The notes under the pieces were generated by a model. The model saw nothing but the letters and a program-made list of their open reading frames with translations, searched no databases and was not told the DNA's origin. From the NCBI GenBank assembly GCA_905233385.1, contig CAJOEH010000022.1, positions 846-64,845 of the forward strand: 64,000 bases of DNA, given 5' to 3'. How positions within the stretch are numbered: the first letter of the stretch is position 1; the number at the start of each line of letters is the position of its first letter. Of this stretch, positions 1-64,000 are shown piece after piece. Origin of the DNA: an uncultured Oscillospiraceae bacterium (lineage in GTDB: Bacteria; Bacillota; Clostridia; Oscillospirales; Oscillospiraceae). A program made the translations under genes and the position numbers.

Positions 1-1
1 C

Positions 2-400
2 ACGGTCGCGGTCGCGCTGACCTTCGCGGTCGTCATGCTGTATTTTCTTCCGCTGGTCGGCTTCGGCACCGGTCTGATCAGCGGCGCGAACCTCGCGCTG
101 CACCTGCTGTGTCCCCTGCTCGCGATGATCTCGTTCTGCTTCTTTGAGCGCGGGCTGTTCGTGACGAAAACGCGGCTGCTGCTGGGCATCGTGCCCTCCG
201 TGATCTACGGCACGGTCTATCTGATCAACGTGATCTTCCTGAAAACCTGGGAGGATTTTTACTTCTTCAACGTCGGCGGCTTCTGGTATCTGACCTATCT
301 GGTCTTCCCCGCCCTCACCTACCTGCTCGCCCTCGGCATCCGCGCGCTGCATAACAAGTTTGACAAACAGCCGCAAGCCGCCGAAGCCGATATGGCGTAA
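2..400 (+). CDS. Integral membrane protein, Pr6Pr-like (5'-partial, frame runs off the window edge)
   Basis: Frame is open from base 2 (TVAVALTFAVVMLYFLP...); several hydrophobic helices; HLLCP motif. Confidence 0.55.
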   Translation, partial: TVAVALTFAVVMLYFLPLVGFGTGLISGANLALHLLCPLLAMISFCFFERGLFVTKTRLLLGIVPSVIYGTVYLINVIFLKTWEDFYFFNVGGFWYLTYLVFPALTYLLALGIRALHNKFDKQPQAAEADMA

Positions 401-430
401 TAACCTCGATTTTCGATAATTCTATCAGTT

Positions 431-557
431 CTGTCATTGCCCGACTTGCTCGGCAAGTCGGGCAATCTGTCCGTTGCAGAATTGGGAACTGCATCGTAAT
501 ACGGAAAAATCCCACATTGTGAGGGAAAGATTGCCCGGACAAGCCGGGCAATGACAG
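431..557. repeat. TGTC/CGTC-tagged palindromic element (REP/RPE-like)
   Basis: Terminal inverted repeats CTGTCATTGCCC...GGGCAATGACAG with internal hairpins; family recurs at 20547, 22156, 24981, 31211, 41532, 44619, 59375 and 62962. Confidence 0.8.
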
Positions 558-607
558 GCTAAGACGAAACGCAGGACGGGCGACGTTTTTCCCGATTCTG
601 CGCGCAG

Positions 608-640
608 AAAAAGAGCTCCCCCGAGAGGAAGCTCTTTTTT
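608..640. terminator. Bidirectional Rho-independent terminator
   Basis: AAAAAGAGCT..AGCTCTTTTTT hairpin between convergent genes. Confidence 0.7.
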
Positions 641-650
641 CTTGCGCATC

Positions 651-1049
651 TTATTCCTTGCCGTTCAGGAATGCCAGCGCGGCGCCGCCCAGATGGAAGA
701 TCAGAAGCAGCCAGCCGACAAAGGACCAATGCACGGTTAAGCCGGTTCCGCTGACTTCGCCCTTCGCAACGAACAGGCAGATGATAAAGAGGATCACGGA
801 CAGCACAGCAGCGCAGATCGCACAGAGCCGCAGCAAAGCGGTCTTTTCGGCAAGGATGCCGAAAGAAGGCAGCAGCAGGGCAGCAATTGCGACAAGATCC
901 AAAAGGATGATGAGGATCTTGAAGATCGCCAGATCGTCCGTCATGCCGACGCTGAAACCATAAACGCTGAATGTGTCCAGCAGGGACATGATCAGGCCGA
1001 GGAAAATGCAGCAGGCAGCGCCGTACAGAAACAGTTTCTTCTTTTCCAT
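651..1049 (-). CDS. Hypothetical 4-TM membrane protein
   Basis: 132 aa with four hydrophobic segments; RBS and TTGACA-N17-TAAGAT promoter upstream. Confidence 0.75.
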   Translation of the reverse strand: MEKKKLFLYGAACCIFLGLIMSLLDTFSVYGFSVGMTDDLAIFKILIILLDLVAIAALLLPSFGILAEKTALLRLCAICAAVLSVILFIICLFVAKGEVSGTGLTVHWSFVGWLLLIFHLGGAALAFLNGKE

Positions 1050-1164
1050 AGCTCTCTTCCTTTCATAGAATTATATCCTTGCGGATATAGTACTATCTTA
1101 CATGATGTTTGCGCGCTTGTCAATCATACAAGCAGAGAATCCTTCTACAAAATGAACCAGACAG

Positions 1165-1198
1165 AAAAACGGACGCATCGTCGGATGCGTCCGTTTTT
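1165..1198 (-). terminator. Terminator of the hydrogenase operon
   Basis: AAAAACGGACGCATC-gtcg-GATGCGTCCGTTTTT immediately after the hydA stop. Confidence 0.85.
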
Positions 1199-1206
1199 GT
1201 TGTCGA

Positions 1207-2952
1207 TCACTTGTACGCCTTGCGCGGGGTGTAGCTCGTGTGCAGGAGCTCGTGCGCCTTGTGGGAGCCGGGCTTGCCGAGGTACTCCTTGTAAAGCTCG
1301 ATGATCTCGGAATTCTCATGCGACTTGCGGATCGTGTTCGCCTCGTCCAGAGAATACAGGACCTTCGCGCGCTCGGCGCGGATGTCCGTGAAGTTGCGGA
1401 CCGACGCCGGGACCTGGGGCTGACCGCCGCCGTTGACGCAGCCGCCCGGGCAGGCCATGATCTCGATGAAGTGGTAGTTCTTCTCGCCGCTTCTGACCAT
1501 ATCCAGCACCTTGCGGGCGTTGGCGAGGCCCGAGGCGACCGCGATATTGACCGTCAGGCCGGCGACCTCGTAGGTCGCTTCCTTGATGCCCTCGATGCCG
1601 CGGACTTCCTTGAAGTCGGGGCGCGGCAGGGTCTCGCCGGTCAGCGTCTCGACCGCGGTGCGGAGCGCCGCTTCCATGACGCCGCCGGTCGCGCCGAAGA
1701 TCACGGCTGCGCCGGTGCCTTCGCCCAGCGGATGGTCAAAGTCTTCCTCCGGCAGATCCTCGTAGCGGATGCCGGCGCGCTTGATCATGCGGGCGAGCTC
1801 GCGGGTGGTCATGGTGTAGTCCATATCGGGCAGGCCGTCGCGGCCCTGGTTCTCGCGGCCGATCTCGAACTTCTTCGCCGTGCAGGGCATGACCGAGACG
1901 GAAACGATGTTCTTCGGGTCGATGCCGTTCTTTTCGGCGAAATAGCTCTTGGTGATCGCGCCCTGCATCTGCTGCGGGCTCTTGCAGGTGGAGAGGTTCT
2001 CAATGAAGTCGGGATAGTAAAGCTCACAGAACTTGACCCAGCCGGGCGAACAGGACGTGATCATCGGCAGCTTGCCGCCGTTCTGCACGCGCTCGACGAA
2101 CTCGTTGGCCTCTTCCATGATCGTCAGGTCGGCGCCGAAGTTGGTGTCGAACACCTTGTCGAAGCCGAGGCGGCGCAGCGCGGCCGCCATCTTGCCCTGG
2201 GCGTTGGTGCCGATCGGGTAGCCGAAGGCTTCCGCCAGCGCGGCACGGACGGCGGGCGCAGTCTGGACGACGACGTACTTGGTCGGATCGTTGATGGCCT
2301 TGAACACGTCGTCGATGCAGGACTTCTCATACAGCGCGCCGGTCGGGCAGACCGCGATGCACTGGCCGCAGGAGACGCAGGCCGTGTCGGCCAGGCCCAT
2401 GTTGAACGGGCTGCCGATGTTGGTCTTGAAGCCGCGCTCGTTCGCGCCGATGACGCCGATGCCCTGCGCCTTCTCACAGGCGGCGACGCAGCGGCGGCAG
2501 AGGATGCACTTGGAGTTGTCGCGCACCATATGCACGGCGGAATCGTCGATCTCGGACGGGTTCTTCTCGCCCGCGTAGGCATCCTGATTCTCCACGCCGT
2601 ACTCGCGGCAGAGGGTCTGCAGCTCGCACTGGCCGGAGCGGACGCAGGACAGGCAGGAGCAGTTGTGATCCGAGAGGAGCAGCTCGAGCGTCTTCTTGCG
2701 GTATTCCACGACCTTCGGGGTGTGGGTAAAGACTTCCATATTCGGGGCGATCGGGTACACGCAGGAGGCGCACAGACCGCGCGCGCCCTTGACCTCGACG
2801 ACGCAGATACGGCAGGCGCCGATCTCGTTCATGTCCTTGAGGTAGCAGAGCGTGGGGATCTGGATGCCGGCCATCCTCGCAGCTTCCAGGATGGTCGTTC
2901 CCTTCGGCGCGGTGACCTCGATGCCGTTGATTTTAATGGTATATTCTTCCAT
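1207..2952 (-). CDS. hydA: [FeFe]-hydrogenase catalytic subunit (group A3, HydA/HndD)
   Basis: H-cluster motifs ITSCSPGW, VMPCTAKKFE and EIMACPGGCVNGGG; N-terminal 2Fe-2S, His-ligated 4Fe-4S and 2x4Fe-4S domains. Confidence 0.95.
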   Translation of the reverse strand: MEEYTIKINGIEVTAPKGTTILEAARMAGIQIPTLCYLKDMNEIGACRICVVEVKGARGLCASCVYPIAPNMEVFTHTPKVVEYRKKTLELLLSDHNCSCLSCVRSGQCELQTLCREYGVENQDAYAGEKNPSEIDDSAVHMVRDNSKCILCRRCVAACEKAQGIGVIGANERGFKTNIGSPFNMGLADTACVSCGQCIAVCPTGALYEKSCIDDVFKAINDPTKYVVVQTAPAVRAALAEAFGYPIGTNAQGKMAAALRRLGFDKVFDTNFGADLTIMEEANEFVERVQNGGKLPMITSCSPGWVKFCELYYPDFIENLSTCKSPQQMQGAITKSYFAEKNGIDPKNIVSVSVMPCTAKKFEIGRENQGRDGLPDMDYTMTTRELARMIKRAGIRYEDLPEEDFDHPLGEGTGAAVIFGATGGVMEAALRTAVETLTGETLPRPDFKEVRGIEGIKEATYEVAGLTVNIAVASGLANARKVLDMVRSGEKNYHFIEIMACPGGCVNGGGQPQVPASVRNFTDIRAERAKVLYSLDEANTIRKSHENSEIIELYKEYLGKPGSHKAHELLHTSYTPRKAYK

Positions 2953-2964
2953 GATCGGTCCTCC

Positions 2965-4782
2965 TTACTGCTTGCTGATGGCCTTGAACTTACAGTTGCC
3001 CATGCAGACGCCGCACTTGACGCACTTGTCGGGGTCGATCTCGACGGAGGGCAACTTGTGGCCGGGGGCAACGTAGTCGGTCTTGCTGATGGCGGAGGCG
3101 GGGCAGTTGCGCATGCACAGGCCGCAGCCGATGCACTTTTCCTTATCCACGACGAACTTCAGCAGATCCTTGCAGACGCCGGCGGGGCAGCGCTTCTCGA
3201 CGACGTGCGCGATGTACTCGTCGCGGAAGTAGCGCAGCGTGGAGAGCACCGGATTCGGCGCGGTCTGGCCGAGGCCGCAGAGGGCGTTCGCCTTGATATA
3301 GTTGCACAGCTCTTCGAGCTTGTCGATGTCTTCGAGCGTGCCCTTGCCGGAGGTGATCTTCTCGAGGATCTCGAGCAGGCGCTTGGTGCCGACGCGGCAC
3401 GGCGTGCACTTGCCGCAGGACTCGTCCACCGTGAACTTCAGGAAGAACTTCGCGATGTCGACCATGCAGTTGTCCTCGTCCATGACGATCAGGCCGCCGG
3501 AGCCGACGATGGAGCCAATGGCCGCCATGCTCTCATAATCCAGCGGGGTGTCGATCAGGCTGGCCGGGATGCAGCCGCCGGACGGGCCGCCGGTCTGCGC
3601 CGCCTTGAACTTCTTGCCGTTGGGGATGCCGCCGCCGATCTCTTCGATGACCTGGCGCAGCGGAGTGCCCATCGGGATCTCGACGAGGCCGGTGTGCTTG
3701 ATCTTGCCGCCGAGCGCGAAGACTTTGGTGCCCTTGGACTTCTCGGTGCCCATGGAGGCGAACCACTCTGCGCCCTTGAGGATGATCTGGGGGATGTTCG
3801 CCCAGGTCTCGACGTTGTTCAGGATGGATGGCTTCTGGAACAGGCCCTTCTCCGCGGGGAACGGAGGACGGGGTCTCGGCTCGCCGCGGTTGCCCTCGAT
3901 GGAGGTCATCAGCGCGGTCTCTTCGCCGCAGACGAACGCGCCCGCGCCGAGGCGGAGGCCGATGTCGAACTTGAAGCCGGTGCCGAGGATATTATCGCCC
4001 AGCAGGCCGTATTCATGCGCCTGATCGATGGCGATCTGCAGACGCTTGACCGCGATCGGGTACTCCGCGCGGACGTAAATATAGCCCTGCGAGGAGCCGA
4101 TGGTGTAGCCGGCGATGGTCATAGCTTCCAGCACGGCGTGCGGGTCGCCTTCCAGAACGGAACGGTCCATGAATGCGCCGGGGTCGCCCTCGTCGGCGTT
4201 GCAGCAGACGTACTTCTGGTCGTTGTCATAGCCCTTGGCGAACTTCCACTTCAGGCCGGTCGGGAAGCCCGCGCCGCCGCGGCCTCGCAGACCGGAGTCC
4301 AGCAGGACCTGAATGACGTCGTCGGGGGTCATCTCGGTGAGCACCTTGCCCAGCGCCATATAGCCGTCGCGGGCGATATACTCGTCGATGTTCTCGGGGT
4401 TGATGACGCCGCAGTTGCGCAGCGCCACGCGGAGCTGGGACTTGTAGAAGTCGGTGTCGTTCAGGGAGACGTTCTCGCCGGGCTGCGTGACCTCCGCGCC
4501 TTCCTTGTATTCCAGGCGGGTGACGACGCGGCCCTTGAGCAGATGCTCCTCAACGATCTCGGGAACGTCCTCCGGCGTAACGTGGCTGTAGAACGTGCCC
4601 TCGGGGTAGACGATCATCACGGGGCCCAGAGCGCACAGGCCGAAGCAGCCGGTCTGCACGACCTTGATCTCTCCGGTCAGGCCCTTCGCCGCAAGTTCTT
4701 CCTCCAGCTTCGCCTTGACGTTCATGCTGCCGGAAGAGGTACAGCCGGTGCCTCCGCAGATCAGTACATGGGATCGAATCAT
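2965..4782 (-). CDS. hydB: Bifurcating hydrogenase NADH/FMN subunit (NuoF-like HydB/HndC)
   Basis: SGLRGRGGAGFPTG, NADEGDPG and GAGAFVCGEETAL motifs; N-terminal thioredoxin-like 2Fe-2S; C-terminal 2x4Fe-4S. Confidence 0.95.
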   Translation of the reverse strand: MIRSHVLICGGTGCTSSGSMNVKAKLEEELAAKGLTGEIKVVQTGCFGLCALGPVMIVYPEGTFYSHVTPEDVPEIVEEHLLKGRVVTRLEYKEGAEVTQPGENVSLNDTDFYKSQLRVALRNCGVINPENIDEYIARDGYMALGKVLTEMTPDDVIQVLLDSGLRGRGGAGFPTGLKWKFAKGYDNDQKYVCCNADEGDPGAFMDRSVLEGDPHAVLEAMTIAGYTIGSSQGYIYVRAEYPIAVKRLQIAIDQAHEYGLLGDNILGTGFKFDIGLRLGAGAFVCGEETALMTSIEGNRGEPRPRPPFPAEKGLFQKPSILNNVETWANIPQIILKGAEWFASMGTEKSKGTKVFALGGKIKHTGLVEIPMGTPLRQVIEEIGGGIPNGKKFKAAQTGGPSGGCIPASLIDTPLDYESMAAIGSIVGSGGLIVMDEDNCMVDIAKFFLKFTVDESCGKCTPCRVGTKRLLEILEKITSGKGTLEDIDKLEELCNYIKANALCGLGQTAPNPVLSTLRYFRDEYIAHVVEKRCPAGVCKDLLKFVVDKEKCIGCGLCMRNCPASAISKTDYVAPGHKLPSVEIDPDKCVKCGVCMGNCKFKAISKQ

Positions 4783-4794
4783 TTGCGTTCCTCC

Positions 4795-5169
4795 TTATGC
4801 GTTTTCGACTGCGCCGATCGTGTATTCCTCCACGACCTTGCCGCCCTGCAGATGTTCCTCGGCAATGCGGCGCGCCTTTTCGGCAGTCATTTTGACGTAG
4901 GTGACCTTTTCCTTGTCGGCCTCGTAGACCTCGATGATGGGCTCATACCGGCAGATGCCGATACAGCCGGTCTGGGTCACGGTGACCTTATCGGTGAGGC
5001 CGAGTCTGCTGACCTCCTCGACGAGCGCAGCGAGGACCGGTCTGGCGCCGGCGGCGATGCCGCAGGTTGCCATGCCGACCACGGCGCGGATGCTGCCGCT
5101 GCCGCTGCGCAGGTTAACGGTGTCCTTCATCCGGTCGCGGATGGCTTGAAGTTCCGCCAAAGTTTTCAT
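4795..5169 (-). CDS. hydD: Thioredoxin-like [2Fe-2S] subunit (HydD/HndB)
   Basis: VGMATCGIAAGA and QTGCIGICRYEP motifs. Confidence 0.9.
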   Translation of the reverse strand: MKTLAELQAIRDRMKDTVNLRSGSGSIRAVVGMATCGIAAGARPVLAALVEEVSRLGLTDKVTVTQTGCIGICRYEPIIEVYEADKEKVTYVKMTAEKARRIAEEHLQGGKVVEEYTIGAVENA

Positions 5170-5214
5170 AGTACGTTCCTTTCCTTGTTTATATCAAAAA
5201 TATTGCTTTCCGAT

Positions 5215-5745
5215 TTATGCGGGTGAAGTCAGGCTCTCGTACACCCAGGAGAGGACCTCCGGGGTATCGAGCGGGACGTCGCCCAGTATTTCACGCATCT
5301 GCGCGGTTTCCAGATTGATTTCATCGCCGCCCTCGCGGCGGTAGGTAAACGAAAAGTCGATCTCCGGACTGCCCTGAATCAGCGTGACCATCGTGCCGGC
5401 GTAATCGCCGACCGGGACGCAGTCCAGATGATCTATCGCGAAGGTCGCCGTGACCTCGGTGCCGTGGTCGTCGCCCTGCGAGGATTTTACCTTCAGCGTG
5501 CCGCCGGTCTGCTCCGCCGCGAGCTTCAGGAGCGGCAGCCCCATGCCGACCGGCCGCGTCGTGCGGCTCGTCGTGAAGGGATCGGTCACGGTCGCGACCA
5601 TCTCCGGCGGCATGCCGCAGCCGTCGTCGCGGATCGTGAGCCGCCGCCAGCCGTCTCGCTCGTCGATGACGATCTCGATCAGCGTCGCCTTGGCTTTCAC
5701 GGAGTTCTTTGCAATATCGAGGATGTTCAGAGACAGCTCTTTCAT
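5215..5745 (-). CDS. HATPase_c (histidine-kinase-like ATPase) protein
   Basis: LDIAKNS (N box), DDGCGM (G1 box) and GMGLPL (G2 box). Confidence 0.9.
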   Translation of the reverse strand: MKELSLNILDIAKNSVKAKATLIEIVIDERDGWRRLTIRDDGCGMPPEMVATVTDPFTTSRTTRPVGMGLPLLKLAAEQTGGTLKVKSSQGDDHGTEVTATFAIDHLDCVPVGDYAGTMVTLIQGSPEIDFSFTYRREGGDEINLETAQMREILGDVPLDTPEVLSWVYESLTSPA

Positions 5746-5769
5746 TGCGTCACCCCTCGTCGCTGCGTA

Positions 5770-5845
5770 TTGAGAATGGAGAATGGAGAATGAATCGGTG
5801 AACAGAGCGCTTCGCGCCCGATTCTCCGCTCTCCATTCTCAATTC
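5770..5845. repeat. Inverted heptamer (AATGNNN) repeat hairpin
   Basis: GAATGGA-GAATGGA-GAATGAA followed by complementary ATTCTCC/ATTCTCA units around a GCGCTTCGCGC mini-hairpin. Confidence 0.65.
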
Positions 5846-6576
5846 ATACCGCGCCGCAGCAGCTTGATCAGCGCGTCCCGGACCCGCTGCGAGCTGTAGG
5901 GCTCGTCGTCTAAGTCCAGATACGGTCCGGCGTCGCGCATACTCTCTAAACGGTGCGCGTCGGACGAGCAGAGCAGTCTGCGTCCCTGCAGACCGTACTT
6001 TTCGCGGTAGCGTTCCAGGTTTTCCCGGTCGTTGAGCTCCAGCGTCGGGAAATACGGGGTTTCGGGCAGGTCGCCCAGAATGCCGAGGATGCCGTTGGCA
6101 GGGCGGTCGATGTGCGCGGGATAGGCAGCGCCGCCGTGGGAAAGCGCGAGCGCCGTCCCTTCCTCGAGCGAAAGCTGCGTCGCCGGGATCAGCAGATCCG
6201 GCTCCTCGCCGAGCACGTTGTCCTCCGCGTCCACGTAAACCTGGCTGCCGAAGACCGCGGGCTTGTTTTTGATCGGCAGACGCGCTTTGCGCACGTCGCG
6301 GTCAAAGGCCTCGGCGGCCTCCAGGGTCGGGAACAGACACACGAGGTGGATCTCCTCCGCCGTGGTCAGCTCCATCCCCGGCACGCCCACGATGCCGTAA
6401 TTCCGGCATGCCGTGAGAAACGCGCCGCAGTTGCCGCAGGTGTTGTGGTCGGTCAGCGCTAAAAGCTGCAAGCCGCACAGGGACGCCATGCCCGCGATGT
6501 TCGCCGGCGTCATGTCGTCGTCGGCGCAGGGCGAGAGGCAGGAGTGCAGATGCAGGTCGTAGAAGTAGCGGCTCAT
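5839..6576 (-). CDS. PHP-domain phosphoesterase
   Basis: DLHLHS, ALTDHN, AHIDR and SSDAH motifs; start MSRYFY at 6576 overlaps the upstream stop. Confidence 0.9.
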   Translation of the reverse strand: MSRYFYDLHLHSCLSPCADDDMTPANIAGMASLCGLQLLALTDHNTCGNCGAFLTACRNYGIVGVPGMELTTAEEIHLVCLFPTLEAAEAFDRDVRKARLPIKNKPAVFGSQVYVDAEDNVLGEEPDLLIPATQLSLEEGTALALSHGGAAYPAHIDRPANGILGILGDLPETPYFPTLELNDRENLERYREKYGLQGRRLLCSSDAHRLESMRDAGPYLDLDDEPYSSQRVRDALIKLLRRGMN

Positions 6577-6899
6577 AGCAGCGCAGCCACCTTCGCGCCG
6601 ACGGCGAAGGAGGAAAGCTCCGTGGAGAACACGTTGATATCCTTCTTTTCCGCCAGGTCGCGCAGCCGCTCGTCCAGCGTCACGCCCTCGGAGAGGATGA
6701 CGCAGGCGACGTCCGTCAGCACCGCGACGGCCACCACGTTGTCGTTGGACATGATCGTGATCCACGCGTCGCCGGATTGGGCGTTGCCCATGACCCAGGA
6801 GAGCAGGTCGCCGATGTAGCCGCCCTCGACCTCGCGGTCGGGATCCGGCACACACAGCGGCGTGAGGCGGAGCGCCTCGGCCATCGCTTGTACGGTCAT
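6573..6899 (-). CDS. DRTGG-domain protein
   Basis: GGYIGDLLSWVM motif; start MTVQAM at 6899 has an ATGA overlap with the upstream gene. Confidence 0.85.
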   Translation of the reverse strand: MTVQAMAEALRLTPLCVPDPDREVEGGYIGDLLSWVMGNAQSGDAWITIMSNDNVVAVAVLTDVACVILSEGVTLDERLRDLAEKKDINVFSTELSSFAVGAKVAALL

Positions 6900-8182
6900 G
6901 GCTGCTCCTCCTGCTCCTGCAGCTTCTTTTTCAGAAGCACGATGCAGTCCTCGATGCGGCATTCGCCCTTGACCACGTCCTCGGCGAAGGTGCGGCAGGT
7001 CGGTGCGCCGCAGGAGCCGCAGTCGATCTGCGGCAGCAGCTCATAGATCTCCTCGATCTCCGCCATCATACGCATCGCCTCGAGGCGATCGTCGCTCAGC
7101 CGCTCGGGCGGGACGTAGTCGAGGATCGGGTTGTCCACCAGCGCGTCGTCGGGAATGAAGTCGGGTTCCTTGTCCTCGAGCTTCAGGTAGTTGCGGTAAT
7201 TCGGAAGTTTATGCTTGAACGAGAGCAGTCTCGCCTTTGCGATATAGGGGTTTTCGACCGTCGCCGCGCCGCCCACGCAGCCGCCCGGGCAGGCATTGAG
7301 CTCAACAAACTCCAAAGCCGGCAGCTTGCCGTTCTCGATCGCGTCCAGCACCTGGATCGCGTTGTCCATGTCGTCGGCCGCCAGATAGCGGTCGGAGTAG
7401 AGCCCCTCGGCCTCGCCGCCGGAGCTTGCCCACTTCACGCCTGCGATACCGGCCTTGCTCTTCATGGTAATCTCCTTCGCCTTGCCGAGCTTGCCGGAGA
7501 GCCTGCGATAGACGTCGGTCATGGACACGACGTAGTCGATCGTGCTCTTGGTCTGACTCAGCCCGTTCTTGGCGTAGCTGGTCTTGGCGGGGCAGGGGCT
7601 GATGAACACCGTGCAGATCTCCTCGGGCTTGAGCTCGGGATGCTGCTGCAGGGCTTCCGCCTTCGCCGCGCGGCTGGCATATTCCACCGGCGGCAGGATC
7701 GGCAGGACGTGATCGCAGAGCTCCGGGAAACGGAGCCGGATCAGCCGCACGATCGCGGGGCAGGCCGAGCTGATAACCGGTCTGGGAATGTCCGGCTTGC
7801 GCATATAGCGGCGGGTGCACTCGGAGATGATCTCCGCGCTGCGCGCGACCTCGTAGACGTCGTCGAAGCCGAGGTCCAGCAGCGCCTGCAAAAGATCTCC
7901 GACCTCGTTCAGTTCGTCGAACTGGCCGTAGAGCGCGGGCGCGGGGAGCGCGATGCGCCACTTGTACTTCGGATCGATCTCGCTGATGCGGTCGAAGACG
8001 GCGCGCTTGGCCTTCTGCTTGCAGACCCGCACGCAGCGGCCGCAGTCGATGCACAGGTTCGTGCGGATCACTGCGCGTCCGTCACGGATGCGGATGGCCT
8101 CGGTCGGGCACTGCCTGAGGCAGGAGGTACAGCCGATGCACTTGTGCGCGTCCAGAGACACGGAATGCTGAAAAGATGCCAT
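6896..8182 (-). CDS. [FeFe]-hydrogenase-like sensory/ancestral protein (HydS/group D-like) with C-terminal Fe-S domain
   Basis: N-terminal 2x4Fe-4S; divergent H-cluster motifs ISSACPAI, ISPCPAKTSY and ELNACPGGCVGG; C-terminal DCGSCGAPTC. Confidence 0.85.
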   Translation of the reverse strand: MASFQHSVSLDAHKCIGCTSCLRQCPTEAIRIRDGRAVIRTNLCIDCGRCVRVCKQKAKRAVFDRISEIDPKYKWRIALPAPALYGQFDELNEVGDLLQALLDLGFDDVYEVARSAEIISECTRRYMRKPDIPRPVISSACPAIVRLIRLRFPELCDHVLPILPPVEYASRAAKAEALQQHPELKPEEICTVFISPCPAKTSYAKNGLSQTKSTIDYVVSMTDVYRRLSGKLGKAKEITMKSKAGIAGVKWASSGGEAEGLYSDRYLAADDMDNAIQVLDAIENGKLPALEFVELNACPGGCVGGAATVENPYIAKARLLSFKHKLPNYRNYLKLEDKEPDFIPDDALVDNPILDYVPPERLSDDRLEAMRMMAEIEEIYELLPQIDCGSCGAPTCRTFAEDVVKGECRIEDCIVLLKKKLQEQEEQP

Positions 8183-8200
8183 GCGACTTCCTCCTGTCGG

Positions 8201-8620
8201 TTAAACTTTAACGACCATCGTGAGCTTCGTTCCTACGCCGACCTCCGTCTCGATCTCGAGACTGTCGGTGTAGCGTTTCATGTTCGGCAGGCCCATGCCC
8301 GCGCCGAAGCCCATCGTGCGGATCGCCTCGGTGGAGGTGGAATATCCCTCCTTCATGGCGAGCTCCACGTCCGGGATGCCGGGGCCGTGATCTTCGAGAA
8401 TGATCGTGATCTTCTCGGGCTCTACCAGCACGTCGGCCGTGCCGCCGTTGGCGTGGATGACCATGTTGATCTCGCCCTCGTACATCGCGATCGAGCAGCG
8501 GCGGATCACCTCGGACGGAAAGCCCAGCTGGCGCAGTTTTTTCTTGACGGCGACGGAGGCTTCGCCCGCAGAGGAGAAGTCCTGCCCGTCCACGTCATAG
8601 TGAAACGTCAGCGCAGCCAT
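8201..8620 (-). CDS. RsbT/anti-sigma-like Ser/Thr kinase (ATP-binding)
   Basis: YEGEINMVIHA, EDHGPGI, EGYSTS and GFGAGMGLPN motifs. Confidence 0.88.
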   Translation of the reverse strand: MAALTFHYDVDGQDFSSAGEASVAVKKKLRQLGFPSEVIRRCSIAMYEGEINMVIHANGGTADVLVEPEKITIILEDHGPGIPDVELAMKEGYSTSTEAIRTMGFGAGMGLPNMKRYTDSLEIETEVGVGTKLTMVVKV

Positions 8621-8623
8621 GGC

Positions 8624-8968
8624 CTATTCTCCGTGGAGCAGGCCGGTCTCGTACAGCCGTCCGGCCGCGGAGAACATGTGGTGTTCCGTGACCATCGTGA
8701 CGATGTCGTTGGCGTTGGCCAGCGAGACGATCTCCGGCGTGGGGCGCTTGCCGCAGACGAAGACGATGCAGTGCATGTCCAGCATCATGGCCGTGCGCAC
8801 CACCTGGGGATTGAGCAGTCCCGTGATCAGCACGGACTGGTTGGTCGCAAAGGCGAGCACATCGCTCATCATGTCGCAGCAGAAAGCGTCGGACACCTCG
8901 GCGTCCAGCTCTTCCTCGCAGCAGAGCACCTGCGCGTCGAGCAGCTGCGCGATCTCACGGATCTTCAT
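8624..8968 (-). CDS. DRTGG-domain protein
   Basis: AFCCDMMSDVL and ITGLLNPQVVRTA motifs. Confidence 0.88.
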   Translation of the reverse strand: MKIREIAQLLDAQVLCCEEELDAEVSDAFCCDMMSDVLAFATNQSVLITGLLNPQVVRTAMMLDMHCIVFVCGKRPTPEIVSLANANDIVTMVTEHHMFSAAGRLYETGLLHGE

Positions 8969-8986
8969 AATCGTTCTCTCCCGGGA

Positions 8987-9478
8987 TCAATACTTTGCCA
9001 GAATATCGGGCAGCATATCCGGCGTCAGTCTGCCGTAGACGTCGTCGTTGATCATCATGACCGGCGCGAGGCCGCAGGCACCGACGCAGCGGCAGGCCTC
9101 CAGCGAGAACTTGCCGTCGGGCGTGCACTCGCCTTCTTCAATGCCCAAAAGCTCCACGAGCTTGTCGTAGATCCCCTGCGCGCCCTTGACGTAGCAGGCG
9201 GTGCCGAGGCAGACCGAGATGCGGTACTTGCCCTTCGGCGACAGCGTGAACTGCGCGTAGAAGGTGGCGATGCCGTAGATCTTCTCCAGCGGCACGTTCA
9301 TGCCCTCGGAGATCATGGTCTGCACCTCGATGGGCAGATAGCCGTAGATTTCCTGTGCCTTCTGCATGATGGGCATGAGCGCACCGGGCTGATCCTTCAG
9401 CTCGGCGATCACGGCCATCAGCTTCTGTTCCTGTTCCTTCGTTCCCTGGAACGGAACCGTCGTTTTCATAGAAGCCAT
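8987..9478 (-). CDS. hydC: NuoE-like [2Fe-2S] subunit (HydC/HndA)
   Basis: VCLGTAC and CRCVGACGLAP motifs; GGAGG RBS supports a start at 9478 rather than 9682. Confidence 0.92.
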   Translation of the reverse strand: MASMKTTVPFQGTKEQEQKLMAVIAELKDQPGALMPIMQKAQEIYGYLPIEVQTMISEGMNVPLEKIYGIATFYAQFTLSPKGKYRISVCLGTACYVKGAQGIYDKLVELLGIEEGECTPDGKFSLEACRCVGACGLAPVMMINDDVYGRLTPDMLPDILAKY

Positions 9479-9533
9479 AAGGTTTTGATTCCCTCCTATA
9501 GTATTTGAGTGGAGTATCCAAACTACAGATGAC

Positions 9534-9562
9534 ATTATAACAGATATTCCGCCGGATGTAAA
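9534..9562 (-). promoter_or_regulatory. sigmaA promoter of the hydrogenase operon
   Basis: TTTACA-N17-TATAAT with TGn extension on the minus strand. Confidence 0.7.
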
Positions 9563-9629
9563 GAAAAAAGTCATGGAAGCGGCGCCGCGGAAAGCGAATC
9601 GGATCGAAGAAAAAAAGCGGCGATCCGTC

Positions 9630-9681
9630 TTGACAAAGACGGCCGCCGGTGTTACAATGAGCGCGGTGATAAATTGTATCA
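9630..9681 (+). promoter_or_regulatory. sigmaA promoter of crp-ABC operon plus downstream palindrome
   Basis: TTGACA(9630)-N17-TACAAT; TGATA-N5-TATCA at 9667-9681. Confidence 0.65.
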
Positions 9682-9705
9682 TTTGAGACAGTTTTTGGAG
9701 GAAGC

Positions 9706-10339
9706 ATGGAAGTTTTGTCGTGTATCGCGGAATCGTTCCTCTTTCGGAACGTCTCTCCCACCGTGCTGAAAATCGCCGCGGAGCGCTGCGTCGAGCGGCG
9801 GTTCGCCAAAGGCGAGGAGATCGCCTGCCTCGGCGAGTTTCTCTGCCTGATCCGCTCCGGCAGCGTGCTGGTCAGCGGCGCCGGAAAGGACAGCGCCCTC
9901 GTGCTGAACATATTGCAGGCAGGAGAATGCTTCGGCGTCGCTTCCCTGTTCGGCAGCCGCGTCGGCGTCACCGCCGTCACCGCCTGCGAAAAGAGCAGAC
10001 TGCTCCTGTTTTCGCAGAAGACGGTGGAGGAGCTGATGCAGGCGGATTTCACCTTCGCGCGGAATTACATCAGCTTCCTCACGGACCGGATCGGCTTCCT
10101 CAACCGCAAGATCGCCGCCTTTACCGCCGGCACCGCGGAGAAGAAGCTCGCGGGATATATCCTCTCGCTCCCCGCGGAAAACGGCGAGATCAAACTGCCG
10201 GTCAGCATGGTGCGGCTCGCCGCCCTGCTCGATCTTCGCCTTCCTGGAGGAAAACGGCCAGCTCACCCGAAACGGTAAAATCGTCCGCCTGACTTCGGCG
10301 GAAGAATTTCAGAAAATCTACGGAGGTACCACGCAATGA
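9706..10339 (+). pseudogene. Crp/Fnr-family regulator with a frameshifting deletion in the HTH
   Basis: cNMP-binding domain intact; near 10235 the frame jumps from ...LAALLDL to FAFLEENGQLTRNGKIVRL...GGTTQ*; the usual GRASLYRA-type recognition helix is missing; the shifted-frame stop overlaps the next ATG. Confidence 0.75.
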
Positions 10340-11298
10340 AAAAACTGATTTCTGTCCTTTTGACGATCGTTCTGATCGCAGCCTGCTTCGCGGGCTGCGC
10401 GCAGGAAAAGAAGCCCGACGCCGTCCGCGTCGCCACCCTGATGGGCCCGACCGGCATGGGCATGGCGAAGCTGATGGACGACGCGGCCAACGGCAAGACC
10501 GAGGGCGGCTATGAATTCACCGTCGCCTCCTCGCCCGATCAGGTCGCTTCCGACGTGATCAGCGGCAGCGTGGACATCGCCGCCGTGCCGGTTAACCTCG
10601 CATCCGTGCTATGGAACAAGACCGCGGGCAGCGTGCAGGTCGCGGCGGTCAACACCCTCGGCGTGCTCTATATCCTTGAGAACGGCGACACCATTCACAG
10701 CATCGCCGATCTGGCGGGCAAGACCCTCTATGCCACCGGCCAGGGCGCGACGCCGGAATACGTGCTGAACTACCTGCTCGCCGCGAACGGTCTCGATCCC
10801 GAAACCGATCTGACGATCGAATACCTCGCCGAGCATACGGAGCTTGCGACGAAGATGTCCGCCGGCGACGTCGTCCTCGGCATGCTGCCGGAGCCGAACG
10901 TCACCGCCGTTCTGTCCGGCAATCCCGACGTGCGCATCGCGCTCGACCTGACGGAGGAATGGGACAAGGTCTCCGACAGCGCGCTGATCCAGGGGTGCAT
11001 CATCGTCAACAAGCAGTTCGCGGAGGAGTATCCGGGCGCGGTCGAGACCTTCCTGGAGGAGTATCGCGCCTCGGTCGATTTCGTCAATGAAAATCCCGAG
11101 GACGCCTCCGTGCTGATCGAGGCCGCCGGCATCGTGCCGAAGGCCGCCGTCGCGCGCAAGGCGCTGCCGAACTGCAACATCTGCCTGATCACGGGCGACG
11201 AGATGAAGACCGCCGTCCGTCAAATGCTCGACGTGCTCTACAGCGCCGACCCGAAGTCCGTGGGAGGTGCGCTGCCGGATGAAGACTTCTACCGTTAA
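10336..11298 (+). CDS. NitT/TauT-family ABC transporter substrate-binding lipoprotein
   Basis: Lipobox FAGC; GPTGMG, GQGATPEY and LPEP motifs. Confidence 0.9.
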   Translation: MKKLISVLLTIVLIAACFAGCAQEKKPDAVRVATLMGPTGMGMAKLMDDAANGKTEGGYEFTVASSPDQVASDVISGSVDIAAVPVNLASVLWNKTAGSVQVAAVNTLGVLYILENGDTIHSIADLAGKTLYATGQGATPEYVLNYLLAANGLDPETDLTIEYLAEHTELATKMSAGDVVLGMLPEPNVTAVLSGNPDVRIALDLTEEWDKVSDSALIQGCIIVNKQFAEEYPGAVETFLEEYRASVDFVNENPEDASVLIEAAGIVPKAAVARKALPNCNICLITGDEMKTAVRQMLDVLYSADPKSVGGALPDEDFYR

Positions 11299-12040
11299 GA
11301 AGCTTCTCCGCTTCGTTCTGTTTCCTCTGCTGTGGATCGGCGTCTGGTGGATTGTCGCGCTCTGCGTGGATCGCGAGGTGCTCGTCCCGACGCCGGCGCG
11401 CGTCGCCGTGCGGCTGTGGGAGCTGGCGCGGACCGCCGGCTTCTGGGAGACCGTCGCGTTCAGCATCCTGCGCGTCACGGCGGGCTTTCTCGCGGGCGTC
11501 CTGCTCGGCACGCTGACCGGCATTCTGACGGCCAAACTGCCCGTCTCCGAAGGACTGTTTTTCCCGCTGCTGACTGTGATCCGCGCGACGCCGGTCGCTT
11601 CGTTCATCATCCTCGCTCTTGTGTGGATGGGACGGGACGCGATCCCCGTGTTTATCTCCTTTCTGATGGTCTTCCCGATCATGCAGAGCCACGTCCACAC
11701 GGGCGTCCGCGCGGTCTCGCCGGAGCTTTTGGAGATGGCGCGCGTATACCGCGTCCCGCCGATGCGAACGGTGAAGGCACTGTACGTGCCTGCCGTCCTG
11801 CCGAGTTTCTCGGCGGGCTGCCGCACCTGTCTCGGGCTTGCCTGGAAGGCGGGCGTCGCCGCGGAAGTCATCAGCCGGCCGGCGCGCTCCATCGGCAACG
11901 AGCTCCAGGACGCCAAGATCTATCTGGAGACCGTCGACGTGTTCGCGTGGACGGTGACGGTCATCGTGCTCAGCCTGCTGATCGAAAAGCTCCTGAGCTC
12001 CCTCCTGCTGCGGCTGACGAAAGGCGGTGAACGGGCATGA
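11279..12040 (+). CDS. NitT/TauT-family ABC permease
   Basis: TM helices; IRATPVASFI and GLAWKAGVAAEV motifs; start ATG 11279 after GGGAGG. Confidence 0.9.
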   Translation: MKTSTVKKLLRFVLFPLLWIGVWWIVALCVDREVLVPTPARVAVRLWELARTAGFWETVAFSILRVTAGFLAGVLLGTLTGILTAKLPVSEGLFFPLLTVIRATPVASFIILALVWMGRDAIPVFISFLMVFPIMQSHVHTGVRAVSPELLEMARVYRVPPMRTVKALYVPAVLPSFSAGCRTCLGLAWKAGVAAEVISRPARSIGNELQDAKIYLETVDVFAWTVTVIVLSLLIEKLLSSLLLRLTKGGERA

Positions 12041-12600
12041 TCGCGCTTTCCCACGTATCCAAGCACTTCGGAGAGAAGGAAGTCCTGCGCGATTTCTCGC
12101 TGACCCTCGGCGAGCGCGGGATCACCGCCGTCGTCGGCAAAAACGGCAGCGGCAAGACCACGCTGCTCCGCATCCTCGCGGGGCTGGAAAAGAAATATTC
12201 CGGCGAGGTCGTCACCGGAAACCGCATCGCATATGTGTTTCAGGATTACCGTCTGGTCCCGACGCTGACCGCGCTGGAGAACGTCGCCCTCGTGCTGGGC
12301 AAGGATCGGCGCGGCGAAGCGGTCGGGTATCTGCGCGCCGTCGGTCTGGAGGCTGAGGCGGGCAGTCTGCCCGGCAGCCTGTCGGGCGGTATGCAGCAGC
12401 GGCTCGCGCTGGCGCGCGCCTTCGCCTTTGACGGCGATCTGCTCCTGCTGGACGAGCCCTTCGCCGCCCTCGACGACGAGTGGAAGCGGAAAATGATGGA
12501 CGCCGTGCAGGACGCCGCGCAGACGCGCCCTGTCGTCCTCGTCACCCACGACGCGCAGGAGCTTGCCTATCTGAATTGCAGCGTCGTACGTCTGGATTGA
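12037..12600 (+). CDS. ABC transporter ATP-binding protein
   Basis: Walker A GKNGSGKT, signature LSGGM and Walker B LLLLDEP. Confidence 0.92.
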   Translation: MIALSHVSKHFGEKEVLRDFSLTLGERGITAVVGKNGSGKTTLLRILAGLEKKYSGEVVTGNRIAYVFQDYRLVPTLTALENVALVLGKDRRGEAVGYLRAVGLEAEAGSLPGSLSGGMQQRLALARAFAFDGDLLLLDEPFAALDDEWKRKMMDAVQDAAQTRPVVLVTHDAQELAYLNCSVVRLD

Positions 12601-12609
12601 TACAAAGAC

Positions 12610-12636
12610 ACCCGCGGAAACACGATTTCCGCGGGT
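12610..12636. terminator. Bidirectional terminator
   Basis: ACCCGCGGAAA-cacga-TTTCCGCGGGT between convergent genes. Confidence 0.7.
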
Positions 12637-12686
12637 GATTCTTTTGCGTCAGTTATTTCCCGAGCTGCCAGCGACCGCGCTCGCGG

Positions 12687-12900
12687 TCCGAAGCCTTCTC
12701 CTCGAGGAGAAGGTGGCGGCACAGCCGCCGGATGAGGTGGTCGCCGCCTTTGGCGGCGCTTCTGATTCGGTAGCTGCTTCACTTCGGTGCCTGCAAACAC
12801 CTCATCAGTCATCGCCGGCTGACGCCGGCGCTGCCAGCTTCCCCTCAAGGGGAAGCCTTTTCCCGCGCGGACGCTGCGCTGCCCTCGAGGGGACGGCTTC
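12687..12900. repeat. Composite REP-like palindromic element
   Basis: CCTTCTCCTCGAGGAGAAGG, CGGATGAGGTG..CACCTCATC and CTTCCCCTCAAGGGGAAG hairpins. Confidence 0.6.
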
Positions 12901-12901
12901 C

Positions 12902-13729
12902 CTACTGCCTGCCGAGCTGCCAGAACGCGACCGCGCTCGCGGCGGCGACGTTCAGCGAGTCCACGCCGTGCGACATGGGGATGCGGACGGTGAAATCGCA
13001 GTCCGCGATCGTGCGGTCCGCCAGTCCGTCGCCCTCTGTGCCGAGCACGACGGCGAGCTTGTCCTGCGCCGCGAGGATCGGATCGTCCACGTTGTACGAG
13101 TCGTCGCGCAGCGCCATCGCCACGGTTTTGAATTCCATCGCGCGAAGCTCCTCCATACCGCGCTCCGGCCAGTCGCCGATCTCCTGTCCGATCGTCGCCC
13201 ACGGGATCTGAAAGACCGTGCCCATGCTGACGCGCACCGAGCGGCGGTATAAAGGATCGCAGCAGGCGGGCGTCAGGAGCACCGCGTCCATATTGAGCGC
13301 GGCGGCGGAGCGGAAGATCGCGCCGAGGTTGGTCGGATTCATGATATCCTCCAGCACGGCGATCCGGCGCGCGTTTTCGCAGACCTTCCGCGCCGTCGGG
13401 ACGGGTCTGCGGCGCATGGCGCAGAGCACGCCGCGTGTGAGCTGAAAGCCCGTGAGCCGGGTCAGCACGTCGAGATCGGAGGTATAGACCGGAATATCGC
13501 CGCAGCGTTCGACGATCCCCTTCGCCTGTCCGTCCACGTGCTTCCGCTCCATCAGCAGAGAGACCGGCTCGAAGCCCGCGTCCAGCGCGCGGTCGATCAC
13601 CTTCGGGCTCTCGGCGATGAACAGGCCCTTTTCCGGCTCCGCGCGGTTCTTGAGCTGTCCCTCCGTCAGGCGGGCGTAGACGTCCAGCTCCGGCGCGGAA
13701 AAGTCCGTGATTTCGATGATACTCGCCAT
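12902..13729 (-). CDS. TrmH/SpoU-family RNA 2'-O-methyltransferase
   Basis: LEDIMNPTNLGAIFRSA, LGTEGDG and IPMSHGVDSLNVAAA SPOUT motifs. Confidence 0.93.
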   Translation of the reverse strand: MASIIEITDFSAPELDVYARLTEGQLKNRAEPEKGLFIAESPKVIDRALDAGFEPVSLLMERKHVDGQAKGIVERCGDIPVYTSDLDVLTRLTGFQLTRGVLCAMRRRPVPTARKVCENARRIAVLEDIMNPTNLGAIFRSAAALNMDAVLLTPACCDPLYRRSVRVSMGTVFQIPWATIGQEIGDWPERGMEELRAMEFKTVAMALRDDSYNVDDPILAAQDKLAVVLGTEGDGLADRTIADCDFTVRIPMSHGVDSLNVAAASAVAFWQLGRQ

Positions 13730-13997
13730 AGCGTCTCCTCGCTTTGAAAAACTGCTCCTATCTTATCACGTTCCGCCGCGCGGCGCAAGCATTTTCCGAC
13801 CCGCGTCGATTTCTTCGGTTTTTTCGGAAAAGCCGGAAAATATCGCCGAAAATCACCCGAAAAAATTACACTCTACTCTCGGTAGAGTGGCTGTCTACGG
13901 ATAATCCAGTGAAATTTTCCCGCCTGCGATTGACGAAAGGGCGGTCATATGGTAGAGTTGTTCCATAAAAGCAGTATGCTGAAAAGGAGCCAAAACC

Positions 13998-14870
13998 ATG
14001 AATCATCCTTACATTCTTTCTACCGATTCCGGCTGTGACCTGACGCTGGCGGCCAGCCAGAAGCTCGACGTCCAAGTGCTGCGGATGCGGTACGAGATCG
14101 ACGGAAAGAGCTACACCGAGACGATGCACGAGGAAGACCTCGCGGTATTCTACGAAAAGATGGCGCAGGGCGCGCAGGTGCACACGACCGCGATCAATAT
14201 TGAAGACTATCTCACCTTCTGGACGCCGCTGCTCGGCAAGCCGATCGTCCATATCGCGATGGGAAGCGGCATTTCCTCCTCCTATCAGAACGCCGTGAGC
14301 GCGCGCGAGATCCTGCTCGAATCCCATCCAGACGCGGAAGTTTACGTCGTGGATTCCCTCGGCGCCTGCATGTCCTACGGCCTTCTGGTCATCGAGGCGG
14401 CGCGTCTGCGCGAAAGCGGCGTCTCCCCTGCCGGCTGCGTCGAAGCCATCAACGCCAAGCGCCTGAGCTGCAACGCGCTCTACACGACCGGCGATCTGGA
14501 ATATCTCCACAGAGGCGGCCGCGTCAGCCGCGCCGGCGCGTTCTTCTCCAAGACCCTCAACATCTGGCCCGTTCTCAATCTGAACGACAAGGGCGAGCTG
14601 CGCGCCATCGACAAGTGCCGCGGCAGAGCCAAGGCCTTCCGCCGCGTCGCCGAGATGGTCCGCGATCTTGCGATCGCGCCGGAGGAGCAGACCCTGTACG
14701 TCTGCCACAGCAACGCGCCCGAAGCTGCGGAAGCTTATCGGGACGCGATCCTGGAGCTGAGTCCCTTCCGCGACGTGTCCATCTCGCAGATCGGCACGAC
14801 CATCGGCGCGCACACCGGTCCCGGTCTGGTCACCACCTTCTTCTTCGGCAAGGACCGCCAGCCCGGTTAA
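13998..14870 (+). CDS. DegV-family fatty-acid-binding protein
   Basis: STDSGCDL, SGISSSYQ, LHRGGR and IGAHTGPG motifs. Confidence 0.93.
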   Translation: MNHPYILSTDSGCDLTLAASQKLDVQVLRMRYEIDGKSYTETMHEEDLAVFYEKMAQGAQVHTTAINIEDYLTFWTPLLGKPIVHIAMGSGISSSYQNAVSAREILLESHPDAEVYVVDSLGACMSYGLLVIEAARLRESGVSPAGCVEAINAKRLSCNALYTTGDLEYLHRGGRVSRAGAFFSKTLNIWPVLNLNDKGELRAIDKCRGRAKAFRRVAEMVRDLAIAPEEQTLYVCHSNAPEAAEAYRDAILELSPFRDVSISQIGTTIGAHTGPGLVTTFFFGKDRQPG

Positions 14871-14895
14871 GACGGCTGAAATACCGAAACCGAAT

Positions 14896-14930
14896 ACCCG
14901 GGCAGTCTTCGGACTGCCCGGGTTTACTTT
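14896..14930 (+). terminator. Rho-independent terminator
   Basis: ACCCGGGCAGTC-ttcg-GACTGCCCGGGT followed by a T-tract. Confidence 0.8.
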
Positions 14931-14983
14931 TTTGTTTCGATGCGCTATAATAGGCGCATGAAACGAGAGAAGGAAGTTTTTCC

Positions 14984-16366
14984 ATGCGCACCGTCAGTAA
15001 AAGAGAACTGTTTGAATCCGTACCCGTCTCGAAGGCGATCGCCGCGATGGCGATCCCGACGATCGTCAGTCAGCTCATTAACCTGATCTACAACACGGTC
15101 GACGCGATCTTCATCGGACGGACGGGCGACCCCGCCAAGACCGCCGCCGTCACGGTCGCCTTCACGCTCTTCATGATGACCGTCGCCTTTTCCAACCTGT
15201 TTGGCATCGGCGGCGGCAGTCTGATTGCGCGGCTGATCGGCGCGAAGCGCGAGGAGGACGCGAAAAAGGTCAGCGCGTTCAGCTTCTTCTGCGCCATCGG
15301 GATCGCCCTGCTGTATTCCCTCGTGATCGGCGTGTTCCTCGACCCGATCCTGCGCCTGTTCGGCGCGTCGGACGCGACGATCGGCTATGCGCGGCAGTAC
15401 GTTCTGGTCGTCGTCGTTGCGGGCAATCTGCCGGTCATCCTGTCGCAGACCGTCGCGCATCTGCTGCGCAACGCAGGTTTCTCCCGGCAGGCGAGCATCG
15501 GTCTGAGCGGCGGCGGGATCCTGAACATTCTGCTCGACCCGCTGTTCATGTTCGTCCTCCTGCCCGAGGGCATGGAAGTCCTCGGCGCGGCGGTCGCCAC
15601 TCTGCTTTCCAACCTTATCGCCTGCGTGTATCTGGTGCTGACGCTGCGCAGGGTCAGCAAAACCGCGCCGCTCAGCTTCCGCTTCCGCGACGCGAAGGCG
15701 ATCAAAAAGCCGGAGGTCAAGTCGCTGTTCGCCGTCGGCGTTCCCTCCGCCGCGCTGACCGCGCTGTTCGACATCGCCAATATCTTTCTCAATTCGCTGA
15801 TGTCCGCCCACGGCGACCTCGAGCTCGCCGCGATCGGCATCGTCATGCGCGCCGAACGCCTGCCGAACGCGATCAACATCGGCCTGTGTCAGGGCATGCT
15901 GCCGATCGTCGCCTACAACTATTCCTCCGGCAACCGCGAGCGCATGAACAAAGTCATCCGCTCCGTCCGGCTCTACGGGCTGGCGATCTCCGCGGCCTGC
16001 ATCATCCTGTTCGAGATCTTTGCCGCGCAGGTCGTTCGGCTCTTCCTGAGCACCTCCGCCGGCAGGGTTGATGATTCGGTGAAAACGATCGGCTTTGCTG
16101 CGCTGTTTTTGCAGATCCGCTGCCTTGCGTCGATCTCCCAGTTCCTGAACTACCACACCTCGTTCTGTATGCAGGCGGTGGGCAACGGGCGCGACACGCT
16201 CGTCCACGCCTTCTGCCGCGAGTTGGTGTTCTACATCCCGTTCATGTATCTGCTCAACGCTTTGTTCGGCACGGTCGGCCTCGTCTGCGCCCTGATCGCC
16301 GGCGAGACCTGCGGCGCGATCCTCGCGCTGATCCTCTTCATCCGCTGGAAACGGAGACTAAGCTGA
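14984..16366 (+). CDS. MATE-family efflux transporter
   Basis: LIYNTVDAIFIG and ILNILLDPLF motifs; 12 TM helices. Confidence 0.92.
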   Translation: MRTVSKRELFESVPVSKAIAAMAIPTIVSQLINLIYNTVDAIFIGRTGDPAKTAAVTVAFTLFMMTVAFSNLFGIGGGSLIARLIGAKREEDAKKVSAFSFFCAIGIALLYSLVIGVFLDPILRLFGASDATIGYARQYVLVVVVAGNLPVILSQTVAHLLRNAGFSRQASIGLSGGGILNILLDPLFMFVLLPEGMEVLGAAVATLLSNLIACVYLVLTLRRVSKTAPLSFRFRDAKAIKKPEVKSLFAVGVPSAALTALFDIANIFLNSLMSAHGDLELAAIGIVMRAERLPNAINIGLCQGMLPIVAYNYSSGNRERMNKVIRSVRLYGLAISAACIILFEIFAAQVVRLFLSTSAGRVDDSVKTIGFAALFLQIRCLASISQFLNYHTSFCMQAVGNGRDTLVHAFCRELVFYIPFMYLLNALFGTVGLVCALIAGETCGAILALILFIRWKRRLS

Positions 16367-16400
16367 GGAGAGTCGAACTCAAGCCGTCTCTCCTCAGCTT
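16360..16400. repeat. 41-bp palindromic repeat (second copy at 47874)
   Basis: AAGCTGAGGAGAG...CTCTCCTCAGCTT; the first 31 nt recur almost exactly at 47874. Confidence 0.75.
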
Positions 16401-16417
16401 ATCCAAAGCATAACCAT

Positions 16418-16452
16418 AGAACAGCCGCGGCACATTGTGCCGCGGCTGTTCT
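16418..16452. terminator. Bidirectional terminator
   Basis: AGAACAGCCGCGGCAC-att-GTGCCGCGGCTGTTCT. Confidence 0.75.
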
Positions 16453-16485
16453 GTCTATTTGTGTCATTGCGAATACACAAAGGAA

Positions 16486-19466
16486 CTACGGATTCATGAA
16501 GCGATAGAGGAACGTGACGATCTGGCAGCGCTGGCCTTCGTGATGTTCTTCTCCACCGCCCACAGCACCGCGTCATAGTAGTACGCGTCGGAGCTGACGT
16601 CGGAGAACGGATTGGTCTTGTTCGTGTATTCCGGCTTGCCGGCGGCGCGATAGAGGAAGGCGACCGCGTGCTCGCGCTTGCAGAACGCGCCCGGCGCGAA
16701 GTGCGTCGCGTCCGTGCCGGTCGTGACGCCGTTCTCATACGCCCAGAGAACTGCCTTGTAGTAGTAATCGCTTTCCTTTACATCCACGAACGGATTCTCC
16801 GTGATGGTGGGAGCGGGTTCGCCCAAAGCTCTCCACAGGAAGGTCACGATCTGCCCTCTTGTGCAGGTCGCGTAGGGGCCGAAATGTGTCGCGTCGAGGC
16901 CGTTCGTGACCTGCGGCTCGTGGTAGTACGCCCACAGCACCGCGTCGTAGAAGTAATCGGTCTCGGCAACGTCCGCAAACGGATTGTCCAGCTTCACCAG
17001 TTTCGGCGTTGCAACTGCTTTTGTCTGGACCGCAAACGCCGCGTTCTCAAAGGTCGCCGTATAGACGATCTCGCCCTCTTCTTCGTAGGTCGCTTCTTTC
17101 GTCACCGCGGAAGTCGTGCTGACCGTTTCCGTTTCAACGTGGTCGGCATCCGTCTTGCACGTGCGGGTCGCGGCAACCGTGCCGAAGTCGTCCGCCCAGA
17201 CGTATTCCGGCTCGTTCCAGTCGTGGCCGAGGGCTTCGATCTCTGCGCGCTCGCGGCTGAGCTCTTCGCCGCAGACCGTACAGTAGAGCACCGCGTCATA
17301 GCTGCCCGCTTCCGTGCAGGTCGGCGCGACGACGTTTTCACTGACCGGCTCGCCCGGGGTGTGGCCGAGGGCTTCCGTCTCAACGTGTTCGCTGGAAAGG
17401 ATCTCGCCGCAGACGGTGCAGCGCACGACCGCGTCATAGCTGCCTGCCTCGGTGCAGGTCGCCGCAATTTCGTTCTCCGGCGCGGCTTCGCCGGGCGTGT
17501 GGCCGGCAGCAGGGATCACGGCGCTCTCCTGCGTGATCTCGGTCTCGCAGCTCTCGTCGGAGAAGCACTTGCCGCATACGTCGCAACGGTAATAGGCGGC
17601 GTTGCCCACTTCCGTGCAGTTTGGCTCCGCGGCGGGAACGAGGACCGGCGTGTGGAGGATCAAGGGCTCCGTGCTGTAGAGCGCGTCGCTGTCCGCGTCA
17701 TGGGTAAAGAGCGCGTAAAATGTCACGTCCTCCGTCACGGCGTAGAGCGTACCCGGCTCGTAATAACTCGGTTTTTCGGCGGTCTGCGCGACCGGCTCCC
17801 GCGTCCATCCGGCAAAGCGCCATCCCTCGACTTCCGTAACGACGGACGAGGGCAGCTTGACGCTGTTGTTTTCACGGACCGTCAGGCTCTTCTCCGTGCC
17901 GCAGGCCGAGTAGACGACGGTATACTTGGCCCGCTGCGGGACCTTGATGCCGATGTAGATCAGTTCGGGGCTTGCGTCCGCGGGCGGCACGTAGACGCCG
18001 TCCACCGGTTTGACCGTGATCGCGCCGCCGCCCTTGATATCGCAGCTCGTGCCGGTGAATACGATCGGCGAGAGCAGCTCCCAGGGATTCTGCACGTTGT
18101 GGTACTGCTCCGGGTCAAAGCCCTCCTGCGCCTTGAAGCCGTAGATGCCGCCGTACTGATCCTGCGCGGCGTTCGCAGTGACCGCGACGCGGAACTCCTT
18201 TACCAGCTGCGAGCAGTCCTCGCCGGCGGCGGCGGAGATCGCCGAAATGCAGTCGCCGTCGAACTGGGCGGAGATCTGCTGATAGATGGTGTTTCCGAAC
18301 CGCGTGAAGAGGTACTGCGCGAAGAAGGAGACCTGCGAATAGAGCGCCAGGATGTCGTTCAGGCCGTTGTTCCAGTCATAGAGGGAGTAGCCGTTGTGCA
18401 GGTTGAAGTCTGGCTGATACTCGAATTCGGCGGGCGGATCCAGCCAATCCTTGTCGGAACTGCAGAAATAATTCTCCCAGCTCTGGATCCGGGGGACCAC
18501 GGAGCTGCCCGGATAGCAGATCTCCTCCGCGGCCGCGGAGAAGGACTCGTTCAGCCAGCTGGGCATGCCGTAGGTATTGGAGAAATTGATCAGGTGCTGA
18601 TACTCATGGACCATGGTGTTGAAGGTCGAGTCGACCCGGACCCAGTCCTCGCCCTCGCCGAAGTAGTCCGGATAAATAACGCCCGGATAGGTGTCGATGT
18701 TCAGCATCGGCAGTCCGTTGTAGTAGAGATCGGCCGCATAGAAAAATCCTGCCATGTAGCCCCGACCCGGCTCCCAGCCCTCGTCGATGTTGTAGTAGAG
18801 CATATGAAGCCTGCCGTCGGTGCCCATGTCGAGATGATCGCCGAAAGAGGACTGCATGAGATCGAACTTGGTGTCAAATTCGGCGGCGATCTGCGCGGCG
18901 AGGTCGTCGCCCAGCTTGTCGAGCGCATAGACGTTGGCGGCTTCGGAGGTCGGCGTCCAGATATAACAGTGCTCGCCGACGTAAAGGCACTTAAACTGTA
19001 CCTCTCCGCTGCCGGTCGGGGAATAGGGCCCATAGATCTGGAAGACATTCGTGTCGCCGACTTTGAAGTCGGACGAGCTGCCCGCCTTCCGTGCGGGAAG
19101 ATCCTCGGGGGAGCTCACGCCGGTCAGTCTTCTTGCCCGTTCCGCCATCTGCGCGTCCACGTCGAGCCGGTACAGGGCATTGGGATCCGGCTCGCCCGGC
19201 GTAACGTTCGCGTCGATCTCGGTCTTGATCAGGCCGGTCATCGTGCCGGCGGAACAGACGTCGGCGGCGGAGATAGAAGGATTGTAGATGACGACGTAGT
19301 CGCCCTCATAGCCGTCGGCGGGGTCTTCGTCGATTGTGATATCGCCCGCCGCGACAGACTTAAGATCTGCCGCCTGCGTGCCGGCGAATGCCGAAGCGGG
19401 CAGGATCCCGACCAGCATCATGGCTGCCAGGAGGATCGCCAGGACTCGTGATAAGAAGCGTTTCAT
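16486..19466 (-). CDS. SLH-anchored zinc metallopeptidase (M30-like) with InlB-B-like and Cys-rich repeats; last SLH repeat carries a frameshifting deletion
   Basis: Signal peptide MKRFLSRVLAILL after GGAGAG RBS; VHEYQH...WLNESF motif; three SLH repeats; near 16534 the frame shifts to QRCQIVTFLYRFMNP* (stop at 16486). Confidence 0.85.
17220..17620 (-). repeat. Intragenic Cys-rich tandem repeats
   Basis: About 3 units of ATCTEAGSYDAVxxCTVCGExLSxExxExEALGH. Confidence 0.8.
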
Positions 19467-19612
19467 AGTATCTCTCTCCAAATGTTGTTTTTTTGTTCTT
19501 GCTGTAGTTCCATTATAAACGAGAAGCGGAAAAATGGCAATAAAACCAACAGCCCGCGAAAATTTTTTCGGAGCCGCAAAGGCGGCTCCGATAAAAGCAG
19601 AATTGCAAGGAT

Positions 19613-20090
19613 TTACGGATTCATGAAACGGTACAGGAAGGTCACGATCTGCCCTCTCGTGCAGGTCGCGTAGGAGCCGAAGTGCGTCGCGTCGAGGCCG
19701 TTCGTGACCTGCGGGCTGTGGTAGTACGCCCGGAGGACTGCGCTTGTCGCCGCGGATGGAGGCGTCGTTGGTAATGCGAATGCCGTTGTTGGCGCAATCC
19801 AGCGTACAGTCGACCGTCGGGCAGATCCACAGATTATTGATCCAGGACTCGATCATCCAGACCACGCTGCTGTCCGCCGTGGCGTCGCCCTTGATGTAGA
19901 GGATATTGTTGGCGGGCGAATGCTCGAAAATGCCGTCGCCCCAGACGTCGGTCCGGTTGCTGTCCGTGACGCGTCTGCCCTTGATAAAGAGACCGTAGTC
20001 TCCTGCGGACGCGGACAACACCGGGAACAGTGCGATCACCAGCGCAAGCGCCAGAAGAACGGATAAAAACCGCTTGTTGTGTTGTTTCAT
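19613..20090 (-). pseudogene. Internally deleted (or gap-collapsed) SLH-domain secreted protein
   Basis: Signal peptide plus about 119 aa joined out of frame at about 19732 to a final SLH segment AYYHSPQVTNGLDATHFGSYATCTRGQIVTFLYRFMNP* (TAA at 19613). Confidence 0.75.
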
Positions 20091-20181
20091 GCGAAGTCCT
20101 CCTCTGCATTGATTGTCTGAGTATTATTATTCACGCGGTCTGTCTACTGTTTTGACGTTTTTCTCCTGCCGTCTCCGCGCG

Positions 20182-20210
20182 GCATATTCCCCGCGGTCTG
20201 CGCATAAGCT
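20182..20210 (+). promoter_or_regulatory. sigmaE-type sporulation promoter of spoIIID
   Basis: GCATATT-N14-CATAAGCT, matching the B. subtilis sigmaE consensus geometry. Confidence 0.75.
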
Positions 20211-20242
20211 GTTTCGGACACACAGCGAAGGAGGTCAGGCAC

Positions 20243-20491
20243 ATGAGGGAAACCATTGAGCAGCGAGCCTGTGATTTGGCTGTGTACATCATCGAAAACA
20301 AGGCGACGGTCCGCGCCGCGGCGAAGGAGTTCGGCATTTCGAAATCCACCGTGCACAAGGATCTGAGCGAGCGTCTGCCGCACTGCAACCGGACGCTGTA
20401 CCTGCAGGTCAAGGAAGTGCTGGAGCAGAACAAGGCGGAGCGGCATATCCGCGGCGGCCTCGCCACCCGCCGGAAATACCGGGGAGAATAG
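20243..20491 (+). CDS. spoIIID: Stage III sporulation regulator SpoIIID
   Basis: YIIENKATVRAAAKEFGISKSTVHKDLSERL and NKAERHIRGGLATRRKY. Confidence 0.95.
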   Translation: MRETIEQRACDLAVYIIENKATVRAAAKEFGISKSTVHKDLSERLPHCNRTLYLQVKEVLEQNKAERHIRGGLATRRKYRGE

Positions 20492-20546
20492 CGGGGCCGG
20501 TCTTCCGCCCTGCGGCGAACTGCGTATGTTCGCAGTAAAAACACTT

Positions 20547-20660
20547 CTGTCATTGCCCGCTTTATGCGGGCAATCCGTGCGTCATCGATGAGAGACACTT
20601 CTTCGTAAAACGGCGCACGTGCCATGCCTGCGACGGACAGATTAAGTCGGGCAATGACAG
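20547..20660. repeat. TGTC-tagged palindromic element
   Basis: CTGTCATTGCCCG...CGGGCAATGACAG termini. Confidence 0.8.
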
Positions 20661-20877
20661 AGCGAAAGGTTTTCCGCATGAATTATCGCTGCTATTCTCT
20701 GTCAAACAGTACAATTTTCCCGCTTGAAATTGTGCGAAATACTGATTTTTCAAATCCGAAGGGTTTTGCAGCTTTTTCCGGGGTTTTTGCGGTTTTTCCG
20801 GTTGATTATTTGCGGCCGATAGCGTATACTTATATTATAAAAGGGCAGTATGCCCAAATACATAGGAGGAAACGTCT

Positions 20878-21960
20878 ATGAAATACAACCGTACTTACAA
20901 TTTCTCTGCAGGCCCCGCAACCATGCCCGAGGAAGTCCTCGAGGAAGTTCGCGATGAAATGATGAACTACAAAGGCTCCGGTATGTGCGTCATGGAGATG
21001 TCCCACCGCTCCAAGGTCTATCAGCAGATCATCGACGAAGCGGAACAGGATCTGCGCGATCTGATGGGCATTCCCGACAATTACAAGGTCCTCTTCATTC
21101 AGGGCGGCGCTACCCTGCAGTTCTCCATGATCCCGATGAACCTGATGAAGAACGGCAAGGCTGTCTACATCGAGACCGGCGCGTGGTCCAAGAAGGCCAT
21201 CGCCGAGGCGAAGAAGGTCGGCGAAGTCATCGTCGCCGCCTCCTCCAAGGACAAGAACTTCACCTATATCCCCGACTGCTCCGATCTGGACATCCCCGAG
21301 GACACCGACTACGTCTACATCTGCGAGAACGAGACGATCCACGGCGTCACCTGGAACAAGCTTCCGAACACCAAGGGTCACGTCCTCGTCTCCGACCAGT
21401 CTTCCATGTTCCTCTCCAAGCCCTGCAACGTCTCCAACTACGGCATCATCTACGGCGGCGTGCAGAAGAACATTGGCCCGGCGGGTCTTGCCATCGTCAT
21501 CATCCGCGAAGATCTCATCCGCGACGATCTGGGCGATCTGCCGATCTATCTGCAGTACAAGATCCACGCCGACAACGGCTCGATGTACAACACCCCGAAC
21601 TGCTGGGCGATCTACGTCTGCGGCAAGGTTTTCAAGTACCTCAAGAAGATCGGCGGTCTGGAGGAGATGGAGCGAATCAACATCGACAAGGCGAAGGTCT
21701 TCTATGACTTCCTCGACCAGTCCAAGCTCTTCAAGGGCACCGTCGTTCCCGAGGCCCGCAGCCTGATGAACATCCCGTTCGTCACCGGCGATCCCGACCT
21801 TGACGCCGAAGTCATCGCCTATACCAAGAAGGCCGGCTTTGAGAACCTCAAGGGGCACAAGTCCGTCGGCGGTCTGCGCGCCTCCATCTACAACGCGATG
21901 CCGAAGGACGGCGTGATCGCGCTGGTCGACTGCCTGAAGAAATTCGAGGCGGAGCACTAA
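20878..21960 (+). CDS. serC: Phosphoserine aminotransferase
   Basis: YNFSAGPA, EMSHRS, GGVQKNIGPAG (PLP Lys), SMYNTP and GHKSVGGLRASIYN. Confidence 0.95.
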   Translation: MKYNRTYNFSAGPATMPEEVLEEVRDEMMNYKGSGMCVMEMSHRSKVYQQIIDEAEQDLRDLMGIPDNYKVLFIQGGATLQFSMIPMNLMKNGKAVYIETGAWSKKAIAEAKKVGEVIVAASSKDKNFTYIPDCSDLDIPEDTDYVYICENETIHGVTWNKLPNTKGHVLVSDQSSMFLSKPCNVSNYGIIYGGVQKNIGPAGLAIVIIREDLIRDDLGDLPIYLQYKIHADNGSMYNTPNCWAIYVCGKVFKYLKKIGGLEEMERINIDKAKVFYDFLDQSKLFKGTVVPEARSLMNIPFVTGDPDLDAEVIAYTKKAGFENLKGHKSVGGLRASIYNAMPKDGVIALVDCLKKFEAEH

Positions 21961-21975
21961 TCACATAAGCTTCTG

Positions 21976-22275
21976 TGAGGGCGGTTTTTACCGCCCTCAG
22001 CGTGTCAAAAACTTGTGTTTTGACACGCTGGGAGACTGTCAAGAAACCGCAAAGACAAGCAACTCGCACTCGTCGGCGTACATAGGTACGGTAGAGGGTG
22101 AGTTGCGCAGTAAGTCGAAATATTCAATATCCTTTTCCTCTTCCTAAACCTATGGGGACAGATTGCCACGGTTTGCTGCGCAAACCTCGCAATGACAGAT
22201 TCAAAAAGACATTCTTTATTTCGACGGTTTGCGGCTTTATTGGCAGCCGGAGGGTGGCAACTGCCGCCCTTGCAG
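21976..22275. repeat. Composite intergenic repeat cluster
   Basis: TGAGGGCGGT/ACCGCCCTCA and GTGTCAAAA/TTTTGACAC hairpins, a TGTC half-element at 22156-22198 and a GGCAGCCGG..GGCAACTGCC hairpin. Confidence 0.6.
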
Positions 22276-22317
22276 TGTGTAAATACCAATGAAATATTGA
22301 TTAAGGAGAGTAATTCT

Positions 22318-23223
22318 ATGCGTATTCTTGTTACTGACGGAATGGACAAGTCCGCGATCGCCGCGCTGCAGGCGAAGGGTCACGAGGTCGTTGAGCAGTT
22401 CTACGAGCCGGACGAGCTCGGCGCCGCGCTGCGCGACTTCGACGCCGTCGTCGTCCGCTCCAAGACCAAGGTCCGTGCCAATCATATCGACGAAGCCAAG
22501 GGCGGCAAGCTGAAGCTCATCATCCGCGGCGGCGTCGGCGTTGACAATATCGACGTCAAGTATGCCGAGGCGAACGGCATCGCCGTCCGCAACACCCCGA
22601 AGGCCTCCTCTCAGTCCGTCGCCGAGTTGGCGATGGCGCATATGTTCGCCTGCGCCCGCTACATCTCCATCGCCGGCTACACCATGCGCGAGGACAAGTG
22701 GGAGAAGAAAGCCTACGGCAAGGGCATCGAGCTGCAGGGCAAGACCCTCGGCATCGTCGGCTTCGGCCGCATCGGCCAGCACCTCGGCGCGATGGCGAAG
22801 GCGATCGGCATGGACGTGATCGCGTTCGATATCTTCCACATCCCCGGCATCGAAGAGAAAATGGGCATCCCGTACGTTGAGATGGACGAGCTGCTTGCGA
22901 AGTCCGACTTCATCAGCGTCCACGCTCCCGCCGTCGACGGCGGCGCGCTGATCAACGCGGAGAACATCGCGAAGATGAAGGACGGCGTCTGCATCATCAA
23001 TACCTCCCGCGGCACCAACGTCGACGAAGACGCGCTGCTCGCCGCGCTGGAGAGCGGCAAGGTCCGCGCCGCCGGTCTGGACGTCTGGGCGTCCGAGCCC
23101 TCCGCCAACAAGGCGCTCTACAGCCACCCGATGGTATCCTGCACGCCGCACATCGGCGCCGCCACGCAGGAAGCGCAGAAGCGCATCGGCACCGAGATCG
23201 TTTCCATCATCGAGAACTTCTAA
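22318..23223 (+). CDS. serA: D-3-phosphoglycerate dehydrogenase (no ACT domain)
   Basis: GVGVDNID, GIVGFGRIG, INTSRG and TPHIGAAT motifs; start 22318 after GGAGAG; follows serC. Confidence 0.85.
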   Translation: MRILVTDGMDKSAIAALQAKGHEVVEQFYEPDELGAALRDFDAVVVRSKTKVRANHIDEAKGGKLKLIIRGGVGVDNIDVKYAEANGIAVRNTPKASSQSVAELAMAHMFACARYISIAGYTMREDKWEKKAYGKGIELQGKTLGIVGFGRIGQHLGAMAKAIGMDVIAFDIFHIPGIEEKMGIPYVEMDELLAKSDFISVHAPAVDGGALINAENIAKMKDGVCIINTSRGTNVDEDALLAALESGKVRAAGLDVWASEPSANKALYSHPMVSCTPHIGAATQEAQKRIGTEIVSIIENF

Positions 23224-23235
23224 AGGAGAACAGAT

Positions 23236-24585
23236 ATGAACGCATATATTGAAAGTGTCATTGCAAACGTCAAAGCGAAGCACGCCAGCGAGCCCGAGTT
23301 CGTGCAGACCGTCGAGGAAGTCCTTTCCTCTCTGAGCCCCGTTATCGACGCGCATCCCGAATACGAGAAGGCGGATCTTCTGAACCGCATCGTCGAGCCC
23401 GAGCGGATGTTCACCTTCCGCGTCGTCTGGATGGACGACAAGGGCGCCTACCACACCAACACCGGCTACCGCTGCCAGTTCAACGGCGCGATCGGCCCGT
23501 ACAAGGGCGGCCTTCGCTTCCAGAAGAACGTCTATCCCGGCATCATCAAGTTCCTCGGTTTCGAGCAGATCTTCAAGAACGCGCTGACGGGTCTTCCCAT
23601 CGGCGGCGGCAAGGGCGGCTCCGACTTCGATCCCGCCGGCAAGTCCGACGCGGAGATCATGCGTTTCTGCCAGAGCTTCATGACCGCGCTGTACCGCTAC
23701 ATCGGGCCGGACATCGACGTGCCCGCGGGCGATATGGGCGTCGGCGGCCGCGAGATCGGCTACCTGTTCGGCCAGTACCGCCGCCTTAAGGGCGTCTGGG
23801 AGAACGGCGTTCTCACCGGCAAGGGTCTGACCTTCGGCGGCTCTCTGATCCGTCCGGAAGCAACCGGCTACGGCGCTGTCTACTATCTGAACGAAGTCCT
23901 CAAGCATGAGGGTGAGGACATCAAGGGCAAGACCATCGCCTGCGCAGGCTTCGGCAACGTCACCTGGGGCATCTGCAAGAAGGCCGCGCAGCTCGGCGCG
24001 AAGGTCGTCACCCTGTCCGGCCCGGACGGCTACGTCTACGATCCCGACGGCGTCACCACCGACGAGAAGATCGAGTATCTGGTCGATATGCGCGCCTCCA
24101 ACCGCAACCGCGTGCAGGACTATGCCGACAAGTTCGGCGTGCAGTTCTTCCCCGGCGAGAAGCCGTGGGGCGTCAAGGTTGACATCGTGATGCCGTCCGC
24201 CATGCAGAATGACGTCAAGATGGATTCCGCGGAGAAGATCGCCGCCTGCGGCGCGAAGTACTACATCGAGGTCGCCAATATGCCGACCACGAACGACGCG
24301 CTGAACTTCCTGCGTCAGCAGAAGCACCTGATCGTTGCGCCGTCCAAGGCGGTCAACGCCGGCGGCGTCGGCGTTTCCGCGCTGGAAATGGCGCAGAACT
24401 CCGAGCGTCTGGTCTGGTCCGCGGAGGAAGTCGATCAGCAGCTGCACCGCATGATGGAGACCATCCACCGCGTGTCCGCCGAGGCGGCCGAGGAGTACGG
24501 TCTGGGCTACGACCTCGTCGCCGGCGCGAACATCGCCGGCTTCAAGAAGGTCGCCACCGCCATGATGGAGCAGGGCGTGTTCTGA
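23236..24585 (+). CDS. gdhA: NADP-specific glutamate dehydrogenase
   Basis: GPYKGGLRF, GGGKGGSDF, DVPAGD and RPEATGYG motifs. Confidence 0.96.
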   Translation: MNAYIESVIANVKAKHASEPEFVQTVEEVLSSLSPVIDAHPEYEKADLLNRIVEPERMFTFRVVWMDDKGAYHTNTGYRCQFNGAIGPYKGGLRFQKNVYPGIIKFLGFEQIFKNALTGLPIGGGKGGSDFDPAGKSDAEIMRFCQSFMTALYRYIGPDIDVPAGDMGVGGREIGYLFGQYRRLKGVWENGVLTGKGLTFGGSLIRPEATGYGAVYYLNEVLKHEGEDIKGKTIACAGFGNVTWGICKKAAQLGAKVVTLSGPDGYVYDPDGVTTDEKIEYLVDMRASNRNRVQDYADKFGVQFFPGEKPWGVKVDIVMPSAMQNDVKMDSAEKIAACGAKYYIEVANMPTTNDALNFLRQQKHLIVAPSKAVNAGGVGVSALEMAQNSERLVWSAEEVDQQLHRMMETIHRVSAEAAEEYGLGYDLVAGANIAGFKKVATAMMEQGVF

Positions 24586-24594
24586 TCAATTAAA

Positions 24595-24641
24595 GAATAG
24601 AGAATCCCCTGCTTGCGTCCGCAAGCAGGGGATTCTCTATT
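24595..24641 (+). terminator. Terminator after gdhA
   Basis: AATAGAGAATCCCCTGCTTGCG..CGCAAGCAGGGGATTCTCTATT. Confidence 0.75.
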
Positions 24642-24655
24642 CCATAACATACCAT

Positions 24656-24754
24656 ATTTCACTCCGTGCGCACTGCGCACGGAATTTCACATCGCGCGCA
24701 GCGCGATATTTCACTGCGCGAAGCGCAATTTCACTCGGCGCAGCCGAATTTCAC
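24656..24754. repeat. ATTTCAC-linked mini-hairpin array
   Basis: Five ATTTCAC linkers separating four perfect palindromes (stems of 10, 7, 5 and 5 bp). Confidence 0.75.
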
Positions 24755-24856
24755 TCGCCGGCTCCCTCACCGAGAGAGCTGTCGAGCGACAGCAAGACTG
24801 AGGGAGTCGGAACAGCACACGGGCCATTCCCTACGCGCCAAGGCAGATAACAACCC

Positions 24857-24941
24857 GTAGGGAGGCATGCCCACATGCCTCCGCGAAGGACGGTACGCGC
24901 ATATAATCGCTGCACGGAGGCGTCAGGGGATGCCTCCCTAC
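24857..24941. repeat. GTAG-family REP doublet (BIME-like)
   Basis: GTAGGGAGGCATGCCCACATGCCTCCGC plus inverted GTAGGGAGGCATCCCCTGACGCCTCCG; copies at 31325 and 59509. Confidence 0.85.
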
Positions 24942-24980
24942 GCCAAGAGCAAAAATCTATACAATTCGCAAATCAGCAAC

Positions 24981-25040
24981 GGACAGATTGCCACGAAAGC
25001 ACAGCACCCGCACGGGCGCTGCGCTTTCTCGCAATGACAC
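24981..25040. repeat. TGTC-tagged half element
   Basis: GGACAGATTGCCACG...CTCGCAATGACAC. Confidence 0.7.
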
Positions 25041-25049
25041 ATTGAAAGA

Positions 25050-25550
25050 TCATTCTTTGACTTCGTGGTTTACATAATCTATGTATTGATAGGGGATGCC
25101 GTTTTCCTCCATCAACTCGGAGGCGGCGGTCTGTTCCCAGTTCGGGAGCGCGTTCAAATCGGGGAAGAAGCTGTCCGCCGGCGCGTCGGTCAGGGTCTTC
25201 GTGACGAGGGCGCGGTCACAGTACGGCAGGAGCTGCCGGTAGACGCTTGCGCCGCCGATCACGAAAACGTCGTCGGCAGGTACGTCCTTGACCTTTTCCA
25301 GCACCTCGGCGAGACTGCGGCAGACCTCCGCGCCCTCGACCTCAAAGCCGCGCCTGCCCGACAGGATCAGGTTGCGGCGGTTTTTCAAGGGTTTTCCATT
25401 CGGGAAGGTCGAAAGCGTCTTGCGCCCGTAAATAACGTTCTTTCCTTCCGTCAGGCGGCGGAAGCGTTTCAGATCGTCGCGCACGGCGACGAGCAGGCGG
25501 CCGTCCTTTCCGATCCCCCAGTCCGGGGTCACGTTCACGATTGCGATCAT
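25050..25550 (-). CDS. folA: Dihydrofolate reductase
   Basis: DWGIGKDG, DLKRFRRLT, IYGRKT and VFVIGGASVY motifs. Confidence 0.95.
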   Translation of the reverse strand: MIAIVNVTPDWGIGKDGRLLVAVRDDLKRFRRLTEGKNVIYGRKTLSTFPNGKPLKNRRNLILSGRRGFEVEGAEVCRSLAEVLEKVKDVPADDVFVIGGASVYRQLLPYCDRALVTKTLTDAPADSFFPDLNALPNWEQTAASELMEENGIPYQYIDYVNHEVKE

Positions 25551-25559
25551 GGCCGTTCC

Positions 25560-26390
25560 TCAGACCGCGACGGGGATCTTCTCTTTGAATTCGTGGCAGC
25601 GGTAGTCCTCGAAGCGGAAATCCTCGACCTTGAATTCATAGAAATCCTTCACGTCTTGGTTTACATAAAACTTCGGCGCCTCGTACGGCTCCAGCTCCAG
25701 CATCTTCTCCACCATCGGAACGTGGCGGTCGTAGATGTGGCAGTCGGCGATCACGTGGACGAGCTCGCCCGCCTCCAGGCCGCTCGCCTGCGCCATCATA
25801 TGCACCAGCACGGCGTACTGCACGACGTTCCAGTTATTCGCCGTCAGCATGTCCTGCGAGCGCTGGTTGAGGATGGCGTTGAGCGTGTTGCCGCTGACGT
25901 TGAAGGTCATCGAATAGGCGCAGGGATAGAGGGCCATCTCGTGCAGATCGCTGAAATTGTAGAGATTCGTCAGGATGCGGCGGCTGGCGGGGTTGTGCTT
26001 CAGGTCGTACAGCACGCGGTCGACCTGATCGAACTGACCTTCCGGGTATTGGTGCTTCACGCCGAGCTGATAGCCGTACGCCTTGCCGATGGAGCCGTTC
26101 TCGTCCGCCCACGCGTCCCAGATGTGGCTCTTGAGGTCGTGGACATTGTTGGACTTCTTCTGCCAGATCCACAGCAGCTCGTCGATGCACGATTTATAAT
26201 ACGTGCGGCGCAGCGTCATGATCGGGAATTCTCTGCGCAGGTCGTAGCGGTTGACGACGCCGAAGCACTTGACCGTATGGGCGGGGCTGCCGTCCTCCCA
26301 GCGCGGGCGCACGTCCCGGTCGGTGTCCCACACACCCTCGGTCAGAATCTTTTTGCAGGTCTCTTTATATAAAATATCTGCGTAACTCAT
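25560..26390 (-). CDS. thyA: Thymidylate synthase
   Basis: MALYPCAY (catalytic Cys), LNQRSQD and HIYDRH motifs; start 26390 after AAAGGA. Confidence 0.95.
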   Translation of the reverse strand: MSYADILYKETCKKILTEGVWDTDRDVRPRWEDGSPAHTVKCFGVVNRYDLRREFPIMTLRRTYYKSCIDELLWIWQKKSNNVHDLKSHIWDAWADENGSIGKAYGYQLGVKHQYPEGQFDQVDRVLYDLKHNPASRRILTNLYNFSDLHEMALYPCAYSMTFNVSGNTLNAILNQRSQDMLTANNWNVVQYAVLVHMMAQASGLEAGELVHVIADCHIYDRHVPMVEKMLELEPYEAPKFYVNQDVKDFYEFKVEDFRFEDYRCHEFKEKIPVAV

Positions 26391-26574
26391 TATGACCATT
26401 CCTTTCTGTTTCAACAAGGCACACAAGGACCACAAAAAAGGAATGGTCATAATATGCCAAGTTTTTCGGTTGCCCCGTCAGGGGCGAGAAAAACGGCTTG
26501 GATTCAATGAAGGTTGAAACTTGTTTCAACCTTATCACCCGTATCAGCATAGCAAATCCGCGCGGAAAAGTCAA
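26390..26574 (-). promoter_or_regulatory. thyA promoter and about 150-nt structured 5' UTR with RBS-sequestering stem
   Basis: TTGACT-N17-TATGCT at 26574-26546; hairpins at 26510-26533 and 26457-26501; perfect 16-bp inverted repeat 26390-26405/26437-26452 covering the SD. Confidence 0.65.
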
Positions 26575-26599
26575 TCGTGCGGCGAATATCAAAAAAATG

Positions 26600-26662
26600 T
26601 AAATTACCTATTGACACGGTAGGCAATTTATGCTATTGTAAACCTACCCGATAGGTAGGTTT
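26600..26662 (+). promoter_or_regulatory. sigmaA promoter of the sulfur operon with two palindromic operators
   Basis: TTGACA(26611)-N17-TATTGT; TAAATTACCTA-N9-TAGGCAATTTA spans the -35; AAACCTAC-N7-GTAGGTTT spans the start site. Confidence 0.75.
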
Positions 26663-26685
26663 TTATTTTTCCAACGGAGAATCCT

Positions 26686-26760
26686 ATGAAAAACGTGTTT
26701 GAACGGCTCGTTCGTGCCAACTTCCGTTTCGGGCGAATGTGTTGTCGATGTTGCCGCTGA
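26686..26760 (+). CDS. Cys-rich leader peptide MKNVFERLVRANFRFGRMCCRCCR (24 aa)
   Basis: GGAGA RBS, ATG at 26686, TGA at 26758-26760; 4 Cys codons among the last 6 sense codons; directly upstream of metY. Confidence 0.8.
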   Translation: MKNVFERLVRANFRFGRMCCRCCR

Positions 26761-26798
26761 AAGGAAAGCAACTCACAACATACTCGTCACGAAAGGAG
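26722..26798 (+). promoter_or_regulatory. Putative translational attenuator hairpin
   Basis: About 29-bp imperfect stem pairing 26722-26754 (includes the Cys codons) with 26768-26798 (includes the metY SD GAAAGGAG). Confidence 0.7.
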
Positions 26799-26805
26799 AC
26801 AAACG

Positions 26806-28092
26806 ATGTCACAATATAAATTTGAAACTTTGCAGCTCCACGTCGGGCAGGAATCCCCGGATCCCGCAACCGACGCGCGCGCGGTGCCGATCTACCAGAC
26901 GACTTCCTACGTCTTCCGCGACTGCGCCCACGCCGCCGCCCGATTCGGGCTTGCCGACCCGGGAAACATCTACGGCAGGCTCACAAACTCCACGCAGGAG
27001 GTCTTGGAGAAACGCGTCGCCGCGCTGGAAGGCGGCGTTGCCGCGCTGGCGCTGGCCTCCGGCGCAGCAGCGATCACCTACGTGCTCGAAGCCCTCGGCA
27101 GGGACGGCGGCCACATCGTCTCGCAGAAGACGATCTACGGCGGCAGCTACAACCTGCTCGCCCACACCCTCCCCGGCTTCGGGATTTCCGCGAGCTTCGT
27201 CGATATCCACGACCTGCGCGCGGTCGAGGCCGCGATTCAGGAGAACACCCGCGCGATCTACATTGAAACGCTCGGCAATCCGAACAGCGACGTTCCCGAC
27301 ATTGACGCGCTCGCCGAACTGGCGCACCGCCGCGGCATCCCGCTGGTCGCGGACAACACGTTCGGTACGCCGTACCTCATCCGCCCGATCGAGCACGGCG
27401 CGGATATCGTCGTCCACTCGGCGACGAAATTCTTAGGCGGCCACGGTACGACCCTCGGCGGCATCATCATCGATTCCGGCAAGTTTGACTGGGCGGCGAG
27501 CGGGAAGTTCCCCGGAATCGCCGAGCCAAACCCGAGCTACCACGGCGTTTCCTTCGTCAAGGCGGCCGGCCCGGCGGCCTTCGTCACCTACATCCGCGCC
27601 ATTCTGCTGCGCGACACCGGCGCGGCGATCTCCCCGTTCGCGGCCTTCCTGCTGCTGCAAGGGGTAGAGACCCTGTCGCTTCGGCTGGAGCGCCACGCAG
27701 AGAACACGAAAAAGGTCATTGAATACTTGAGCACTCATCCGCAGGTCGAGAAGGTCAACCATCCTTCCCTGCCCGACCATCCCGACCACGCGCTGTATGA
27801 AACCTTTTTTCCGCGCGGCGGCGGCTCGATCTTCACCTTCGAGATCCGCGGCGGCGTGAAGGAAGCGCACAAGTTCATCGATCACCTGCAGCTCTTCTCC
27901 CTGCTCGCTAACGTTGCCGACGTGAAATCGCTGGTCATCCATCCCGCGACGACGACCCACAGCCAGCTCAATGAAGAAGAGCTCGCCGATCAGGGGATAC
28001 GCGCGAACACGATCCGCCTGTCGATCGGCACGGAGCACGTCGACGACATCATCGCCGATCTGGAGCAGGCCTTCGCGGCTGTCAACGAATAA
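26806..28092 (+). CDS. metY: O-acetylhomoserine/O-acetylserine sulfhydrylase
   Basis: AVPIYQTTSY, YGRLTN, VHSATKFLGGHG (PLP Lys) and LLANVADVKSL motifs. Confidence 0.93.
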   Translation: MSQYKFETLQLHVGQESPDPATDARAVPIYQTTSYVFRDCAHAAARFGLADPGNIYGRLTNSTQEVLEKRVAALEGGVAALALASGAAAITYVLEALGRDGGHIVSQKTIYGGSYNLLAHTLPGFGISASFVDIHDLRAVEAAIQENTRAIYIETLGNPNSDVPDIDALAELAHRRGIPLVADNTFGTPYLIRPIEHGADIVVHSATKFLGGHGTTLGGIIIDSGKFDWAASGKFPGIAEPNPSYHGVSFVKAAGPAAFVTYIRAILLRDTGAAISPFAAFLLLQGVETLSLRLERHAENTKKVIEYLSTHPQVEKVNHPSLPDHPDHALYETFFPRGGGSIFTFEIRGGVKEAHKFIDHLQLFSLLANVADVKSLVIHPATTTHSQLNEEELADQGIRANTIRLSIGTEHVDDIIADLEQAFAAVNE

Positions 28093-28155
28093 GCTCAAAC
28101 TCTATTAAAAAACAATCAATATCTACCAAAATTTAATCAGAAAGGATTTTTAGCC

Positions 28156-29088
28156 ATGTCTAAGATTTATACTTCCGCCGATCAGCTGATCGGAAAGACC
28201 CCGCTGCTGGAGCTCACCCACATTGAAAAGGCATACGGTCTGAAGGCGAAACTCCTCGCCAAGCTCGAATACTTCAACCCCGCCGGTTCCGTCAAGGACC
28301 GCATCGCGAAGGCGATGATCGATAAGGCAGAGGCCGAGGGCAAGCTGAAAGAAGGCTCCGTCATCATCGAGCCGACCTCCGGCAACACCGGCATCGGCCT
28401 CGCTTCCGTGGCCGCCGCGCGCGGCTACCGCATCATCATCACCATGCCGGAGACCATGTCGGTCGAGCGCCGTCAGCTTATCAAGGCCTACGGCGCGGAG
28501 ATCGTCCTGACCGAGGGCGCGAAGGGCATGAAGGGCGCGATCGCCAAGGCCGCGGAGCTGGCGGAGCAGATTCCAAACAGCTTCATTCCCGGCCAGTTCG
28601 TCAACCCCGCCAACCCCGAGGCGCACCGGCAGTGCACCGGCCCCGAAATCTATGAGGACACCGACGGCGAAGTCGATATCTTCGTCGCGGGCGTCGGCAC
28701 CGGCGGCACGATCACCGGCGTCGGCGAGTATCTGAAATCCAGAAAGCCCGCCGTGAAGGTCGTCGCCGTGGAGCCCGCCACCTCCGCCGTGCTTTCCACC
28801 GGCGTTCCCGGCGCGCATAAGATTCAGGGCATCGGCGCGGGCTTCGTCCCCGACGTGCTGAACACGAAGGTCTACGACGAGATTCTCCCCGTCTCAAACG
28901 AGGACGCCTTCGCCACCGGCAAGGAGATCGGCAGGCGCGAGGGCGTTCTGGTGGGCATTTCCTCCGGCGCGGCGGCCTTCGCGGCGATCGAGCTGGCGAA
29001 GCGGCCCGAGAACGCGGGCAAGACCATCGTCGTCCTCCTGCCGGACACCGGCGACCGCTATCTCTCCACACCTTTGTTTGCGGAATAA
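28156..29088 (+). CDS. cysK: Cysteine synthase A
   Basis: [23 protein letters not shown] and HKIQGIG motifs. Confidence 0.96.
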
Positions 29089-29102
29089 GAAAGGGATATA
29101 CC

Positions 29103-30302
29103 ATGGCGAACAGGACGATATATCTTGACAACGCCGCCACGACGAAGACGAGCAGGCGCGCGATCGAGGCGATGCTCCCCTACTTCGACGGCGTGTACGG
29201 CAATCCGTCCAGCCTGCACTCTGCGGGACAGGCGGCCGCCGAGGCGCTGCAGAACGCCCGCGAGCGGGTCGCGGCCTGCCTCGGCTGCACCGCGCGAGAG
29301 ATCACCTTCACCTCCGGCGGCAGCGAGGCGGACAATCAGGCGATTATTTCCGCCGCGAAGCGCGGCGAGCGGCAGGGCAAAAAGCGCATCATCTCGACAA
29401 AGATCGAGCACCACGCCGTCCTGCACACGCTGAAAAAGCTGGAAAGCGAGGGCTTCTCCGTCACCCTGCTGGACGTCGACGGCAACGGTCTGCTCGACCC
29501 GCAGCAGGTGGAGGACGCGATCTCCGCGGACACCTGCCTCGTCACGGTCATGTTCGCCAACAACGAGATCGGCACGGTCGAACCGATCGCGGAGATCGGC
29601 GCGATCTGCCGCCGGAAGGGCGTCCTCTTCCACACCGACGCCGTGCAGGCGGTCGGGCACCTCCCCATCGACGTGAGCGCGCAGAACATCGACCTTCTCT
29701 CCCTCTCGGCGCACAAATTCCACGGCCCGAAGGGCGTCGGCGTGCTCTACGCGCGCAAGGGCGTCCCGCTTACCAACGTGATCGAGGGCGGCGCGCAGGA
29801 GCGCGGCAAACGCGCCGGCACGGAGAATCTGCCCGCGATCATGGGCATGGCGTCGGCGCTGGAAGACGCCTGCGCCTCGCTCGAAGGCAGCGCGAAGAAA
29901 CTCGCGGCGCTGCGCGACAGGCTGATCGCCGGCCTGTCCGAGATCCCGCGCAGCGTCCTCAACGGCGGCCGCGAGCGGCGGCTGCCCGGCAACGTGAATT
30001 TCTGTTTTGAGGGCATTGAGGGCGAGTCCCTCCTGCTCCTGCTGGACGACAAGGGCATCGCCGCCTCGTCCGGCTCCGCCTGTACCTCCGGCTCGCTCGA
30101 CCCGAGCCACGTCCTGCTCGCGATCGGCAGGCCGCACGAGATCGCGCACGGCTCGCTCCGTCTGACTCTCTCCGAGGAAACGACGGAAGAGGAAATCGAG
30201 TACACGATCGAAGCGGTCAAAGAGGTCGTCGCCTATCTTCGCAGTATTTCGCCGGTCTGGCGCGACCTGCAGAGCGGCAAACGAGACTATATTATCAAGT
30301 GA
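29103..30302 (+). CDS. iscS: Cysteine desulfurase (NifS/IscS)
   Basis: YLDNAATT, HTDAVQ, SAHKFHGPKG and SSGSACTS motifs. Confidence 0.95.
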   Translation: MANRTIYLDNAATTKTSRRAIEAMLPYFDGVYGNPSSLHSAGQAAAEALQNARERVAACLGCTAREITFTSGGSEADNQAIISAAKRGERQGKKRIISTKIEHHAVLHTLKKLESEGFSVTLLDVDGNGLLDPQQVEDAISADTCLVTVMFANNEIGTVEPIAEIGAICRRKGVLFHTDAVQAVGHLPIDVSAQNIDLLSLSAHKFHGPKGVGVLYARKGVPLTNVIEGGAQERGKRAGTENLPAIMGMASALEDACASLEGSAKKLAALRDRLIAGLSEIPRSVLNGGRERRLPGNVNFCFEGIEGESLLLLLDDKGIAASSGSACTSGSLDPSHVLLAIGRPHEIAHGSLRLTLSEETTEEEIEYTIEAVKEVVAYLRSISPVWRDLQSGKRDYIIK

Positions 30303-30312
30303 GGCAAATGCT

Positions 30313-30744
30313 ATGGCGTTATACAGTGAAAAAGTCATGGATCATTTCCGCAACCCGCGCAACGTGGGCGTGATCGAGGACGCGGACGGCGTCGGCGAGG
30401 TCGGCAACGCGAAATGCGGCGACATCATGAAGATGTACCTGAAGATCGACGGCGATATTATTTCTGACGTAAAGTTCGAGACCTTCGGCTGCGGCAGCGC
30501 GATCGCGTCCAGCTCGATGGCGACCGAACTCATCAAGGGCAAGCCCGTGTCAGAAGCGCTGAAGCTGACGAATCAGGCGGTTGCGGAGGCCTTAGACGGT
30601 CTGCCCGCGCACAAGCTCCACTGCTCGGTGCTCGCCGAGGAGGCGATCAAACGCGCTTTGCAGGACTACTATGAAAAGAACGGCATCGACTATGACCGCA
30701 CGCAGTTCCCGCAGTGCGAGACCTGCGGGCATTGCGACGCGTGA
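30313..30744 (+). CDS. iscU: Fe-S scaffold NifU/IscU with a Cys-rich tail
   Basis: KCGDIM, FGCGSAIAS and KLHCSVLA motifs; tail QCETCGHCDA. Confidence 0.93.
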   Translation: MALYSEKVMDHFRNPRNVGVIEDADGVGEVGNAKCGDIMKMYLKIDGDIISDVKFETFGCGSAIASSSMATELIKGKPVSEALKLTNQAVAEALDGLPAHKLHCSVLAEEAIKRALQDYYEKNGIDYDRTQFPQCETCGHCDA

Positions 30745-30754
30745 GGGCCGGCCT

Positions 30755-31183
30755 ATGATGATCTCAACGAGAGGGCGCTACGCGCTGCGCGTGCTGATCG
30801 ATCTGGCCGAGCACGCGCAGGACGGATACGTGCCGATGAAGGACGTGGCGCAGCGGCAGGGTATTTCGCTCAAGTATCTGGAGCGGATCATCCCCGTGCT
30901 GACAAAGCACGGCATCGTGGACGGCGTGCAGGGCAAGGGCGGCGGCTACCGCCTGCTGAAAGCGCCGGAGGAGATCGGGATCGGCGACGTTCTCCGCCTG
31001 ACGGAGGGCGACCTCGCGCCGGTCGCCTGCCTGGAGTGCGGCGCGAAGCCCTGTGAACGGGAGTTTGAATGCCGCACCTATCCCCTCTGGGTCGATTTCT
31101 ACCGCGTCATCACGGACTTTTTCGACAGCAGGACCCTCGCCGATATTATCCGGATCGATCCGGCGGATAATTACTCCATTTAA
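30755..31183 (+). CDS. Rrf2-family regulator (IscR/CymR-like)
   Basis: STRGRYALR and GKGGGY motifs; CLEC-x4-C-x5-C cluster. Confidence 0.9.
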   Translation: MMISTRGRYALRVLIDLAEHAQDGYVPMKDVAQRQGISLKYLERIIPVLTKHGIVDGVQGKGGGYRLLKAPEEIGIGDVLRLTEGDLAPVACLECGAKPCEREFECRTYPLWVDFYRVITDFFDSRTLADIIRIDPADNYSI

Positions 31184-31435
31184 TGCACAATGCTCAATGA
31201 TTATTCAGCCGTGTCATTGCGAGGTTTGCGGAGCAAACCGTGGCAATCTGTCCGCGGCAGGTATGGTATGCGTATCGTATTACAGGAAAGTGTCCCGCGT
31301 CGAGAGGCACGACCCGCACCCGCCGTAGGGAGGCGTCCCCTGACGCCTCCGTATCCTGTGCGAGAATCCGCGTTGCTCTTTGCGGAGGCATGTGGGCATG
31401 CCTCCCTACGTGTGTCGTATTTCGGGCAATGACAG
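31182..31435. repeat. Composite repeat: AATGNNN heptamers, TGTC element and GTAG REP doublet (31325-31409)
   Basis: 31211-31253 is a near-exact reverse complement of 22156-22198; the REP doublet matches 24857. Confidence 0.8.
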
Positions 31436-31456
31436 GTATAAAGTGCGGCGGAAAAT

Positions 31457-31498
31457 AGAAAACGCTCCCTGAACCGTTCGGTTCGGGGAGCGTTTTCT
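31457..31498. terminator. Bidirectional terminator (sulfur operon / atp operon)
   Basis: AGAAAACGCTCCCTGAACC-gttc-GGTTCGGGGAGCGTTTTCT. Confidence 0.85.
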
Positions 31499-31506
31499 GT
31501 CGCGGC

Positions 31507-32118
31507 TTATTTGCTCAGGCGGTAGAGATTGCCGTCCTTGACGAAGCCCATCGAGTTGAGGTACTTCACGTGCTTCTCCGAAGGCTCGGCGATCTCCAGG
31601 CGGGTGAACTGCCCGTTCGCGAGCAGCTTCTTGTACATGAACCGGCCGACCGAGGCGTCGCGGAACTTCGGCGTGGAATAGTCCACGATGATGCGCAGCG
31701 AGCCGTCGTCTTGCTTTTTGCCCAGCAGCACACCCACCGGCACCAGATCGTAGTAGACGAAATACGCCGTGTCCGCCGTGTCCTTCTCCAGCGCGACCTC
31801 GGGGAAGAAGCGCTGCATGTCCGAGCCGTAGAAGGTCATGAATTCCTTGAGATAGGCGTTGTCCGTTTCGATCGGCAGCATCGTCCGGAGCTTTTCCGCC
31901 CGCAGCAGGCGGATGAGGAAATAGAGGTTGATGCTGACGATACCGAGATTCAGGATCGCCGTGGGATACGAGCCGATCAGCAGCGCGTAGACCACGAAGA
32001 TGCCGGATCCGATCGTGTTGATGACGCGCAGCTTGACGACCGACGCCATGAGGAACGATACCAGTACGAGCACCGTCGAAACGTAGCCGATGATTTCATA
32101 GATCGTTGATGTTTCCAT
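31507..32118 (-). CDS. YgjV-like membrane domain fused to a GNAT-like soluble domain
   Basis: IIGYVSTVLVLVSFLM..KLRVIN membrane segment; VDYSTPKFRDASVG and HVKYLNSMGF GNAT-like motifs. Confidence 0.7.
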   Translation of the reverse strand: METSTIYEIIGYVSTVLVLVSFLMASVVKLRVINTIGSGIFVVYALLIGSYPTAILNLGIVSINLYFLIRLLRAEKLRTMLPIETDNAYLKEFMTFYGSDMQRFFPEVALEKDTADTAYFVYYDLVPVGVLLGKKQDDGSLRIIVDYSTPKFRDASVGRFMYKKLLANGQFTRLEIAEPSEKHVKYLNSMGFVKDGNLYRLSK

Positions 32119-32132
32119 ATCTCTTCTCCTTC

Positions 32133-34790
<2,658 letters not shown>

Positions 34791-34793
34791 GGC

Positions 34794-36311
34794 TTACTCC
34801 TTCTTGGGGGCGAACTGCTCGCGGACCGTCGCGATCGCCTGCCGCAGTTCTTCCTCGTTCTGCTTGGTGAGCGTGCCTTCGTCCCGGATGCTCTCTAAGA
34901 TCGCGGGGCGCTGCACCGTCAGATACTCAAACAGCGCCGTCTCGAAGTCGTGGATCTTCTCCACGGGCACTTCCGCCAGCAGATCCTGCGTGACGGCGTA
35001 AATGATGCAGACCTGCAGCTCCACGTCGATGGGGCTGTTGCGGTTCTGCTTCAAAATCTCCACGATCCGCGCGCCCTGCGCCAGCCGCGCCTTGGTGTCG
35101 GCGTCCAGGTCGGAGCCGAACTGCGCGAAGGACTGCAGCTCGCGGTACTGCGAATACATCAGCTTCAGGGAGCCGGCGACCTTCTTCATCGCCTTGATCT
35201 GTGCGCTGCCGCCGACACGGGAAACGGAAATGCCCGGGTTGATGGCGGGACGGACGCCGGCGTGGAAGAGTTCGGACTCCAGATAGATCTGACCGTCGGT
35301 GATTGAGATGACGTTCGTGGGGATATAGGCGGAGACGTCGCCCGCCTGCGTCTCAATGATCGGCAGGGCGGTCAGAGAGCCGCCGCCGTACTCCGGCGCG
35401 ACGCGGGCCGCGCGCTCTAAGAGTCGGGAGTGAAGATAGAAGACGTCGCCGGGATAGGCCTCGCGTCCGGGCGGGCGGCGGATCAGCAGGGACAGGGCGC
35501 GGTAGGCGACCGCGTGCTTGGACAGGTCGTCGTAGATGATCAGCGCGTCCTTGCCCTGATCCATAAAGTACTCGCCCATCGTGCAGCCGGAATAGGGCGC
35601 GATATACTGCAGGGGCGCCAGCTCCGAGGCCGTCGCGGAGACGACGATCGTATAGTCCATCGCGCCGTTCTTCTGCAGGGTGTCGACCAACTGGGCGACC
35701 GTGGAGCGCTTCTGACCGATGGCGACGTAGATGCAGGTCACGCCCTTGCCCTTCTGGTTGATGATGGTGTCCGTCGCGATGACCGTTTTGCCGGTCTGGC
35801 GGTCGCCGATGATGAGCTCACGCTGGCCGCGGCCGATCGGGATCATGGAGTCGATCGCCTTGATGCCGGTCTGCAGCGGAACGGAGACGGATTTTCTCTC
35901 GATGATGCCGGGCGCGTTGCGCTCGATCGGGCGCAGCTCCGCGGAAACGATCGGGCCCTTGCCGTCGATCGGCTGACCCAGCGCGTCCACGACGCGGCCG
36001 ATCAGTTTCTCGCCGACGGGGACGGAAACGACCTGCCCCGTGCGCTTGACGAGGCTGCCCTCGGAGATACCCACGTCCGTGCCGAGCATAACGACGCTGA
36101 CGCAGTTCTCTTCGAGGTTCAGCGCCATGCCGAACGAGTCGTTCTCGAAGCGCAGCAGCTCGTTCGCCTTGCACTTGTCCAGGCCGTGCACCTTCGCGAT
36201 GCCGTCGCCGACCTGAATGACGTAGCCGATCTCGTCCTGCTGCGTCTTGGACGCGTAGTTTTTGATCTGATCCTTTATGATCTTGCTGATATCGTCAATT
36301 TTCAGATTCAC
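34794..36311 (-). CDS. atpA: F1 ATP synthase alpha subunit
   Basis: GDRQTGKT and [22 protein letters not shown] motifs. Confidence 0.98.
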
Positions 36312-36324
36312 GGTTTCACCAACC

Positions 36325-36858
36325 TTATACTATCGTTTCGGACAGGCTGCGGCGCAGCTTGTCCAGTCTGGACCGGATGCTGTCGTCCAACTGCACCCCG
36401 CCGTATCGCAGCGTGATGCCGCCGATCAGCGTTTCGTCGATGCGGTTGGTCAGGAGCACGGTCTTGCCGGTAATGCCGGAAAGCTTCTCTTTCAGGGCGT
36501 TCATCTGCCGTTCCTCCATCGGGACCGCCGTGATCGCGGTCGCGCGCAGGATGTTGTGCGCCTCGTCGTAACAGGCGTCGTAGGCGTCCGCGCAGGCGGA
36601 GAAGCGGTACAGCGCGCGCTTCTCGCAGAGAATGCTGAGAAAATTCAGCACCGTGGGATCCGCCGCGCCGAAGGCTTCGCGGAGCAGCCGCAGCTTTTCC
36701 TCCGTGGCGACCGCCGGGGTGTCCAGCAGGGTCACATAGTCCGGCTGCGCCCGCAAAGCGGCGCGGATCGTCTCCAGTTCCTCGCGCACCTGCGCGTCCG
36801 AGCCGTTCTCCGCGGCAAGCTCAAACAGGGCTTTCCCGTAGCCCGCCGTATCAATCAT
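36325..36858 (-). CDS. atpH: F1 ATP synthase delta subunit
   Basis: YGKALFELA and IDETLIGG motifs; operon position. Confidence 0.93.
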
Positions 36859-37369
36859 GGCTCTCCCCCAGATTCTCGATGAAAGAGTCGATCAGCTCCG
36901 AATGCTCGCTCTTCTTAATGTCGCGCGCCAGCACGGCGGACGCGATATCCACCGCCATCACGGAGACTTCGTCCTTGATGTCGTTCATCGCGCGCTTCTT
37001 CTCCAGCGCGATCTGCTCGTCGGCGCGGCGGAGCGTCTGCGCCGCCTTTTCCTGCGCCTCGTGCAGCATTTCTTCGTCGCGGAGCTGCGCCTTGCGGTAG
37101 GCTTCCTTCAGGATCGCTTCCTTCTCGGCGTTCGCCTCGGTCAGCCGCGCCTCGTACTGCCGTTTCAGCTCGGCGGCCGCGTCCTTGGACGCGTTCGCGT
37201 CGGCATAGAGATCGTCGATCTCCTGCTGGCGGGAATCGATCATGTTCTTGACCGGCTTGAACAGGAGCTTTTTCATGAACTTGTACAGGATCAGCAGATT
37301 GCACAGGGTAAACAGGCACGTCCACGGATTGACGCCCACGAAGCTCTCAAATCCGGTTAAAAATTCCAA
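36851..37369 (-). CDS. atpF: Fo subunit b
   Basis: N-terminal TM helix followed by a coiled coil; operon position. Confidence 0.93.
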   Translation of the reverse strand: MEFLTGFESFVGVNPWTCLFTLCNLLILYKFMKKLLFKPVKNMIDSRQQEIDDLYADANASKDAAAELKRQYEARLTEANAEKEAILKEAYRKAQLRDEEMLHEAQEKAAQTLRRADEQIALEKKRAMNDIKDEVSVMAVDIASAVLARDIKKSEHSELIDSFIENLGESHD

Positions 37370-37412
37370 GCCGCATCTCTCCTTTCGTCAAAATTCGGAA
37401 TCCCCAAAAGAA

Positions 37413-37679
<267 letters not shown>

Positions 37680-38441
37680 TTAAGCTGCCGTTTCTTCCGG
37701 CGGCGGGCAGGCAGCGCCCACGTAGACCATCGTCAGCATACAGAAGACGAGGGCCTGGATGAAGCCGGTAAACAGGTCGAAATAGATGGACAGGAAGGCG
37801 GGGATGCCGACCTGCAAAAACGGGATGGAACGAACGATCTCACTTGGCACCCAGCTCAGGAGCAGCGAGCTGCCCGCCGCGAGCGCGCCGTAGATCATCG
37901 TCGTCAGCACGCCGCCGCCGGCGATATTGCCGAAGTGACGGAACGACATGGAGATCGGCTGCGCGATCTCGCTCATGATATTCATCGGCGTCATGACGGC
38001 GACGGGCTCGGAAAAGCCCTTGAGCCAGCCGAAGAAGCCGTTGCGCTTGATATTGTGGTACCAGACCATGACGGTCACGATCAGCGCCCAGGTGATCGTC
38101 GTGCTGAGATCCGCCGTCGCGCTGCGGAACACGCCGCCGAAGAGGCTGATGAGCGTGCCGCACACGGAGGAGCAGAACAGCGCGCCGATGAAGGGCGTAA
38201 AGTGGCTGTTGTGCTTGCCCATCGTGTCCTCGACCAGATTGTAGAGGATGGAGACACCCTTTTCCACCAGCACCTGCCGGCGCGTCGGACGCTTTTGCAG
38301 ATCCTTGCCGAGCCACCGGCTCAGGATCAGAAGAAAGATCATCACGAGGAAGGAGGAAAGCACCGTCTGGGTAATGGTAACGCGCAGGCCGAACAGCGAA
38401 AACTCCGCGAGGATTCGCGGGCCGTTGCCAATGCCGTCCAT
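37680..38441 (-). CDS. atpB: Fo subunit a
   Basis: PISMSFRHFGNI and DLFTGFIQALVF motifs. Confidence 0.95.
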   Translation of the reverse strand: MDGIGNGPRILAEFSLFGLRVTITQTVLSSFLVMIFLLILSRWLGKDLQKRPTRRQVLVEKGVSILYNLVEDTMGKHNSHFTPFIGALFCSSVCGTLISLFGGVFRSATADLSTTITWALIVTVMVWYHNIKRNGFFGWLKGFSEPVAVMTPMNIMSEIAQPISMSFRHFGNIAGGGVLTTMIYGALAAGSSLLLSWVPSEIVRSIPFLQVGIPAFLSIYFDLFTGFIQALVFCMLTMVYVGAACPPPEETAA

Positions 38442-38840
38442 TCAGTTCGCCTCCTTCTTCCGAAAGATCTCGGAAACAAATATCGCGATGCGGATAAAGC
38501 ACAGCGGGAGCACCGTCGCTATCGGATCGAACACATCCGTTTTCAGCGCGACGATCAGCGCCGCCGCGAGCACGATCATACGGATCACGTAATTCAGCCG
38601 CACCTGCAGCGCGCCGCGCTCCGGGCTCTCCGCGCTCTCCGCCTTGACGACGGACAGGGTCATCACCGCGAAGTTCAGCAGCGCCGCCGCCGTGCCGAGG
38701 GCCGCGCCGAGCAGGACTTTTCCCGTCAGCCTGCCGATCAGCGCGTAGACGCCGATCATCACGCCCGTCATCGCCAACGTGATCAGCAGGATCGGCAGCA
38801 TGGAACGCAGGGCGGCGATCGCTTTATTCTGATGTTCCAT
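38442..38840 (-). CDS. atpI: ATP synthase protein I
   Basis: Four TM helices directly upstream of atpB. Confidence 0.8.
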   Translation of the reverse strand: MEHQNKAIAALRSMLPILLITLAMTGVMIGVYALIGRLTGKVLLGAALGTAAALLNFAVMTLSVVKAESAESPERGALQVRLNYVIRMIVLAAALIVALKTDVFDPIATVLPLCFIRIAIFVSEIFRKKEAN

Positions 38841-39087
38841 TGCCCTCTCCTTTGTGCTCCGTCGGATCGACGTAGTCCTTGGTCTTGACGATGTAGTAGA
38901 TCATGCTGTAAAAGCCGAACGCCACGCCGAGCACGATGGCGACGACCATCGCCCATTTGCCCCAGCCGCAGCGGTTGTGCAGATACCAGCCGCCGAGGAC
39001 CAGAAGCCCCGCGGGAACGATCATGCTGAACGCCGCCTGAAAGATAAAATTCAGCGCGTAGACCGCTTTGATGAGCTTTTTCGGCAT
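38824..39087 (-). CDS. AtpZ/AtpI-family 2-TM protein
   Basis: Two TM helices with GGWYL; first gene of the atp operon; start MPKKL after GAAGG. Confidence 0.75.
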   Translation of the reverse strand: MPKKLIKAVYALNFIFQAAFSMIVPAGLLVLGGWYLHNRCGWGKWAMVVAIVLGVAFGFYSMIYYIVKTKDYVDPTEHKGEGNGTSE

Positions 39088-39136
39088 CGCACGACCTTCC
39101 TTTTCAAGGCATAATCCAAAGTTTCCCTTGTACATG

Positions 39137-39165
39137 ATTGTACAGCAAGATCAAAGAAAAAGCAA
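39137..39165 (-). promoter_or_regulatory. atp operon promoter
   Basis: TTGCTT-N17-TACAAT. Confidence 0.6.
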
Positions 39166-39220
39166 CCTTTCTTTCCTTTCGGCCGCAAAAAATCGCGCCG
39201 AAAAAAACCTCGTCCCTCGG

Positions 39221-39249
39221 TTGACAAGCAGAGGGCTTTTCAATATAAT
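39221..39249 (+). promoter_or_regulatory. Consensus sigmaA promoter of metY2-metAA
   Basis: TTGACA-N17-TATAAT. Confidence 0.85.
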
Positions 39250-39292
39250 AAATGAAACAATTTTCTGATGATTTCCGCGAGAGGTGTTCCTT

Positions 39293-40579
39293 ATGAGTGA
39301 AAAACTCCGTCCCGAAACCTTATGTATCCAGGCGGGCTACAGCCCGAAGAACGGCGAGCCGCGCCAGATCCCCATCATCCAGAGCACGACCTACCGCTAT
39401 GAGAGCGCGGAGGCGATGGCGAAGCTGTTCGATCTGGAGGCAACCGGCTATTTCTATTCCCGCCTTGCCAATCCCACCTGCGACATGGTCGCCGCGAAGA
39501 TCGCGGCGCTCGAGGGCGGCGCCGCCGCCATGCTGACCGGCTCCGGTCAGGCGGCGAACTTCTTCGCGGTCTTCAACCTCGCCGGCTGCGGCGATCACGT
39601 CGTCGCCTCCGCGAGCATCTACGGCGGCACCTTCAATCTCTTCGCCGTCACGATGCAGCGCATGGGCGTCGAGTTCACCTTCGTCGATCCCGAATGCTCC
39701 GACGACGAGCTGAACGCCGCGTTCCGCCCGAACACGAAGGCGCTCTTCGGCGAGACGATCGCCAATCCCGCGCTGACGGTGCTGGACATCGAGAGATTCG
39801 CCCGCGCCGCGCACGCGCACGGCGTTCCCCTGATCGTGGACAACACCTTCGCCACGCCGATCAACTGCCGCCCGTTTGAATGGGGCGCGGACATCGTGAC
39901 CCACTCGACCACGAAGTATCTGGACGGCCACGGCGCGACGGTCGGCGGCTGCATCGTCGACAGCGGAAGATTCGATTGGATGGCGCACAAAGAGAAATTC
40001 CCCGGCCTCTGCACCCCGGACGAGAGCTATCACGGCGTCGTCTACGCGGAGAAGTTCGGCAAAGAAGGCGCCTTCATCACCAAGGCGACCGCGCAGCTCA
40101 TGCGCGACTTCGGCGCCGTGCAGTCCCCGCAGAACGCGTACTACCTCAACCTCGGTCTGGAGAGCCTGCCTCTGCGGGTCCGTCGGCACTGCGAAACCGC
40201 GCAGAAGATCGCGGAGCACCTAAAGATGCATGACAAGATCGCGTGGGTCAGCTACTGCGGCCTGCCAGGCGACAAATACTACGAGCGGGCGAAGAAATAC
40301 CTGCCAAACGGCTCGTGCGGCGTCATTTCCTTCGGCGTGAAGGGCGGCAGAAACGCGGCGGCCGCCTTCATGGGCAACCTCAAGCTCGCCGCCATCGAGA
40401 CCCACGTTGCCGACGCGCGCACCTGCTGCCTGCACCCCGCCGGCACGACCCACCGCCAGATGACCGACGAGCAGCTCGCCGCCGCGGGCGTCAGAGCCGA
40501 CCTCGTGCGTCTGAGCTGCGGTCTGGAAAACGCGGACGATCTGATCGCCGACATCGATCAGGCGCTGGCCGCGATCTAA
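39293..40579 (+). CDS. metY: Second O-acetylhomoserine aminocarboxypropyltransferase
   Basis: QIPIIQSTTY, YSRLANPT and THSTTKYLDGHG motifs; ATG 39293 after GAGGTG. Confidence 0.92.
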   Translation: MSEKLRPETLCIQAGYSPKNGEPRQIPIIQSTTYRYESAEAMAKLFDLEATGYFYSRLANPTCDMVAAKIAALEGGAAAMLTGSGQAANFFAVFNLAGCGDHVVASASIYGGTFNLFAVTMQRMGVEFTFVDPECSDDELNAAFRPNTKALFGETIANPALTVLDIERFARAAHAHGVPLIVDNTFATPINCRPFEWGADIVTHSTTKYLDGHGATVGGCIVDSGRFDWMAHKEKFPGLCTPDESYHGVVYAEKFGKEGAFITKATAQLMRDFGAVQSPQNAYYLNLGLESLPLRVRRHCETAQKIAEHLKMHDKIAWVSYCGLPGDKYYERAKKYLPNGSCGVISFGVKGGRNAAAAFMGNLKLAAIETHVADARTCCLHPAGTTHRQMTDEQLAAAGVRADLVRLSCGLENADDLIADIDQALAAI

Positions 40580-40603
40580 CGAAACAGCAAAGGAGCATAT
40601 CGA

Positions 40604-41515
40604 ATGCCCATCAAGATACCCAACAATCTGCCGGCGACCGCCACCTTGCAGTCGGAGAACATCTTCGTCATGACGGAGACCCGCGCGACGACGCAGGACA
40701 TCCGACCGCTGGAGATCCTCATCCTCAACCTCATGCCGACGAAGATCGAGACCGAGACGCAGTTCGCGCGTCTGCTCGGCAACAGCCCGCTGCAGGTGCA
40801 TCTGGAATTCCTGCACACCCGCTCCCACGTCGCGAAGAACGTCTCCGCGGAGCACCTGTTCGCCTTCTACAAAACCTTCGACGAGATCCGCGCGAAGAAA
40901 TTCGACGGCATGATCATCACCGGAGCGCCGGTGGAGCACCTGCCCTTCGAGGAGGTGGAATACTGGGACGAGCTCTGCGAGATCATGGAATGGAGCAAGA
41001 CCCACGTCCACAGCACCCTGCATATCTGCTGGGGCGCGCAGGCGGCGCTGTACTACCATTTCGGCATTAAGAAGTACCCCCTGCCCGAGAAGCTCTTCGG
41101 CGTGTTCCCGCATAGAGTGGAATACAAAAATCCCATCCTTTTGCGCGGCTTCGACGAGGTCTTCATGGTGCCGCACTCCCGCCACACCACCGTGCGCCGC
41201 GAGGACATCGAGGCGATCCCCGAGCTGAAGATCGCCGCGGGCAGCGATGAGGCGGGCGTCTACGCCGTCTTCACCGCGGGCGGCCATCAGGTCTTTCTGA
41301 CCGGCCACTCGGAGTATGACCCCGACACCTTGAAGCGCGAATACGAGCGCGACAAGGCGCTCGGCCTGCCGATCGCCGTCCCGAAGAACTACTTCCCGAA
41401 CGACGACGACACCCGGTCGCCGATCGTGAGCTGGCGCGGCCACGCCCACCTGCTCTTCTCCAACTGGCTGAACTACTTCGTCTACCAGACCACGCCGTAC
41501 GATTTCACAAAATAG
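40604..41515 (+). CDS. metAA: Homoserine O-acetyltransferase (MetA family)
   Basis: [16 protein letters not shown] and GHSEY; TGAPVE has Glu at the acetyl/succinyl determinant (E. coli succinyltransferase has Gly). Confidence 0.9.
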
Positions 41516-41531
41516 CAAATACACTCCGTTT

Positions 41532-41647
41532 TGTCATTACCCGGCTCGCCCGGGTAATCCGTCCGTCACAGAATCGGGAACTGTATCTAATCTCGTAAAG
41601 AGTCTAACTCTGATACGGACAGATTGCCCCATGCGGGGCAATGACAG
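41532..41647. repeat. TGTC-tagged palindromic element
   Basis: TGTCATTACCCG...GGGGCAATGACAG. Confidence 0.78.
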
Positions 41648-41685
41648 GGTTGTTGCTGATAACTTTTGTTTCGACAATCAATAAC

Positions 41686-41725
41686 AAAACACCCCGCTGC
41701 TGTCATAACAGCAGCGGGGTGTTTT
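41686..41725. terminator. Bidirectional terminator
   Basis: AAAACACCCCGCTGCTGT-cata-ACAGCAGCGGGGTGTTTT. Confidence 0.85.
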
Positions 41726-41744
41726 CATGCGCCGAAGGCGCAAT

Positions 41745-42482
41745 TCATTTGTTGGGGTACGGTTTCCCGGTCAGAGCCTCGAAGGAGGTCCTGACCGCCG
41801 CCTCCGAGATATCGCAGGTAAGCAGGTAGACCGGCGTCTGCCGCAGGATCTGATCGAGCAGTCCCATCGTCAGGAACAGCGCTTCCTTGTCGCGCGGCAG
41901 ATAGACCTGCTGGATGATGAGCTTCATGCAGTCCTTCGGCTCCACGCGCTCGATCTTATTCTCGTCGCCGCGCTGCAGCAGGCAGATCCCGCGCAGCGGG
42001 ACGATACAGTTCTTCTGCCAGCCTTCCTTGCCCGCCCAGGGGGTCGAGCAAATCTCCGGCTCCTCGCCCGTCATCCGCAGCAGGGGCTTGTCGCCGTTGA
42101 CGACCTCGACCTTGTCGCCGAGATGCTCGCGCCAGAGGCTGATGTGCGTGGTCTTGCCCGTGCCGCTCAGCGCGCCGAACAGGTAGCCCTCGCTCTCGTA
42201 GGAGATCGCGGCGCAGTGAAACAGGAAGCTGCCAAAATACGGGCTGCGCTCCGCGATGCAACGAAAAATGCAGGATTTTTCGGCGTTCAGCTCGCCGACG
42301 GAGGGATCCGCTTCCAGCTCCGCCGCAACGCCCTCCGGCGACACGGTCGCGACGATGTCCGCGCCGTTCTCCGGCTTTTCGATCCGGTAGTCGCGGAAAA
42401 AGCGCGGGATCCGTCTGCGGATATAGTTGATCTCCACGGTCATCCCCGCGAGAGAAATGTAAATCTGATTCTCGTTTTCCAT
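41745..42482 (-). CDS. HprK-related/ScmC-like P-loop protein of unknown function
   Basis: FHCAAI, GALSGTGKTTH, VNGDKP and STPWAG motifs. Confidence 0.75.
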   Translation of the reverse strand: MENENQIYISLAGMTVEINYIRRRIPRFFRDYRIEKPENGADIVATVSPEGVAAELEADPSVGELNAEKSCIFRCIAERSPYFGSFLFHCAAISYESEGYLFGALSGTGKTTHISLWREHLGDKVEVVNGDKPLLRMTGEEPEICSTPWAGKEGWQKNCIVPLRGICLLQRGDENKIERVEPKDCMKLIIQQVYLPRDKEALFLTMGLLDQILRQTPVYLLTCDISEAAVRTSFEALTGKPYPNK

Positions 42483-42493
42483 GGTTGCTCCAC

Positions 42494-43768
42494 TTATCTT
42501 CCCGCCGCAGACAAATAGGCGGCAAAGGAATAAAGATCGGTATAGCGCGAGACGTAGTAGCGATTGACGAGGAACGGATCGGACGAGGTGTTGTACAGGC
42601 CGCCGTTCATCTTGATGCCGAACATATAATACTGCGGTCCGAGCTCAAGCGTAAAATCGTTGTATCTGCCGGTCGGATAGCACAGCACGATGGGCTCCTT
42701 GCCCGCAATGCGGGTGATGATCTTCTTGGACTGCGCCAGTTCGTACATCGTATCGTCGTAGCCCAGGCCGTCCAGATCCGGGTGGGTGTAGGTGTGGCTC
42801 TGGATGGACACGTAGCCGGAGGTGGACATCTCGCGGATCTGCTTTTCCGTCGCCATGTGCTGCTGGTTGTTGGGCGCGCTGCCGATGACGAAGATCGTCG
42901 CCTTGACGCCGTACTTCTTCAGCAGCGGGAACAGATTCGTATAGTTGTCCTCATAGCCGTCGTCGAAGGTCAGGATCACGGGCTTGTCGTAGTCTTCCAG
43001 GTGCGACAGGTCCTCGAACCAAATCGCGTCGTAGCCGTTGTCGACGATGTAGGCAAGCTGCGCCTCCATGTCCGACGGGCTGACGAACAACTCGTCGATG
43101 CTGCTCCATATCTCGTCGCTGACGGCGTGGTACATCAGGACCGGCACGTTCACGCCCTGCGGGATCTCAAAGCGCCGCGCGGACGGCGTGTAGTAGTGCA
43201 CGCCGGTGTCCTCGTCGACGTACAGCGGGCAGTCCATCGCCGCGATCAGCTCGTCGAACGGCAGATACAGCACGTGCACATCGGCAGGCTGGCTGCCGCC
43301 GTCGGGATCGGCAGGGCCGCCGTCAAACCCGACAGCGGGCGCAACGACGCCTTCGATCTGCCTGCCGTTGATGCTCACGGCGGTATCGGTCTCTTCAAAG
43401 CTGTCGATGCCGTAGAGCTTCAGCGACACGTTCTCGAAATACAGCTCCAGAGCGTTCGCGAAGTCGTTCCGCTCGATCATGCGCACACCGTCGATGAAAT
43501 ACGTTGAAACGCGGAAGCCGTTGAGGACGGAAACCTGCTCGTCCGGCACGATCTCGATCACCGGCTCGGTCGGAAGCTCCTCGGTCGTCGCGGGCTCCGT
43601 GGCCGCCTGCGTCGCCTCTGTCGGGAGGGCGCTCTCGGTCGCGGACTCCGTCGGCGCTTCGGTCGGGTCGGTCTGCGGCGACGGCTGTTTCCCCGTAAAG
43701 TACAGGACCGCCGCGGCGATCAGCAGGACGGCAAGCAAAACAGAAAGGATAACGATCGCTTTTTTCAT
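42494..43768 (-). CDS. Membrane-anchored polysaccharide deacetylase (CE4)
   Basis: N-terminal TM and T/E/P-rich linker; PVLMYH, LTFDDGY, QSHTYTH and CYPTG motifs. Confidence 0.9.
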   Translation of the reverse strand: MKKAIVILSVLLAVLLIAAAVLYFTGKQPSPQTDPTEAPTESATESALPTEATQAATEPATTEELPTEPVIEIVPDEQVSVLNGFRVSTYFIDGVRMIERNDFANALELYFENVSLKLYGIDSFEETDTAVSINGRQIEGVVAPAVGFDGGPADPDGGSQPADVHVLYLPFDELIAAMDCPLYVDEDTGVHYYTPSARRFEIPQGVNVPVLMYHAVSDEIWSSIDELFVSPSDMEAQLAYIVDNGYDAIWFEDLSHLEDYDKPVILTFDDGYEDNYTNLFPLLKKYGVKATIFVIGSAPNNQQHMATEKQIREMSTSGYVSIQSHTYTHPDLDGLGYDDTMYELAQSKKIITRIAGKEPIVLCYPTGRYNDFTLELGPQYYMFGIKMNGGLYNTSSDPFLVNRYYVSRYTDLYSFAAYLSAAGR

Positions 43769-43774
43769 GCCGGT

Positions 43775-44230
43775 TTACTTCTCTTCCAGGATCTTGTTCA
43801 GTTCGTGCATGAAGCTGTTGATGTCCTTGAACTGGCGGTAGACCGAGGCGAAACGCACGTAGGCGACCTCGTCGAGCGGCTTGAGGCGTTCCATGACCAG
43901 CTCGCCGATCTTGCCGGTGCTGACCTCGCGCTCAAGGGAGTTCTGGACGATCTGCTCGATCTCCGAGACCGCCGCTTCCAGATCCGCCATCGCGACCGGT
44001 CGCTTCTCGCAGGCGCGCACCATGCCGCGCAGGATCTTGTTGCGGTCAAACGGCTCGCGGCTGTTGTCCTTCTTCACCACGACGACCGGCAGGCTTTCGA
44101 CGGTCTCGTAGGTGGTGAAGCGCTTCTGGCAGGACAGGCACTCTCTGCGGCGGCGGATGCTGCTGCCGTCCTCGGAGTGGCGGGAGTCGACGACCTTGCT
44201 TTCCTGATAACCACAATACGGGCACTTCAT
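43775..44230 (-). CDS. nrdR: Transcriptional repressor NrdR
   Basis: [20 protein letters not shown] cone and [13 protein letters not shown]. Confidence 0.97.
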
Positions 44231-44248
44231 AGCAATTTCTCCTTTTTC

Positions 44249-44264
44249 GCACAATATCTAGCTA
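44249..44264. promoter_or_regulatory. Candidate NrdR box upstream of nrdR
   Basis: GCACAATATCTAGCTA matches all strongly conserved positions of acaCwAtATaTwGtgt. Confidence 0.45.
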
Positions 44265-44301
44265 TATATTATCAGAGAAGCCACAAATTGTCTACCCCTT
44301 T

Positions 44302-44577
44302 TTACGAATTATTCAGTTCGTCCTCCGCGACCTCCCGCAGGGTGCAGGGCGTCACGGCGTTCCGGGACAGCCGCTTAAGGAAGTCCCGGATCCGTCCGTA
44401 GGACGCGGTGAGGTCGCGCACCGCCGCGCGTTCTTTTTCCCTGCCGCGGCGCATGACGATCTCCGCGCCGTAGCGCGTGATCCCGTCCGTTTTTTCTTCC
44501 GTGATCCGGTACAGCAGCGCGGCCTCCTCGCCGTTCTCGCAGCGGACGCGCCGCCGCGCAAAGGTTCTTTTTGTCAT
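44302..44577 (-). CDS. DUF6514-like small protein
   Basis: LLYRI..YGAEI..VRDLT..LSRNAVTPCTLREVAED pattern; GGAGG RBS. Confidence 0.7.
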   Translation of the reverse strand: MTKRTFARRRVRCENGEEAALLYRITEEKTDGITRYGAEIVMRRGREKERAAVRDLTASYGRIRDFLKRLSRNAVTPCTLREVAEDELNNS

Positions 44578-44618
44578 AGTACATTCCTCCCCTTAACAGC
44601 CGCCGTGCGTTCCGTTCC

Positions 44619-44862
44619 GTGTCATTGCGAGACTGCCTACAGGGCAGTCGTGGCAATCTGTGCGTCTCGACGCGGGACATATATCCGATCGACGCTGATA
44701 CGCAAGGATTGTCATTGCCCGCTTCTCGCGGGCAATCCGTGTGTATCGATGCGAGACGCTCTTCATAATTCGTAACAGATTCCATTCCTGCAACGGACAG
44801 ATTGCCCGAACAAGTCGGGCAATGACACCCCTGAGAGACTTCCGCAATGAGCATTGCGCATT
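44619..44862. repeat. Tandem TGTC-tagged elements plus heptamers
   Basis: GTGTCATTGCGAG..GTGGCAATC, then TGTCATTGCCCG..CGGGCAATGACAC, then GCAATGAGCATTGCGCATTG. Confidence 0.78.
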
Positions 44863-45144
44863 GTGATCGCGCGTTCGGCGGTACATCCGATTGAAGCACA
44901 CTTCCGCGCTGAATTCTATTCTTTTCGCCCGTCAAAATTCGACTTCCTCCGCTGATACCGACGCATAAAGTTCGGATTCCGCCGGAAATACCGAAAACGC
45001 CCCGCCGCGCGGCGGCGTTTTCTTCTCTCCGCCTGTCGCATTCTGTCGGGAAAGATATTTTTTCGCAGGTTTTTCGGGGAAATGATTGCGCAGTTTCTGC
45101 CGTTATGATATAATTGTTGTATCTTTTGAAAAGGGAGGACTCCT

Positions 45145-46719
45145 ATGAAACTGAAAACTGTGCTCTGGGGCGGCGACAAGCCCGGCAGAGCCGTAACCCT
45201 CGGCATTCAGCACGTCTTCGCCATGTTCGGCTCCACGGTCCTCGTTCCCGCGCTGACCGGTCTGAACCCGGCGGTCACCCTGTTCTGCATGGGCGTCGGC
45301 ACGCTGATCTTCCACCTGGTCACCAAGGGCGTCGTGCCCGCCTTTATGGGCTCCAGCTTCTCGTTTATCGCCTCCATCTGCGCCGTCGCGGCGAAGTGCG
45401 GCGGCGAAACGGCCGACTTTGCCCCCTACGTCGGCTGGGGCATCATGGCGTCCGGCGTCTTGTACCTGATCCTGTCGCTTCTGGTCAAGCTGCTCGGCAC
45501 CAAGCGCATCACCTCGTTCTTCCCGCCCATCGTCACGGGCTGTATGATCATCATCATCGGCATGATGCTCGCGCCGACCGCGATGAGCAACATCACCACC
45601 GTCCGCGGCGAAGTTCCGGCGAACGCGACCGTCGTCGTCAAAGAGGGCGACGCGCAGAGCGATCCCTTCGTCTATTGCGATTACACCTATGACGCCGATC
45701 ACGGCTACACCGTCTCCGGCTGGATCGAGTCGAAGTATCTGACGCCGAAAGCCGATTACGAGGCCGACGAGGTCAACGGTATCGCCGCCTATACCAACAG
45801 CGGCGCGGATTATATCGTCGCGAACGTGAAGGGCGTTTCGATGCGCAGTGAAGCTGACGCGGACGCCGCAAGCGTCTCAGGCACGGCCCTGTGGAAAAAC
45901 TGGGTCGTCGCGATCGTCACGATCGCCGTCATCGTCATCGTCATGTTCTTCTTCCGCGGCTTCTGGAAACTCATCCCGATCCTCTTCGGCATCGTCGCAG
46001 GCTATCTCACCTCGCTTGCGCTCGGCATGGTCAATACGCAGCCGCTCGCGGAGGCGAGCTGGTTCGCCCTGCCGAAGTTCACGCCGTTCTTCCAGGGGAC
46101 GAACTGGGGTCTGGTCGTCTTCGCGATCACCATGATCGCCCCGATCTCCATCGTCACCTTCGTTGAGCACGTCGGCGACATCACCGCCAACGGCGCCGTC
46201 ACCGGCCACAACTACATCGAGGATCCCGGCCTGCACCGCACCCTGCTCGGCTGCGGCCTCGCCTCCGTCTTCTCCGGCGGCATGGGCGGTCCCGCCGCGA
46301 CCACCTACTCCGAGAACACCGGCGTGCTGGCCGCGACCCGCAACTACAACCCCGCGACCCTTCGGATCGCCGCCGTTTTCGCCATCATTCTTTCCCTGTT
46401 CGGGAAGGTCTCCGGCCTGCTCGGCAGCATCCCCTCGGCCGTCATGGGCGGCGTCTCCGTCGTCCTGTTCGGCATGATCGCCTCGGTCGGTCTGCGGATG
46501 CTCGTTGAGAACCACGTGGACTTCACCAAGAGCTACAACCTGATCATCGCCGCCGTCATGCTGGTCATCGGCCTCGGCCTGTCCGGCGGCATCACCGTCG
46601 GCAGCGTCACGGTCAGCGGCACCGCGATCGCGGCTGTCCTCGGCGTCATCCTCGCGAAGATCCTCCCGCAGAAGGAGAGCGAGGAGCGGCAGCGGGAAAA
46701 GGCCGCCGCAAAGAAATAA
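45145..46719 (+). CDS. uraA: NCS2/NAT uracil permease with a roughly 100-aa soluble insertion
   Basis: QHVFAMFG, EHVGD and TTYSENTGV motifs; hydrophilic insert at aa about 150-247. Confidence 0.88.
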   Translation: MKLKTVLWGGDKPGRAVTLGIQHVFAMFGSTVLVPALTGLNPAVTLFCMGVGTLIFHLVTKGVVPAFMGSSFSFIASICAVAAKCGGETADFAPYVGWGIMASGVLYLILSLLVKLLGTKRITSFFPPIVTGCMIIIIGMMLAPTAMSNITTVRGEVPANATVVVKEGDAQSDPFVYCDYTYDADHGYTVSGWIESKYLTPKADYEADEVNGIAAYTNSGADYIVANVKGVSMRSEADADAASVSGTALWKNWVVAIVTIAVIVIVMFFFRGFWKLIPILFGIVAGYLTSLALGMVNTQPLAEASWFALPKFTPFFQGTNWGLVVFAITMIAPISIVTFVEHVGDITANGAVTGHNYIEDPGLHRTLLGCGLASVFSGGMGGPAATTYSENTGVLAATRNYNPATLRIAAVFAIILSLFGKVSGLLGSIPSAVMGGVSVVLFGMIASVGLRMLVENHVDFTKSYNLIIAAVMLVIGLGLSGGITVGSVTVSGTAIAAVLGVILAKILPQKESEERQREKAAAKK

Positions 46720-46782
46720 ACGCACGCAGACCGCAGGGGCAGATCGCTCTGCCCCTGCTTGTTTTCGTAAGGAGGTGCTTGT

Positions 46783-47874
46783 ATGGCACTGAAACAGGAA
46801 CGCAACTACGGCATTGATCTTTTGCGCATGGTCGCCATGTTTATGGTGACCGTCCTTCACGTGCTCGGACAGGGCGGCGTGATCGCGCGCGCATATGCCG
46901 GTACGGCCCAATACACGATCACGTGGTTTTTGGAGCTTGCGGCCTTCGGCGCCGTCAATCTCTATGCGCTGATCTCCGGCTACGTCGGCGTGAACGGCAG
47001 ATACAGAGTGAGCAATCTCGCCGTTCTGTGGCTTCAGGTCTTCCTCTATTCTTTCGGCATTGCCGTTGCGTTCGCGATCATCCGCCCGGATGTTATCAGC
47101 GGCTCCGGTCTGCTGGAATACGCTTTCCCCGTGATCACGAAAAAGTACTGGTATTTCTCCGGCTACGTATGTCTCTTCCTCTTTATTCCGTTGCTGAACG
47201 CAGGGATCAACGCACTGAGCAAGCAGGCTCTGCGCCGCATTATGGCAGCCATGTTCCTCGTTTTTTCAGTCGCCGCTTCCATTGCAAGAGAGGAATCGTA
47301 CGATACGTTCATCCTTGTCGCCGGATACAGCGGGCTGTGGCTGATGATCCTGTACGTCTTGGGCGGCTATATACGGAAATACGGCATGTGGGAAAAGATC
47401 CCGCAGCCCGCACTGCTTGCGATCTACTTTGGCTGTACGTTGCTCTCCTACGTATGCAAGCGTTTCATTCCCGGCGCGAAGTTCCCTGCCTCCTACATTT
47501 CTCCGCTGATCCTTCTTGGGAGCGTCGCCCTGCTGCTGTTCTTCTCACGGCTCAGATGCGGCAATATCACAAAGAAGCTCGTCGCGCTCTTTGCTCCTGC
47601 CGCCTTCGGTGTGTACATCATCCATGTCCATCCATTGATCTGGGAGCATATCATGGCGGATCGCTTCGCCTTTATCGCGACGATGCACCCGTTTGTGATG
47701 CGGCTGGTCGTCTTGCTGTGCGCATTCGCAATTTATCTGGTCTGCTCCCTCGTCGATCTGGTCCGCATTCAGCTTTTCAAGCTCCTGCGGATCAAGCAGG
47801 GCTGTCAGGCGTTGGAGAAAAAGCTCTTCAAAGAGGACGAGGAAGAAAAACAAAGGGTCGGGAATCGCAAATAA
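46783..47874 (+). CDS. Acyltransferase-3 (OafA-like) membrane protein
   Basis: RNYGIDLLRMVAMFMVTVLH, VNLYALISGY, YWYFSGY and FGVYIIH motifs. Confidence 0.9.
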   Translation: MALKQERNYGIDLLRMVAMFMVTVLHVLGQGGVIARAYAGTAQYTITWFLELAAFGAVNLYALISGYVGVNGRYRVSNLAVLWLQVFLYSFGIAVAFAIIRPDVISGSGLLEYAFPVITKKYWYFSGYVCLFLFIPLLNAGINALSKQALRRIMAAMFLVFSVAASIAREESYDTFILVAGYSGLWLMILYVLGGYIRKYGMWEKIPQPALLAIYFGCTLLSYVCKRFIPGAKFPASYISPLILLGSVALLLFFSRLRCGNITKKLVALFAPAAFGVYIIHVHPLIWEHIMADRFAFIATMHPFVMRLVVLLCAFAIYLVCSLVDLVRIQLFKLLRIKQGCQALEKKLFKEDEEEKQRVGNRK

Positions 47875-47980
47875 GCTGAGGAGAGTCGAACGCAAGCCGT
47901 CTCTGCGCGGCTCTTTTCGGTCCTTTTCGGCTTGTTGTCCTTGCCTTGCGTCAGCAAGGCTGCGTCCGCCTTCCCTGGCG
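47874..47980. repeat. Second AAGCTGAGGAGAG repeat copy plus palindromic tail
   Basis: Matches 16360-16391; CCTTGC..GCAAGG hairpin. Confidence 0.6.
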
Positions 47981-47983
47981 AAC

Positions 47984-48017
47984 AAAACGGAGACCGCGAA
48001 TACGCGGTCTCCGTTTT
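47984..48017. terminator. Bidirectional terminator
   Basis: AAAACGGAGACCGCG-aata-CGCGGTCTCCGTTTT. Confidence 0.85.
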
Positions 48018-48031
48018 GTTGATTTATCGTT

Positions 48032-49666
48032 TTAGTCTAAGAAATACTGTGCTCCGTCGACGATCACGACTGTATCGTTCTCGATAACAGTGAACTGCAC
48101 GCTGTTGCCCGGCAGGTTGCATTCCAGATCGTTCGTCGGCGTGCTGCCGGGCGGGATCAAAACGCCCTCCTCAAACTCCTGATCATCTTCAAAAGCGATC
48201 GCGGTCGTTGCGTCGTAGACGTCATAGAGCTCGCCGTCGTACATCGCCTGTCCGATCCATTTATAACCGTGGGCGTCCGTCTTTTCAGCAGTCGCGGTCG
48301 GCGGGTCGGCATAGCCGGAGATGTAAAGGTCCTCGTAGATCGTCCGGTAGATCCAGTCGCTGGCGCGCTGCAGATCGTAGACGAAGTAGACGTACTGCTC
48401 CTTGCCGAGCTCGCCCGCCCAGCAGTCCATGTGCTCCATCACGGCGGAGGACTCGACCGTATAGCGGTTCTGGACCGCCTCCAGCCCGATCCCGAGCAGT
48501 TCGTCCGCGCTCAGCGAGGTCGTGCACATGCCGAAGCAGGTGCGGATCAGCGCGGGATAGTCCGACATCGGCATCTGGCGGATCTTGTCCATCATGGCAA
48601 GGACCAGCTTTCGCTGCCGGCCGGCGCGGTTGATCTCGCTGTCAGAGCGGTCACGGGCATACCGGTAGACCGCCTGATAGCCGTTCATGTGGCTGTTGTA
48701 TTTCCACTGGTCGTCGCCCTCCAGCTCGATATCGACGCCGCCGAGCAGATCGACGATATCCTCAAGCTGGGTGATATCCACGGTGATATAGTCCTGGATA
48801 TTCAGCGCGAAGTTGTGGTTGACCGTGCGGACGGCGCCCTGCGGCCCGCCGAAATTGTAGGCGTAGGTGATCCTGGAATAGCTGCCCCACTGCGGCATCA
48901 TCACGTAGGAGTCGCGGCCGATGGAGATCAGCTTGATCTTCTGATGGACGCGGTCGATGGAGAGGATGATGTTGGCGTCCGAGGAGCCGTTGTCGTCCAG
49001 GCCGTACAACATGATATTCGTGATCTGCTCCGCGCCCTCGAGCAGGTAGCTCGGTCCCTCGGGATCGCCGGTGTGCATCTTCTCGTAGGCTTCGGGCGGG
49101 AGGTCCTTGTCCGTCAGGTTTTCAAATTCGATCGCCAGTCCCCTTGCCTGCTCGTCGAGGTCGTCGGGGTTTTCCGTATTCTCCGGCACGGCGTCGCGGA
49201 CGACCTCGCCGTTGTTGATCTTCACGACGTTCAGATCCTCGTCCTTCAGACTGCTGAAGATCTCGTCGTGGTTCAGGTCGCTGAAAATGTACTGATATAC
49301 GTACATCGCGCCGACGCAGATCAGCAGGACCACCAGCGCGATCAGGATCGCGCTGATCGCGAAGCCCTTCCGCTGTTTTTTGAGAAACAGCGTGACGATG
49401 CCGAGCACGAAGCCGATCCCGCCGAGGATCGCGCCGACGGTGATCATCACCTCAAAGATGCTGATGTCCGTGCCGGCAAGCGCCTTGCTGCGGTAGCGCA
49501 GGAAGCCGTAGACGGCCATCGCGGCGAGCAGCAGCAGCGCGGTAAACGCCAGCGCAAACGCGATCACGCCCAGTGTTTTACTGCGCTTGTTTTTCAGTGG
49601 AGGCGCGGTCTCCGTCTCCGCGGGAACCATATCTCTGTCTTTCTCGGGGAATTGATCGAAATCCAT
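48032..49666 (-). CDS. LCP (LytR-CpsA-Psr) family glycopolymer ligase
   Basis: NIMLYGLD..SDANII, SIGRDSYV, AYNFGG, YARDR and RAGRQRKL motifs; three N-terminal TM helices. Confidence 0.88.
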   Translation of the reverse strand: MDFDQFPEKDRDMVPAETETAPPLKNKRSKTLGVIAFALAFTALLLLAAMAVYGFLRYRSKALAGTDISIFEVMITVGAILGGIGFVLGIVTLFLKKQRKGFAISAILIALVVLLICVGAMYVYQYIFSDLNHDEIFSSLKDEDLNVVKINNGEVVRDAVPENTENPDDLDEQARGLAIEFENLTDKDLPPEAYEKMHTGDPEGPSYLLEGAEQITNIMLYGLDDNGSSDANIILSIDRVHQKIKLISIGRDSYVMMPQWGSYSRITYAYNFGGPQGAVRTVNHNFALNIQDYITVDITQLEDIVDLLGGVDIELEGDDQWKYNSHMNGYQAVYRYARDRSDSEINRAGRQRKLVLAMMDKIRQMPMSDYPALIRTCFGMCTTSLSADELLGIGLEAVQNRYTVESSAVMEHMDCWAGELGKEQYVYFVYDLQRASDWIYRTIYEDLYISGYADPPTATAEKTDAHGYKWIGQAMYDGELYDVYDATTAIAFEDDQEFEEGVLIPPGSTPTNDLECNLPGNSVQFTVIENDTVVIVDGAQYFLD

Positions 49667-49859
49667 TCTGTTTGCCCCTTTCGTGGGAAGTCGGGATTAT
49701 TCTAAGACGCAGTATAACACACTTTGTTCCAAAATTCAAGCGGAGGGGAAGAACCCCCTCCGCAAAGCGATGATAGATCACGGATTCTCAAGGCTGTTTG
49801 CGAGTGTTGGCGGATCGCCGCCCGTGAAAACCGACTTGGGCCCGACCCGCCTCGGCTTA

Positions 49860-50009
49860 TCAGCAGCCGCAGCCGTTATCGCAGCCGCACCCGCAGCCGT
49901 TGTTATTGCCGCACCCGCAGCCGCAGTTATTGCCGCAGCCGTTGCCGCAGCTGAACAACAGGATCAGGATGATGATCCACCAATAATTCCCGCAGTTGTT
50001 GCAACCCAT
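49860..50009 (-). CDS. 49-aa Cys/Gly/Asn-rich single-TM microprotein (probable sporulation protein)
   Basis: MGCNNCGNYWWIIILILLFSCGNGCGNNCGCGCGNNNGCGCGCDNGCGC followed by TGA-TAA; AGGAGG RBS at 50019-50024; 12 Cys. Confidence 0.85.
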   Translation of the reverse strand: MGCNNCGNYWWIIILILLFSCGNGCGNNCGCGCGNNNGCGCGCDNGCGC

Positions 50010-50106
50010 AATGAAGTACCTCCTGATAAGTTCTGAGCATCACGCTCATTCCATCTTATGACCGGCGGGAAATTTGGTGACAGTTCGGCGCTGCCGTCAT
50101 TTCATG

Positions 50107-50148
50107 AAAAACGGACTGAGAATCGTTCCTGATCCTCAGTCCGTTTTT
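50107..50148 (-). terminator. Terminator of the BMC operon
   Basis: AAAAACGGACTGAG...CTCAGTCCGTTTTT after tpiA. Confidence 0.8.
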
Positions 50149-50169
50149 CAATTCATCGGGTTTTTCCGT

Positions 50170-50919
50170 TCAGCCGTTGTAATTGACGACCTTCTCGAAT
50201 TTCTCCGCGACCAGGCTCGCGCCGCCGATCAGACCGCCGTCGATCTCCGGCTGGCTCATCAGCTCGCCCGCGTTCTTGTCGTTCATGCTGCCGCCGTAGA
50301 GGATGCGCACGTTCTCGGCGACGTAGCCAAACACGTCCCTGATCGCGCCGCGGATGGCGGCGATCGTGCGGTTGGCGTCGGCCGCCGTCGCGGTCATGCC
50401 CGTGCCGATCGCCCAGACGGGCTCATAGGCGATGACGCAGTCGGTGATCTGAGCAGAGGAAACGCCGCACAGGGCCGCCTTGGTCTGGAGGCAGACGACC
50501 TCGTTCGTGATGCCGGTCTGCTTCTGCTCCAGGCTCTCGCCGACGCAGATGATCGGCTTCAGGCCGTTTTCCAGCGCCTTCAGCACCTTCTTGTTGACGG
50601 TCTCGTCTGTCTCCGCGAAATACTGGCGGCGCTCGGAGTGGCCGAGAATGACGTACTCCACGCCCAGCTCCTTCAGGCTCGCGCAGTTCGCTTCGCCGGT
50701 GAACGCGCCCTTATCCGCGAAGTGGACGTTCTGCGCGCCGAGGTGCAGGTCCGTGCCCTTGATCTGGGCGGAGGCGGCGAACAGACTGACCGTCATCGGG
50801 CAAACGACGATCTCCACGTTCGTCTTCGGCTGAATCTTTTTGAGCTCCTGGATCAGCGCGACGGTCTCCGCGGGCGTCTCGTTCATCTTCCAGTTGCCCG
50901 CGATCATGGGTCTTCTCAT
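50170..50919 (-). CDS. tpiA: Triosephosphate isomerase
   Basis: AGNWKMN, GHSERR, AYEPVWAIGTG and GGASL motifs. Confidence 0.96.
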   Translation of the reverse strand: MRRPMIAGNWKMNETPAETVALIQELKKIQPKTNVEIVVCPMTVSLFAASAQIKGTDLHLGAQNVHFADKGAFTGEANCASLKELGVEYVILGHSERRQYFAETDETVNKKVLKALENGLKPIICVGESLEQKQTGITNEVVCLQTKAALCGVSSAQITDCVIAYEPVWAIGTGMTATAADANRTIAAIRGAIRDVFGYVAENVRILYGGSMNDKNAGELMSQPEIDGGLIGGASLVAEKFEKVVNYNG

Positions 50920-50934
50920 ACCGCTGCCCTCAGA

Positions 50935-51765
50935 TCAATACAGCTTCGGACGGATATCCACGTTGCCCGACGGGCAGGTCTTGCAGTTGCCGCAGTTGAC
51001 GCACTTGTGCTCGTCCTCGGTGACGCCGGAGACGATCTTGCCGGTGGAGCTTGCGCCGATGCGGTTCGCGCCGGCGTTGATCATGTTGACCGCGTCGGTG
51101 TAGGTACGCACGCCGCCGGAGGCCTTGACGCCGATGTCGGGGCCGACCGTCTCACGCATCAGGCGGACGTCTTCGACCGTCGCGCCGCCGGTGGAGAAGC
51201 CGGTGGAGGTCTTGACGAAGTGCGCGCCTGCCAGCTTGGAGACGGTGCACGCCTTGACCTTCTCTTCGTCGGTCAGCAGGCAGCATTCGATGATGACCTT
51301 GACCAGCGCGCGGCCGCGGACGGCGTTGACGACGCCCTCGATATCGCGCTTGACGAGCTGCCAGTCGCCGGACTTGACGGCGCCGATGTTGATGACCATG
51401 TCGATTTCGCGTGCGCCCTTGGTCGCCGCGTCGGAGGCCTCAAACGCCTTCGTTTCGGGCGTGCATGCGCCGAGCGGGAACGCGATGACGCAGCACGGCG
51501 TCACGCCGCTGCCCTCGAGCTGCTGCGCCACGTACTGGATATAGGACGGGTTGACGCAGACGCTGGCGGTGTGATACTTCTTCGCCTCGTCGCAGATCTT
51601 GCGGATGTCCGTGATGCTGGCTTCCGGCTTCAAAAACGTATGGTCGATGTATTTTGCCATGTCGGCAGGGCTTTTGCCGGCCGGCGCCGCGGCTCCGGGA
51701 GCGGCTGCGCCGTACTTGGAGCAGATCTCCTCCGTCACCTGGCGGATGATTTCATTGATATCCAT
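50935..51765 (-). CDS. deoC: Deoxyribose-phosphate aldolase with N-terminal encapsulation peptide and C-terminal Cys4 tail
   Basis: IDHT, EIDMVIN, FVKTSTG, GVKASGG and RIGASS; N-term [14 protein letters not shown]; C-term [11 protein letters not shown]. Confidence 0.93.
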
Positions 51766-51788
51766 GAACAGTGTTCCTTTCGTAAGTT

Positions 51789-52541
51789 TTACTTTCTTGC
51801 TTCTTCCGCGATCTTCGCGGTCGCGGTCAGTCCGAGGCGGACCGCGCCGGCCGCAAGCAGTTCCTCCGCCTGCGCCAGCGTCTTGATGCCGCCGTCGATC
51901 TTGATGCCGACGTTCCTTCCGAGGATATCGTAGGCAAACCGGACGTCCTCCACGCGCGCGCCGTGTCCGCTGAGCATGTTCTGGATCTTGACGAAGTCCA
52001 CGCCGCTGCTGCGCAGCATGGTCAGAACCGCCTGCTTCTCCTCGAACGTGTAGAGGGAATGCTCAAAGACCGCCTTGATCTTTGCTTTGCCGCAGGTAAA
52101 GCGCACCAGCTCCTCCAGCTCCCGCTGCGCCTCGTCCAGACGGCCGGACTTAATCGCGAGCGCATTGATCGCGACGTCGATCTCGGTCGCGCCGTTCGCC
52201 ATGCACTCGCGCAGCTCGGCGAGCTTCGCCGCCTGCGACATGCAGCCGTGCGGGAAGCCGATCGCGGTGCCGACCGCGACGGGACTGCCGAGCAGGGCGT
52301 CGCGCGCCGCCGCGACGTAGTAAGGCGCAACGCAGACCGCCGCGACGGAGTACTTGCGCGCCACGGCGCACTCCGCTTTGATCTTGTCCAGCGTCGTGTC
52401 GGGATTGAGCAGAGAATGCTCCAGATGAGCGACCACGTCCGCGCCGGTCACGATCCCCGCGAGGGGCGCCGGATTCGCGTCTGCGTGGAAGTACGCCAGC
52501 ACCTGACGCTCTACTTCTTTTCTGATTGCTTCTACATCCAT
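51789..52541 (-). CDS. Divergent DeoC-like class I aldolase with encapsulation peptide
   Basis: LEHS, EIDVAIN, FVKIQNM and GIKIDGG; N-term [18 protein letters not shown]. Confidence 0.85.
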
Positions 52542-52829
52542 TTAGTGATACTCCCTGACCTCGCCGTCGAACGTAAGGTGGTCGATGACGCCGCAGATCG
52601 TGATGTCGCCGATGCAGTGACGGCCGAGCAGAATGCTTGCCGCGCCGCCGTCGCAGGCGACGACCACGGTATCTCCGATACCGGCGTCCGCCACGTCGAA
52701 GGCGATCGCCTCTTCTCCGGTCAGATTGCCCGCTTCATCGAGGTAGTCGATGATCATGAGCTTCTGCCCGTCGAATCCGGCGTCCTTGATCGTGGAAACG
52801 ACGTTTCCGACGACTCTTGCCAGCTTCAT
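52542..52829 (-). CDS. BMC-P pentamer (EutN/CcmL family)
   Basis: [18 protein letters not shown] and GVID motifs. Confidence 0.92.
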
Positions 52830-53101
52830 CCCATTCTCGGGAGAATGCCCTCGACGTCATCGTGCGGGGACGGGATCACGTGGCAGCCGTACAGCTCGCC
52901 GACGCGCTTTGCAGCCGTCGCGCCCGCGTCGACCGCGGCCTTGACCGCGCCGACGTCGCCGCGTACCATGACGGTGACGAGGCCGCTGCCGATCTGCTCT
53001 TTGCCGATCAGATGAACGTCTGCTGCCTTGACCATGGCGTCTGCCGCTTCAATGGAGCCGATCAGACCGCGGGTCTCGACCATTCCGAGTGCTAGTTTCA
53101 T
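52826..53101 (-). CDS. BMC-H hexamer shell protein
   Basis: [34 protein letters not shown] and VIPSPH motifs. Confidence 0.95.
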
Positions 53102-53116
53102 AATAATACCTCCAAA

Positions 53117-53398
53117 TTATTGATTTTCCGGTTGTATTTCTACGTTGTAGGAGTCGATAAAGCCGACGATGGCCGCATCGGCGGGGACCAGCTTCCTGCG
53201 GAAGATCCTCCCTGCCTCTCTGGAGCCGATCATGTAGACAATATCGCCCTTGCCTGCCTGTCGGGTGGAATCCGCCGCTACGATCATTTTTGTTTTTTTG
53301 CCTTTTTCGATCTTATGCACCACGAGGAGCGGAATATCTTCCATGCCCGGCTCCTTCACGGTGGCAACGACCGTTCCGACGACCTCCCCGATATACAT
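53117..53398 (-). CDS. BMC-P pentamer (EutN/CcmL family)
   Basis: [17 protein letters not shown] and AAIVGFID motifs. Confidence 0.9.
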
Positions 53399-53402
53399 GG
53401 GA

Positions 53403-53664
53403 TCAGCCGATCGTGGGCAGGATGCCCTCGACGTCGTCGTGCGGGGACGGGATCACGTGGCAGCCGTACAGCTCGCCGACGCGCTTCGCAGCCGTCGCGG
53501 ACGGTGACGAGGCCGCTGCCGATCTGGGTCTTGCCGATGAGATGAACGTTTGCCGCCTTGACCATGGCGTCGGCCGCCTCAATGGCGCCGATGAGGCCGC
53601 GGGTTTCCACCATACCGAGTGCTAATTTCATTTTCGTTGTCTCCTTCTTTTTTGTTGTTGCCAT
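53403..53664 (-). pseudogene. BMC-H copy with a 47-bp frameshifting deletion
   Basis: Matches its paralogs except that codons for [16 protein letters not shown] (47 nt) are missing at about 53500. Confidence 0.8.
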
Positions 53665-53676
53665 AGCGTTTACCTT

Positions 53677-53952
53677 TTAGCCCATCGTCGGCAGGATGCC
53701 TTCGACGTCGTCGTGCGGGGACGGGATCACGTGGCAGCCGTACAGCTCGCCGACGCGCTTCGCAGCCGTCGCGCCCGCGTCGACCGCAGCCTTGACCGCG
53801 CCGACGTCGCCGCGCACCATGACGGTGACGAGGCCGCTGCCGATCTGGGTCTTGCCGATGAGGCGGACGTTTGCTGCCTTGACCATCGCATCGGCCGCTT
53901 CGATCGCGCCGATGAGGCCGCGGGTTTCAACCATTCCTAATGCTTCTTTCAT
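53677..53952 (-). CDS. BMC-H hexamer shell protein
   Basis: Same BMC-H motifs; near-identical DNA to the other two copies. Confidence 0.95.
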
Positions 53953-54019
53953 GTTTTGTTATCCTCCGTTAAAAATTTATAATAATTTTTCAAAAGCAAC
54001 GAGTGAATTGCGCGCGGGC

Positions 54020-55426
54020 TCAGATGATGCGGAAGTCGCCCTTCAGCACGCAGCGTCTTGCGCGGGTAAAGGACTTCGCGCTGGTCAGGCCCTCGCCGGT
54101 CGGGGTGGCGATCGTCAGGGTGGTGTAGCCCTCACCGCCGAAGCCGAGGCCGGAGTAGGAAGGCGCGTTCTTGACGAAGATCGTCGTATTCATACGCTTC
54201 GCCGCGCGGGACATATTGTGGATGTTGGTCGAATGGATCAGCGCGGAGTGCTGGCAGCCGTGCTCGGCGCGGAACGCCTCCGAAAGCGCCTCGTCGAAGT
54301 TCGCCACGCGGACGCAGCCGAGGACCGGCATCAGCATCTCGACCTCGACGAAGGGATGGAAGCGGTCGACCTCCGCGATGACCAAGACGGGCTCGCCGGT
54401 GAAGGACACGCCGCTCTCGCGCAGGATGTAGGTCGCGTCGTGACCGACGAACTTGCGGTTGATGACGTACTTGCCGTCCTTCTGGATCAGCACGGTGCGA
54501 ACGATCTTGTCGATGTCCTCGCCGTAGACGCGGAAGGCGCCGTTGCGCTGCATCTGGCTCATGAGCTCGTCCGCGATGGAGGCGACCATGAAGCACTCCT
54601 TCTCCGCGACGCAGAGGATGTTGTTCTCAAAGCTCGCGCCGTCGACGATCTTCTTCGCGGCGTCCGGGATGTTCGCCGTCTCGTCGACGATGACCGGCGG
54701 ATTGCCGGGGCCTGCCGCGACGCACTTCTTGCCGGACTTCATCGCCACCGCGACGACCGCTTCGCCGCCGGTGACCGCCAGCATCTTGATCGCCTTGTGG
54801 CTCATCAGGACCGCCGAGGTCTCCATCGTCGGCTCCTTCGGCGCGGTGATCAGGCCGTTCGGGCCGCCCGCGTCGACGATCGCCTGGTTGAGAAGCTCCA
54901 TCGCCCGCTGCGAGGCGCGCTTCGCCGCAGGATGGGGGTTGTAGACCACGGCATTGCCCGCCGCGATCATGCTGATGGAGTTGTTGATGACCGTCGCGGT
55001 CGGGTTGGTCGACGGGGTGATCGAGCCGATGACGCCGTAGGGCGCCGTCTCGACGAGGGTCAGGCCGTCGTCGCCGCTGTAGGCGGTCGGGTGCAGGTCT
55101 TCCACACCGGGGGTCTTGTTCGCGGCGAGCAGGTTCTTCGCGATCTTGTGCTGGACCTTGCCGTAGCCGGTCTCGTCGTGCGCCAGGATCGCAAGCTCCT
55201 CGGCGTGCGCCCTTGCGCAGACGCGCATCGCATCGATCAGCTTGCCGCGGTCTTCCAGCGTCATTTCCGCCAGACGCTGCTGGGCGCGGATCGCGGTCTC
55301 GATCGCATCGTTGATGTCGTCAAACAGGCACTGCGCCGCGCCGCCGGCAGAACCGCCGCCGCCGCGCTCTAAACTGTTTTTGGTCTCTTCCGCGATTTTC
55401 CGTATCTGTTCTTTTGTCAACGCCAT
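54020..55426 (-). CDS. Acylating aldehyde dehydrogenase (EutE/PduP-like) with encapsulation peptide
   Basis: PSTNPT, TGGEAVV, NNILCVAEKE (catalytic Cys) and GGEGYTT motifs; N-terminal amphipathic helix plus Gly linker. Confidence 0.95.
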   Translation of the reverse strand: MALTKEQIRKIAEETKNSLERGGGGSAGGAAQCLFDDINDAIETAIRAQQRLAEMTLEDRGKLIDAMRVCARAHAEELAILAHDETGYGKVQHKIAKNLLAANKTPGVEDLHPTAYSGDDGLTLVETAPYGVIGSITPSTNPTATVINNSISMIAAGNAVVYNPHPAAKRASQRAMELLNQAIVDAGGPNGLITAPKEPTMETSAVLMSHKAIKMLAVTGGEAVVAVAMKSGKKCVAAGPGNPPVIVDETANIPDAAKKIVDGASFENNILCVAEKECFMVASIADELMSQMQRNGAFRVYGEDIDKIVRTVLIQKDGKYVINRKFVGHDATYILRESGVSFTGEPVLVIAEVDRFHPFVEVEMLMPVLGCVRVANFDEALSEAFRAEHGCQHSALIHSTNIHNMSRAAKRMNTTIFVKNAPSYSGLGFGGEGYTTLTIATPTGEGLTSAKSFTRARRCVLKGDFRII

Positions 55427-55435
55427 ACGCTATCC

Positions 55436-55741
55436 TCAACTTTCTTTGTTGAATTTTTCAAAGATCCTCTTGCCGTTCACGTCGACGTGGTCGATGATGG
55501 CAATGATGGTCTGATCGACGGGCTTGTTCTCCGTGACGATCGTCTGACGGGACGAGCTGCCGCTGACGGTCATAACGACCTCGCCCTCGCCTGCGCCGAC
55601 GGCGTCGATAGCGACGACCGGCGCGCCCTTCTCCTGCCAGGTCTCAATGTCGATGGGCTTGACGATCAGCAGCTTCAGGCCGTAGAGCTTCTCCGCCTTG
55701 TTGGTGCTGACGACCGTTCCTTTTACGATGCCTAAATTCAT
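55436..55741 (-). CDS. BMC-P pentamer (EutN/CcmL family)
   Basis: GIVKGTVVST, AIDAVGAGEGE, SGSSSR and AIID motifs. Confidence 0.94.
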   Translation of the reverse strand: MNLGIVKGTVVSTNKAEKLYGLKLLIVKPIDIETWQEKGAPVVAIDAVGAGEGEVVMTVSGSSSRQTIVTENKPVDQTIIAIIDHVDVNGKRIFEKFNKES

Positions 55742-56430
55742 ACCGTTTCTCCTTCATACTGCACCGCGACGTCGGACGCGCGCAGGGCGTCGCGCGCCGC
55801 CGGTGTAATGATCGCGCCCACGCGGGCGGTGATGGTCCTGTCCTTCGTCTGCGCCGCGGCGAGGACGTCCGCTTCGGTGATCAGCGTCGCGCCGATCCGG
55901 GCGGCGGCGTCGCCGGTAAAGTACGGGCAGACGGCGACGTTCATCTGGCGCAGGGTGTCGATTGAAGAGGCGACGCCCTCCAGGAACGTGTTGCGCTTGA
56001 ATTTCGGCGGCTCAAAGTCGAGATACAGCCGCACATCCTTCCGCCACAGCACGCTGCGGACGATCAGGTAGGAAAGGAAGTCGCTGTCCTCTCCCCGCGC
56101 GATCTGCCCCAGAAGCTCCAGCCGCGGCCCGACTAAAACGACCGTTTTCGCCGCGGTAATCTTCGCGAGCAGTTCCGGCTGTCCGAGATGATCCGCAAAG
56201 AGCAACCCCTCGTCCTGCACGCCGGGCTGCTGCACGAAGCTGAGGAAGGTGTAACCCTCGCCGAACTGCGTTTGGAGCAGTTCCCTCAGCTCCTTCGGGT
56301 AGGCGACCGGCGCAGCCAGCAGCACGAGCACCTGCTCGGGATGCTGCGCCTCGCGCTCGAGCCGCGCGATCCGGCGCACGACCTCCGCGACGATCAGATC
56401 TATTAATTTGTGTAAAAGCTCTGTATCCAT
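55738..56430 (-). CDS. PduM/flavoprotein-like BMC accessory protein
   Basis: N-terminal encapsulation peptide LIDLIVAEVVRRI; C-terminal LITEADV...IITPAARD motif. Confidence 0.65.
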   Translation of the reverse strand: MDTELLHKLIDLIVAEVVRRIARLEREAQHPEQVLVLLAAPVAYPKELRELLQTQFGEGYTFLSFVQQPGVQDEGLLFADHLGQPELLAKITAAKTVVLVGPRLELLGQIARGEDSDFLSYLIVRSVLWRKDVRLYLDFEPPKFKRNTFLEGVASSIDTLRQMNVAVCPYFTGDAAARIGATLITEADVLAAAQTKDRTITARVGAIITPAARDALRASDVAVQYEGETV

Positions 56431-56454
56431 CTCTTACACAACCTTAACTCGATG

Positions 56455-57093
56455 TTATTTCAATACTTCCATCATTGTGCTGCCGCTCATGGCGACGGCA
56501 TTCGCCTCGTCGGTGTCGACGTGGACCTCCATATCGTGCCCGTCGCCCGCGCGGACGATGACGTTTTCAAAGACCACCGCGCGGTCGCCCTCGCTCCTGA
56601 GGCGGACGGTCTGACCGTCGCGCAGGCCGAACAGCGCCGCCTGCGCCGCGGACAGATGCAGATGCCGCGCCGCCACGATCACGCCCTCGGGAATGTCGAT
56701 CTGCCCCATCGGGCCGATGAGACTGCATCCCGGCGTACCGGCGGTCTTGCCGGACATGCGGACCGGCGGGCGGATGCCCAGCGAGAACGAGTCGGTGAAG
56801 GCGATCTCCACCTGTGTCGCCTTGCGCTCCGGTCCGAGGACGCGGACGCGCTCCAACTTCCCCTTCGGACCGACGACCGTCACCTGCTCCACGCATGCGA
56901 ACTGTCCCGGCTGAGAAAGGTCGCGGAATTTCTGTAACTGATAGCCCGCGCCGAACAGCCGCTCCACGTCCGCGCGGGACAGATGCACGTGCCGCGCCGA
57001 CGCCGCCACGGGAACGAAGATCCGTCCCGTTTCGCGGAAGATCCGCTCGGCGACCGCAAGCTGCACCGGCCGCTGAATGCTCGCTTTATCCAT
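56455..57093 (-). CDS. pduL: PduL-type phosphotransacylase
   Basis: SARHVHLS, LSQPGQFA, RVLGPER, VIVAARHLH and HVDTDEANA motifs. Confidence 0.95.
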   Translation of the reverse strand: MDKASIQRPVQLAVAERIFRETGRIFVPVAASARHVHLSRADVERLFGAGYQLQKFRDLSQPGQFACVEQVTVVGPKGKLERVRVLGPERKATQVEIAFTDSFSLGIRPPVRMSGKTAGTPGCSLIGPMGQIDIPEGVIVAARHLHLSAAQAALFGLRDGQTVRLRSEGDRAVVFENVIVRAGDGHDMEVHVDTDEANAVAMSGSTMMEVLK

Positions 57094-58282
57094 TCGCGTT
57101 CACCTTTTTCATGACGATGCCTTCAAAATAGGTCTTCGCCAAAATCGTTTTCACGTCGTCCACCGTCGGACGGACAATATTCGTCAGCGTCGCCGTATCG
57201 GCGAGGGCGTGCTCCGCCAGCACGTCGATATCGTCCATGCTGAACTTCGTCTCGCACAGCGGCGGGATCTTCACGTCCGCGCAGAGCTTCCGCACCGCCT
57301 CGATCGCGAGCCGGGAAGCGGCGTCGACGGAGAGGCTGTCGATCTTCTCTCCCATCGCCTGCGCGACGTCCGCGAGCCGTCCCATGCAGTAGGGGCGGTT
57401 GTACTCCAGCACGCGCGGCAGCATGATCGCGTTGGCAAGGCCGTGCGGGATATTGTAGAAGCCGCCGAGCTGGTGGGCGATGCCGTGCACCAGGCCCAGG
57501 CCGGCGTTCGAGAACGACAGGCCCGCCATGTATTCCGCCCAGCACATATCCGTACGGGCGTCCATATTCGACCCGTCGCGCACCGCGGCGCGCAGCGACT
57601 TGCTCACAAGGCGGATCGACTCCAGCGCAAGCGCGTCCGTATAGGGCGTGGGAACACTGCAGATGTACGCTTCGATCGCATGCGTCAGCGCGTCGATGCC
57701 CGTCGCCGCCGTCAGGGAGGGCGGCATGCCGACCATCAGCATCGGGTCGTCCAGCGCCAGATACGTCAGGCAGTTCGGGTCAACCATCAGCATCTTGGAT
57801 TTCGCCTTTTCATCCGTGACGACGTATGCCGCCGTGCATTCCGAGCCGGTGCCCGCCGTCGTGTTGACCGCGATGATCGGCGAGCCGGGCTTTTTGGATT
57901 TGTTCACGCCGTTGTAGTCTTCGATCTTGCCGCCGTTCGCCGACAGGATGCTGACCGCCTTCGCCACGTCGATCGACGAGCCGCCGCCGATGGCGATCAA
58001 CGCGCCGCAGCCGTTCTTCGTAAAGAACTCCAGCGCCTGATAGACGATCCGCGTCGTCGGATTCGGCTCCACGCCGTCAAACACCGCGTAGTTGATCCCC
58101 GCCTGGTCGAGCACGGCGATGACCTTGCCGGCGGTGCCGATCTTGACCAGGCCCTTGTCGGTGATCACGAGGACCTTTTGTGCGTTCAGATCGCGCAGAA
58201 AACGCGGGATCTGCAGGATGCCGTCGCGCCCGATCAGGGTGTGCCGCGGCTGATAAAGTTCTACCGTTTCGATCTGTTCCAT
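57086..58282 (-). CDS. Iron-containing alcohol dehydrogenase
   Basis: GGGSSIDVAK, TTAGTGSE, DALTHAIE, HGIAH and HGLAN motifs; start 58282 after GGAGAG. Confidence 0.94.
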   Translation of the reverse strand: MEQIETVELYQPRHTLIGRDGILQIPRFLRDLNAQKVLVITDKGLVKIGTAGKVIAVLDQAGINYAVFDGVEPNPTTRIVYQALEFFTKNGCGALIAIGGGSSIDVAKAVSILSANGGKIEDYNGVNKSKKPGSPIIAVNTTAGTGSECTAAYVVTDEKAKSKMLMVDPNCLTYLALDDPMLMVGMPPSLTAATGIDALTHAIEAYICSVPTPYTDALALESIRLVSKSLRAAVRDGSNMDARTDMCWAEYMAGLSFSNAGLGLVHGIAHQLGGFYNIPHGLANAIMLPRVLEYNRPYCMGRLADVAQAMGEKIDSLSVDAASRLAIEAVRKLCADVKIPPLCETKFSMDDIDVLAEHALADTATLTNIVRPTVDDVKTILAKTYFEGIVMKKVNANG

Positions 58283-58300
58283 CGTTTCGCTCTCCATTGT

Positions 58301-58324
58301 AAAACGCTCAAAATCGCTCATTTT
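58301..58324 (-). promoter_or_regulatory. Tandem 10-bp direct-repeat operator upstream of the BMC genes
   Basis: Minus strand AAAATGAGCG-ATTTTGAGCG; the same motif occurs upstream of deoR. Confidence 0.7.
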
Positions 58325-58480
58325 GCCGAGCCTTTCCGTGTGGTATCATCTTCCCACAATTTCCATGCAATGTCAACAGCGCATTTCGCGGTTTTTATCA
58401 TTTTGTGAGTTCTGACAGTTTGATCGTCCGCGCTTTGTATATTTTGATCAGGAAAAAAGCGGCGGCAGGCGCAGACCGAA

Positions 58481-59266
58481 TCATTCAAGCGGGAGCAGCG
58501 TGCAGGGAATGCCCTGTTTTGCATAGAAATTCACAAATTCCTGCGGCATGTTCTGCGTGGAGATGACGCGGCACGCCTTCTCCGGCGGGAACATCGTCGC
58601 GAACGCGCGGCGGCCGAACTTCGCGCTGTCCAGCAGCATGTACATCCGGCGCGTCATGCGCGAAAGCTGGGTGTAAAGCGCCGTGCGGTTCTTGTCCTGC
58701 ACGGTGTAGCCGCGCTCCAGATCCACGCCCTCGACCGTCAGGAAGACCTTGTCGAAGAAATAACCGCGCAGGGTGTGGTTGACGTCCGGGTCGAGCGTCT
58801 CGATATAGTTCTTGCCGGTGCGGACGTCGCCGCCGAGGAGGGTCACGGAGACGTTCGGGCACTCCGCCAGCTCCAGGACCGCCGTCACGGAGGTCGTTAC
58901 CACGGTCAGCCGCTCGACGTCGCGCAGCTGCGCCGCGAAAATGTTGCAGGTTTTGCCCGCGCCGATGAAGATGGATTCGCCGGAGCGCACCTGCGCCGCC
59001 GCTTCCTTCGCGATCAGCAGCTTTTCCTTGTCGATCTCGTCGCCGATCTCGGTGCCGTTGACGTAGCGGCTGTGATCCGGGCGTTTTTCCGGCAGCTTCA
59101 GGCCGCCGTGCGTGCGCTCCGCCAGCCCCTTGCCCTGGATCTCGTCAAAATCGCGGCGCGTCGTGGCGACGGAGGCGCCGGTCAGTTCGCAGATCTCCTG
59201 CATGGAGATCGCGCCGCGCTCGTGCAGCAGGTCCAAAATCTTCTTTTCACGTTCCCAGTACTTCAT
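58481..59266 (-). CDS. DeoR/GlpR-family regulator
   Basis: HTH SVATTRRDF..ERTHGG; IFIGAGKT; VTTSV; LLDSAKFG. Confidence 0.94.
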   Translation of the reverse strand: MKYWEREKKILDLLHERGAISMQEICELTGASVATTRRDFDEIQGKGLAERTHGGLKLPEKRPDHSRYVNGTEIGDEIDKEKLLIAKEAAAQVRSGESIFIGAGKTCNIFAAQLRDVERLTVVTTSVTAVLELAECPNVSVTLLGGDVRTGKNYIETLDPDVNHTLRGYFFDKVFLTVEGVDLERGYTVQDKNRTALYTQLSRMTRRMYMLLDSAKFGRRAFATMFPPEKACRVISTQNMPQEFVNFYAKQGIPCTLLPLE

Positions 59267-59284
59267 TCGTTCATTCTCCTTTCA

Positions 59285-59338
59285 AACTCGCTCATTATCG
59301 CTCATTTGAAGTATAGCATGCAGCGGCATTTCTGTCAA
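59285..59338 (-). promoter_or_regulatory. deoR promoter with overlapping tandem operator
   Basis: TTGACA-N17-TATACT (59338-59310); CAAATGAGCG-ATAATGAGCG at the start site. Confidence 0.78.
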
Positions 59339-59374
59339 GCACATTTGCCTAATTAAGACAAATACTCTTCATCC

Positions 59375-59724
59375 GTGTCATTGCGAGCAGCGGAGCTGCG
59401 TGGGTGCGCAGCCGTTGGCGGCTCTGCCGCCTTACGGATGCGGCCTACCCCCTGCGGGTACAATCCGTGCCTGCCGTTGCGGGACACTTTTCCATAATAC
59501 GAAACCGCGTAGGGAGGCATGCCCATATGCCTCCGCGATTACCAATGCCTCATAATGCAAAATCGGAGGCGTCAGGGGACGCCTCCCTACGGCAGTTTTC
59601 CACCCTTCGGCACAGATACCATACCTGTGACGGACAGATTGCCACGCCTGCCTCCGACAGGTTCGCAATGACAAGGACGGAAGCGCATTGCGCATTGCGC
59701 ATTGAGCATTGCGCATTGAGCATT
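59375..59724. repeat. Composite repeat: TGTC element, GTAG REP doublet (59509-59590) and six CATTGNG heptamers
   Basis: Matches copies at 24857, 31325 and 62944. Confidence 0.8.
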
Positions 59725-59729
59725 TCACA

Positions 59730-60515
59730 TTACCCGAACACCTCGTCGATCGTCCCGAAGCGGTAGCCCATCGCCTCCCAGCGGGTCAGCAGTTCGTCCA
59801 GGATCGCGGCGTTGGTCTTGGACGTGCTGTGCAGGAGGACGATCGCGCCGTTGTGGATGCGCGGCAGGAGCTTCGAGAAGGCCGTCTCCCGCGACGGCTG
59901 TTCTTCCCTGATCCAGTCGACGTAGGCGAGGCTCCAGAAGACCGTCCGGTATCCCATCGCCTGCGCCATGCGCAGGTTTTCCTCGGAGTAGATCCCCTGC
60001 GGCGGGCGATAGTATTTCCGCATCTCCTGTCCGGTGATCTCCGTATAGAGCCGCTCGAGGGACTCCAATTCCTCGCGGAAGGTCGCCTCATCCCCGATCT
60101 TCGACATGTCCCAATGGTGATAGGTGTGATTGCCGACGATATGACCTTCCGCCGTCATCCGTCTGACCAGCTCTGGATTCTGCTCCATGTAATTGCCCAC
60201 CAGGAAGAACGCCGCCCTGACGCCGTGCGCCTGCAACGTGTCCAAAATCTGCGCCGTGCAGCCGTTTTCATAGCCCGCGTCGAAGGTCAGATAGATCACC
60301 TTCTCGTCCGTATCGCCGAGATAGGCTGCGTCGTACTCCCGCAGCGCCGCGCTGTCGGCGTTGCCGACCGGCGGCTCCCCTTCCGTGCGGAAGCTCAGTC
60401 CCCACGAGCCCGCTGCCAGCGCGTTATCCTGCTTCACCGCGCCGACCGCCGTCAGGCCGAGCAGGACGGCGACGATCAACAAAAGCGGAAGATTCCTCCG
60501 AAACGACCTGCGCAT
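59730..60515 (-). CDS. pdaA: Spore cortex muramic delta-lactam deacetylase (PdaA-like)
   Basis: IYLTFDAGYENG, GNHTYHH, YRPPQG, WSLAYVDW and LLHSTS motifs; start 60515 after GAGGTG. Confidence 0.85.
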   Translation of the reverse strand: MRRSFRRNLPLLLIVAVLLGLTAVGAVKQDNALAAGSWGLSFRTEGEPPVGNADSAALREYDAAYLGDTDEKVIYLTFDAGYENGCTAQILDTLQAHGVRAAFFLVGNYMEQNPELVRRMTAEGHIVGNHTYHHWDMSKIGDEATFREELESLERLYTEITGQEMRKYYRPPQGIYSEENLRMAQAMGYRTVFWSLAYVDWIREEQPSRETAFSKLLPRIHNGAIVLLHSTSKTNAAILDELLTRWEAMGYRFGTIDEVFG

Positions 60516-60532
60516 ACGCTTCACCTCGGTCA

Positions 60533-60561
60533 AGCCTATGCGCCGCCGGATCAAAACATGC
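60533..60561 (-). promoter_or_regulatory. Sporulation-sigma (sigmaE-like) promoter of pdaA
   Basis: GCATGTT-N14-CATAGGCT, same geometry as the spoIIID promoter. Confidence 0.55.
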
Positions 60562-60590
60562 ATAAAATTTCGTCTGTCAAGTTTTTTCTC

Positions 60591-60619
60591 TTGACAAGCA
60601 GGGTAAACTCATGTATAAT
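60591..60619 (+). promoter_or_regulatory. Consensus sigmaA promoter of ylxM-ffh
   Basis: TTGACA-N17-TATAAT. Confidence 0.85.
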
Positions 60620-60642
60620 GAGCGGGCATTGGGGGTGTCGAA

Positions 60643-60993
60643 ATGAAACAGGAAGCTTTCAAAATGTCGCTGCTCCTCGATTATTACGGCGCCCTGCTGA
60701 CGGAAAAGCAGAAGACCTACTTCGATCTTTACTACAATCAGGACCTTTCGCTCAGCGAGATCGCCGAGCAGGAGGGCATTTCCCGTCAGGGCGTCCACGA
60801 CGCCATCACGCGCACCGAGGCGATCCTCTCCGACATGGAGCGGGCGACCGGCTGCGTGGCAAGAGACCGGCAGCTCCGCTCCGCCGTGCGGGAGATCGCT
60901 TCCGCGGCGCAGGCGCTGCTGCGCCATGAAGATCCGTCCGTGCGGGAAAATGCCGCGCGCATTCTGTCCGCCGTTTCTTCCGTAAAGGAGTAA
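60643..60993 (+). CDS. ylxM: YlxM SRP-associated protein
   Basis: LLDYYGALLTEKQ..DLSLSEIAE..ISRQGVHD. Confidence 0.93.
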   Translation: MKQEAFKMSLLLDYYGALLTEKQKTYFDLYYNQDLSLSEIAEQEGISRQGVHDAITRTEAILSDMERATGCVARDRQLRSAVREIASAAQALLRHEDPSVRENAARILSAVSSVKE

Positions 60994-60996
60994 GCT

Positions 60997-62343
<1,347 letters not shown>

Positions 62344-62412
62344 TTCCGTAATCATTGGACTCAAGCAGTTCGAGGATATATTATTTCAGAAATCTTTTTG
62401 GAGGTAAATCTC

Positions 62413-62652
62413 ATGGTTAAGATCAGACTCAGAAGAATGGGCGCCAAGAAGGCTCCTTACTACCGCATCGTTGTCGCCGACTCCCGCAGCCCCCGCGACG
62501 GCCGCTGCATCGAAGAGATCGGCACCTACAATCCCCTGACCGAGCCGGCTACCGTCGAAGTCGACGCCGAGAAGGCAGCGCAGTGGATCAAGAACGGCGC
62601 ACAGCCGACCGACACCGTTAAGGCTCTCCTGAAAAAGGCGAACGTCCTTTAA
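62413..62652 (+). CDS. rpsP: 30S ribosomal protein S16
   Basis: [25 protein letters not shown]. Confidence 0.97.
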
Positions 62653-62670
62653 TCCGAGAGGAGCAAAACG

Positions 62671-62901
62671 ATGAAGGAACTCTTGCTCTACGTGGCGAAA
62701 CAGCTTGTCGATCACCCGGATGCAGTCACGGTCACAGAGAGAGAGGACGCAGGCACGACAGTCCTGGAGCTGCGCGTTTCCCCCGAGGATATGGGGAAAG
62801 TCATCGGCAGACAGGGCCGGATCGCCAAGGAAATCCGCACCGTTATCAAGACCGTCGCCCAGCGCGACGGCAAACGCGTCACTGTCGATATTGTCGACTG
62901 A
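62671..62901 (+). CDS. khpA: KH-domain RNA-binding protein KhpA
   Basis: DMGKVIGRQGRIAKEIR; follows rpsP. Confidence 0.94.
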   Translation: MKELLLYVAKQLVDHPDAVTVTEREDAGTTVLELRVSPEDMGKVIGRQGRIAKEIRTVIKTVAQRDGKRVTVDIVD

Positions 62902-62908
62902 TACTGCC

Positions 62909-62942
62909 AAGAAAGAGGACCGCAACCGCGGTCCTCTTTCTT
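62909..62942 (+). terminator. Terminator after khpA
   Basis: AAGAAAGAGGACCGC-aacc-GCGGTCCTCTTTCTT. Confidence 0.85.
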
Positions 62943-62943
62943 G

Positions 62944-63174
62944 TTGCGCAATGCGCAATGCACTTCCGTCCTTGTCATTGCGAGCCGATGAAATCGGCGT
63001 GGCAATCCGTGCCTCTCGACGCGGGAGGTTTTCCAAAACTCACAAATCCCATCGTCCTGTCATTGCGAGGGTGCGTAGCACCCGTGGCAATCTGTCCGTC
63101 TCGATGACGGACGTTTTCCAAAACTCGCAAATCCCATCATCCTGTCATTGCCCGACTTGCTCGGGCAATGACAG
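62944..63174. repeat. Three tandem TGTC-tagged units plus heptamers
   Basis: TGTCATTGCGAG..GTGGCAATC twice, then TGTCATTGCCCG..CGGGCAATGACAG. Confidence 0.8.
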
Positions 63175-63200
63175 ATTCGGCAGTGCGTGATCATTATGAA

Positions 63201-63242
63201 AGAACGCCGCAGGGTCGGATCTTCGACCCTGCGGCGCGTTCT
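63201..63242 (-). terminator. Terminator after pfkA
   Basis: AGAACGCCGCAGGGTCG..CGACCCTGCGGCGCGTTCT. Confidence 0.7.
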
Positions 63243-63252
63243 GTATTGGAGT

Positions 63253-64000
63253 TTACTCCGCGAAGACCTTCTTCAGCTTGGCGAAGCGGGGCAGGCCGTT
63301 CTCGTAGCCGAGCTTCGTCTCGCCCTGCACCAGCGGCGAGCAGTAGCGGATGAAGTCGTCGGTGACGTTGCTGCCGTCCGGCGTGATCCACTCCAGCGGG
63401 ACCTTCTTCTCGTAGTTCGCGACCTTCTCCAGATCGAACAGCTCATAGTGGCAGACGTAGCCGTTGTCGCGGTCGCAGACAAAGCCGACCATTTTGCCGC
63501 TCTCGCCCGCGATCGCGGACTCGACGGCGATCTTGCCGGAATTGAAGGACTCCTCGATGTCGGTCAGGGACGCCTGATGGGCGGCGCAGCGCTGCAGGAG
63601 GGACAGCTCGATGCCGCGCACCTTGACGCCCAGCTCGTTCTTGACGGCGTCCGCCAGGCGGGCGGCAAGACCGCCGAGCTGCGCATGGCCGAAGCCGTCG
63701 GTGCCGGAGGTCTTCGCCTCGGAGACGAAGCGGCCGTCGGCGTAGTGGACGCCCTCGGAGACCGCGACGAGGCAGTTGTTCTTTTCGCCGTAGACGCGCT
63801 TGACGTCGGCGAGGAACTGCTCCATCGTGAAGTCGATCTCGGGCAGATAGATGAGATCGGGACCGTCGCCGGCGGCGGTGGCGAGGGCGGCGGCAGCAGT
63901 CAGCCAGCCCGCATGGCGGCCCATGCACTCGACGATGGTGACCATGCCCTTATCATAGACCTTGCTGTCGCGGGAGACTTCCATGACGGAGGTCGCGATA
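63253..64000 (-). CDS. pfkA: 6-phosphofructokinase (PfkA family, 5'-partial)
   Basis: VECMGRHAGWL, IYLPE, VAVSEG and FGHAQLGG motifs; frame is open to the window edge. Confidence 0.88.
   Translation of the reverse strand, partial: IATSVMEVSRDSKVYDKGMVTIVECMGRHAGWLTAAAALATAAGDGPDLIYLPEIDFTMEQFLADVKRVYGEKNNCLVAVSEGVHYADGRFVSEAKTSGTDGFGHAQLGGLAARLADAVKNELGVKVRGIELSLLQRCAAHQASLTDIEESFNSGKIAVESAIAGESGKMVGFVCDRDNGYVCHYELFDLEKVANYEKKVPLEWITPDGSNVTDDFIRYCSPLVQGETKLGYENGLPRFAKLKKVFAE

Follow-up and report, generated by a model that had tools for sequence, protein, structure and literature searches.

A conserved leader peptide ahead of methionine genes in gut Clostridia as a candidate translated sensor

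A short open reading frame (ORF) of 24 codons plus TGA, with the product MKNVFERLVRANFRFGRMCCRCCR, lies upstream of metY at 26686-26760 (+ strand) in the window, the 64,000-nucleotide stretch of DNA from an uncultured Oscillospiraceae bacterium that was analyzed as a whole. By homology, its product is a member of a large family, so far unannotated, of gut and rumen Clostridia, and the conserved element of this family is an 18-residue peptide, M-x-x-x-F-E-x-L-V-R-x-N-F-R-F-G-R-M, not the cysteine tail. We lean toward the reading that the leader is a cis-acting translated sensor, in which a pause at CGA17-AUG18 would free the Shine-Dalgarno (SD) sequence of metY.

Results

Leader ORF, operon and promoter

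An earlier reading made from the letters of the window (the sequence-only reading) had claimed a 24-residue ORF with its own ribosome-binding site ahead of metY, and the claim is confirmed by a GGAG placed 6 nt before the ATG. The ORF is absent from the gene calls on the identical public contigs examined. Genes around the leader are thyA, dfr, metY, cysK, nifS, nifU and rrf2, and the features of the leader and the operon are as follows.

26676-26679, + strand: SD sequence GGAG of the leader ORF, with a 6-nt spacer to the ATG at 26686
26686-26760, + strand: leader ORF, 24 codons plus TGA, MKNVFERLVRANFRFGRMCCRCCR, with a near-identical leader in L186
26686-26739, + strand: conserved 18-codon core, family consensus M-K-N-Y-F-E-K-L-V-R-A-N-F-R-F-G-R-M
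26734-26739, + strand: codon pair Arg17 (CGA) - Met18 (AUG), the proposed pause and sensing site, invariant in the family
26740-26757, + strand: Cys tail C-C-R-C-C-R, with a second CGA-UGU pair at 26746-26751
26791-26798, + strand: metY SD sequence GAAAGGAG, GGAG core with a predicted unpaired probability of 0.10 in free RNA
26806-28092, + strand: metY, O-acetylhomoserine sulfhydrylase, the first regulated gene (TIGR01326, 621 bits, above the cut-off)
28156-29088, + strand: cysK, cysteine synthase A (TIGR01139, 454 bits)
29103-30302, + strand: nifS-type cysteine desulfurase (TIGR03402, 547 bits)
30313-30744, + strand: clostridial NifU Fe-S scaffold protein (TIGR03419, 218 bits)
30755-31183, + strand: Rrf2-family regulator, IscR/CymR-like (TIGR00738, 127 bits)
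31457-31498, unstranded: hairpin with 20-bp arms at the operon end between convergent genes, found in the sequence, a probable terminator

The TIGR00738 match starts at residue 29 of the ORF at 30671, and the probable start of rrf2 is the ATG at 30755.

The promoter ahead of the leader has an architecture repeated in relatives, and it would start transcription at about 26646-26648, about 40 nt 5′ of the leader ATG.

26611-26639, + strand: sigma-70-type promoter, TTGACA-17-TATTGT plus a TG extension, 10/12 matches
26602-26628, unstranded: imperfect 27-bp palindrome AATTACCTATTGACACGGTAGGCAATT around the -35 element, with the core CCTA-N9-TAGG at 26607-26623
26640-26662, unstranded: terminator-like palindrome AAACCTACC-cgata-GGTAGGTTT followed by a T-run, immediately 3′ of the -10 element

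The core CCTA-N9-TAGG, mostly as CCTATTGACAnnnTAGG, occurs in 35/78 related loci within 450 nt upstream of metY versus 0/78 control windows within metY, and it is kept in L186, the closest relative. Set beside promoters of CymR/IscR (Rrf2) type, where a palindromic operator of about 25-29 bp overlaps the promoter, the window has the 27-bp palindrome on its -35 element and rrf2 in the operon. The palindrome is a candidate operator, the regulator of which is possibly the operon's own Rrf2 protein, and its embedding in the promoter suggests an extra transcription-factor layer besides the leader. The palindrome just 3′ of the -10 element also has counterparts at the same position in relatives, with altered stem sequence (for example, CCAACCgttaaGGTTGG in L009), and could be a second operator or a 5′-terminal stem-loop. 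Both palindromes, as well as the pairing of the leader's own SD described below, are absent from the sequence-only reading.

A peptide family upstream of methionine genes

Homologous leaders lie upstream of metY in 38/80 related genomes. An HMM search of these 80 metY-anchored loci gave 38 matches at E ≤ 7e-9, with a clean gap below them. A gene-blind metagenome scan added at least 120 further leaders, all with the full peptide, in a set picked by a DNA pattern that fixes CGAATG and TTYCGN. Carriers in culture are Anaerotruncus colihominis DSM 17241, Ruminococcaceae bacterium YAD3003 and Agathobaculum sp. LCP25S3_E8. When a 40-aa relative of the leader was used to search a protein database, only 10 proteins were found, all unnamed.

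Among the matches listed, every gene-blind leader with a callable downstream gene (69/69) precedes methionine genes. The following gene is metY for 55, metQ for 9, metN for 4, and TcdA plus metY for 1 among the 70 unique leaders listed. From this gene context, the leader regulon is one of methionine biosynthesis and uptake genes, and in this respect the cysteine-sensing leader of the sequence-only reading is not supported.

Conservation at the peptide level spans residues 5 to 18. Residues F5, L8, R10, N12, F/Y13, R14, G16, R17 and M18 are conserved with varying synonymous codons: all six Leu codons occur at Leu8, AGR as well as CGN at Arg10 and Arg14, and all four Gly codons at Gly16. The summed entropies at the first, second and third codon positions are 14.2, 11.3 and 22.9, placing the variation at third positions. 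This pattern indicates that the 18-residue core is under selection as a peptide.

Codons 17 and 18 are CGA in 37/37 and ATG in 37/37 of the leaders chosen at the amino-acid level only, and CGA-AUG is also found in 38/38 of the HMM set. CGA is the rarest Arg codon in the neighboring genes, its share of Arg codons being 2.3% in downstream genes and 5.5% in the genes of the window. No peptide scaffold with another final residue was found in 1.39 Mb of fetched, metY-biased loci, where 149/149 matches end in Met. The stop codon comes directly after Met18 in 10/37 leaders, nine times as UGA.

Met18 is the 18th codon from the ATG in 94/105 unique leaders, and an SD-like 4-mer precedes the leader start in 98/105. 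Because of the SD, the fixed distance of 18 codons and the third-position variation, we take the ORF to be translated. We also take the leader to act in cis.

An element acting as RNA only, riboswitch-like or protein-binding, with an incidental reading frame, would suit the strong structure of the region and the retention of CGAAUG at the nucleotide level. The third positions vary, however, and the switching between six-fold Arg or Leu codons alters two of three bases with the amino acid kept. The distance from the ATG is fixed, the SD is present in most leaders, the conserved codons 1-11 have no conserved pairing partner, and there is no Rfam match. We consider such an element very improbable.

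We find it just as hard to credit that the product is a trans-acting small protein or a modified-peptide precursor (of the SCIFF/ranthipeptide kind, or a metal/Fe-S micro-protein) lying upstream of metY by chance. The Cys-rich C-terminus and the Fe-S assembly genes in the operon are in line with it, but many members are without a Cys tail and the neighborhood has no maturase gene. In Pfam and NCBIfam, no match to any model, SCIFF precursors and arrest-peptide families included, was found at E ≤ 10 for three leader peptides. Besides, the peptide always lies directly before Met genes, and the codons for it serve at the same time as an anti-SD or adjoin an antiterminator, as described below.

An origin of the leader by metY duplication was considered and rejected. 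The leader start MKNYFEKL resembles the MetY N-terminus MSNYKFETL, but the match at the DNA level is not significant (score of 7.0 vs 5.4, with 31% of control windows equally good).

A predicted hairpin over the metY SD

Folding of the leader region predicts a hairpin that sequesters the metY SD.

26722-26798, + strand: sequestering hairpin, 29-bp main helix plus 2 apical pairs (folding of 26650-26830)
26722-26731, + strand: anti-SD UUCC-g-UUUCG in codons 13-16 (F-R-F-G), pairing with 26790-26798
26759-26766, + strand: decoy GAAAGGAA, with a possible duplex with the anti-SD of -10.4 kcal/mol vs -9.2 kcal/mol for the true SD

In free mRNA, the anti-SD within the F-R-F-G codons is predicted to pair with the downstream SD, with pair probabilities of 0.8-1.0 between 26722-26731 and 26790-26798. 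Further inside, 26732-26736 pair with 26784-26788, and the Cys codons at 26740-26754 pair with 26768-26780; the leader stop codon (26758-26760) falls in the apical region. The stem of about 29 bp drawn in the sequence-only reading, with the metY SD and the Cys codons paired and the stop codon in the loop, was thus recovered with 29 pairs upon refolding. The isolated hairpin has -31.8 kcal/mol. With dinucleotide shuffles as a control, the folding z is -5.1 from codon 12 to the metY SD; it is -2.3 for a wider 146 nt at the locus, and its mean is also -2.3 over 106 homologous loci. The architecture is the same in L186, L009, L013, L105, L126 and L153, though their 3′ arms differ.

No intrinsic terminator was found between the leader and metY (26760 to 26806), and Rfam 15 at E ≤ 10 gave only chance-level matches over 25500-32500, none at the leader, in agreement with the earlier statement that terminator, T-box and S-box are all missing.

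A ribosome on the leader was then represented by constrained folding. For the window, the predicted unpaired probability of the SD is 0.10 at first, about 0.4-0.75 when one of codons 10-21 occupies the P site, and 0.10 again for codons 22-24. Over the 106 loci, the prediction goes up from 0.32 to 0.54-0.61 for P-site codons 9-18 only, an opening that is only partial (about 0.5) under an assumed ribosome footprint of -12 to +11..15 nt. In the great majority of these loci, the SD partner is found -15 to -10 nt from AUG18, and the same holds for the 30 loci that were not selected by DNA pattern. Within this subset, the anti-SD is inside the footprint of a ribosome at codons 17-18 in 23/30 loci, including L002, L006 and L008, in which AGA stands at codon 14 and the position of the anti-SD is shifted to +6 to +11. 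The earlier proposal that a stalled ribosome frees the metY ribosome-binding site is therefore retained as far as the predicted SD opening goes, but not with the Cys codons as the conserved sensor.

Complementarity to the anti-SD is no higher in the SD regions of metY genes with a leader than in those of genes without one (-8.65 vs -8.10 kcal/mol, p = 0.37); the anti-SD simply fits the ordinary SD of these metY genes. An alternative partner of the anti-SD is the leader's own SD (-8.3 kcal/mol). The decoy GAAAGGAA proposed in the sequence-only reading is indeed present, but because it is not conserved in L186, it is probably incidental and was dropped as a part of the mechanism.

Cysteine codons in the tails

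In short tails, Cys accounts for 26%, compared with 1-4% when the other two frames are read. The tails have the consensus C-R-C-C, and among 68 distinct ones, 35 have at least two Cys and 11 have none. Tail CGA codons are followed by UGY in 27/27 cases. The number of Cys per tail is 1.38 with cysK after metY vs 0.77 otherwise (p = 0.017, uncorrected for phylogeny), which hints weakly at a link between tail Cys and cysK. In the window, the tail also serves as the upper 5′ arm of the hairpin, and constrained folding predicts that the ribosome opens the metY SD when its A site holds Cys19, Cys20 or Cys22, but no longer when it holds Cys23.

The sequence-only reading had made the Cys codons the sensor. 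Of their expected conservation, the recurrence of Cys in the tails stands, but leaders that end after Met18 do not share it. Non-conserved Cys codons, which that reading had itself named as a refutation, are thus in part what is observed. In its strict form, a purely cysteine-sensing attenuator would have the four Cys codons as the sensor, the remaining peptide being irrelevant. Cys indeed occupies four of the last six sense codons, three of them are predicted to open the SD, cysK is in the operon together with nifS and nifU, which consume cysteine, the family is enriched in Cys tails (slightly more with cysK after metY), and there is a precedent in mycobacteria. Nevertheless, 10/37 homologues have no codon beyond Met18, 11/68 distinct tails have no Cys, and the invariant parts are the peptide and CGA-AUG. 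Uptake genes (metQ and metNIQ) are preceded by the same leader, the SD is predicted to stay closed once the ribosome has Cys23 in its A site, and the single-base distance between UGA and UGY could explain part of the Cys19 frequency. We consider this attenuator improbable, and the tail at 26740-26757 would rather be an optional Cys-sensing extension.

Terminator design and class II leaders

The common sensor is combined with either of two read-out designs. One, which the window has, sequesters the SD; the other, present in a minority of relatives (e.g., L034, L045 and L054), is a terminator/antiterminator. In the terminator design, the spacing is constant, CGAAUG-N5-CUCCCGG, and the ORF always runs on through the antiterminator 5′ arm. 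A second leader class (class II) has the form ...M-M-C-C-R-M and retains CGA-AUG and the Cys/Met codons, not the peptide; its Met/Cys codons (MMCCRM) occupy the six codons just 5′ of the antiterminator arm. Many of the 20 metY loci without a class I leader that were searched with Rfam carry a class II leader.

With the pause site 5 nt upstream of the antiterminator 5′ arm, a pause would spare the antiterminator and read-through would melt it. The reverse reading, a simple footprint mask by which pausing covers the antiterminator and turns the genes off, was rejected because the class II Met/Cys codons occupy the six codons upstream of the arm, because the ORF always continues through the arm, and because the SD-sequestering design unambiguously predicts that a pause means on. 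The placement of MMCCRM upstream of the arm would be hard to understand unless pausing spared the antiterminator, and we argue that a pause would mean on in the terminator design as well.

Proposed mechanism and nascent-chain alternatives

We conceive that when Met-tRNA is scarce, the ribosome would linger with CGA17 and AUG18 in its P and A sites, respectively. At the window locus, a shortage of Cys-tRNA may cause a like pause at the UGU/UGC codons, including the second CGA-UGU pair. The most speculative step is that the slow, rare CGA and the conserved nascent peptide would sharpen the response, and we suppose that they probably make the single Met codon unusually sensitive. In a Salmonella his-leader assay, CGA was decoded more slowly than CGU/CGC (PMC4046918). 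The footprint of the paused ribosome would hold the anti-SD, leaving the metY SD free for the translation of metY-cysK-nifS-nifU-rrf2. With an ample supply of amino acids, the ribosome would reach the stop codon and depart, the 29-bp hairpin would re-form, and expression would be off.

Speaking against the pause model, a single Met codon with a strongly conserved peptide fits a nascent-chain (arrest-peptide) sensor better, as classical hungry-codon leaders have several regulatory codons and no conservation in the rest of the peptide. A new sulfur-amino-acid sensor, composed of the nascent chain with the inosine-wobble CGA in the P site or using a tunnel-bound sulfur metabolite, is a possibility that we consider less likely than not. 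In the first of these forms, crippled A-site decoding or peptidyl transfer would let a single AUG (or UGY) codon report sharply on the charging of Met-tRNA (or Cys-tRNA).

A ligand-sensing arrest peptide is less likely still. Its nascent chain, on binding a metabolite of the sulfur pathway within the exit tunnel, would arrest at Arg17-Met18, the candidate ligand being O-acetylhomoserine or another starvation signal, or else Met/SAM relieving an intrinsic arrest. The occupancy that frees the SD would be set by arrest of elongation or termination, not by tRNA charging. Conservation from residue 5 to residue 18 at a fixed length is typical of arrest peptides, not of hungry-codon leaders, the stop codon right after Met18 in 10/37 leaders recalls the termination arrests of TnaC and SpeFL, and in L002 the ribosome covers the whole anti-SD only when its P site is at Met18 and its A site at the stop codon. 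On the other hand, known ligand arrests turn genes on with the ligand, but genes of biosynthesis and uptake are needed without the end product. Therefore, the ligand here would have to be a starvation signal or an arrest-releaser, and we know of no precedent for a ligand that releases an intrinsic arrest. Class II leaders keep CGA-AUG and the Cys/Met codons without the peptide, and the leader is without similarity to TnaC, SpeFL or the other leader models of NCBIfam and Pfam.

Discussion

Comparison with known systems

A description of the leader family was not found in Rfam, Pfam, NCBIfam or the literature searched. Nor did that literature yield a description of a methionine leader-peptide attenuator, and none is to our knowledge described.

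S-box (SAM-I) riboswitches and Met/Cys T-boxes control metY, metNIQ and cysK in related Firmicutes. They share with the present leaders the same genes and a terminator or SD-sequestering read-out, but the window has no aptamer or tRNA-binding structure, its proposed sensor being a translated ORF.

In erm/cat attenuation (ermCL, ermBL), a ribosome stalled late in the leader opens an SD-sequestering hairpin, and the nascent peptide matters. The window leader is alike in that a late stall would disrupt the SD hairpin of the downstream gene; in the erm/cat systems, however, the stall is caused by an exit-tunnel antibiotic and resistance genes are regulated.

SpeFL is an ornithine-sensing arrest peptide. 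TnaC senses tryptophan (PMC8429421). Both resemble the window leader in having a conserved peptide of about 15-20 residues. Their arrest is at the last sense codon beside the stop codon, and in 10/37 members of the present family a stop codon comes right after Met18. There is no sequence similarity to either, and they induce catabolic or decarboxylase genes, whereas biosynthetic and uptake genes follow the present leaders.

The likeness to the classical attenuators (trpL, hisL, pheL, leuL and thrL) is that the ribosome position selects the RNA structure and that the codons match the pathway. The window has the generic features of a leader attenuator, namely its own ribosome-binding site and start, the pathway codon AUG18, and predicted mutually exclusive structures. 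It differs in having no terminator, in acting on the SD, in having one invariant Met codon in place of a run, and in the conservation of its peptide. A single Met codon where a run would be usual is atypical for an attenuator. The relatives with a terminator/antiterminator and those with class II MMCCRM leaders come closer to the classical attenuators, except that a pause in the terminator design would spare the antiterminator instead of exposing it.

The mycobacterial polycysteine leaderless short ORFs ('Cys ribulon'; Canestrari et al.) precede cysteine and sulfur genes, and like the window leader they have clustered Cys codons upstream of sulfur genes and no terminator, with control at translation (bioRxiv 10.1101/834739) as proposed for the window. 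Another mycobacterial feature, a stalled ribosome that blocks an RBS-sequestering duplex, is predicted in the window by constrained folding. The mycobacterial ORFs are leaderless, occur in Actinobacteria and have the Cys run as their sole defining feature (bioRxiv 10.1101/834739), whereas the window leader has its own SD, an 18-residue peptide, the invariant CGA-AUG, optional Cys, a methionine regulon and a clostridial host. There is no sequence homology between them, and the window leader is not leaderless, with the predicted transcription start about 40 nt upstream. Other examples of Cys leaders are the cys leaders of Actinobacteria (PMC1262725) and the cysS uORFC-8-2 motif (PMC8632094). The attenuation mode that the sequence-only reading called apparently undescribed in Clostridia is not without precedent, given the mycobacterial ORFs.

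Implications for methionine control in gut Clostridia

Methionine and cysteine genes of Firmicutes are the textbook case of S-box, T-box and CymR control. In abundant gut Clostridia (Oscillospiraceae, Acutalibacteraceae, Lachnospiraceae and Butyricicoccaceae), many metY genes have no S-box or T-box before them, as Rfam found none in 20 related metY loci lacking a class I leader. A description of metY regulation in these Clostridia was not found in the literature searched.

If the proposed reading is true, the leader family would fill this gap with a translated sensor for metY control in gut Clostridia, and bacteria would have in it their first leader or arrest peptide that responds to methionine. 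It would also be modular, since one sensor is joined to either of two expression platforms, and widespread in the gut microbiota of humans and ruminants. The peptide pattern together with CGA-AUG is simple enough for automatic annotation. The family poses the question of whether codon-pair context and the nascent chain can tune the ribosome into an amino-acid sensor.

Leader ORF and predicted hairpin upstream of metY

The sequence-only reading had put an unannotated leader ORF with its own ribosome-binding site upstream of metY. Such a frame was found, preceded by GGAG, and it is not called as a gene on public metagenome contigs identical to the window. The features of the leader and its operon are as follows.

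Features of the leader region and operon end
26602-28: imperfect 27-bp palindrome AATTACCTATTGACACGGTAGGCAATT enclosing the -35 hexamer, with the core CCTA-N9-TAGG at 26607-26623
26611-39: σ70-type promoter, TTGACA-17-TATTGT, TG-extended, which would place the mRNA start ~40 nt before the leader
26640-62: second palindrome with a T-run, directly after the -10, overlapping the predicted transcription start
26686 (ATG) to 26758-60 (TGA): leader ORF, 24 codons, MKNVFERLVRANFRFGRMCCRCCR, own GGAG six bases 5′
26734-39: CGA-AUG pair in the leader
26746-51: CGA-UGU pair in the leader tail
31457-98: strong hairpin closing the operon

Folding of 26650-26830 reproduced the long stem claimed earlier, with a main helix of 29 pairs. 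In this fold, 26722-31 (UUCC-g-UUUCG) pairs with the metY Shine-Dalgarno (SD) region at 26790-98 with probabilities of 0.8-1.0, the Cys codons pair with 26768-80, and the leader stop codon lies in the apical region. The codons for residues 2-11 take no part in the pairing. The isolated hairpin has a folding energy of -31.8 kcal/mol, 5.1 standard deviations better than dinucleotide shuffles. The reported SD-like decoy GAAAGGAA is also present at 26759-66 and could pair with the anti-SD. No Rfam family matches the leader locus, even at E ≤ 10.

Downstream of the leader lie metY, cysK, a nifS-type desulfurase gene, a clostridial nifU and the gene of an Rrf2-family regulator. The 270-nt spacer from rrf2 to the terminal hairpin (31190-31450) holds an 80-codon ORF without a family match and nested GC-rich inverted repeats (31324-51 and 31383-410), whose 28-nt arms are 82% complementary; a repeat element and a structured RNA are both conceivable. 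On the other side of the leader, thyA (25560-26450, minus strand) is 296 aa as a mechanical ORF, and gene calls on identical public contigs give a 276-aa product. Its true start is probably 20 codons further downstream, which would leave a 300-nt divergent intergenic region common to thyA and the leader promoter.

Conservation of the leader peptide

Related leaders were collected from 80 MetY-anchored loci, one genome per species, with 78-86% MetY identity. A small ORF with the peptide pattern F-E-x-L-[VLI]-R-x-N-[FY]-R-x-G-R-M lies directly 5′ of metY in 37 of the 80, and a profile search of the same loci found the leader in 38. Profile scores split cleanly, with 38 matches at E ≤ 7e-9, one variant at 0.017 (locus L053, G16E) and then noise, so that the invariance of N12, R14, G16, R17 and M18 is not merely an artefact of the pattern.

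In the 37 leaders, entropy summed over codon positions 1, 2 and 3 is 14.2, 11.3 and 22.9, respectively. All six Leu codons are used at Leu8 and all four Gly codons at Gly16, and Arg10 and Arg14 are encoded by either AGA or CGN. Of 105 unique leaders, 94 have their final Met exactly 18 codons from the start codon, and 98 carry an SD-like 4-mer before the start. Judged from these sequence patterns, variation in the family tracks codons, not RNA, and the leader is a translated peptide under purifying selection. Sequence comparison supports both translation and action in cis. An RNA-only element was also considered and is contradicted by the codon-type variation.

Incidentally, locus L038 carries two leaders of this family (class I) in tandem, about 430 nt apart, upstream of metY; the first copy is followed by a terminator-like hairpin and then a new promoter with the promoter palindrome. 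The arrangement may be left over from a duplication or may stem from misassembly. Bins of other phyla also contain class I leaders, with Clostridia-like metY (78-83% identity), namely a Treponema sp. MAG (L043), a Hallerella sp. of Fibrobacterota (L072) and a Mycoplasmatota bin (L024), which would be explained if the leader-metY unit had moved horizontally or if these contigs were mis-binned.

CGA codon pairs and methionine genes

Arg17 is encoded by CGA in 37/37 leaders chosen at the amino-acid level and in 38/38 profile matches. Among the genes that follow the leaders, no Arg codon is rarer than CGA (31/1349, 2.3%); in the window's own genes it makes up 5.5% of Arg codons. In leader tails, it accounts for 27 of 58 Arg codons, and the next codon is UGU or UGC in 27/27. 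By these counts, the family has an invariant CGA-AUG pair, often accompanied by at least one CGA-UGY pair. An inosine-adenosine wobble pair that occupies the P site hampers A-site decoding in yeast. In a Salmonella his-leader assay, the same tRNA decoded CGA more slowly than CGU or CGC (PMC4046918).

A gene-blind scan was performed on metagenome contigs with the DNA pattern of R-x-N-F-R-F-G-R(CGA)-M, ignoring neighbouring genes. It returned at least 120 loci, with the full peptide in every one among the matches listed.

First gene downstream of 70 unique gene-blind leaders, among the matches listed
MetY: 55
MetQ/NlpA-family methionine-binding lipoprotein: 9
MetN ATPase (metNIQ operon): 4
TcdA-like gene, then metY: 1
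Contig end, no downstream gene call: 1

No other gene type follows the leader among these 70, within the matches listed. Both the invariant Met codon and the metY/metQ/metN gene set speak for methionine as the main signal.

Cysteine codons and a second leader class

Sensing of cysteine alone, as first proposed for the window, fails for lack of conserved Cys codons: of 37 leaders, 18 have Cys at codon 19, 10 have a stop (UGA in nine of these) and 9 have another codon. No Cys at all occurs in 11 of 68 distinct tails; by this comparison the Cys tail is an optional part of the family. A free-standing Cys-rich peptide, another candidate, is contradicted by the gene context and the optional tail.

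Where tails of up to 12 residues are present, Cys makes up 26% of their residues, versus 4% and 1% when the DNA is read in the other two frames. By position, the consensus reads C19-R20-C21-C22, and at least two Cys occur in 35 of the 68 distinct tails. Single-base distance between UGA and UGY does not explain Cys enrichment past codon 19. The first eight tail residues contain on average 1.38 Cys in metY-cysK operons versus 0.77 where metY stands alone (p = 0.017, a value that ignores phylogeny). Four-Cys tails were found twice, in the window and in its closest relative L186, both before metY-cysK-nifS-nifU. Cysteine codons are a frequent addition in the family.

Many metY loci without the class I peptide carry another leader, class II, of ~17 residues with an unconserved N-terminus and the end ...M-M-C-C-R(CGA)-M (variants MWCRM and MCCCQM). 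It lies upstream of metY in loci L010, L040, L044, L047, L048, L056, L060, L063, L064 and L074, and further class II loci are L005, L018, L059, L066, L071 and L080. A fixed 5-nt spacer separates it from a conserved antiterminator/terminator (CUCCCGGGCA ... UGCCCGGGAG ... CCCGG and a U-run). Class II resembles a classical Met/Cys attenuator and, like class I, seems to be unannotated. The stretch M18-C-C-R(CGA)-C of the window leader reads like a class II module attached to a class I peptide, and a Cys-sensing role of the tail is plausible in the window's operon.

The class II leaders also bear on the main rival explanation, an arrest peptide that senses a ligand, as TnaC and SpeFL do. Such a peptide could fit both the strong and long peptide conservation and the stop codon right after Met18 in a quarter of members, but its ligand would have to signal starvation, which is a problem of polarity, and class II leaders retain the codons, not the peptide. 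A ribosome-mediated attenuator for sulfur amino acids is the most likely identity of the leader. Its sensor would be the codon pair CGA17-AUG18 within a conserved nascent peptide, lengthened in the window by Cys codons. We infer that the signal is charging of Met-tRNA and Cys-tRNA, with CGA and the peptide presumably acting as sensitisers.

Predicted read-out by ribosome position

The modelled ribosome covers -12 to +15 nt relative to the P site. Among the matches listed, in 106 unique terminator-less loci, the downstream gene's SD core has its pairing partner overwhelmingly at -15 to -10 from AUG18, which is UUCC of codons 13-14. In the same 106 loci, its probability of being unpaired, otherwise 0.32, reaches 0.54-0.61 only with the ribosome at codons 9-18, and drops past Met18. 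Because the metagenome loci were picked by a pattern that fixes TTYCGN, the analysis was redone on 30 loci not so picked, with the same result. Of the 30, 17 have an SD partner with its centre between -11 and -14, and in 6 the centre lies between +6 and +11, just beyond Met18; the 6 include the metY loci L002, L006 and L008. In these three, codon 14 is AGA and UUCC is lost, the anti-SD lying across on the far side of the pause site. In the model, a ribosome at codons 17-18 would cover the anti-SD in both placements.

For the window, constrained folding gave an unpaired probability of the GGAG core of 0.10 in free RNA. Placing the P site at codons 10-21 raises it to 0.4-0.75, and at codons 22-24 it is back at 0.10. 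The SD is predicted to be open with Cys19, Cys20 or Cys22 (or Met18) in the A site, but closed at Cys23 or the stop codon. Both the window hairpin and its opening by a ribosome are predictions of folding. The hairpin architecture recurs in diverged family members despite differing 3′ arm sequences, and the family mean folding z is -2.3.

Class II leaders use a terminator/antiterminator read-out instead. So do a few leaders of class I, for example those of Anaerotruncus colihominis (L054), Agathobaculum (L045) and loci L034, L030 and L024, which form a minority of that class. In this design, the ORF runs 20-25 codons past Met18, through a conserved CUCCCGGRC that begins a constant 5 nt beyond AUG18. 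This motif and the following sequence pair with ...GYCCGGGAG far downstream in a long helix whose flanks co-vary between species. The alternative partner of ...GYCCGGGAG is CCCGG with a U-run, forming an intrinsic terminator. A ribosome paused at Met/Cys codons would spare the antiterminator, leaving the genes on, and a ribosome reading onward would melt it, letting the terminator form and turning them off. Of the carriers, Anaerotruncus colihominis DSM 17241 has the terminator design and Ruminococcaceae bacterium YAD3003 the SD design.

That pausing means 'on' is argued from class II, where the Met/Cys codons cover the six codons just 5′ of the antiterminator 5′ arm and the frame always crosses that arm. 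It also agrees with the polarity of the SD design and with the physiology of biosynthesis and uptake genes. This is a consistent reading, although a first footprint-mask calculation on the terminator design could be read the opposite way (pausing = off).

Promoter palindromes

Of 78 related loci, 35 have the core CCTA-N9-TAGG (mostly CCTATTGACAnnnTAGG) 5′ of metY, some of them lacking any leader; none of 78 control windows contains it. The palindrome at 26602-28 is probably a repressor operator, and the Rrf2 regulator encoded by the operon's own terminal gene is a candidate repressor for it. With operator-like palindromes at the promoter and this candidate in the operon, the earlier view that CymR-type control is absent is probably wrong.

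Relatives have a palindrome at the place matching 26640-62 with different stem sequences (e.g. CCAACCgttaaGGTTGG in locus L009), and in some loci it would form a stem-loop at the extreme 5′ end of the mRNA. Its possible roles are those of a second operator and of a 5′ hairpin that stabilises the mRNA. Control by the leader would be layered over control of transcription.

Relation to known systems

The attenuation mode had been taken as undescribed, but the mechanism already exists in mycobacteria, where ribosomes stalled on polycysteine leaderless short ORFs block RBS-sequestering duplexes (bioRxiv 10.1101/834739). Cys leaders have been predicted in Actinobacteria (PMC1262725) and, upstream of cysS, in Rhodobacterales (PMC8632094). 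Neither Pfam nor NCBIfam has a model that matches the leader peptide, and its few copies in protein databases are unnamed. A description of the family was not found in the full-text papers and preprints searched, a coverage that leaves out most subscription journals, so that a prior description is possible. As far as sequence comparison goes, what appears new here is the conserved 18-residue peptide, the invariant rare-codon pair and the methionine regulon, together with two expression platforms on one sensor and the occurrence in Clostridia.

Follow-up and report, generated by a model that had tools for sequence, protein, structure and literature searches.

A pared-down microcompartment operon, probably of the SPU4 subtype, in a gut Clostridium

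The SPU4 subtype of bacterial microcompartment is common in gut Clostridia. Sutter et al. (2021, PMC8217296) describe it from Firmicutes as combining AldDH, a phosphotransacylase (PTAC), TPI, DERA, a flavoprotein-like protein bearing an encapsulation peptide, a triplet of BMC-P and two BMC-H that resemble each other, with no consistent BMC-T. Among the SPU4 loci curated by Dwyer et al. (2024, PMC11585597), RPI is present in 18 of 29 and absent from 11, and an alcohol dehydrogenase occurs in some. The same paper redefines SPU by DERA plus AldDH (a sequence-only reading of the DNA analyzed here had taken DeoC plus RpiB as the definition) and reports that a DERA of subtype SPU6 cleaves deoxyribose-5-phosphate (Dr5P) in vitro.

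The locus described here lies in a stretch of 64,000 nucleotides (the window). Positions 50170-59266 probably form a single operon for an SPU4-subtype microcompartment of an Oscillospiraceae-like gut Clostridium, chromosomal and vertically inherited, but lacking two accessory genes. A clostridial host had been proposed from the sequence, and the closest locus, L007 (89.5% nucleotide identity, syntenic flanks), indeed comes from a goat-gut Oscillospiraceae MAG. All genes of the region lie on the minus strand, 14 of them intact and one broken; profile searches found nearly all the genes of the sequence-only reading where it had placed them. In the order of that strand, the features are:

59310-59338, minus strand: promoter-like site upstream of deoR (TTGACA, 17 nt, TGnTATACT; 11/12 consensus matches plus the extended -10 TG; a consensus match only)
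58481-59266, minus strand: DeoR/GlpR-family regulator (HTH_DeoR PF08220, E 3e-15; DeoRC sugar-phosphate sensor domain PF00455, E 2e-33)
57086-58321, minus strand: iron-containing alcohol dehydrogenase, Fe-ADH (profile matches; no clear encapsulation peptide)
56455-57093, minus strand: PduL-type PTAC (PF06130, E 1e-74, domain from residue 28; amphipathic N-terminal extension)
55738-56430, minus strand: 230-aa protein (flavoprotein fold of the UbiX/EpiD/PPC-decarboxylase type; N-terminal amphipathic helix)
55436-55741, minus strand: BMC-P 1 of 3, vertex pentamer (PF03319, E 1.5e-27)
54020-55426, minus strand: AldDH, CoA-acylating aldehyde dehydrogenase of EutE/PduP type (NF011927, 640 bits)
54002-54017, no strand: junction of the missing PduS (437 aa) and PduT-type BMC-T (181 aa), from intergenic sequences and comparison with syntenic relatives
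53677-53952, minus strand: BMC-H copy 1, hexamer, intact (PF00936, E 7e-29, full length)
53403-53631, minus strand: BMC-H copy 2, disrupted (47-nt internal deletion, junction 53499/53500; profile positions 1-41 of 75 matched)
53117-53398, minus strand: BMC-P 2 of 3 (PF03319, E 8e-19)
52826-53101, minus strand: BMC-H copy 3, intact (PF00936, E 5e-29)
52542-52829, minus strand: BMC-P 3 of 3 (PF03319, E 1e-19)
51789-52541, minus strand: DeoC-like paralogue, DeoCL, a diverged class I DERA-family aldolase (TIGR00126, 156 bits; N-terminal extension of ~36 aa)
50935-51765, minus strand: DeoC, the DERA (TIGR00126, 284 bits; N-terminal encapsulation-peptide-like helix, Ala/Pro/Gly linker, C-terminal ferredoxin-like Cys tail)
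50170-50919, minus strand: TpiA, triosephosphate isomerase (PF00121, E 6.5e-91 from residue 4; no N-terminal extension)
49740-49763, minus strand: terminator-like hairpin (10-bp stem, 8 GC pairs, T-rich tail; ~400 nt downstream of tpiA; a pattern match only)

The hairpin probably marks where the transcription unit ends; in the region, terminator-like sites do not outnumber those in shuffled sequence. The deoR gene holds the same position across the Oscillospiraceae loci. The annotated start of Fe-ADH differs between orthologues (396-414 aa), its stop overlaps the start of PduL, and only 15 nt separate tpiA from the DeoC stop. Encapsulation-peptide-like N-termini had been proposed for both aldolases, AldDH and the 230-aa protein. 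An amphipathic helix followed by a linker is present on DeoC (hydrophobic moment 0.63), on the 230-aa protein and on AldDH, whose N-terminus MALTKEQIRKIAEETKNSLERGGGGSAGG has a helix and then the Gly-rich linker of an encapsulation peptide (0.66). The feature is weaker on DeoCL, and PduL has one too (0.75, residues 15-29); a search of the Fe-ADH and TpiA N-termini for an amphipathic helix found none. The 230-aa protein, found in nearly all related loci, does not live up to its first description as PduM-like: the PduM model TIGR04493 gives only a sub-threshold score (E 0.009), and neither a Pfam search nor the TIGR02536 (eut_hyp) model produced a match. Its AF2 model (pLDDT 77) has the fold of a UbiX/EpiD-type flavoprotein, the top Foldseek PDB matches being almost all UbiX/EpiD/PPCDC. 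By modelled fold and position, it is the putative "eut_hyp-like" component of SPU4.

Three traits are particular to the window: the loss of PduS and PduT, a frameshift in one BMC-H, and a DeoC Cys motif one residue short. The shell genes downstream of AldDH run H, H, P, H, P, whereas the first list had three BMC-H followed by two BMC-P, and only two of the three BMC-H are intact. In the middle copy the 47-nt deletion shifts the frame past residue ~44, as seen in alignments with copy 1 and the L007 orthologue; the open reading frame at 53356-53664 is its out-of-frame read-through. The loss of PduS and PduT is a clean 1.85-kb deletion in a syntenic chromosomal context, positions 12412-14256 of locus L090 having no counterpart between 54017 and 54002 of the window. 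Both genes occupy this site in 51 of the 53 loci that span it (the window counted) and are absent only from the window and L007. A search of the whole window found no PduS.

The two aldolases differ in how far they have diverged. DeoC matches solved DERAs with E 2.5e-79 over residues 35-251 and is ~60% identical to solved, active enzymes across the whole barrel. In DeoCL the core begins at residue 37 (best PDB DERA match, E 1e-41), and D122, K185 and K214, which correspond to D102, K167 and K201 of the E. coli enzyme, are invariant among 17 sequences; the pocket motifs are changed, KTSTG to KIQN[MV], KASGGVR to KIDGG[IV]K and GASS to GLTAT. Twin aldolases with TpiA and without RpiB, in the same order, had been thought a peculiarity of this locus, but they are the rule among ~100 related loci fetched for comparison. 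Carriers of this gene order include Oscillospiraceae/Faecousia, Christensenellaceae (Christensenella hongkongensis), Synergistaceae, Pseudoflavonifractor and Treponema, and in the assembly collection 2768 blocks index the DeoC from one of these loci. Additional polyol and sugar genes in the Christensenellaceae versions hint at other substrates. Two lineage-wide features, the Cys tail of DeoC and a diverged DeoC paralogue whose catalytic residues are intact, appear undescribed in those parts of the SPU literature available to us.

Compared item by item, the inventory of the locus matches the SPU4 description (PMC8217296, Supplementary Data 2), and the operon is most probably an ordinary member of the catalogued subtype, a somewhat pared-down copy and not a new kind; this assignment compares gene inventory with a published description, and BMC Caller subtypes use shell-protein "colour" classes. 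The proposal of an SPU-class metabolosome is borne out by the DERA and the AldDH/PduL/ADH core, whereas the supposed departures from canonical SPU are traits published for SPU4 in PMC8217296 and PMC11585597. An exact match to a described subtype, which the sequence-only reading said would remove its novelty, is nearly what we found: the SPU4 description fits, and the catalogued SPU4 loci without RPI may be of this twin-aldolase form. Could the locus nevertheless be a new SPU variant outside the described subtypes, with twin encapsulated DERAs and TpiA and without RpiB, kinase, transporter or BMC-T? These absences are real. A tblastn search with a genuine SPU RpiB gave nothing under E 0.7 in the window or locus, while the same query matched RpiB in six other SPU loci; no BMC-T was found across the window; and the operon contains neither kinase nor transporter, the nearest transporter being an NCS2 nucleobase permease at 45145-46719. 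There are, moreover, two DERA-family genes, each with an N-terminal extension, and the accessible SPU literature makes no explicit mention of two DERA paralogues per locus. However, SPU4 was already described without a consistent BMC-T and with RPI in just those 18 of 29 curated loci, the ~100 loci have the architecture in common, among them members of lineages that the catalogue lists under SPU4 (Clostridiales R-7, for example), and the window alone differs only by what it has lost (PduS/PduT and one BMC-H), so that we regard a new variant as decidedly unlikely. Those losses might instead betray a decaying remnant that no longer builds a working organelle in its source genome. Three lesions have accumulated in this one lineage or window: the 1.85-kb deletion, the 47-nt frameshift and the one-residue loss from the DeoC motif CxxCxxCxxxCP, which is complete in 76 of 84 orthologues. 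Decay of this kind we consider highly improbable. The remaining genes are all intact, and all those tested are under purifying selection: against L007, the other locus without PduS/PduT, dN/dS is 0.00-0.20 with substantial dS (0.18-0.53) for 12 genes, ADH not among them, and the trimmed operon therefore stayed functional. The third BMC-H is dispensable, because 27 of 52 other loci compared have just two (28 of 53 with the window); 19 of 33 catalogued SPU4 loci have no BMC-T at all, according to PMC8217296; and the short Cys motif is shared by a locus (L010) that has kept PduS/PduT.

A further alternative concerns the substrate. The compartment might handle a different or additional sugar phosphate, with DeoCL as the true or a second signature aldolase and Dr5P as one substrate or not the main one. 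DeoCL retains the catalytic triad, yet its invariant changes lie beside the Schiff-base lysine and in the loops that bind phosphate; with a dN/dS of 0.05-0.12, it is held under purifying selection as strong as that on DeoC. In Christensenellaceae loci, a SorC-type regulator gene and two genes for Zn-dependent dehydrogenases separate DeoCL from DeoC, and there are further genes for FGGY kinases, for a class II aldolase and for an ABC sugar transporter. L115, a related operon, encodes a class II aldolase and, as its only DeoCL-like gene, a very diverged one. We nonetheless find this unlikely: the canonical DERA is always beside or near DeoCL, DeoCL itself still scores over the curated DERA cut-off (TIGR00126), and the window names no alternative substrate. 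Even the Christensenellaceae regulator fits Dr5P as well, because B. subtilis-type DeoR regulators are also SorC-family.

Returning to the SPU4 reading, the compartment most likely degrades the sugar of DNA, SPU4 compartments being known from genes alone. The sequences establish the gene identities, the architecture and its conservation, the catalytic residues, the deletions and the purifying selection; from these we infer the substrate, the set of encapsulated enzymes, which way the flux runs and what DeoCL does. Dr5P, suggested by one enzyme family, is the best-supported substrate. Cytosolic Dr5P derived from deoxynucleosides would diffuse in through BMC-H pores, the shell consisting only of BMC-H hexamers and the three BMC-P pentamer paralogues. 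DeoC would split it into acetaldehyde and G3P. Encapsulated AldDH would convert acetaldehyde, CoA and NAD+ to acetyl-CoA and NADH, and encapsulated PduL would regenerate CoA and release acetyl-phosphate, from which ATP could be gained by an acetate kinase encoded elsewhere. A second acetaldehyde would presumably be reduced to ethanol by Fe-ADH, regenerating NAD+. TpiA would equilibrate G3P with DHAP, probably in the cytosol because the window enzyme has no targeting peptide, and a sugar phosphate is presumably the signal for the DeoR-family regulator. In almost all relatives, the PduS-type NADH dehydrogenase and the PduT-type Fe-S BMC-T encoded between AldDH and the first BMC-H would offer a second route of electron export; with this pair deleted, ADH would be the sole operon-encoded NAD+ recycler of the present lineage.

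In the non-compartmentalized operons deoCABD of E. coli and dra-nupC-pdp of B. subtilis, nucleoside phosphorylases, phosphopentomutase and a transporter accompany deoC, and there is no shell, AldDH or PduL. The present locus shares with them DERA as the committed step and a regulator of a sugar-phosphate-sensing family, but the remainder is reversed: shell, AldDH and PduL are present, and a search of the 64-kb window for a phosphopentomutase, a nucleoside phosphorylase, a deoxyribokinase and a nucleoside transporter found none, which counts against the Dr5P reading. With the EUT2/PDU metabolosome core it has in common the logic of acetaldehyde handling and cofactor recycling, a PduL-type PTAC and EutM-like BMC-H; its signature enzyme, however, is a sugar-phosphate aldolase and not a B12-dependent lyase, and a BMC-T of EutL/PduB type is missing.

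Among SPU-type systems, the microcompartments of Hodarchaeales (Asgard; bioRxiv 10.1101/2025.11.08.687404, PMC12747264) resemble the window in their DERA and AldDH core, in Dr5P as the proposed entry metabolite and in a DERA-associated flavoprotein module, although their flavoprotein domain forms a fusion with DERA and that of the window is the separate 230-aa protein. They have a PduS-like NADH dehydrogenase and BMC-T, with proposed electron export, the module lost by the window, and differ further in their archaeal host, a citrate synthase-PTAC fusion and a DNA-binding tail on one BMC-P. SPU6, which occurs in Chloroflexi and is the only SPU whose enzymes have been purified (Dwyer et al. 2024), shares the signature DERA with conserved D/K/K and an N-terminal extension, the universal AldDH and the BMC-P triplet. 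Its RPI is inactive and binds DERA in a 1:1 complex, its AldDH has the encapsulation peptide at the C-terminus, and it has a BMC-T(dp) but no PTAC; it also lacks the DeoCL paralogue, PduL, TPI and ADH, all four of which the window has. The differences from SPU4 are smaller. The consensus description lists RpiB, which the window lacks; a second, diverged DERA paralogue opens the aldolase module; TPI is without the encapsulation peptide that about half of SPU4 TPIs have; PduS/PduT, reported for 14 of 33 catalogued SPU4 loci and found in all but one of the 52 other loci of our comparison (51), is deleted; and one of three BMC-H copies is frameshifted. In common with SPU4, the locus has a Firmicutes/Clostridiales host, N-terminal encapsulation peptides on both DERA and AldDH, a PTAC of the PduL type, TPI, a flavoprotein-related protein whose N-terminus forms an amphipathic helix, the BMC-P triplet, two BMC-H that resemble each other and a shell for which BMC-T is not required.

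The genes between 50170 and 59266 form a single co-directional array on the minus strand, overlapping or separated by short spacers. Their third-position GC content ranges from 0.67 to 0.92, and in a window of about 60% GC this makes the reading frames look like real genes. Pfam and NCBIfam matches give the order of transcription as a DeoR regulator, an iron alcohol dehydrogenase (ADH), a PduL-type phosphotransacylase (PTAC), a 230-aa protein (55738-56430), BMC-P, a CoA-acylating AldDH, BMC-H, a truncated BMC-H match, BMC-P, BMC-H, BMC-P, a diverged DeoC-like paralogue (DeoCL, 51789-52541), the canonical DERA (DeoC, 50935-51765) and TpiA (TPI). Candidate transcription signals lie at both ends:

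59338-59310, minus strand: promoter-like site, near consensus, upstream of deoR
49763-49740: strong terminator-like hairpin with a T-rich tail, found by pattern match

The roughly 400 nt between the tpiA stop and this hairpin (49770-50170) appear to be non-coding and have no Rfam match; the sole ORF there is low-complexity, spurious and on the plus strand. An Rfam search of 44000-64000 returned neither a riboswitch nor any other RNA family, and a search for operator-like repeats between deoR and adh and in the upstream intergenic region gave only short, weak ones that were not interpretable.

The twin DeoC-family aldolases and TpiA recognized in the sequence-only reading of this stretch are borne out by profile matches (TIGR00126 at 284 bits for DeoC and 156 bits for DeoCL; pfam00121 at E 6.5e-91 for TPI). 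DeoC is about 60% identical to solved bacterial DERAs across the full barrel (E 2.5e-79) and exceeds them in two segments, residues 1-34 and ~252-276. The first of these, an extension of about 34 aa with an amphipathic helix, makes DeoC a shell-linked DERA with an extension absent from free DERAs, as in the SPU (sugar-phosphate-utilising) definition of Dwyer et al. (2024; PMC11585597). Encapsulation-peptide-like N-termini had been proposed for both aldolases, AldDH and the 230-aa protein. Those on DeoC, AldDH and the 230-aa protein (residues 1-29) are clear, each being an amphipathic helix followed by a low-complexity linker, but that on DeoCL is weaker. PduL shares the clear form: its pfam06130 domain (E 1e-74), the PTAC type expected of SPU4, begins at residue 28, behind an amphipathic N-terminus. 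In AldDH, which matches NF011927 at 640 bits and is the dehydrogenase expected of an SPU locus, the linker is Gly-rich. Examination of the N-termini of ADH and TpiA revealed no amphipathic helix; the SPU4-type TPI of this locus is thus without an encapsulation peptide.

The 230-aa protein had been described as PduM-like, an identity that we reject: it scores 15.9 bits with the PduM profile TIGR04493, whose cut-off is 50, and Pfam gives nothing. Nor is there a match to TIGR02536 (eut_hyp) at E 0.01 or better. An AlphaFold model based on 26 homologues (pLDDT 77) shows a 27-residue N-terminal helix and then a Rossmann-like domain. A Foldseek search of the PDB with the model returned almost nothing but UbiX, EpiD/MrsD and phosphopantothenoylcysteine decarboxylase (the PF02441 flavoprotein fold). 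The model thus favors a flavoprotein fold rather than PduM. The C-terminal mini-domain of the protein (LVTExDV...AIITPxARD) also stands alone in other SPU-type loci. In L126, an RpiB-containing locus of another SPU type, the PTAC ORF appears to carry it as a C-terminal fusion (L126:9263-10156), and in four short contigs (L131, L133, L134 and L136) it lies directly upstream of RpiB. The mini-domain may serve these loci as a common interaction module.

DeoCL matches solved DERAs at E 1e-41 from residue 37 onward. An alignment of 17 members (56-88% identity) shows no variation at D122, K185 and K214, which correspond to D102, K167 and K201 of the E. coli enzyme. The catalytic residues are therefore retained, but the canonical substrate and phosphate pocket motifs (KTSTG, KASGGVR and GxSS) are not: in all 17 members KTSTG has become KIQN[MV], KASGGVR has become KIDGG[IV]K and GASS has become GLTAT. 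Judged by dN/dS, constraint on DeoCL is as strong as on DeoC. The N-terminal helices of the two proteins are visibly homologous over the 10-residue stretches compared, which suggests that the duplicated DERA already bore a targeting helix. Taken from its sequence, DeoCL is probably an encapsulated class I aldolase, predicted to be active, and its specificity or partner role would differ from that of DeoC.

A second feature of the aldolases is a Cys-rich C-terminus on DeoC (window 50935-51020), which reads HKC(V/I)NCG(N/A)CKxxCP(S/T)G...Y. Ferredoxin-type spacing, CxxCxxCxxxCP (CxxCGxCxxxCP with the Gly shown), is found in 76 of 84 DeoC orthologues; the window, its closest relative L007 and two further loci, L008 and L010, lack one residue of the motif. 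The tail gives a weak Pfam match to Fer4_10, and a precomputed PF00037 match exists for a close homologue; we infer that it may bind a metal or Fe-S. The DERA of L126 (L126:6423-7406) has no such tail and carries C...CAGCGMC in its N-terminal extension. Among the best 150 DERA representatives from a library of 1.8 billion proteins (P0366-P0442 among them), 23 have C-x(5-8)-[DE]CxxCGxC some 20-30 residues before the DERA domain, all with N-terminal extensions of at least about 70 aa and mostly of more than 150 aa. The enzymology passage of Dwyer et al. mentions neither cysteines nor a C-terminal DERA tail (PMC11585597).

The shell genes comprise three BMC-P (PF03319) and, as counted earlier, three copies of BMC-H, of which, however, only two are intact, copy 2 (53403-53631) being frameshifted. 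The intact copies are near-identical (~87-89% DNA identity), and the locus thus has the shell described for SPU4: a triplet of BMC-P and two BMC-H that resemble each other, BMC-T being optional. Aligned with its own paralogue and with the L007 orthologue, copy 2 lacks 47 nt in mid-gene, so that the frame shifts past the GLVTV motif and the natural stop falls out of frame. Either the 47 nt are really gone from the gene, or the assembly went wrong in tandem copies that are nearly identical. One BMC-H copy is also fragmentary in four unrelated assemblies (L018, L025, L033 and L089), and the repeated breakage reflects either recombination decay between paralogues or a recurring assembly problem. 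The third copy is evidently dispensable, since 27 of the 52 further loci in the comparison make do with two BMC-H.

PduS and a 181-aa PduT-type BMC-T are present in 51 of the 53 loci, window included, that span AldDH through DeoCL; they are missing only in the window and in L007, a goat-duodenum Oscillospiraceae MAG with 89.5% nucleotide identity to the window over the whole operon. The flanks are syntenic with those of relatives that keep both genes: one holds ffh, ylxM and a deacetylase, the other LytR, an acyltransferase, an NCS2 permease and nrdR. In an alignment with one related locus, L090, 1.85 kb is cleanly missing from the window between positions 54017 and 54002. The absence of BMC-T noted earlier is confirmed: a search of all 64 kb for satellite shell, PduS or PduT genes gave as its sole match an unrelated hydrogenase Complex1_51K subunit. 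Window and L007 genes compared pairwise give dN/dS values of 0.00-0.20 at dS 0.18-0.53 (12 computable genes, ADH excluded), indicating that the operon has been kept by selection since PduS/PduT were deleted. The window can be regarded as a natural minimal version, with a BMC-H and BMC-P shell, no PduS/PduT and selection retained. It should be useful for deciding the purpose of the PduS/PduT-type electron-export module, termed MNdh-T(s) in recent literature, and as a compact engineering template.

Relatives of DeoCL number more than 300 in the protein collection, and 80 loci emerged when a pattern was run against a single genome from each GTDB species. These loci come from Oscillospiraceae (Faecousia in many cases, among them the cultured F. 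intestinalis CLA-AA-H192), from Christensenella hongkongensis HKU16 along with other Christensenellaceae, and from Synergistaceae, Pseudoflavonifractor and termite-gut Treponema. Contig look-ups and tblastn revealed a conserved order: (DeoR, ADH), PTAC, the 230-aa protein, BMC-P, AldDH, PduS, PduT, BMC-H (one or two copies), BMC-P, BMC-H, BMC-P, DeoCL, DeoC and TPI. A metagenome scan seeded by the 230-aa protein added 13 twin-aldolase loci on contigs of at least 5 kb. One twin-aldolase locus has a DeoC that the index of the assembly collection places in 2768 blocks, so that organism or operon must be very common in sequenced samples.

None of the inventoried twin-aldolase loci has an RpiB-like ORF. 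A tblastn search with the RpiB of L126 (PF02502, E 8e-56), a query that detects RpiB in six other SPU loci, had no match with E under 0.7 either in the window or in any twin-aldolase locus, in agreement with the absence of RpiB reported earlier. Twin aldolases without RpiB are the norm of a large lineage and not specific to the window; this form dominates in gut Oscillospiraceae and Christensenellaceae. One could envision DeoCL taking the place of the DERA-binding RpiB of other SPU types. We offer this as a hypothesis because the metagenome scan recovered no RpiB-bearing SPU4 locus, RpiB occurring solely in other SPU types.

Variants of the operon were also seen. In six Christensenellaceae loci (L001:10759-15880, L051, L052, L061, L062 and L065) a SorC-family regulator lies between DeoCL and DeoC, accompanied in most by two Zn-dependent dehydrogenases; in several, TPI is preceded by an FGGY kinase or an unknown 386-aa protein, and upstream in L001 there are also an ABC (sugar) transporter, a class II aldolase and an FGGY kinase. 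These additions suggest a wider substrate range in that family. A related operon from human-gut metagenomes (L114, L115:6514-14945) has the same 230-aa protein, PduS/PduT and H-P-H-P shell order together with a class II aldolase, a 367-aa protein without a Pfam match and a very diverged 275-aa DeoCL-like protein; AldDH and PTAC were not detected in it. It may be a BMC of another type that shares this shell.

The standard SPU scheme is the best-supported model for the window operon. Deoxyribose-5-phosphate (Dr5P) would enter via the BMC-H pores and be split by DERA into G3P and acetaldehyde. AldDH and PduL would convert the acetaldehyde to acetyl-phosphate with recycling of CoA, and ADH would form ethanol and restore NAD+. 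TPI, outside the shell or loosely associated with it, would link G3P to DHAP. In the relatives, PduS with PduT would provide an electron-export route, the window lineage being left with ADH only. A more ambitious reading takes the twin-aldolase loci as an SPU4 sub-lineage of at least 80 species in which DeoCL replaces the inactive RpiB as the partner of DERA and the Cys tail of DERA binds Fe-S and couples to PduS/PduT. Were this true, DeoCL, which looks catalytically competent, would sit in the enzyme core, and the window would be a natural knock-out in which the conduit is gone, the Cys motif is one residue shorter and the operon is still under selection. We consider this reading unlikely.

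Genes that might supply Dr5P to the standard scheme were looked for within the window. The sequence-only reading had proposed a search for deoB, deoK, deoA and nucleoside transporters outside the locus; none was found in the window. A Pfam scan of the 38 flanking ORFs gave no nucleoside-catabolism gene, and phosphopentomutase, nucleoside phosphorylase, deoxyribokinase and nucleoside transporter are all absent from the window; any putative supply route must therefore be encoded elsewhere. The remaining genes are housekeeping ones: a HydABC-type [FeFe] hydrogenase, ATP synthase, thyA, folA, sulfur amino-acid genes, nrdR, ffh, rpsP and a phosphofructokinase. The nearest transporter is the 524-aa NCS2 (xanthine/uracil) permease (45145-46719), about 3.4 kb beyond tpiA and syntenic in relatives; its Pfam match falls into two pieces, and a soluble insert of about 100 aa appears to split the transporter domain. 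The multimeric hydrogenase cluster (1207-8968) encodes a large subunit with Fe_hyd_lg_C and Fe_hyd_SSU, a NuoF-like subunit, a second HydA-like sensory protein, histidine-kinase-like ATPase domains and a DRTGG protein. The cluster offers a cytosolic outlet for NADH and ferredoxin electrons.

Few bacterial organelles are as widespread as SPU compartments, of which, to our knowledge, none has so far been studied in vivo. The presence of the operon in the cultured F. intestinalis CLA-AA-H192 and C. hongkongensis HKU16 makes the Dr5P hypothesis directly testable. The premise that SPU loci are defined by DeoC plus RpiB is true of the original definition (Axen 2014; Sutter 2021), which has an RpiB-type isomerase (pfam02502) in the locus, a gene that the window locus lacks. 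It no longer holds under the redefinition of Dwyer et al., who propose DERA and AldDH as the universal SPU core, and whose counts place RPI in 18 of 29 curated SPU4 loci and in no SPU5 locus; they also report alcohol dehydrogenase in some SPU4 loci and an SPU6 RPI that is catalytically inactive yet binds DERA (PMC11585597).

The SPU4 entry of the BMC catalogue (Sutter et al. 2021, Supplementary Data 2; PMC8217296) comprises 33 loci, mostly from Bacillales and Clostridiales, with AldDH, a pfam01791 aldolase, a pfam02502 isomerase, PTAC and TPI as enzymes. About half of the TPIs carry an encapsulation peptide, a PduS-associated BMC-T(s) is present in just 14 of the 33 loci, and the "eut_hyp"-type protein is a flavoprotein-family relative with an N-terminal amphipathic extension of 30-40 residues. 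Gut-living SPU4 organisms are already known (PMC8156839). The closest relatives of the window locus fall within this Firmicutes host range, being Oscillospiraceae/Faecousia MAGs with syntenic flanks and 85-90% nucleotide identity. The gene set had been presented as a departure from described SPU loci, a novelty to be given up if a described subtype had the same inventory. The SPU4 description comes close to such a match, and each listed departure is a trait documented for SPU4 in the catalogue entry or in the locus survey of Dwyer et al. (PMC8217296, PMC11585597). What remains of particular interest is the natural loss of PduS/PduT and the lineage-wide, undescribed pair of DeoCL and Cys motif; DeoCL and the Cys motifs of BMC DERAs bear on the assembly of the SPU core and on a possible redox link. 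By gene inventory against the published description, the window locus is real and probably a new, slightly reduced member of SPU4: it shares AldDH, DERA, PTAC, TPI, the BMC-P triplet and the optional nature of BMC-T with that subtype, and lacks the RpiB that the consensus description lists.

Follow-up and report, generated by a model that had tools for sequence, protein, structure and literature searches.

To our knowledge, the sugar-phosphate-utilising (SPU) organelle is among the most widespread microcompartment types and has barely been studied experimentally. Deoxyribose 5-phosphate aldolase (DERA) is a cofactor-free class I aldolase, and its aldol cleavage is redox-neutral. The SPU microcompartment type has been catalogued (PMC8217296), and encapsulation peptides (EPs) on SPU DERAs have been described (PMC11585597). 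DERA is dimeric both in E. coli (PMC8403123) and as the SPU6 enzyme (PMC11585597). In the E. coli enzyme, Lys167 forms the Schiff base and Asp102 and Lys201 provide the proton relay (PMC8403123). According to the account of Schulte et al. 2018 that PMC8403123 gives, the disordered C-terminal tail of E. coli DERA occurs in an open and a closed state, and in the closed state Tyr259 lies in the active site and is catalytic. Electron export from microcompartments has an established protein pair, MNdh and BMC-T^SE (PMC11626177).

Here we report on a window of 64,000 nucleotides from an uncultured Oscillospiraceae bacterium (assembly GCA_905233385.1, contig CAJOEH010000022.1, positions 846 to 64,845); all coordinates below are those of the window. 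It encodes a predicted encapsulated DERA whose C-terminal tail resembles a single ferredoxin unit. No Fe-S or metal module on a DERA is mentioned in PMC11585597, PMC8217296 or the other literature searched, and the words iron-sulfur, Fe-S and ferredoxin are absent from PMC11585597. A C-terminal Fer4-type tail on DERA is undescribed in the literature that we searched.

Results

An SPU-type operon encoding an encapsulated aldolase

The window genome (1.88 Mb, 95% complete, about 60% GC) has relatives named Faecousia/Oscillospiraceae. Its deoC stands last but one in a minus-strand operon with the order DeoR, Fe-ADH, PduL/PTAC, PduM-like, BMC-P, AldDH, BMC-H, truncated BMC-H, BMC-P, BMC-H, BMC-P, DeoC-like, DeoC and triosephosphate isomerase (TPI). 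Directly upstream of deoC lies the DeoC-like paralogue with an EP of its own (51789..52541, minus strand; Pfam, TIGR00126), and TPI (50170..50919, minus strand; Pfam TIM, 6.5e-91) ends the operon 15 bp past the deoC stop. Pfam and NCBIfam scans identified the remaining genes at 52542..59266 (minus strand): three BMC-P, three BMC-H (one truncated), AldDH, PduM-like, PduL/PTAC, Fe-ADH and DeoR. The locus thus holds the set by which SPU loci are recognised, namely BMC-H, a BMC-P triplet, AldDH and a pfam01791 aldolase. By gene content the operon is of the SPU type and SPU4-like, the latter because PTAC, an alcohol dehydrogenase and TPI are reported for SPU4 (PMC11585597). No PF02502 match, expected for an RpiB-type isomerase, was found among the window operon genes; RPI is missing from 11 of 29 SPU4 loci (PMC11585597). 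The window locus also has no BMC-T^s shell protein, and its relatives carry a PduT-like tandem-BMC protein.

The deoC gene (50935..51765, minus strand; TGA stop at 50935-50937) encodes 276 amino acids and was assigned from the open reading frame list, TIGR00126 and Pfam DeoC. Its product scores 283.7 bits against the TIGR00126 equivalog (EC 4.1.2.4; cut-off 117.3) and 58.7 bits against Pfam DeoC (cut-off 23.8). Solved DERAs in the PDB share 55-60% identity with it across residues 35-251, and their alignment ends at about residue 249-252. The TIM-barrel aldolase domain spans residues 35-249 (51019..51663, minus strand), as judged from this alignment and from an AF2 model with pLDDT >90. Asp122 (EIDMVIN), Lys185 (FVKTSTG) and Lys214 (GVKASGG) are invariant columns of alignment A1 (64 sequences); we take them as E. 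coli Asp102, Lys167 and Lys201 on the strength of the motifs, the E. coli protein itself standing outside the alignment. On these sequence grounds the reading frame encodes a genuine DERA, predicted to cleave deoxyribose 5-phosphate.

Ahead of the barrel, residues 1-19 (51709..51765, minus strand) form the N-terminal EP helix, recognised from the translation and the AF2 model, and an Ala/Pro/Gly linker follows (about 51664-51708, minus strand). In the AF2 model the helix covers residues 3-18, the linker at residues 20-29 has pLDDT <50, and the confident barrel comes next. As modelled, a helix and a disordered linker ahead of the barrel are the usual anatomy of an encapsulation peptide. The EP helix was found in all tail-bearing orthologues and is absent from same-family housekeeping DeoC.

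A cysteine unit between the barrel and the terminal tyrosine

The first-pass annotation had described a CxxCxxCxxCP tail after the TIM barrel, one residue short of the ferredoxin motif CxxCxxCxxxCP, and both its protein string and its coordinates agree exactly with the translation. The motif consists of Cys255, Cys258, Cys261, Cys264 and Pro265 (residues 255-265; 50971..51003, minus strand). It lies in a candidate half-ferredoxin, a single Fer4-type unit at residues 250-271 (50953..51018, minus strand), which was delimited by sub-threshold Fer4_10 and Fer4 matches and by a profile of the tail. The chain ends in Tyr276 (50938..50940, minus strand), which is terminal in complete tail-bearing sequences and which we read as the counterpart of E. 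coli DERA Tyr259.

Every complete tail-bearing sequence retrieved keeps this terminal Tyr, and Tyr is also the last residue in 88 of 150 diverse DERA representatives (the best 150 of 12,576). Because the complete tail-bearing sequences all still end in Tyr, their comparison indicates that the Cys unit is inserted between barrel and terminal Tyr, not appended. Since the Tyr259-bearing tail is catalytic in E. coli, the Cys module would lie within the segment that brings a catalytic residue to the active site. In AF2 monomers of the window protein and of the canonical orthologue from Faecousia intestinalis, the tail has a pLDDT of 36-54 with either spacing. Such an unstructured tail in the modelled apo-monomer is compatible with folding that depends on a cofactor or a partner, but it is no argument for such folding.

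Conservation and distribution of the tail

The tail is present in about 50 orthologues, which come from gut and rumen genomes and metagenomes of Faecousia/Oscillospiraceae, and the isolate F. intestinalis CLA-AA-H192 has its canonical form. Tail-bearing protein clusters number more than 120; nearly all of the 120 closest (at least 84% identity) end in DEHKC[VI]NCGNCKNxCP[SAT]GNVEIRKxLY, with the canonical CxxCxxCxxxCP. A scan of one genome per species found the full tail in 37 species, all of them gut or rumen Oscillospiraceae/Faecousia, and 11 metagenome loci contain it as well. A chance origin is excluded because the tail recurs in genomes, metagenome loci and protein clusters with invariant Cys.

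None of the best 150 of 12,576 DERA cluster representatives (50% identity) has a CxxCxxC tail, and region-restricted protein searches with two tail types returned close relatives only (18 and 13 proteins). In the same family, 301 genomes were compared, of which 259 match DeoC and only 8 have the tail; all 8 combine it with an N-terminal helix and a second DeoC-like match. Among the sequences sampled, the tail is restricted to EP-bearing, microcompartment-associated DeoC. This answers a check that the first-pass annotation had proposed, since the tail proteins in the same-family genomes (8 of 259), in the 37 species and at the 11 metagenome loci always bear an EP.

Comparison of 41 distinct tail DNAs revealed no replacement of the His, of any of the four Cys, or of the Gly, Pro, Gly, Ile and terminal Tyr, although the codons for these residues differ by synonymous changes (CAC/CAT 29:12, TGC/TGT, CCG/CCC 28:13, ATC/ATT). 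Invariant residues with varying codons are the signature of purifying selection on the tail. The four Cys, whose non-conservation had been named as grounds for abandoning the idea of a module, are kept in all 41, and the tail stands as a conserved, selected module.

Protein and metagenome searches also revealed a second, more divergent tail group, C.xCGACKxxCPTG[AN]C.I.K..Y, in which a fifth Cys is frequent. This group retains all four Cys together with the Pro and the terminal Tyr, whereas it does not conserve the His that is invariant in the main group. Its proteins again have an EP, and their genes lie in the context AldDH-PduS-PduT-H-P-H-P-DeoCL-DeoC.

The short spacer of the window form

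A codon-level alignment showed that the 2-residue spacer between Cys3 and Cys4 of the window tail is a single-codon deletion relative to most orthologues. The same one-codon gap occurs in the non-identical sequences L081, L078 and L079/L003, so that an assembly error is ruled out as its source. The short spacer is accompanied by a change from IRK.LY to IRPKLY, and in a quick maximum-likelihood tree the short-spacer sequences form one subclade inside the canonical clade (SH-aLRT 84). On these alignments and this tree, the codon deletion is real, inherited and tolerated, and is the derived state. Since the deletion, the tail has gained six synonymous and four conservative changes with all ligand residues intact. 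Because the ligands all stayed invariant, the window variant probably still binds a cluster.

Could the subclade instead be losing its organelle, with a tail that binds nothing? The deletion would then belong with the loss of MNdh and BMC-T^SE and with the truncated BMC-H. Consistent with such decay, the window tail stays under the Fer4 cut-offs, two genes have been lost at the window locus, the match of the middle BMC-H covers only BMC-domain positions 1-41, and one metagenome relative has a still shorter spacer (CKCP), which brings the known lengths to 3, 2 and 1 residues. However, the four Cys, His, Gly, Pro and Tyr have remained intact after the deletion in at least four non-identical sequences, synonymous changes in the tail outnumber the replacements, which are all conservative, L078 has the short spacer yet retains MNdh and BMC-T^SE, and the remaining operon of the window is intact. 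We therefore regard decay as quite improbable.

Ferredoxin character of the tail

Orthologues pass the Pfam gathering scores (24.6 for P0001; for the F. intestinalis tail alone, 25.1 with Fer4 and 28.3 with Fer4_10). The window tail lies below the cut-offs, with 16.8-21.2 bits for Fer4_10 (cut-off 25.5) and 14.3 bits for Fer4 (cut-off 21.1); the CxxCxxCxxxCP spacing of PF00037 and PF13237 is found in most orthologues but not in the window. A profile built from 21 tails and run against all PDB sequences matched [4Fe-4S] ferredoxin units only, namely the FwdF and MvhB polyferredoxins, 1clf, 1fca, 1fdn, NuoI/TYKY and PsaC. These alignments extend to the flanks D-E-x-K-C and CP-x-G-x-[VI]-E-I. By length and pattern, the tail sequence corresponds to half of a clostridial 2[4Fe-4S] ferredoxin.

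In a canonical ferredoxin, each unit supplies Cys I-III to one cluster and its CP cysteine to the adjacent one. Short synthetic ferredoxin peptides wrap one cluster non-canonically. No second Fer4 unit and no tail-specific distal Cys was found in the same chain in the main group, a fifth Cys occurring only in the second tail group. As the CP cysteine normally serves the neighbouring cluster, a lone unit would therefore have to wrap one cluster non-canonically or pair with a second tail.

The first-pass annotation had left the choice between a Zn and an Fe-S module open. Four close-set Cys could bind Zn, the variable spacer would be accommodated more easily in a plastic Zn site, and the invariant His of the main group stands two residues before Cys1. 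A structural Zn knuckle (or another non-Fe-S one), or a disulfide redox switch, might thus stiffen the tail without Fe-S chemistry. Against this, the conserved non-ligand positions (CxxCGxC, CP, xG and the hydrophobic-E-I strand) are Fer4-like, not zinc-ribbon-like. The four Cys follow one another at intervals of two residues and do not form the two CxxC knuckles separated by a loop that make a zinc ribbon. No zinc-binding family in Pfam matched the tail even at E<=10, and the loss of His conservation in the second tail group also speaks against a Zn site. The Oscillospiraceae of gut and rumen are, moreover, strict anaerobes in which Fe-S use is the norm. We consider a Zn or disulfide module unlikely. 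With orthologues passing Fer4 and Fer4_10 and a profile that finds [4Fe-4S] units only, a putative Fe-S site is the best reading of the module. Some Fe-S site is, on this pattern, somewhat more probable than not in the canonical orthologues, and its probability is a little lower in the window variant.

The tail and the electron-export pair

Most relatives encode, between AldDH and BMC-H, a PduS-like MNdh (Pfam Complex1_51K, SLBB, Fer4_17 and RnfC_N) and a PduT-like tandem-BMC protein (BMC-T^SE). Both are present in 22 of the 23 tail-bearing genome loci that reach AldDH, and metagenome loci likewise have them. This association, the electron-transfer type of the motif and the established MNdh/BMC-T^SE pathway (PMC11626177) would fit a relay in which the tail cluster exchanges electrons with lumen MNdh and shell BMC-T^SE and so joins the export path; an electron relay within the BMC had been among the suggestions of the first-pass annotation.

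At the window locus, however, both genes are gone. In a blastn comparison the window is colinear with L032 except for L032 4568-6410, and the junction (54009..54019, unstranded) is a clean difference of 1.84 kb, the length that same-genus relatives carry there. No orthologue of MNdh or BMC-T^SE was found in G000, and L081 also has neither gene. The complete genome G277 has no PduS orthologue genome-wide and keeps the canonical tail, while G210 has PduS and a short tail. Taken together, four same-genus genomes and the 23 loci include each tail form both with and without MNdh; on this count the tail is not coupled to MNdh and BMC-T^SE and is independent of the pair. Its persistence in G000, G277 and L081, where the pair has been lost, argues against an obligatory electron relay, and an essential relay within the microcompartment is unlikely. 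In addition, a coarse sample of other BMC loci shows no parallel between the presence of Cys modules and that of PduS/PduT, the aldol reaction transfers no net electrons, and MNdh docks directly on BMC-T^SE (PMC11626177). We judge participation of the tail in electron export to be improbable.

The DeoC-like paralogue

A DeoC-like gene lies directly upstream of every tail-bearing DeoC for which upstream DNA is visible, and the tail-less BMC DeoC loci L038 and L196 have none. DeoC-like proteins end without Tyr. These observations would suit a tail that acts in trans, its additional length of ~20 residues bringing the terminal Tyr or the Cys unit to the paralogue in a heteromer. The co-occurrence comes from related lineages, however, and may reflect shared ancestry only. 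Moreover, a survey of Cys in the DeoC-like protein found no extra conserved Cys, no complementary Cys motif and no Cys tail with which a cluster could be shared. A trans-acting tail appears very improbable to us, and the suggestion that the two aldolases oligomerise through a shared cluster finds no support in the sequence of the partner.

Cysteine modules at the other end of the barrel

The N-terminal extension reaches 60 residues or more in 87 DERA representatives, and 43 of these have at least four Cys within the 30 residues before the barrel, with the recurrent patterns Cx6-7CxxCxxC and CxxCx5Cx3C. In a coarse survey of 112 fetched loci, an N-terminal Cys4 module was present in 9 of 27 extended DeoC and in none of 85 unextended ones; these counts are indicative, as the survey used window proteins as probes, first-Met starts and flanks of 6-7 kb. 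By these patterns, encapsulated aldolases seem repeatedly to carry a Cys4 module as an accessory, either before the barrel or after it. Such placement favours a role in the organelle (assembly, docking or redox sensing) over one in the aldol chemistry.

Discussion

Our analysis points to an encapsulated SPU-type DERA with one ferredoxin-type repeat, in which an Fe-S site would have a structural or regulatory role. We propose this reading tentatively and place it a little short of an even chance. In the proposed mechanism, the lineage would have gained one ferredoxin-type repeat between the TIM barrel and the C-terminal Tyr. The unit would bind an iron-sulfur cluster, of which [4Fe-4S] is the likeliest type. 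Its ligands would be the four Cys of a single tail or would come from two tails of the aldolase dimer; the shared form is plausible because the canonical CP cysteine ligates a neighbouring cluster. The cluster would be structural or regulatory, not a wire, and these roles are more likely for it than electron transfer. Once bound, it may fold an otherwise disordered 30-residue tail and so fix the reach of the terminal Tyr, may tie aldolase subunits together in the cargo core, or may do both. Acetaldehyde production would thereby depend on anoxic, Fe-S-replete conditions. The identity of the metal, its stoichiometry and the functional consequence of the tail are points that we infer.

Several observations weigh against this proposal. 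In canonical ferredoxin geometry, one Fer4 unit by itself does not suffice to complete a cluster, and a rigid ferredoxin fold should not tolerate spacers of three different lengths. The window tail falls short of every Fer4 cut-off, AF2 gives the tail no fold, and the His of the main group is dispensed with in the second. In other SPU DERAs the Cys4 module is N-terminal to the barrel, so that a role in the catalytic tail would not be general, and a Cys module of any kind is lacking from many BMC DERAs.

A bolder form of the same idea, which we think unlikely, is that the tail is a natural half-ferredoxin: two tails, from one dimer or from neighbouring dimers, would build an interchain 2x[4Fe-4S] module, and the cluster would cross-link, activate or condense the enzyme. 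More broadly, Cys4 Fe-S mini-modules on either the N- or the C-terminal side of the barrel would be a general feature of SPU aldolases that has been overlooked and that couples assembly or activity of the organelle to redox state.

If the single-repeat reading is correct, the activity or packing of cargo in these gut and rumen anaerobes would, unexpectedly, acquire a dependence on redox state, oxygen or iron, and the tail would be one of few natural cases of a lone ferredoxin half-repeat. Natural variants make the proposal easier to test, as spacers of 3 and 2 residues and loci with and without MNdh/BMC-T^SE are available, and the cultured isolate F. intestinalis CLA-AA-H192 offers the canonical form. 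For enzyme engineering, the tail would represent a natural way to rebuild the catalytic tail of DERA.

Among described systems, the SPU6 DERA of Chloroflexi is the same class I aldolase with an N-terminal amphipathic EP, an acetaldehyde-making signature enzyme within a shell, and its locus shares AldDH, PTAC, a BMC-P triplet, BMC-H and TPI with the window locus (PMC11585597). The extensions described there are N-terminal only, whereas the window-type aldolase has a Fer4-type unit in the C-terminal tail. The loci differ in that a second, DeoC-like aldolase here replaces RPI and in that the window is without MNdh and without any BMC-T. MNdh and BMC-T^SE, whose genes belong to the same operon in most relatives, bring [4Fe-4S] centres into the interior or the wall of an organelle of this kind. 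Both serve redox chemistry exclusively, and their electron path has been demonstrated (PMC11626177); the aldolase tail, by contrast, has no known redox task.

Clostridial ferredoxins and polyferredoxins (1clf, 1fdn, 5t5i chain F, 9sw6 chain G) share with the tail the consensus D-x-x-K-C-[IV]-x-C-G-x-C-x3-C-P-x-G-x-[IV]-x-[IV]. A clostridial ferredoxin, however, has 55 residues and two units, while the aldolase tail is a single unit of half that length, so that the aldolase chain cannot form the canonical two-cluster domain alone. In the window the unit further differs by its 2-residue spacer before CP, and in all cases it is attached to a non-redox enzyme. E. coli DERA has the same fold as the window aldolase, the same Asp/Lys/Lys set by motif and a flexible tail that ends in Tyr (PMC8403123). 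In its crystal structure only the last eight residues are missing and the tail is metal-free, as PMC8403123 relates in citing Schulte et al. 2018. The window-type tail, by contrast, is about 30 residues long and carries a Cys4-Pro ferredoxin unit just before its last ~10 residues.

Discussion

Directly upstream of each tail-bearing DeoC with visible upstream DNA lies a DeoC-like paralogue, located at 51789-52541 (-) in the window and represented by orthologues in the relatives. The terminal Tyr that follows the C-terminal Cys module of DeoC is never present in this paralogue, neither in the window copy nor in the orthologues. The DeoC-like gene was missing from two BMC loci with a tail-less DeoC, L038 and L196.

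The tail-less BMC-locus DeoC of L018 / L038 (G224:C6), from the same family, ends in ...STGCPGKGKCGSY. This end contains two Cys residues, one of them directly before a Pro, and closes with the terminal Tyr; it could represent either a leftover of the Cys module or its precursor. In genus g97 (L012 and L015 compared with L009), a tail-bearing, encapsulated DeoC is closest to DeoC proteins of sister species that have neither tail nor N-terminal encapsulation peptide (SH-aLRT 98). This kinship suggests that both extensions were recently gained, lost or recombined.

In a second tail subgroup (L009, L128-L134 and P0277-P0289), CxxCxxCxxxCP is preserved and a fifth Cys is usually present as well (CPTG[AN]C). 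The invariant His of the main tail group, two residues before the first Cys, is not conserved here. In one member of this subgroup, P0287, the CP cysteine is replaced by Gly and the fifth Cys is retained.

Between AldDH and BMC-H, same-genus relatives encode MNdh, a PduS-like protein of 437 aa, and BMC-T^SE, a PduT-like protein of 181 aa. Comparison with L032:4568-6410 placed the junction at 54009-54019 of the window; exactly this 1.84-kb segment is absent from the window and from L081. The window's organelle therefore has no BMC-T and must depend on Fe-ADH for NAD+ recycling. Of the 75 positions of the BMC domain, the middle BMC-H copy (53356-53664, -) covers only 1-41, and it shares a 43-bp overlap with the next BMC-P gene. 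Relatives carry a full-length BMC-H at the corresponding place. The short copy reflects either decay of a paralogue or faulty assembly within a near-repeat.

Long-extension (SPU-type) DERAs from other lineages carry a Cys4 motif approximately 35-65 residues ahead of the barrel, as Cx6-7CxxCxxC or CxxCx5Cx3C (P0124, P0126, P0133, P0137, P0143, P0146 and 37 further representatives). This motif is the N-terminal equivalent of the C-terminal module in the window's DeoC.

Follow-up and report, generated by a model that had tools for sequence, protein, structure and literature searches.

Why should an operon for a bacterial microcompartment (BMC) of the sugar-phosphate (SPU) kind encode two aldolases of the deoxyribose-phosphate aldolase (DERA) family, one canonical and one whose residues differ where DERA binds phosphate? 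Few bacterial microcompartments are as widespread as SPU organelles; to our knowledge, the chemistry of these organelles has so far been tested for one DERA only, and we know of no explanation for the role of the RPI that accompanies it. We addressed this question in a 64,000-nucleotide stretch (hereafter the window) of contig CAJOEH010000022.1 from an uncultured gut Oscillospiraceae bacterium, in which the divergent aldolase, DeoC2, is encoded together with the canonical DeoC1. Features of the locus are summarized in Table 1.

Table 1. Coordinates of the aldolase genes, their neighbours and the DeoC2 sites discussed in the text (positions in the window; Ec, E. coli DERA numbering).
Feature	Position	Strand	Remarks
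DeoR-family regulator upstream of operon	58481..59266	(-)	PF00455 + PF08220; conserved in Oscillospiraceae loci
Remaining SPU4-like operon	52826..58321	(-)	Type assigned from published descriptions
Third BMC-P (EutN) gene	52542..52829	(-)	TAA stop abuts DeoC2 ATG; pair conserved in all loci
DeoC2, 250-aa DERA-family paralog	51789..52541	(-)	Remodelled acceptor/phosphate pocket; ORF, PF01791, TIGR00126
Encapsulation-peptide-like amphipathic helix, DeoC2 residues 1-18	52488..52541	(-)	AF2 helix 3-17
Ala/Pro/Gly linker, DeoC2 residues 19-35	52437..52487	(-)	Weakly conserved; joins helix to barrel
Asn46 (E. coli N21 position)	52404..52406	(-)	Lys in 98/98 DeoC1; never Lys in DeoC2-like proteins
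Asp122 = Ec D102, catalytic (EID motif)	52176..52178	(-)	136/136 orthologs
Lys156 = Ec K137	52074..52076	(-)	136/136 orthologs
KIQNMLSG, DeoC2 residues 185-192	51966..51989	(-)	Schiff-base Lys185, then Ile-Gln-Asn-Met vs Thr-Ser-Thr-Gly
KIDGGIK, DeoC2 residues 214-220	51882..51902	(-)	Lys214; Ile215-Asp216 vs Ala-Ser; Gly217/Gly218 kept; Lys220 vs Arg
GLTAT, DeoC2 residues 237-241	51819..51833	(-)	Leu238-Thr239-Ala240 vs Ala-Ser-Ser (E. coli A237, S238, S239)
DeoC1, canonical DERA (KTSTG, KASGG, GASS, LLKP)	50935..51765	(-)	TIGR00126 283.7 bits
Triosephosphate isomerase, last operon gene	50170..50919	(-)	PF00121 304.6 bits; place after DeoC1 conserved

The DeoC2 open reading frame and all the motifs quoted for it in an earlier, sequence-only reading of this DNA were present in alignments to DeoC1, solved DERAs, and E. 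coli DeoC. DeoC2 matches PF01791, the DeoC/LacD class I aldolase superfamily, with 36.2 bits over residues 50-233 (cut-off 23.8), and passes the deoC equivalog model NCBIfam TIGR00126 with 155.7 bits (cut-off 117.3), about half the score of DeoC1, to which it aligns without gaps at 34% identity. The two genes are mutually out of frame. Every source that names DeoC2 calls it deoxyribose-phosphate aldolase, the ESM Atlas placed it with DERA-named clusters only, and a search of the genome found no further DeoC-family gene beyond these two. A structure model, which the earlier reading had proposed as a check, bore out the fold: AF2 (pLDDT 89) gave a (beta/alpha)8 DERA barrel behind an N-terminal helix, superposable on solved DERAs, with DERA 6d33 as the best Foldseek match (E 6e-20, rmsd 1.5 A over 215 columns).

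The features by which microcompartment cargo is recognized, namely a terminal amphipathic helix, a poorly conserved linker, and a locus with shell proteins, are all found for DeoC2. In the helix, M1, D2, I6, and V10 are nearly invariant, and a similar N-terminus is carried by DeoC1 and by all distant DeoC2-like proteins. The linker has pLDDT values <50 at residues 19-25 and low confidence over residues 19-32, and its alignment columns are variable. We infer that the helix is an encapsulation peptide and that DeoC2 is encapsulated.

Residue equivalences to E. coli DERA were taken from the alignment with E. coli DeoC. In addition to Asp122 and Lys156, DeoC2 keeps the Schiff-base Lys185 (Ec K167, FVK motif) and Lys214 (Ec K201, GIK motif), and all four are invariant in 109/109 homologs collected without a motif filter and in 136/136 distinct orthologs (33-94% identity), a set in which the counts for Lys214, Asp216, and the KIQN motif are partly circular given that the underlying 159 loci were retrieved partly by motif scans. 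Retention of Lys156 had gone unremarked in the earlier reading. An unbiased search found that Lys185 has been lost in no more than six relatives, all of them rare singletons that have 1-2 members apiece in a collection of about 15 billion proteins; these suggest that the DeoC2-like lineage can persist without catalysis. For DeoC2 itself, the earlier proposal of a pseudo-enzyme scaffold is disfavoured by the invariant catalytic set and the rarity of such losses. Two further apparent lysine-less copies, L143 and L155, were rejected as a regex artefact, as both carry KIQN; L143 is a copy displaced beside an IS200 transposase, and its neighbours are uninformative.

The acceptor side of the active site is where DeoC2 departs from DeoC1, with KTSTG replaced by KIQNM, KASGG by KIDGG, GASS by GLTA, and LLKP by LLNP. 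The DERA reaction splits 2-deoxyribose 5-phosphate (DR5P) into acetaldehyde and glyceraldehyde 3-phosphate. DERA binds the substrate phosphate via S238, G205, G171, G204, V206, S239, and K172 (PMC8403123; PMC7671976), and the same sources define the phosphate site by Gly171, Gly204/Gly205, Ser238/Ser239, and either Lys172 or the LLKP lysine of short DERAs. Measured against this definition, DeoC2 has Met189 for Gly171, Ala240 for Ser239, and Asn46 for the LLKP lysine, along with Asp216 in place of Ser/Ala, Ile215 in place of Ala, and Leu238 in place of Ala. Gly217 and Gly218 (Ec G204/G205) and Gly237 (Ec G236) are kept and Thr239 is conservative for Ser238, so the earlier description of the phosphate-binding loops as lost was overstated; they are remodelled. 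Among the 136 orthologs, position 189 is never Gly (M54, A53, V22, F5), position 46 is Asn or Asp (N95, D28), Asn188 occurs in 135/136, and Asp216 also in 135/136, the last being part of the motif used in both public-collection scans. The earlier reading overlooked the LLKP to LLNP change (Lys to Asn46) as well as Asn to Ala72, Thr/Cys to His161, and Leu to His98, all of them family-specific. Ser43 and Ala93 of DeoC2 correspond to Thr and Val in DeoC1, and the Cys47 equivalent, which is Cys in 98/98 DeoC1 and in the DeoC2 of the window, is Val in 28/136 DeoC2-like proteins. By alignment, the natural substitutions coincide with positions that engineers alter to steer DERA off phosphorylated substrates: G171A/S, G204A, S239D/E, and S238D lower activity on DR5P and raise activity on deoxyribose or acetaldehyde, the single changes G171A/S, S239D/E, and S238D lower DR5P activity fivefold to >100-fold, and C47V improves aldehyde tolerance (PMC8403123; PMC7671976).

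Whether the substitutions are conserved among homologs had been set as a check that could refute the earlier reading, and they are: they are essentially invariant in the 109 motif-unfiltered homologs (55-92% identity) and hold in the 136 distinct orthologs, whose 159 loci come from Bacillota, Synergistota, Spirochaetota, and marine or termite metagenomes. Christensenella hongkongensis HKU16 and Faecousia intestinalis CLA-AA-H192 are carriers available in culture. Judged by these comparisons, the pattern is not a product of chance. Across the 136 orthologs, the pocket is better conserved than the rest of the barrel (mean majority fraction 0.83 vs 0.66; entropy 0.57 vs 1.38 bits), and dN/dS for DeoC2 (0.082) indicates purifying selection like that on the neighbouring enzymes (DeoC1, 0.085; AldDH, 0.078; triosephosphate isomerase, 0.097). 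The idea of a decaying duplicate was rejected in view of this ratio of about 0.08 and of 136 intact orthologs. DeoC2-like proteins group in a single clade (SH-aLRT 99), in which the branching order is broadly that of the DeoC1 proteins of the same loci; the clade's placement as sister to BMC DeoC1 has supports of only 80-86. As the trees give a separate, old clade, a recent tandem duplicate of DeoC1 was likewise rejected, and the equal length of the two N-terminal extensions suggests that DeoC1 and DeoC2 descend from an aldolase already bearing an encapsulation peptide.

The DeoC2 gene lies directly after the third BMC-P gene in all 159 loci, always with a canonical DeoC in the same locus, and the suggestion that it is the distinguishing enzyme of this BMC type holds up in the sense of a marker with one fixed slot. 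In the window, the remainder of the operon has the gene order Fe-ADH, PduL, a 230-aa family-less protein, BMC-P, AldDH, BMC-H, a frameshifted BMC-H, BMC-P, and BMC-H, and DeoC1 combines an encapsulation-peptide-like N-terminus with a Cys-rich C-terminal tail and a terminal Tyr. No RpiB (pfam02502) is encoded in the window's locus, the genome's single copy being on contig 9, and an RpiB homolog occurs in only 1/159 DeoC2-bearing loci. Genome searches found deoB and ribokinase and did not find a pyrimidine-nucleoside phosphorylase, results that do not separate the hypotheses considered below. Among the genes of the window's locus, neither a transporter nor a kinase indicates a free sugar. Relatives' loci (Christensenella, marine) carry a SorC/DeoR regulator, a GatD-like Zn-dehydrogenase, an FGGY pentulose-type kinase, and an RbsB-like ABC transporter; the kinases, dehydrogenase, and transporters hint at a phosphorylated route, and the neighbours give no coherent pathway.

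We consider it somewhat better than an even chance that DeoC2 works inside the organelle as a Schiff-base aldolase, with a non-phosphorylated aldol as substrate and acetaldehyde as a product; loss of phosphate binding, catalytic activity, and the identity of the substrate are here inferred from sequence. On this reading, DeoC2 would be a DERA-family enzyme capable of class I (Schiff-base) aldolase catalysis; its N-terminal amphipathic helix would carry it into the organelle, and its acceptor subsite would have been rebuilt such that phosphate is no longer accommodated. Its donor chemistry would be that of DERA, with Lys185 making the imine, Lys214 and Asp122 relaying protons, and Lys156 kept; if this chemistry is unchanged, DeoC2 should still release, or add, acetaldehyde, the aldehyde that the co-encoded AldDH, PduL, and ADH would serve to handle. 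At the phosphate site, the positive charge of the LLKP lysine would be gone (Asn46) and a carboxylate gained (Asp216), the phosphate-binding glycine neighbourhood would be filled by Met, Ala, or Val at position 189, and Leu would replace Ala at 238, with one serine hydroxyl gone (Ala240). The pocket that remains, in a side-chain geometry derived from alignment to published structures, would be smaller, lined by Gln187, Asn188, Asp216, His161, and Thr239, and suited to hydroxyls or a short alkyl chain. The likeliest substrate would be free 2-deoxy-D-ribose, cleaved to acetaldehyde and D-glyceraldehyde, or else a small 3-hydroxy-aldehyde, for instance a self-aldol product of acetaldehyde of the type that DERA forms at high acetaldehyde concentration, and the DR5P reaction would be left to the neighbouring DeoC1. 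DERA contacts phosphate mostly through backbone amides and waters, and because Gly217, Gly218, Gly237, and a hydroxyl at 239 are retained, DeoC2 may have residual phosphate binding. An extra retro-aldolase shifts no equilibrium, which makes a role in clean-up of self-aldol products physiologically weak. The idea of a non-phosphorylated or different aldol substrate, raised in the sequence-only reading, gains support from a pocket that is the most conserved part of the protein, from catalytic residues kept in 136/136 orthologs, from dN/dS like that of DeoC1 and AldDH, and from changes at the positions altered in engineered DERAs (G171A/S, S239D/E, S238D, the N21 position, C47V), short of proof. 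The broader proposal that the DeoC2-like proteins make up a natural subfamily of DERA whose specificity is for non-phosphorylated 2-deoxy-aldoses or 3-hydroxy-aldehydes is more tentative, and we place it a little below even.

DeoC2 could instead be mainly a structural partner of DeoC1, a core-organizing or packaging subunit in which catalysis is secondary or vestigial, possibly in a heteromer with DeoC1 that is tied to the third pentamer protein, and taking the place that the catalytically feeble RPI has in other SPU microcompartments; we regard this as unlikely. One SPU DERA does bind an RPI at ~1:1, and that RPI has negligible isomerase activity and a proposed packaging role (Dwyer et al. 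2024, PMC11585597); RPI is reported in only 18/29 SPU4 loci. The near absence of RpiB homologs from DeoC2-bearing loci, the position of DeoC2 between a BMC-P gene and DeoC1 with its start codon against the BMC-P stop (the published SPU aldolase and RPI genes adjoin two BMC-P genes), the similar, equally long N-terminal helices of the two aldolases, and the six relatives without Lys185 would all fit such a partner. However, a scaffold would have no need for Asp122, Lys156, Lys185, and Lys214 in 136/136 orthologs, nor for an invariant remodelled pocket better conserved than the remaining fold, and the degenerate relatives are singletons. By analogy, DeoC2 may act as a partner of DeoC1 on top of its catalysis, as these loci are without the DERA-binding RPI of other SPU microcompartments.

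It is improbable that DeoC2 is still a DR5P aldolase, that is, an isozyme that differs in its affinity, its regulation, or its tolerance of aldehydes. Its score above the TIGR00126 cut-off, its name in every naming source, the retention of the backbone-forming glycines of two phosphate loops, and the finding that E. coli S238I/S239I DERA still converts DR5P (PMC5975929) speak for an isozyme, whereas its score is only about half that of DeoC1, and the changes Lys to Asn46, Gly to Met/Ala/Val189, Ser to Asp216, Ala to Leu238, and Ser to Ala240 have occurred jointly and are fixed, when comparable changes made singly are already so costly to DR5P activity. Moreover, a canonical DeoC is always co-encoded, so that strong purifying selection on a different DeoC2 pocket would find no explanation in redundancy. 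Equally doubtful is a substrate with a positive or unusual group (an amino-aldehyde acceptor or a 2,6-dideoxy sugar), or a donor larger than acetaldehyde, with the organelle then processing a compound that has nothing to do with DNA breakdown: the neutral-to-acidic pocket (Asp216 invariant, Asn or Asp at 46), the smaller Ser43 and Ala93 that could widen the donor side, and relatives' loci, which in place of nucleoside genes carry sugar ABC transporters, FGGY kinases, and Zn-dependent polyol-phosphate-type dehydrogenases, would agree with it, but no neighbouring gene in the window points to a candidate compound, Asp216 may merely pair with Lys220, and deoxyribose metabolism is in keeping with the canonical DeoC1 and with the Bacillus-type DeoR of relatives.

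In a whole branch of loci, spanning gut Oscillospiraceae and Christensenellaceae, Synergistota, termite-gut Treponema, and marine metagenomes, RPI is replaced by a conserved second aldolase, which alters the reaction scheme proposed for SPU organelles, whether as a second signature enzyme or as a catalytic core organizer. If the neutral-substrate reading of DeoC2 is true, the 'sugar-phosphate' microcompartment would run two aldehyde-generating aldolases and take a neutral substrate plus DR5P. The name deoxyribose-phosphate aldolase, which DeoC2 receives everywhere as it passes the deoC equivalog model, probably overstates what is known. DERA engineering for statin side chains and 1,3-butanediol aims at weaker phosphate binding and hardening against aldehydes; the DeoC2-like clade shows how evolution has altered the engineered positions and, if the subfamily is as proposed, would be a ready source of phosphate-independent DERA catalysts.

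Among known systems, DeoC2 shares the TIM barrel of the short bacterial DERAs (EC 4.1.2.4), being 39% identical to Bacillus halodurans BH1352 (PDB 6D33; rmsd 1.5 A). Like DERA and DeoC1, it keeps the Schiff-base Lys, the second Lys, the Asp, the Lys137 equivalent, and, in this copy, the Cys47 equivalent; it differs from them in an acceptor/phosphate subsite altered at 46, 186-189, 215-216, 238-240, 72, and 161, and it has neither the Cys-rich C-terminal tail nor the terminal Tyr of DeoC1. Engineered E. coli and Klebsiella DERAs (S238D; G171A/S; C47V/G204A/S239D; others) are changed at the same positions, with negative charge brought to the phosphate site; shared positions are Gly171, the loop around Gly204, Ser238/Ser239, Asn21, and Cys47 (Val in 28/136 natural sequences). 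In contrast to these variants, the natural DeoC2-like proteins combine more changes and keep Gly204, with the carboxylate on the residue that precedes it and not at 238/239. The SPU-type RPI, a DERA-binding RpiB homolog that has Asp in place of the catalytic Cys, resembles DeoC2 in being an enzyme homolog with an encapsulation peptide encoded beside DERA and BMC-P genes, and the two are almost mutually exclusive in the loci examined. Its fold is unrelated, and it has lost one catalytic residue whereas DeoC2 keeps all. The closest organelle is the SPU4 BMC (Sutter et al. 2021; Dwyer et al. 2024), likewise of Firmicutes hosts, with AldDH, a PduL-type PTAC (pfam06130), TPI (pfam00121), and a pfam01791 aldolase (DERA) with an N-terminal extension. 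Its shell genes also agree (a BMC-P triplet and near-identical BMC-H genes, with no consistent BMC-T in SPU4 and no BMC-T in the window's locus), and the 230-aa protein of the window sits where SPU4 has a eut_hyp-type protein with an encapsulation peptide. Our literature survey turned up no account of microcompartments with a second type of DERA; the text of the two SPU4 papers makes no mention of two DERA kinds, and the 2021 HMM list contains two pfam01791 models. What sets the window's locus apart from SPU4 is that the second signature enzyme, the pfam02502 RPI, is missing and a second, divergent DERA stands in its place.

DeoC2, the divergent DeoC/DERA paralog, is encoded by an intact reading frame whose ATG comes immediately after the TAA stop codon of the preceding BMC-P shell gene, with its GGGAG ribosome-binding site inside the 3' end of that gene. 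Operon parts were named by Pfam and NCBIfam matches and run, on the minus strand, in the order DeoR regulator, Fe-alcohol dehydrogenase (ADH), PduL phosphotransacylase, a 230-aa protein without family, BMC-P, acylating aldehyde dehydrogenase (AldDH), BMC-H, a second, frameshifted BMC-H, BMC-P, BMC-H, BMC-P, DeoC2, the canonical DeoC (DeoC1), and triosephosphate isomerase (TPI). The host genome (1.88 Mb, 29 contigs, completeness ~95%) holds this bacterial microcompartment (BMC) locus only and two DeoC-family genes only, DeoC1 and DeoC2; its sole RpiB gene lies on a different contig. Because 47 nt are missing relative to L007, the second BMC-H departs from the BMC fold after ~55 residues, which reflects either decay of a redundant gene copy or misassembly of near-identical paralogs. 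Between AldDH and the first BMC-H, most related loci encode a PduS-like flavin/Fe-S protein (Complex1_51K, RnfC_N, Fer4) and a ~180-aa BMC-T (seen in 75 loci); both are absent from the window and from locus L007.

Coordinates of features in the window and in related loci (L-numbers)
Feature	Location	Strand	Remark
DeoC2	window 51789-52541	minus	250 codons
DeoC1	window 50935-51765	minus	
DeoC1 C-terminus	window 50935-51040	minus	Cys-rich tail, terminal Tyr
Second BMC-H	window 53356-53664	minus	47 nt absent versus closest relative, L007
Site of PduS-like and BMC-T genes	window 53952-54020		~70 nt, as in L007
PduS-like and BMC-T genes, example	L016:5623-8567		
DeoC2-like gene adjoining an IS200 transposase	L143:6599-8657		
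Christensenella hongkongensis HKU16 operon with extra sugar-type genes	L052:10528-20036		also L051, L061, L062, L065, L100, L140

DeoC2 and DeoC1 share 34% identity across 244 residues with zero gaps, N-terminal extension included, while identity to solved DERAs reaches ~40%. With E. coli numbering set by an alignment containing E. coli DeoC, DeoC2 keeps Asp122 (D102), Lys156 (K137), the Schiff-base Lys185 (K167), Lys214 (K201), and Cys70 (C47). The sequence-only reading had listed three motif changes, all of which are confirmed by alignments to DeoC1, solved DERAs, and E. coli DeoC: Thr-Ser-Thr-Gly after the Schiff-base lysine becomes Ile-Gln-Asn-Met, placing Met189 at the Gly171 position, Ala-Ser before Gly-Gly becomes Ile-Asp, and Ala-Ser-Ser becomes Leu-Thr-Ala. 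Changes beyond that list include replacement of the LLKP lysine by Asn46 (E. coli N21 position), of Asn72 by Ala, and of the residues at positions 161 and 98 by His. Its description of the phosphate-binding loops as lost is too strong, since Gly217 and Gly218 (G204/G205) and Gly237 (G236) are present and the Ser238 hydroxyl is preserved as Thr239.

A word-seeded HMMER search (E<=1e-10) recovered 321 relatives, the best 120 of which (55-92% identity) come from Oscillospiraceae, Christensenella, and Synergistaceae. Across 109 full-length relatives, Asn46, Asp122, Lys156, Lys185, Ile186, Gln187, Asn188, Lys214, Ile215, Asp216, Gly217, Gly218, Gly237, Leu238, Thr239, and Ala240 are invariant or nearly so. 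Two motif-seeded scans gave 79 loci from species-representative genomes and 80 from metagenomes, together encoding 136 distinct DeoC2-like proteins (33-94% identity) and 98 canonical DeoC1 proteins. Because the patterns KIQN[MV]LSG, KIDGG, and IKIDG were themselves used for scanning, counts for those residues in the 159-locus set are partly circular. In that set, the four catalytic residues are present in 136/136 DeoC2-like and 98/98 DeoC1 proteins; position 46 is never Lys in the former (N95, D28, V5, and A4 among residues listed) and Lys in 98/98 of the latter; position 189 is never Gly (M54, A53, V22, F5) versus Gly in 98/98; position 216 is Asp in 135/136 versus Ser or Ala; and position 188 is Asn in 135/136 versus Thr in 95/98. 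The mean majority fraction is higher at pocket positions (0.83) than in the remaining barrel (0.66). Independent support comes from the 109-homologue alignment and from an unbiased, all-against-all HMMER search of 1.84 billion representatives, which returned a compact non-canonical group of KIQN and KISN types with KIDGG in nearly all. Pairwise dN/dS among Oscillospiraceae orthologs is 0.082 for DeoC2, 0.085 for DeoC1, 0.078 for AldDH, and 0.097 for TPI; on this combined evidence, the substitutions are therefore conserved among homologs. Also from the unbiased search, six degenerate metagenome representatives (P0128, P0129, P0135, P0151, P0165, P0200), mostly within the DeoC2-like clade, are without Lys185, and in some Lys214 or Asp122 is also gone; each is a singleton or doubleton cluster from one contig.

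An AlphaFold2 model built on a 26-sequence alignment (mean pLDDT 89) predicts a helix (3-17), a low-confidence linker (~19-32), and a regular eight-stranded barrel, which Foldseek places on B. halodurans DERA 6D33 (rmsd 1.5 A, 215 columns) and matches to all other DERA structures. The predicted helix and linker fit the published description of encapsulation peptides in DERAs of sugar-phosphate-utilising (SPU) BMCs (PMC11585597), and equivalent N-termini occur in DeoC1 and in every distant DeoC2-like protein examined. In 89 of 96 locus-mate DeoC1 proteins, the C-terminal tail spans ~30-39 residues and contains three or more Cys, the examples listed having the ferredoxin-type spacing CxxCxxCxxxCP; that of the window's DeoC1 is one residue shorter (CxxCxxCxxCP), and DeoC2 has no such tail.

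Where loci are long enough to show it, Oscillospiraceae, Christensenellaceae, and Synergistaceae share the order BMC-P, DeoC2, DeoC1, TPI. The canonical DeoC lies upstream of PduL in termite-gut Treponema and in marine, hypersaline, and bioreactor metagenomes; their DeoC2-like gene, mostly of KISNA type, still sits immediately behind the third BMC-P, where the shell block ends. All DeoC2-like proteins form one clade (FastTree 99; IQ-TREE SH-aLRT 99) and all locus-mate DeoC1 proteins another (support 94), with broadly parallel internal branching and longer branches in DeoC2, marking the two genes as an old pair that moves together with the locus. The L143 gene keeps an intact encapsulation-peptide-like N-terminus; shell genes are absent within 8 kb of it, and it seems to be a displaced copy. 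Operons of Christensenellaceae, some other Bacillota, and marine relatives also encode a SorC/Bacillus-DeoR-type regulator, an FGGY pentulose-type kinase, an RbsB-like ABC transporter, and a Zn-dehydrogenase closest to galactitol-1-phosphate 5-dehydrogenase (GatD-like), a gene set suggesting that the organelle of these relatives is fed by a neutral sugar or polyol that is imported and phosphorylated. In many of the nearest representatives with a canonical DERA domain (proteins of 420-530 aa; e.g. P0140, P0142), that domain is fused C-terminally to an N-terminal domain of ~240 aa, and these proteins may correspond to the flavoprotein-DERA fusions reported from microcompartments of Hodarchaeales.

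We favor, with moderate confidence, DeoC2 being an encapsulated, active class I aldolase whose acceptor subsite would exclude phosphate and favor a small neutral, hydroxylated, or alkyl group, the acetaldehyde-side chemistry of DERA being kept. Candidate reactions are cleavage of free 2-deoxyribose to acetaldehyde and glyceraldehyde, and a reaction that makes or splits 3-hydroxybutanal-type aldols; in each case the AldDH/PduL/ADH core would be fed, with deoxyribose 5-phosphate (DR5P) left to DeoC1. What the data show is sequence, conservation, selection, fold, and linkage; encapsulation, loss of phosphate binding, activity, and substrate are inferred. The sequence-only proposal of a non-phosphorylated or different substrate, or else a scaffold partnering DeoC, is partly supported. 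According to reviews and a mutagenesis study, the phosphate site of E. coli DERA comprises G171, K172, G204, G205, V206, S238, and S239, with N21 nearby; S238D raises free deoxyribose activity 2.5-fold and lowers DR5P kcat >100-fold, G171A, G171S, G204A, and S239E give less DR5P cleavage and more acetaldehyde addition, and in the best variants C47V is paired with a negatively charged phosphate site (PMC8403123, PMC7671976). At these positions, the natural DeoC2-like proteins carry Ala, Met, or Val for G171 and Ala for S239; their G204 loop has gained a carboxylate, the N21 position never holds lysine, and 28/136 sequences have Val for C47.

The main rival, which we consider unlikely, casts DeoC2 as DeoC1 partner and core organiser replacing RPI, the second signature enzyme of SPU4 loci. 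SPU RPI is missing its catalytic Cys, has negligible activity, and binds DERA at a ratio of about 1:1; a packaging role has been suggested for this RPI (Dwyer et al. 2024, PMC11585597). Such a role is compatible with catalysis, but the retained catalytic residues count against a purely structural one. That DeoC2 is a plain DR5P isozyme seems improbable given its altered pocket; action on an unrelated substrate we likewise doubt. The genome encodes phosphopentomutase and a ribokinase and therefore has an ordinary DR5P supply.

Among described microcompartments, SPU4 (Sutter et al. 2021) shares with the window locus a Firmicutes host, AldDH, PTAC, TPI, three BMC-P genes, a pair of similar BMC-H, and no consistent BMC-T; the eut_hyp-type protein of SPU4 loci, which bears an encapsulation peptide, has its position taken in the window by the 230-aa protein without family. 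Two pfam01791 models stand in the HMM table of that study, and we found no mention of a second, divergent DERA in the literature, including Sutter et al. 2021 and Dwyer et al. 2024; the latter reports an SPU6 DERA active on DR5P (PMC11585597). The window locus differs from the SPU4 type in having no RPI, which is itself reported in just 18 of 29 SPU4 loci (Dwyer et al. 2024, PMC11585597), and only 1 of our 159 loci has an RpiB homolog. DeoC2, a conserved and previously undescribed DERA variant with a function predicted from sequence, is the marker of a branch of SPU4-like microcompartments that lacks RPI.
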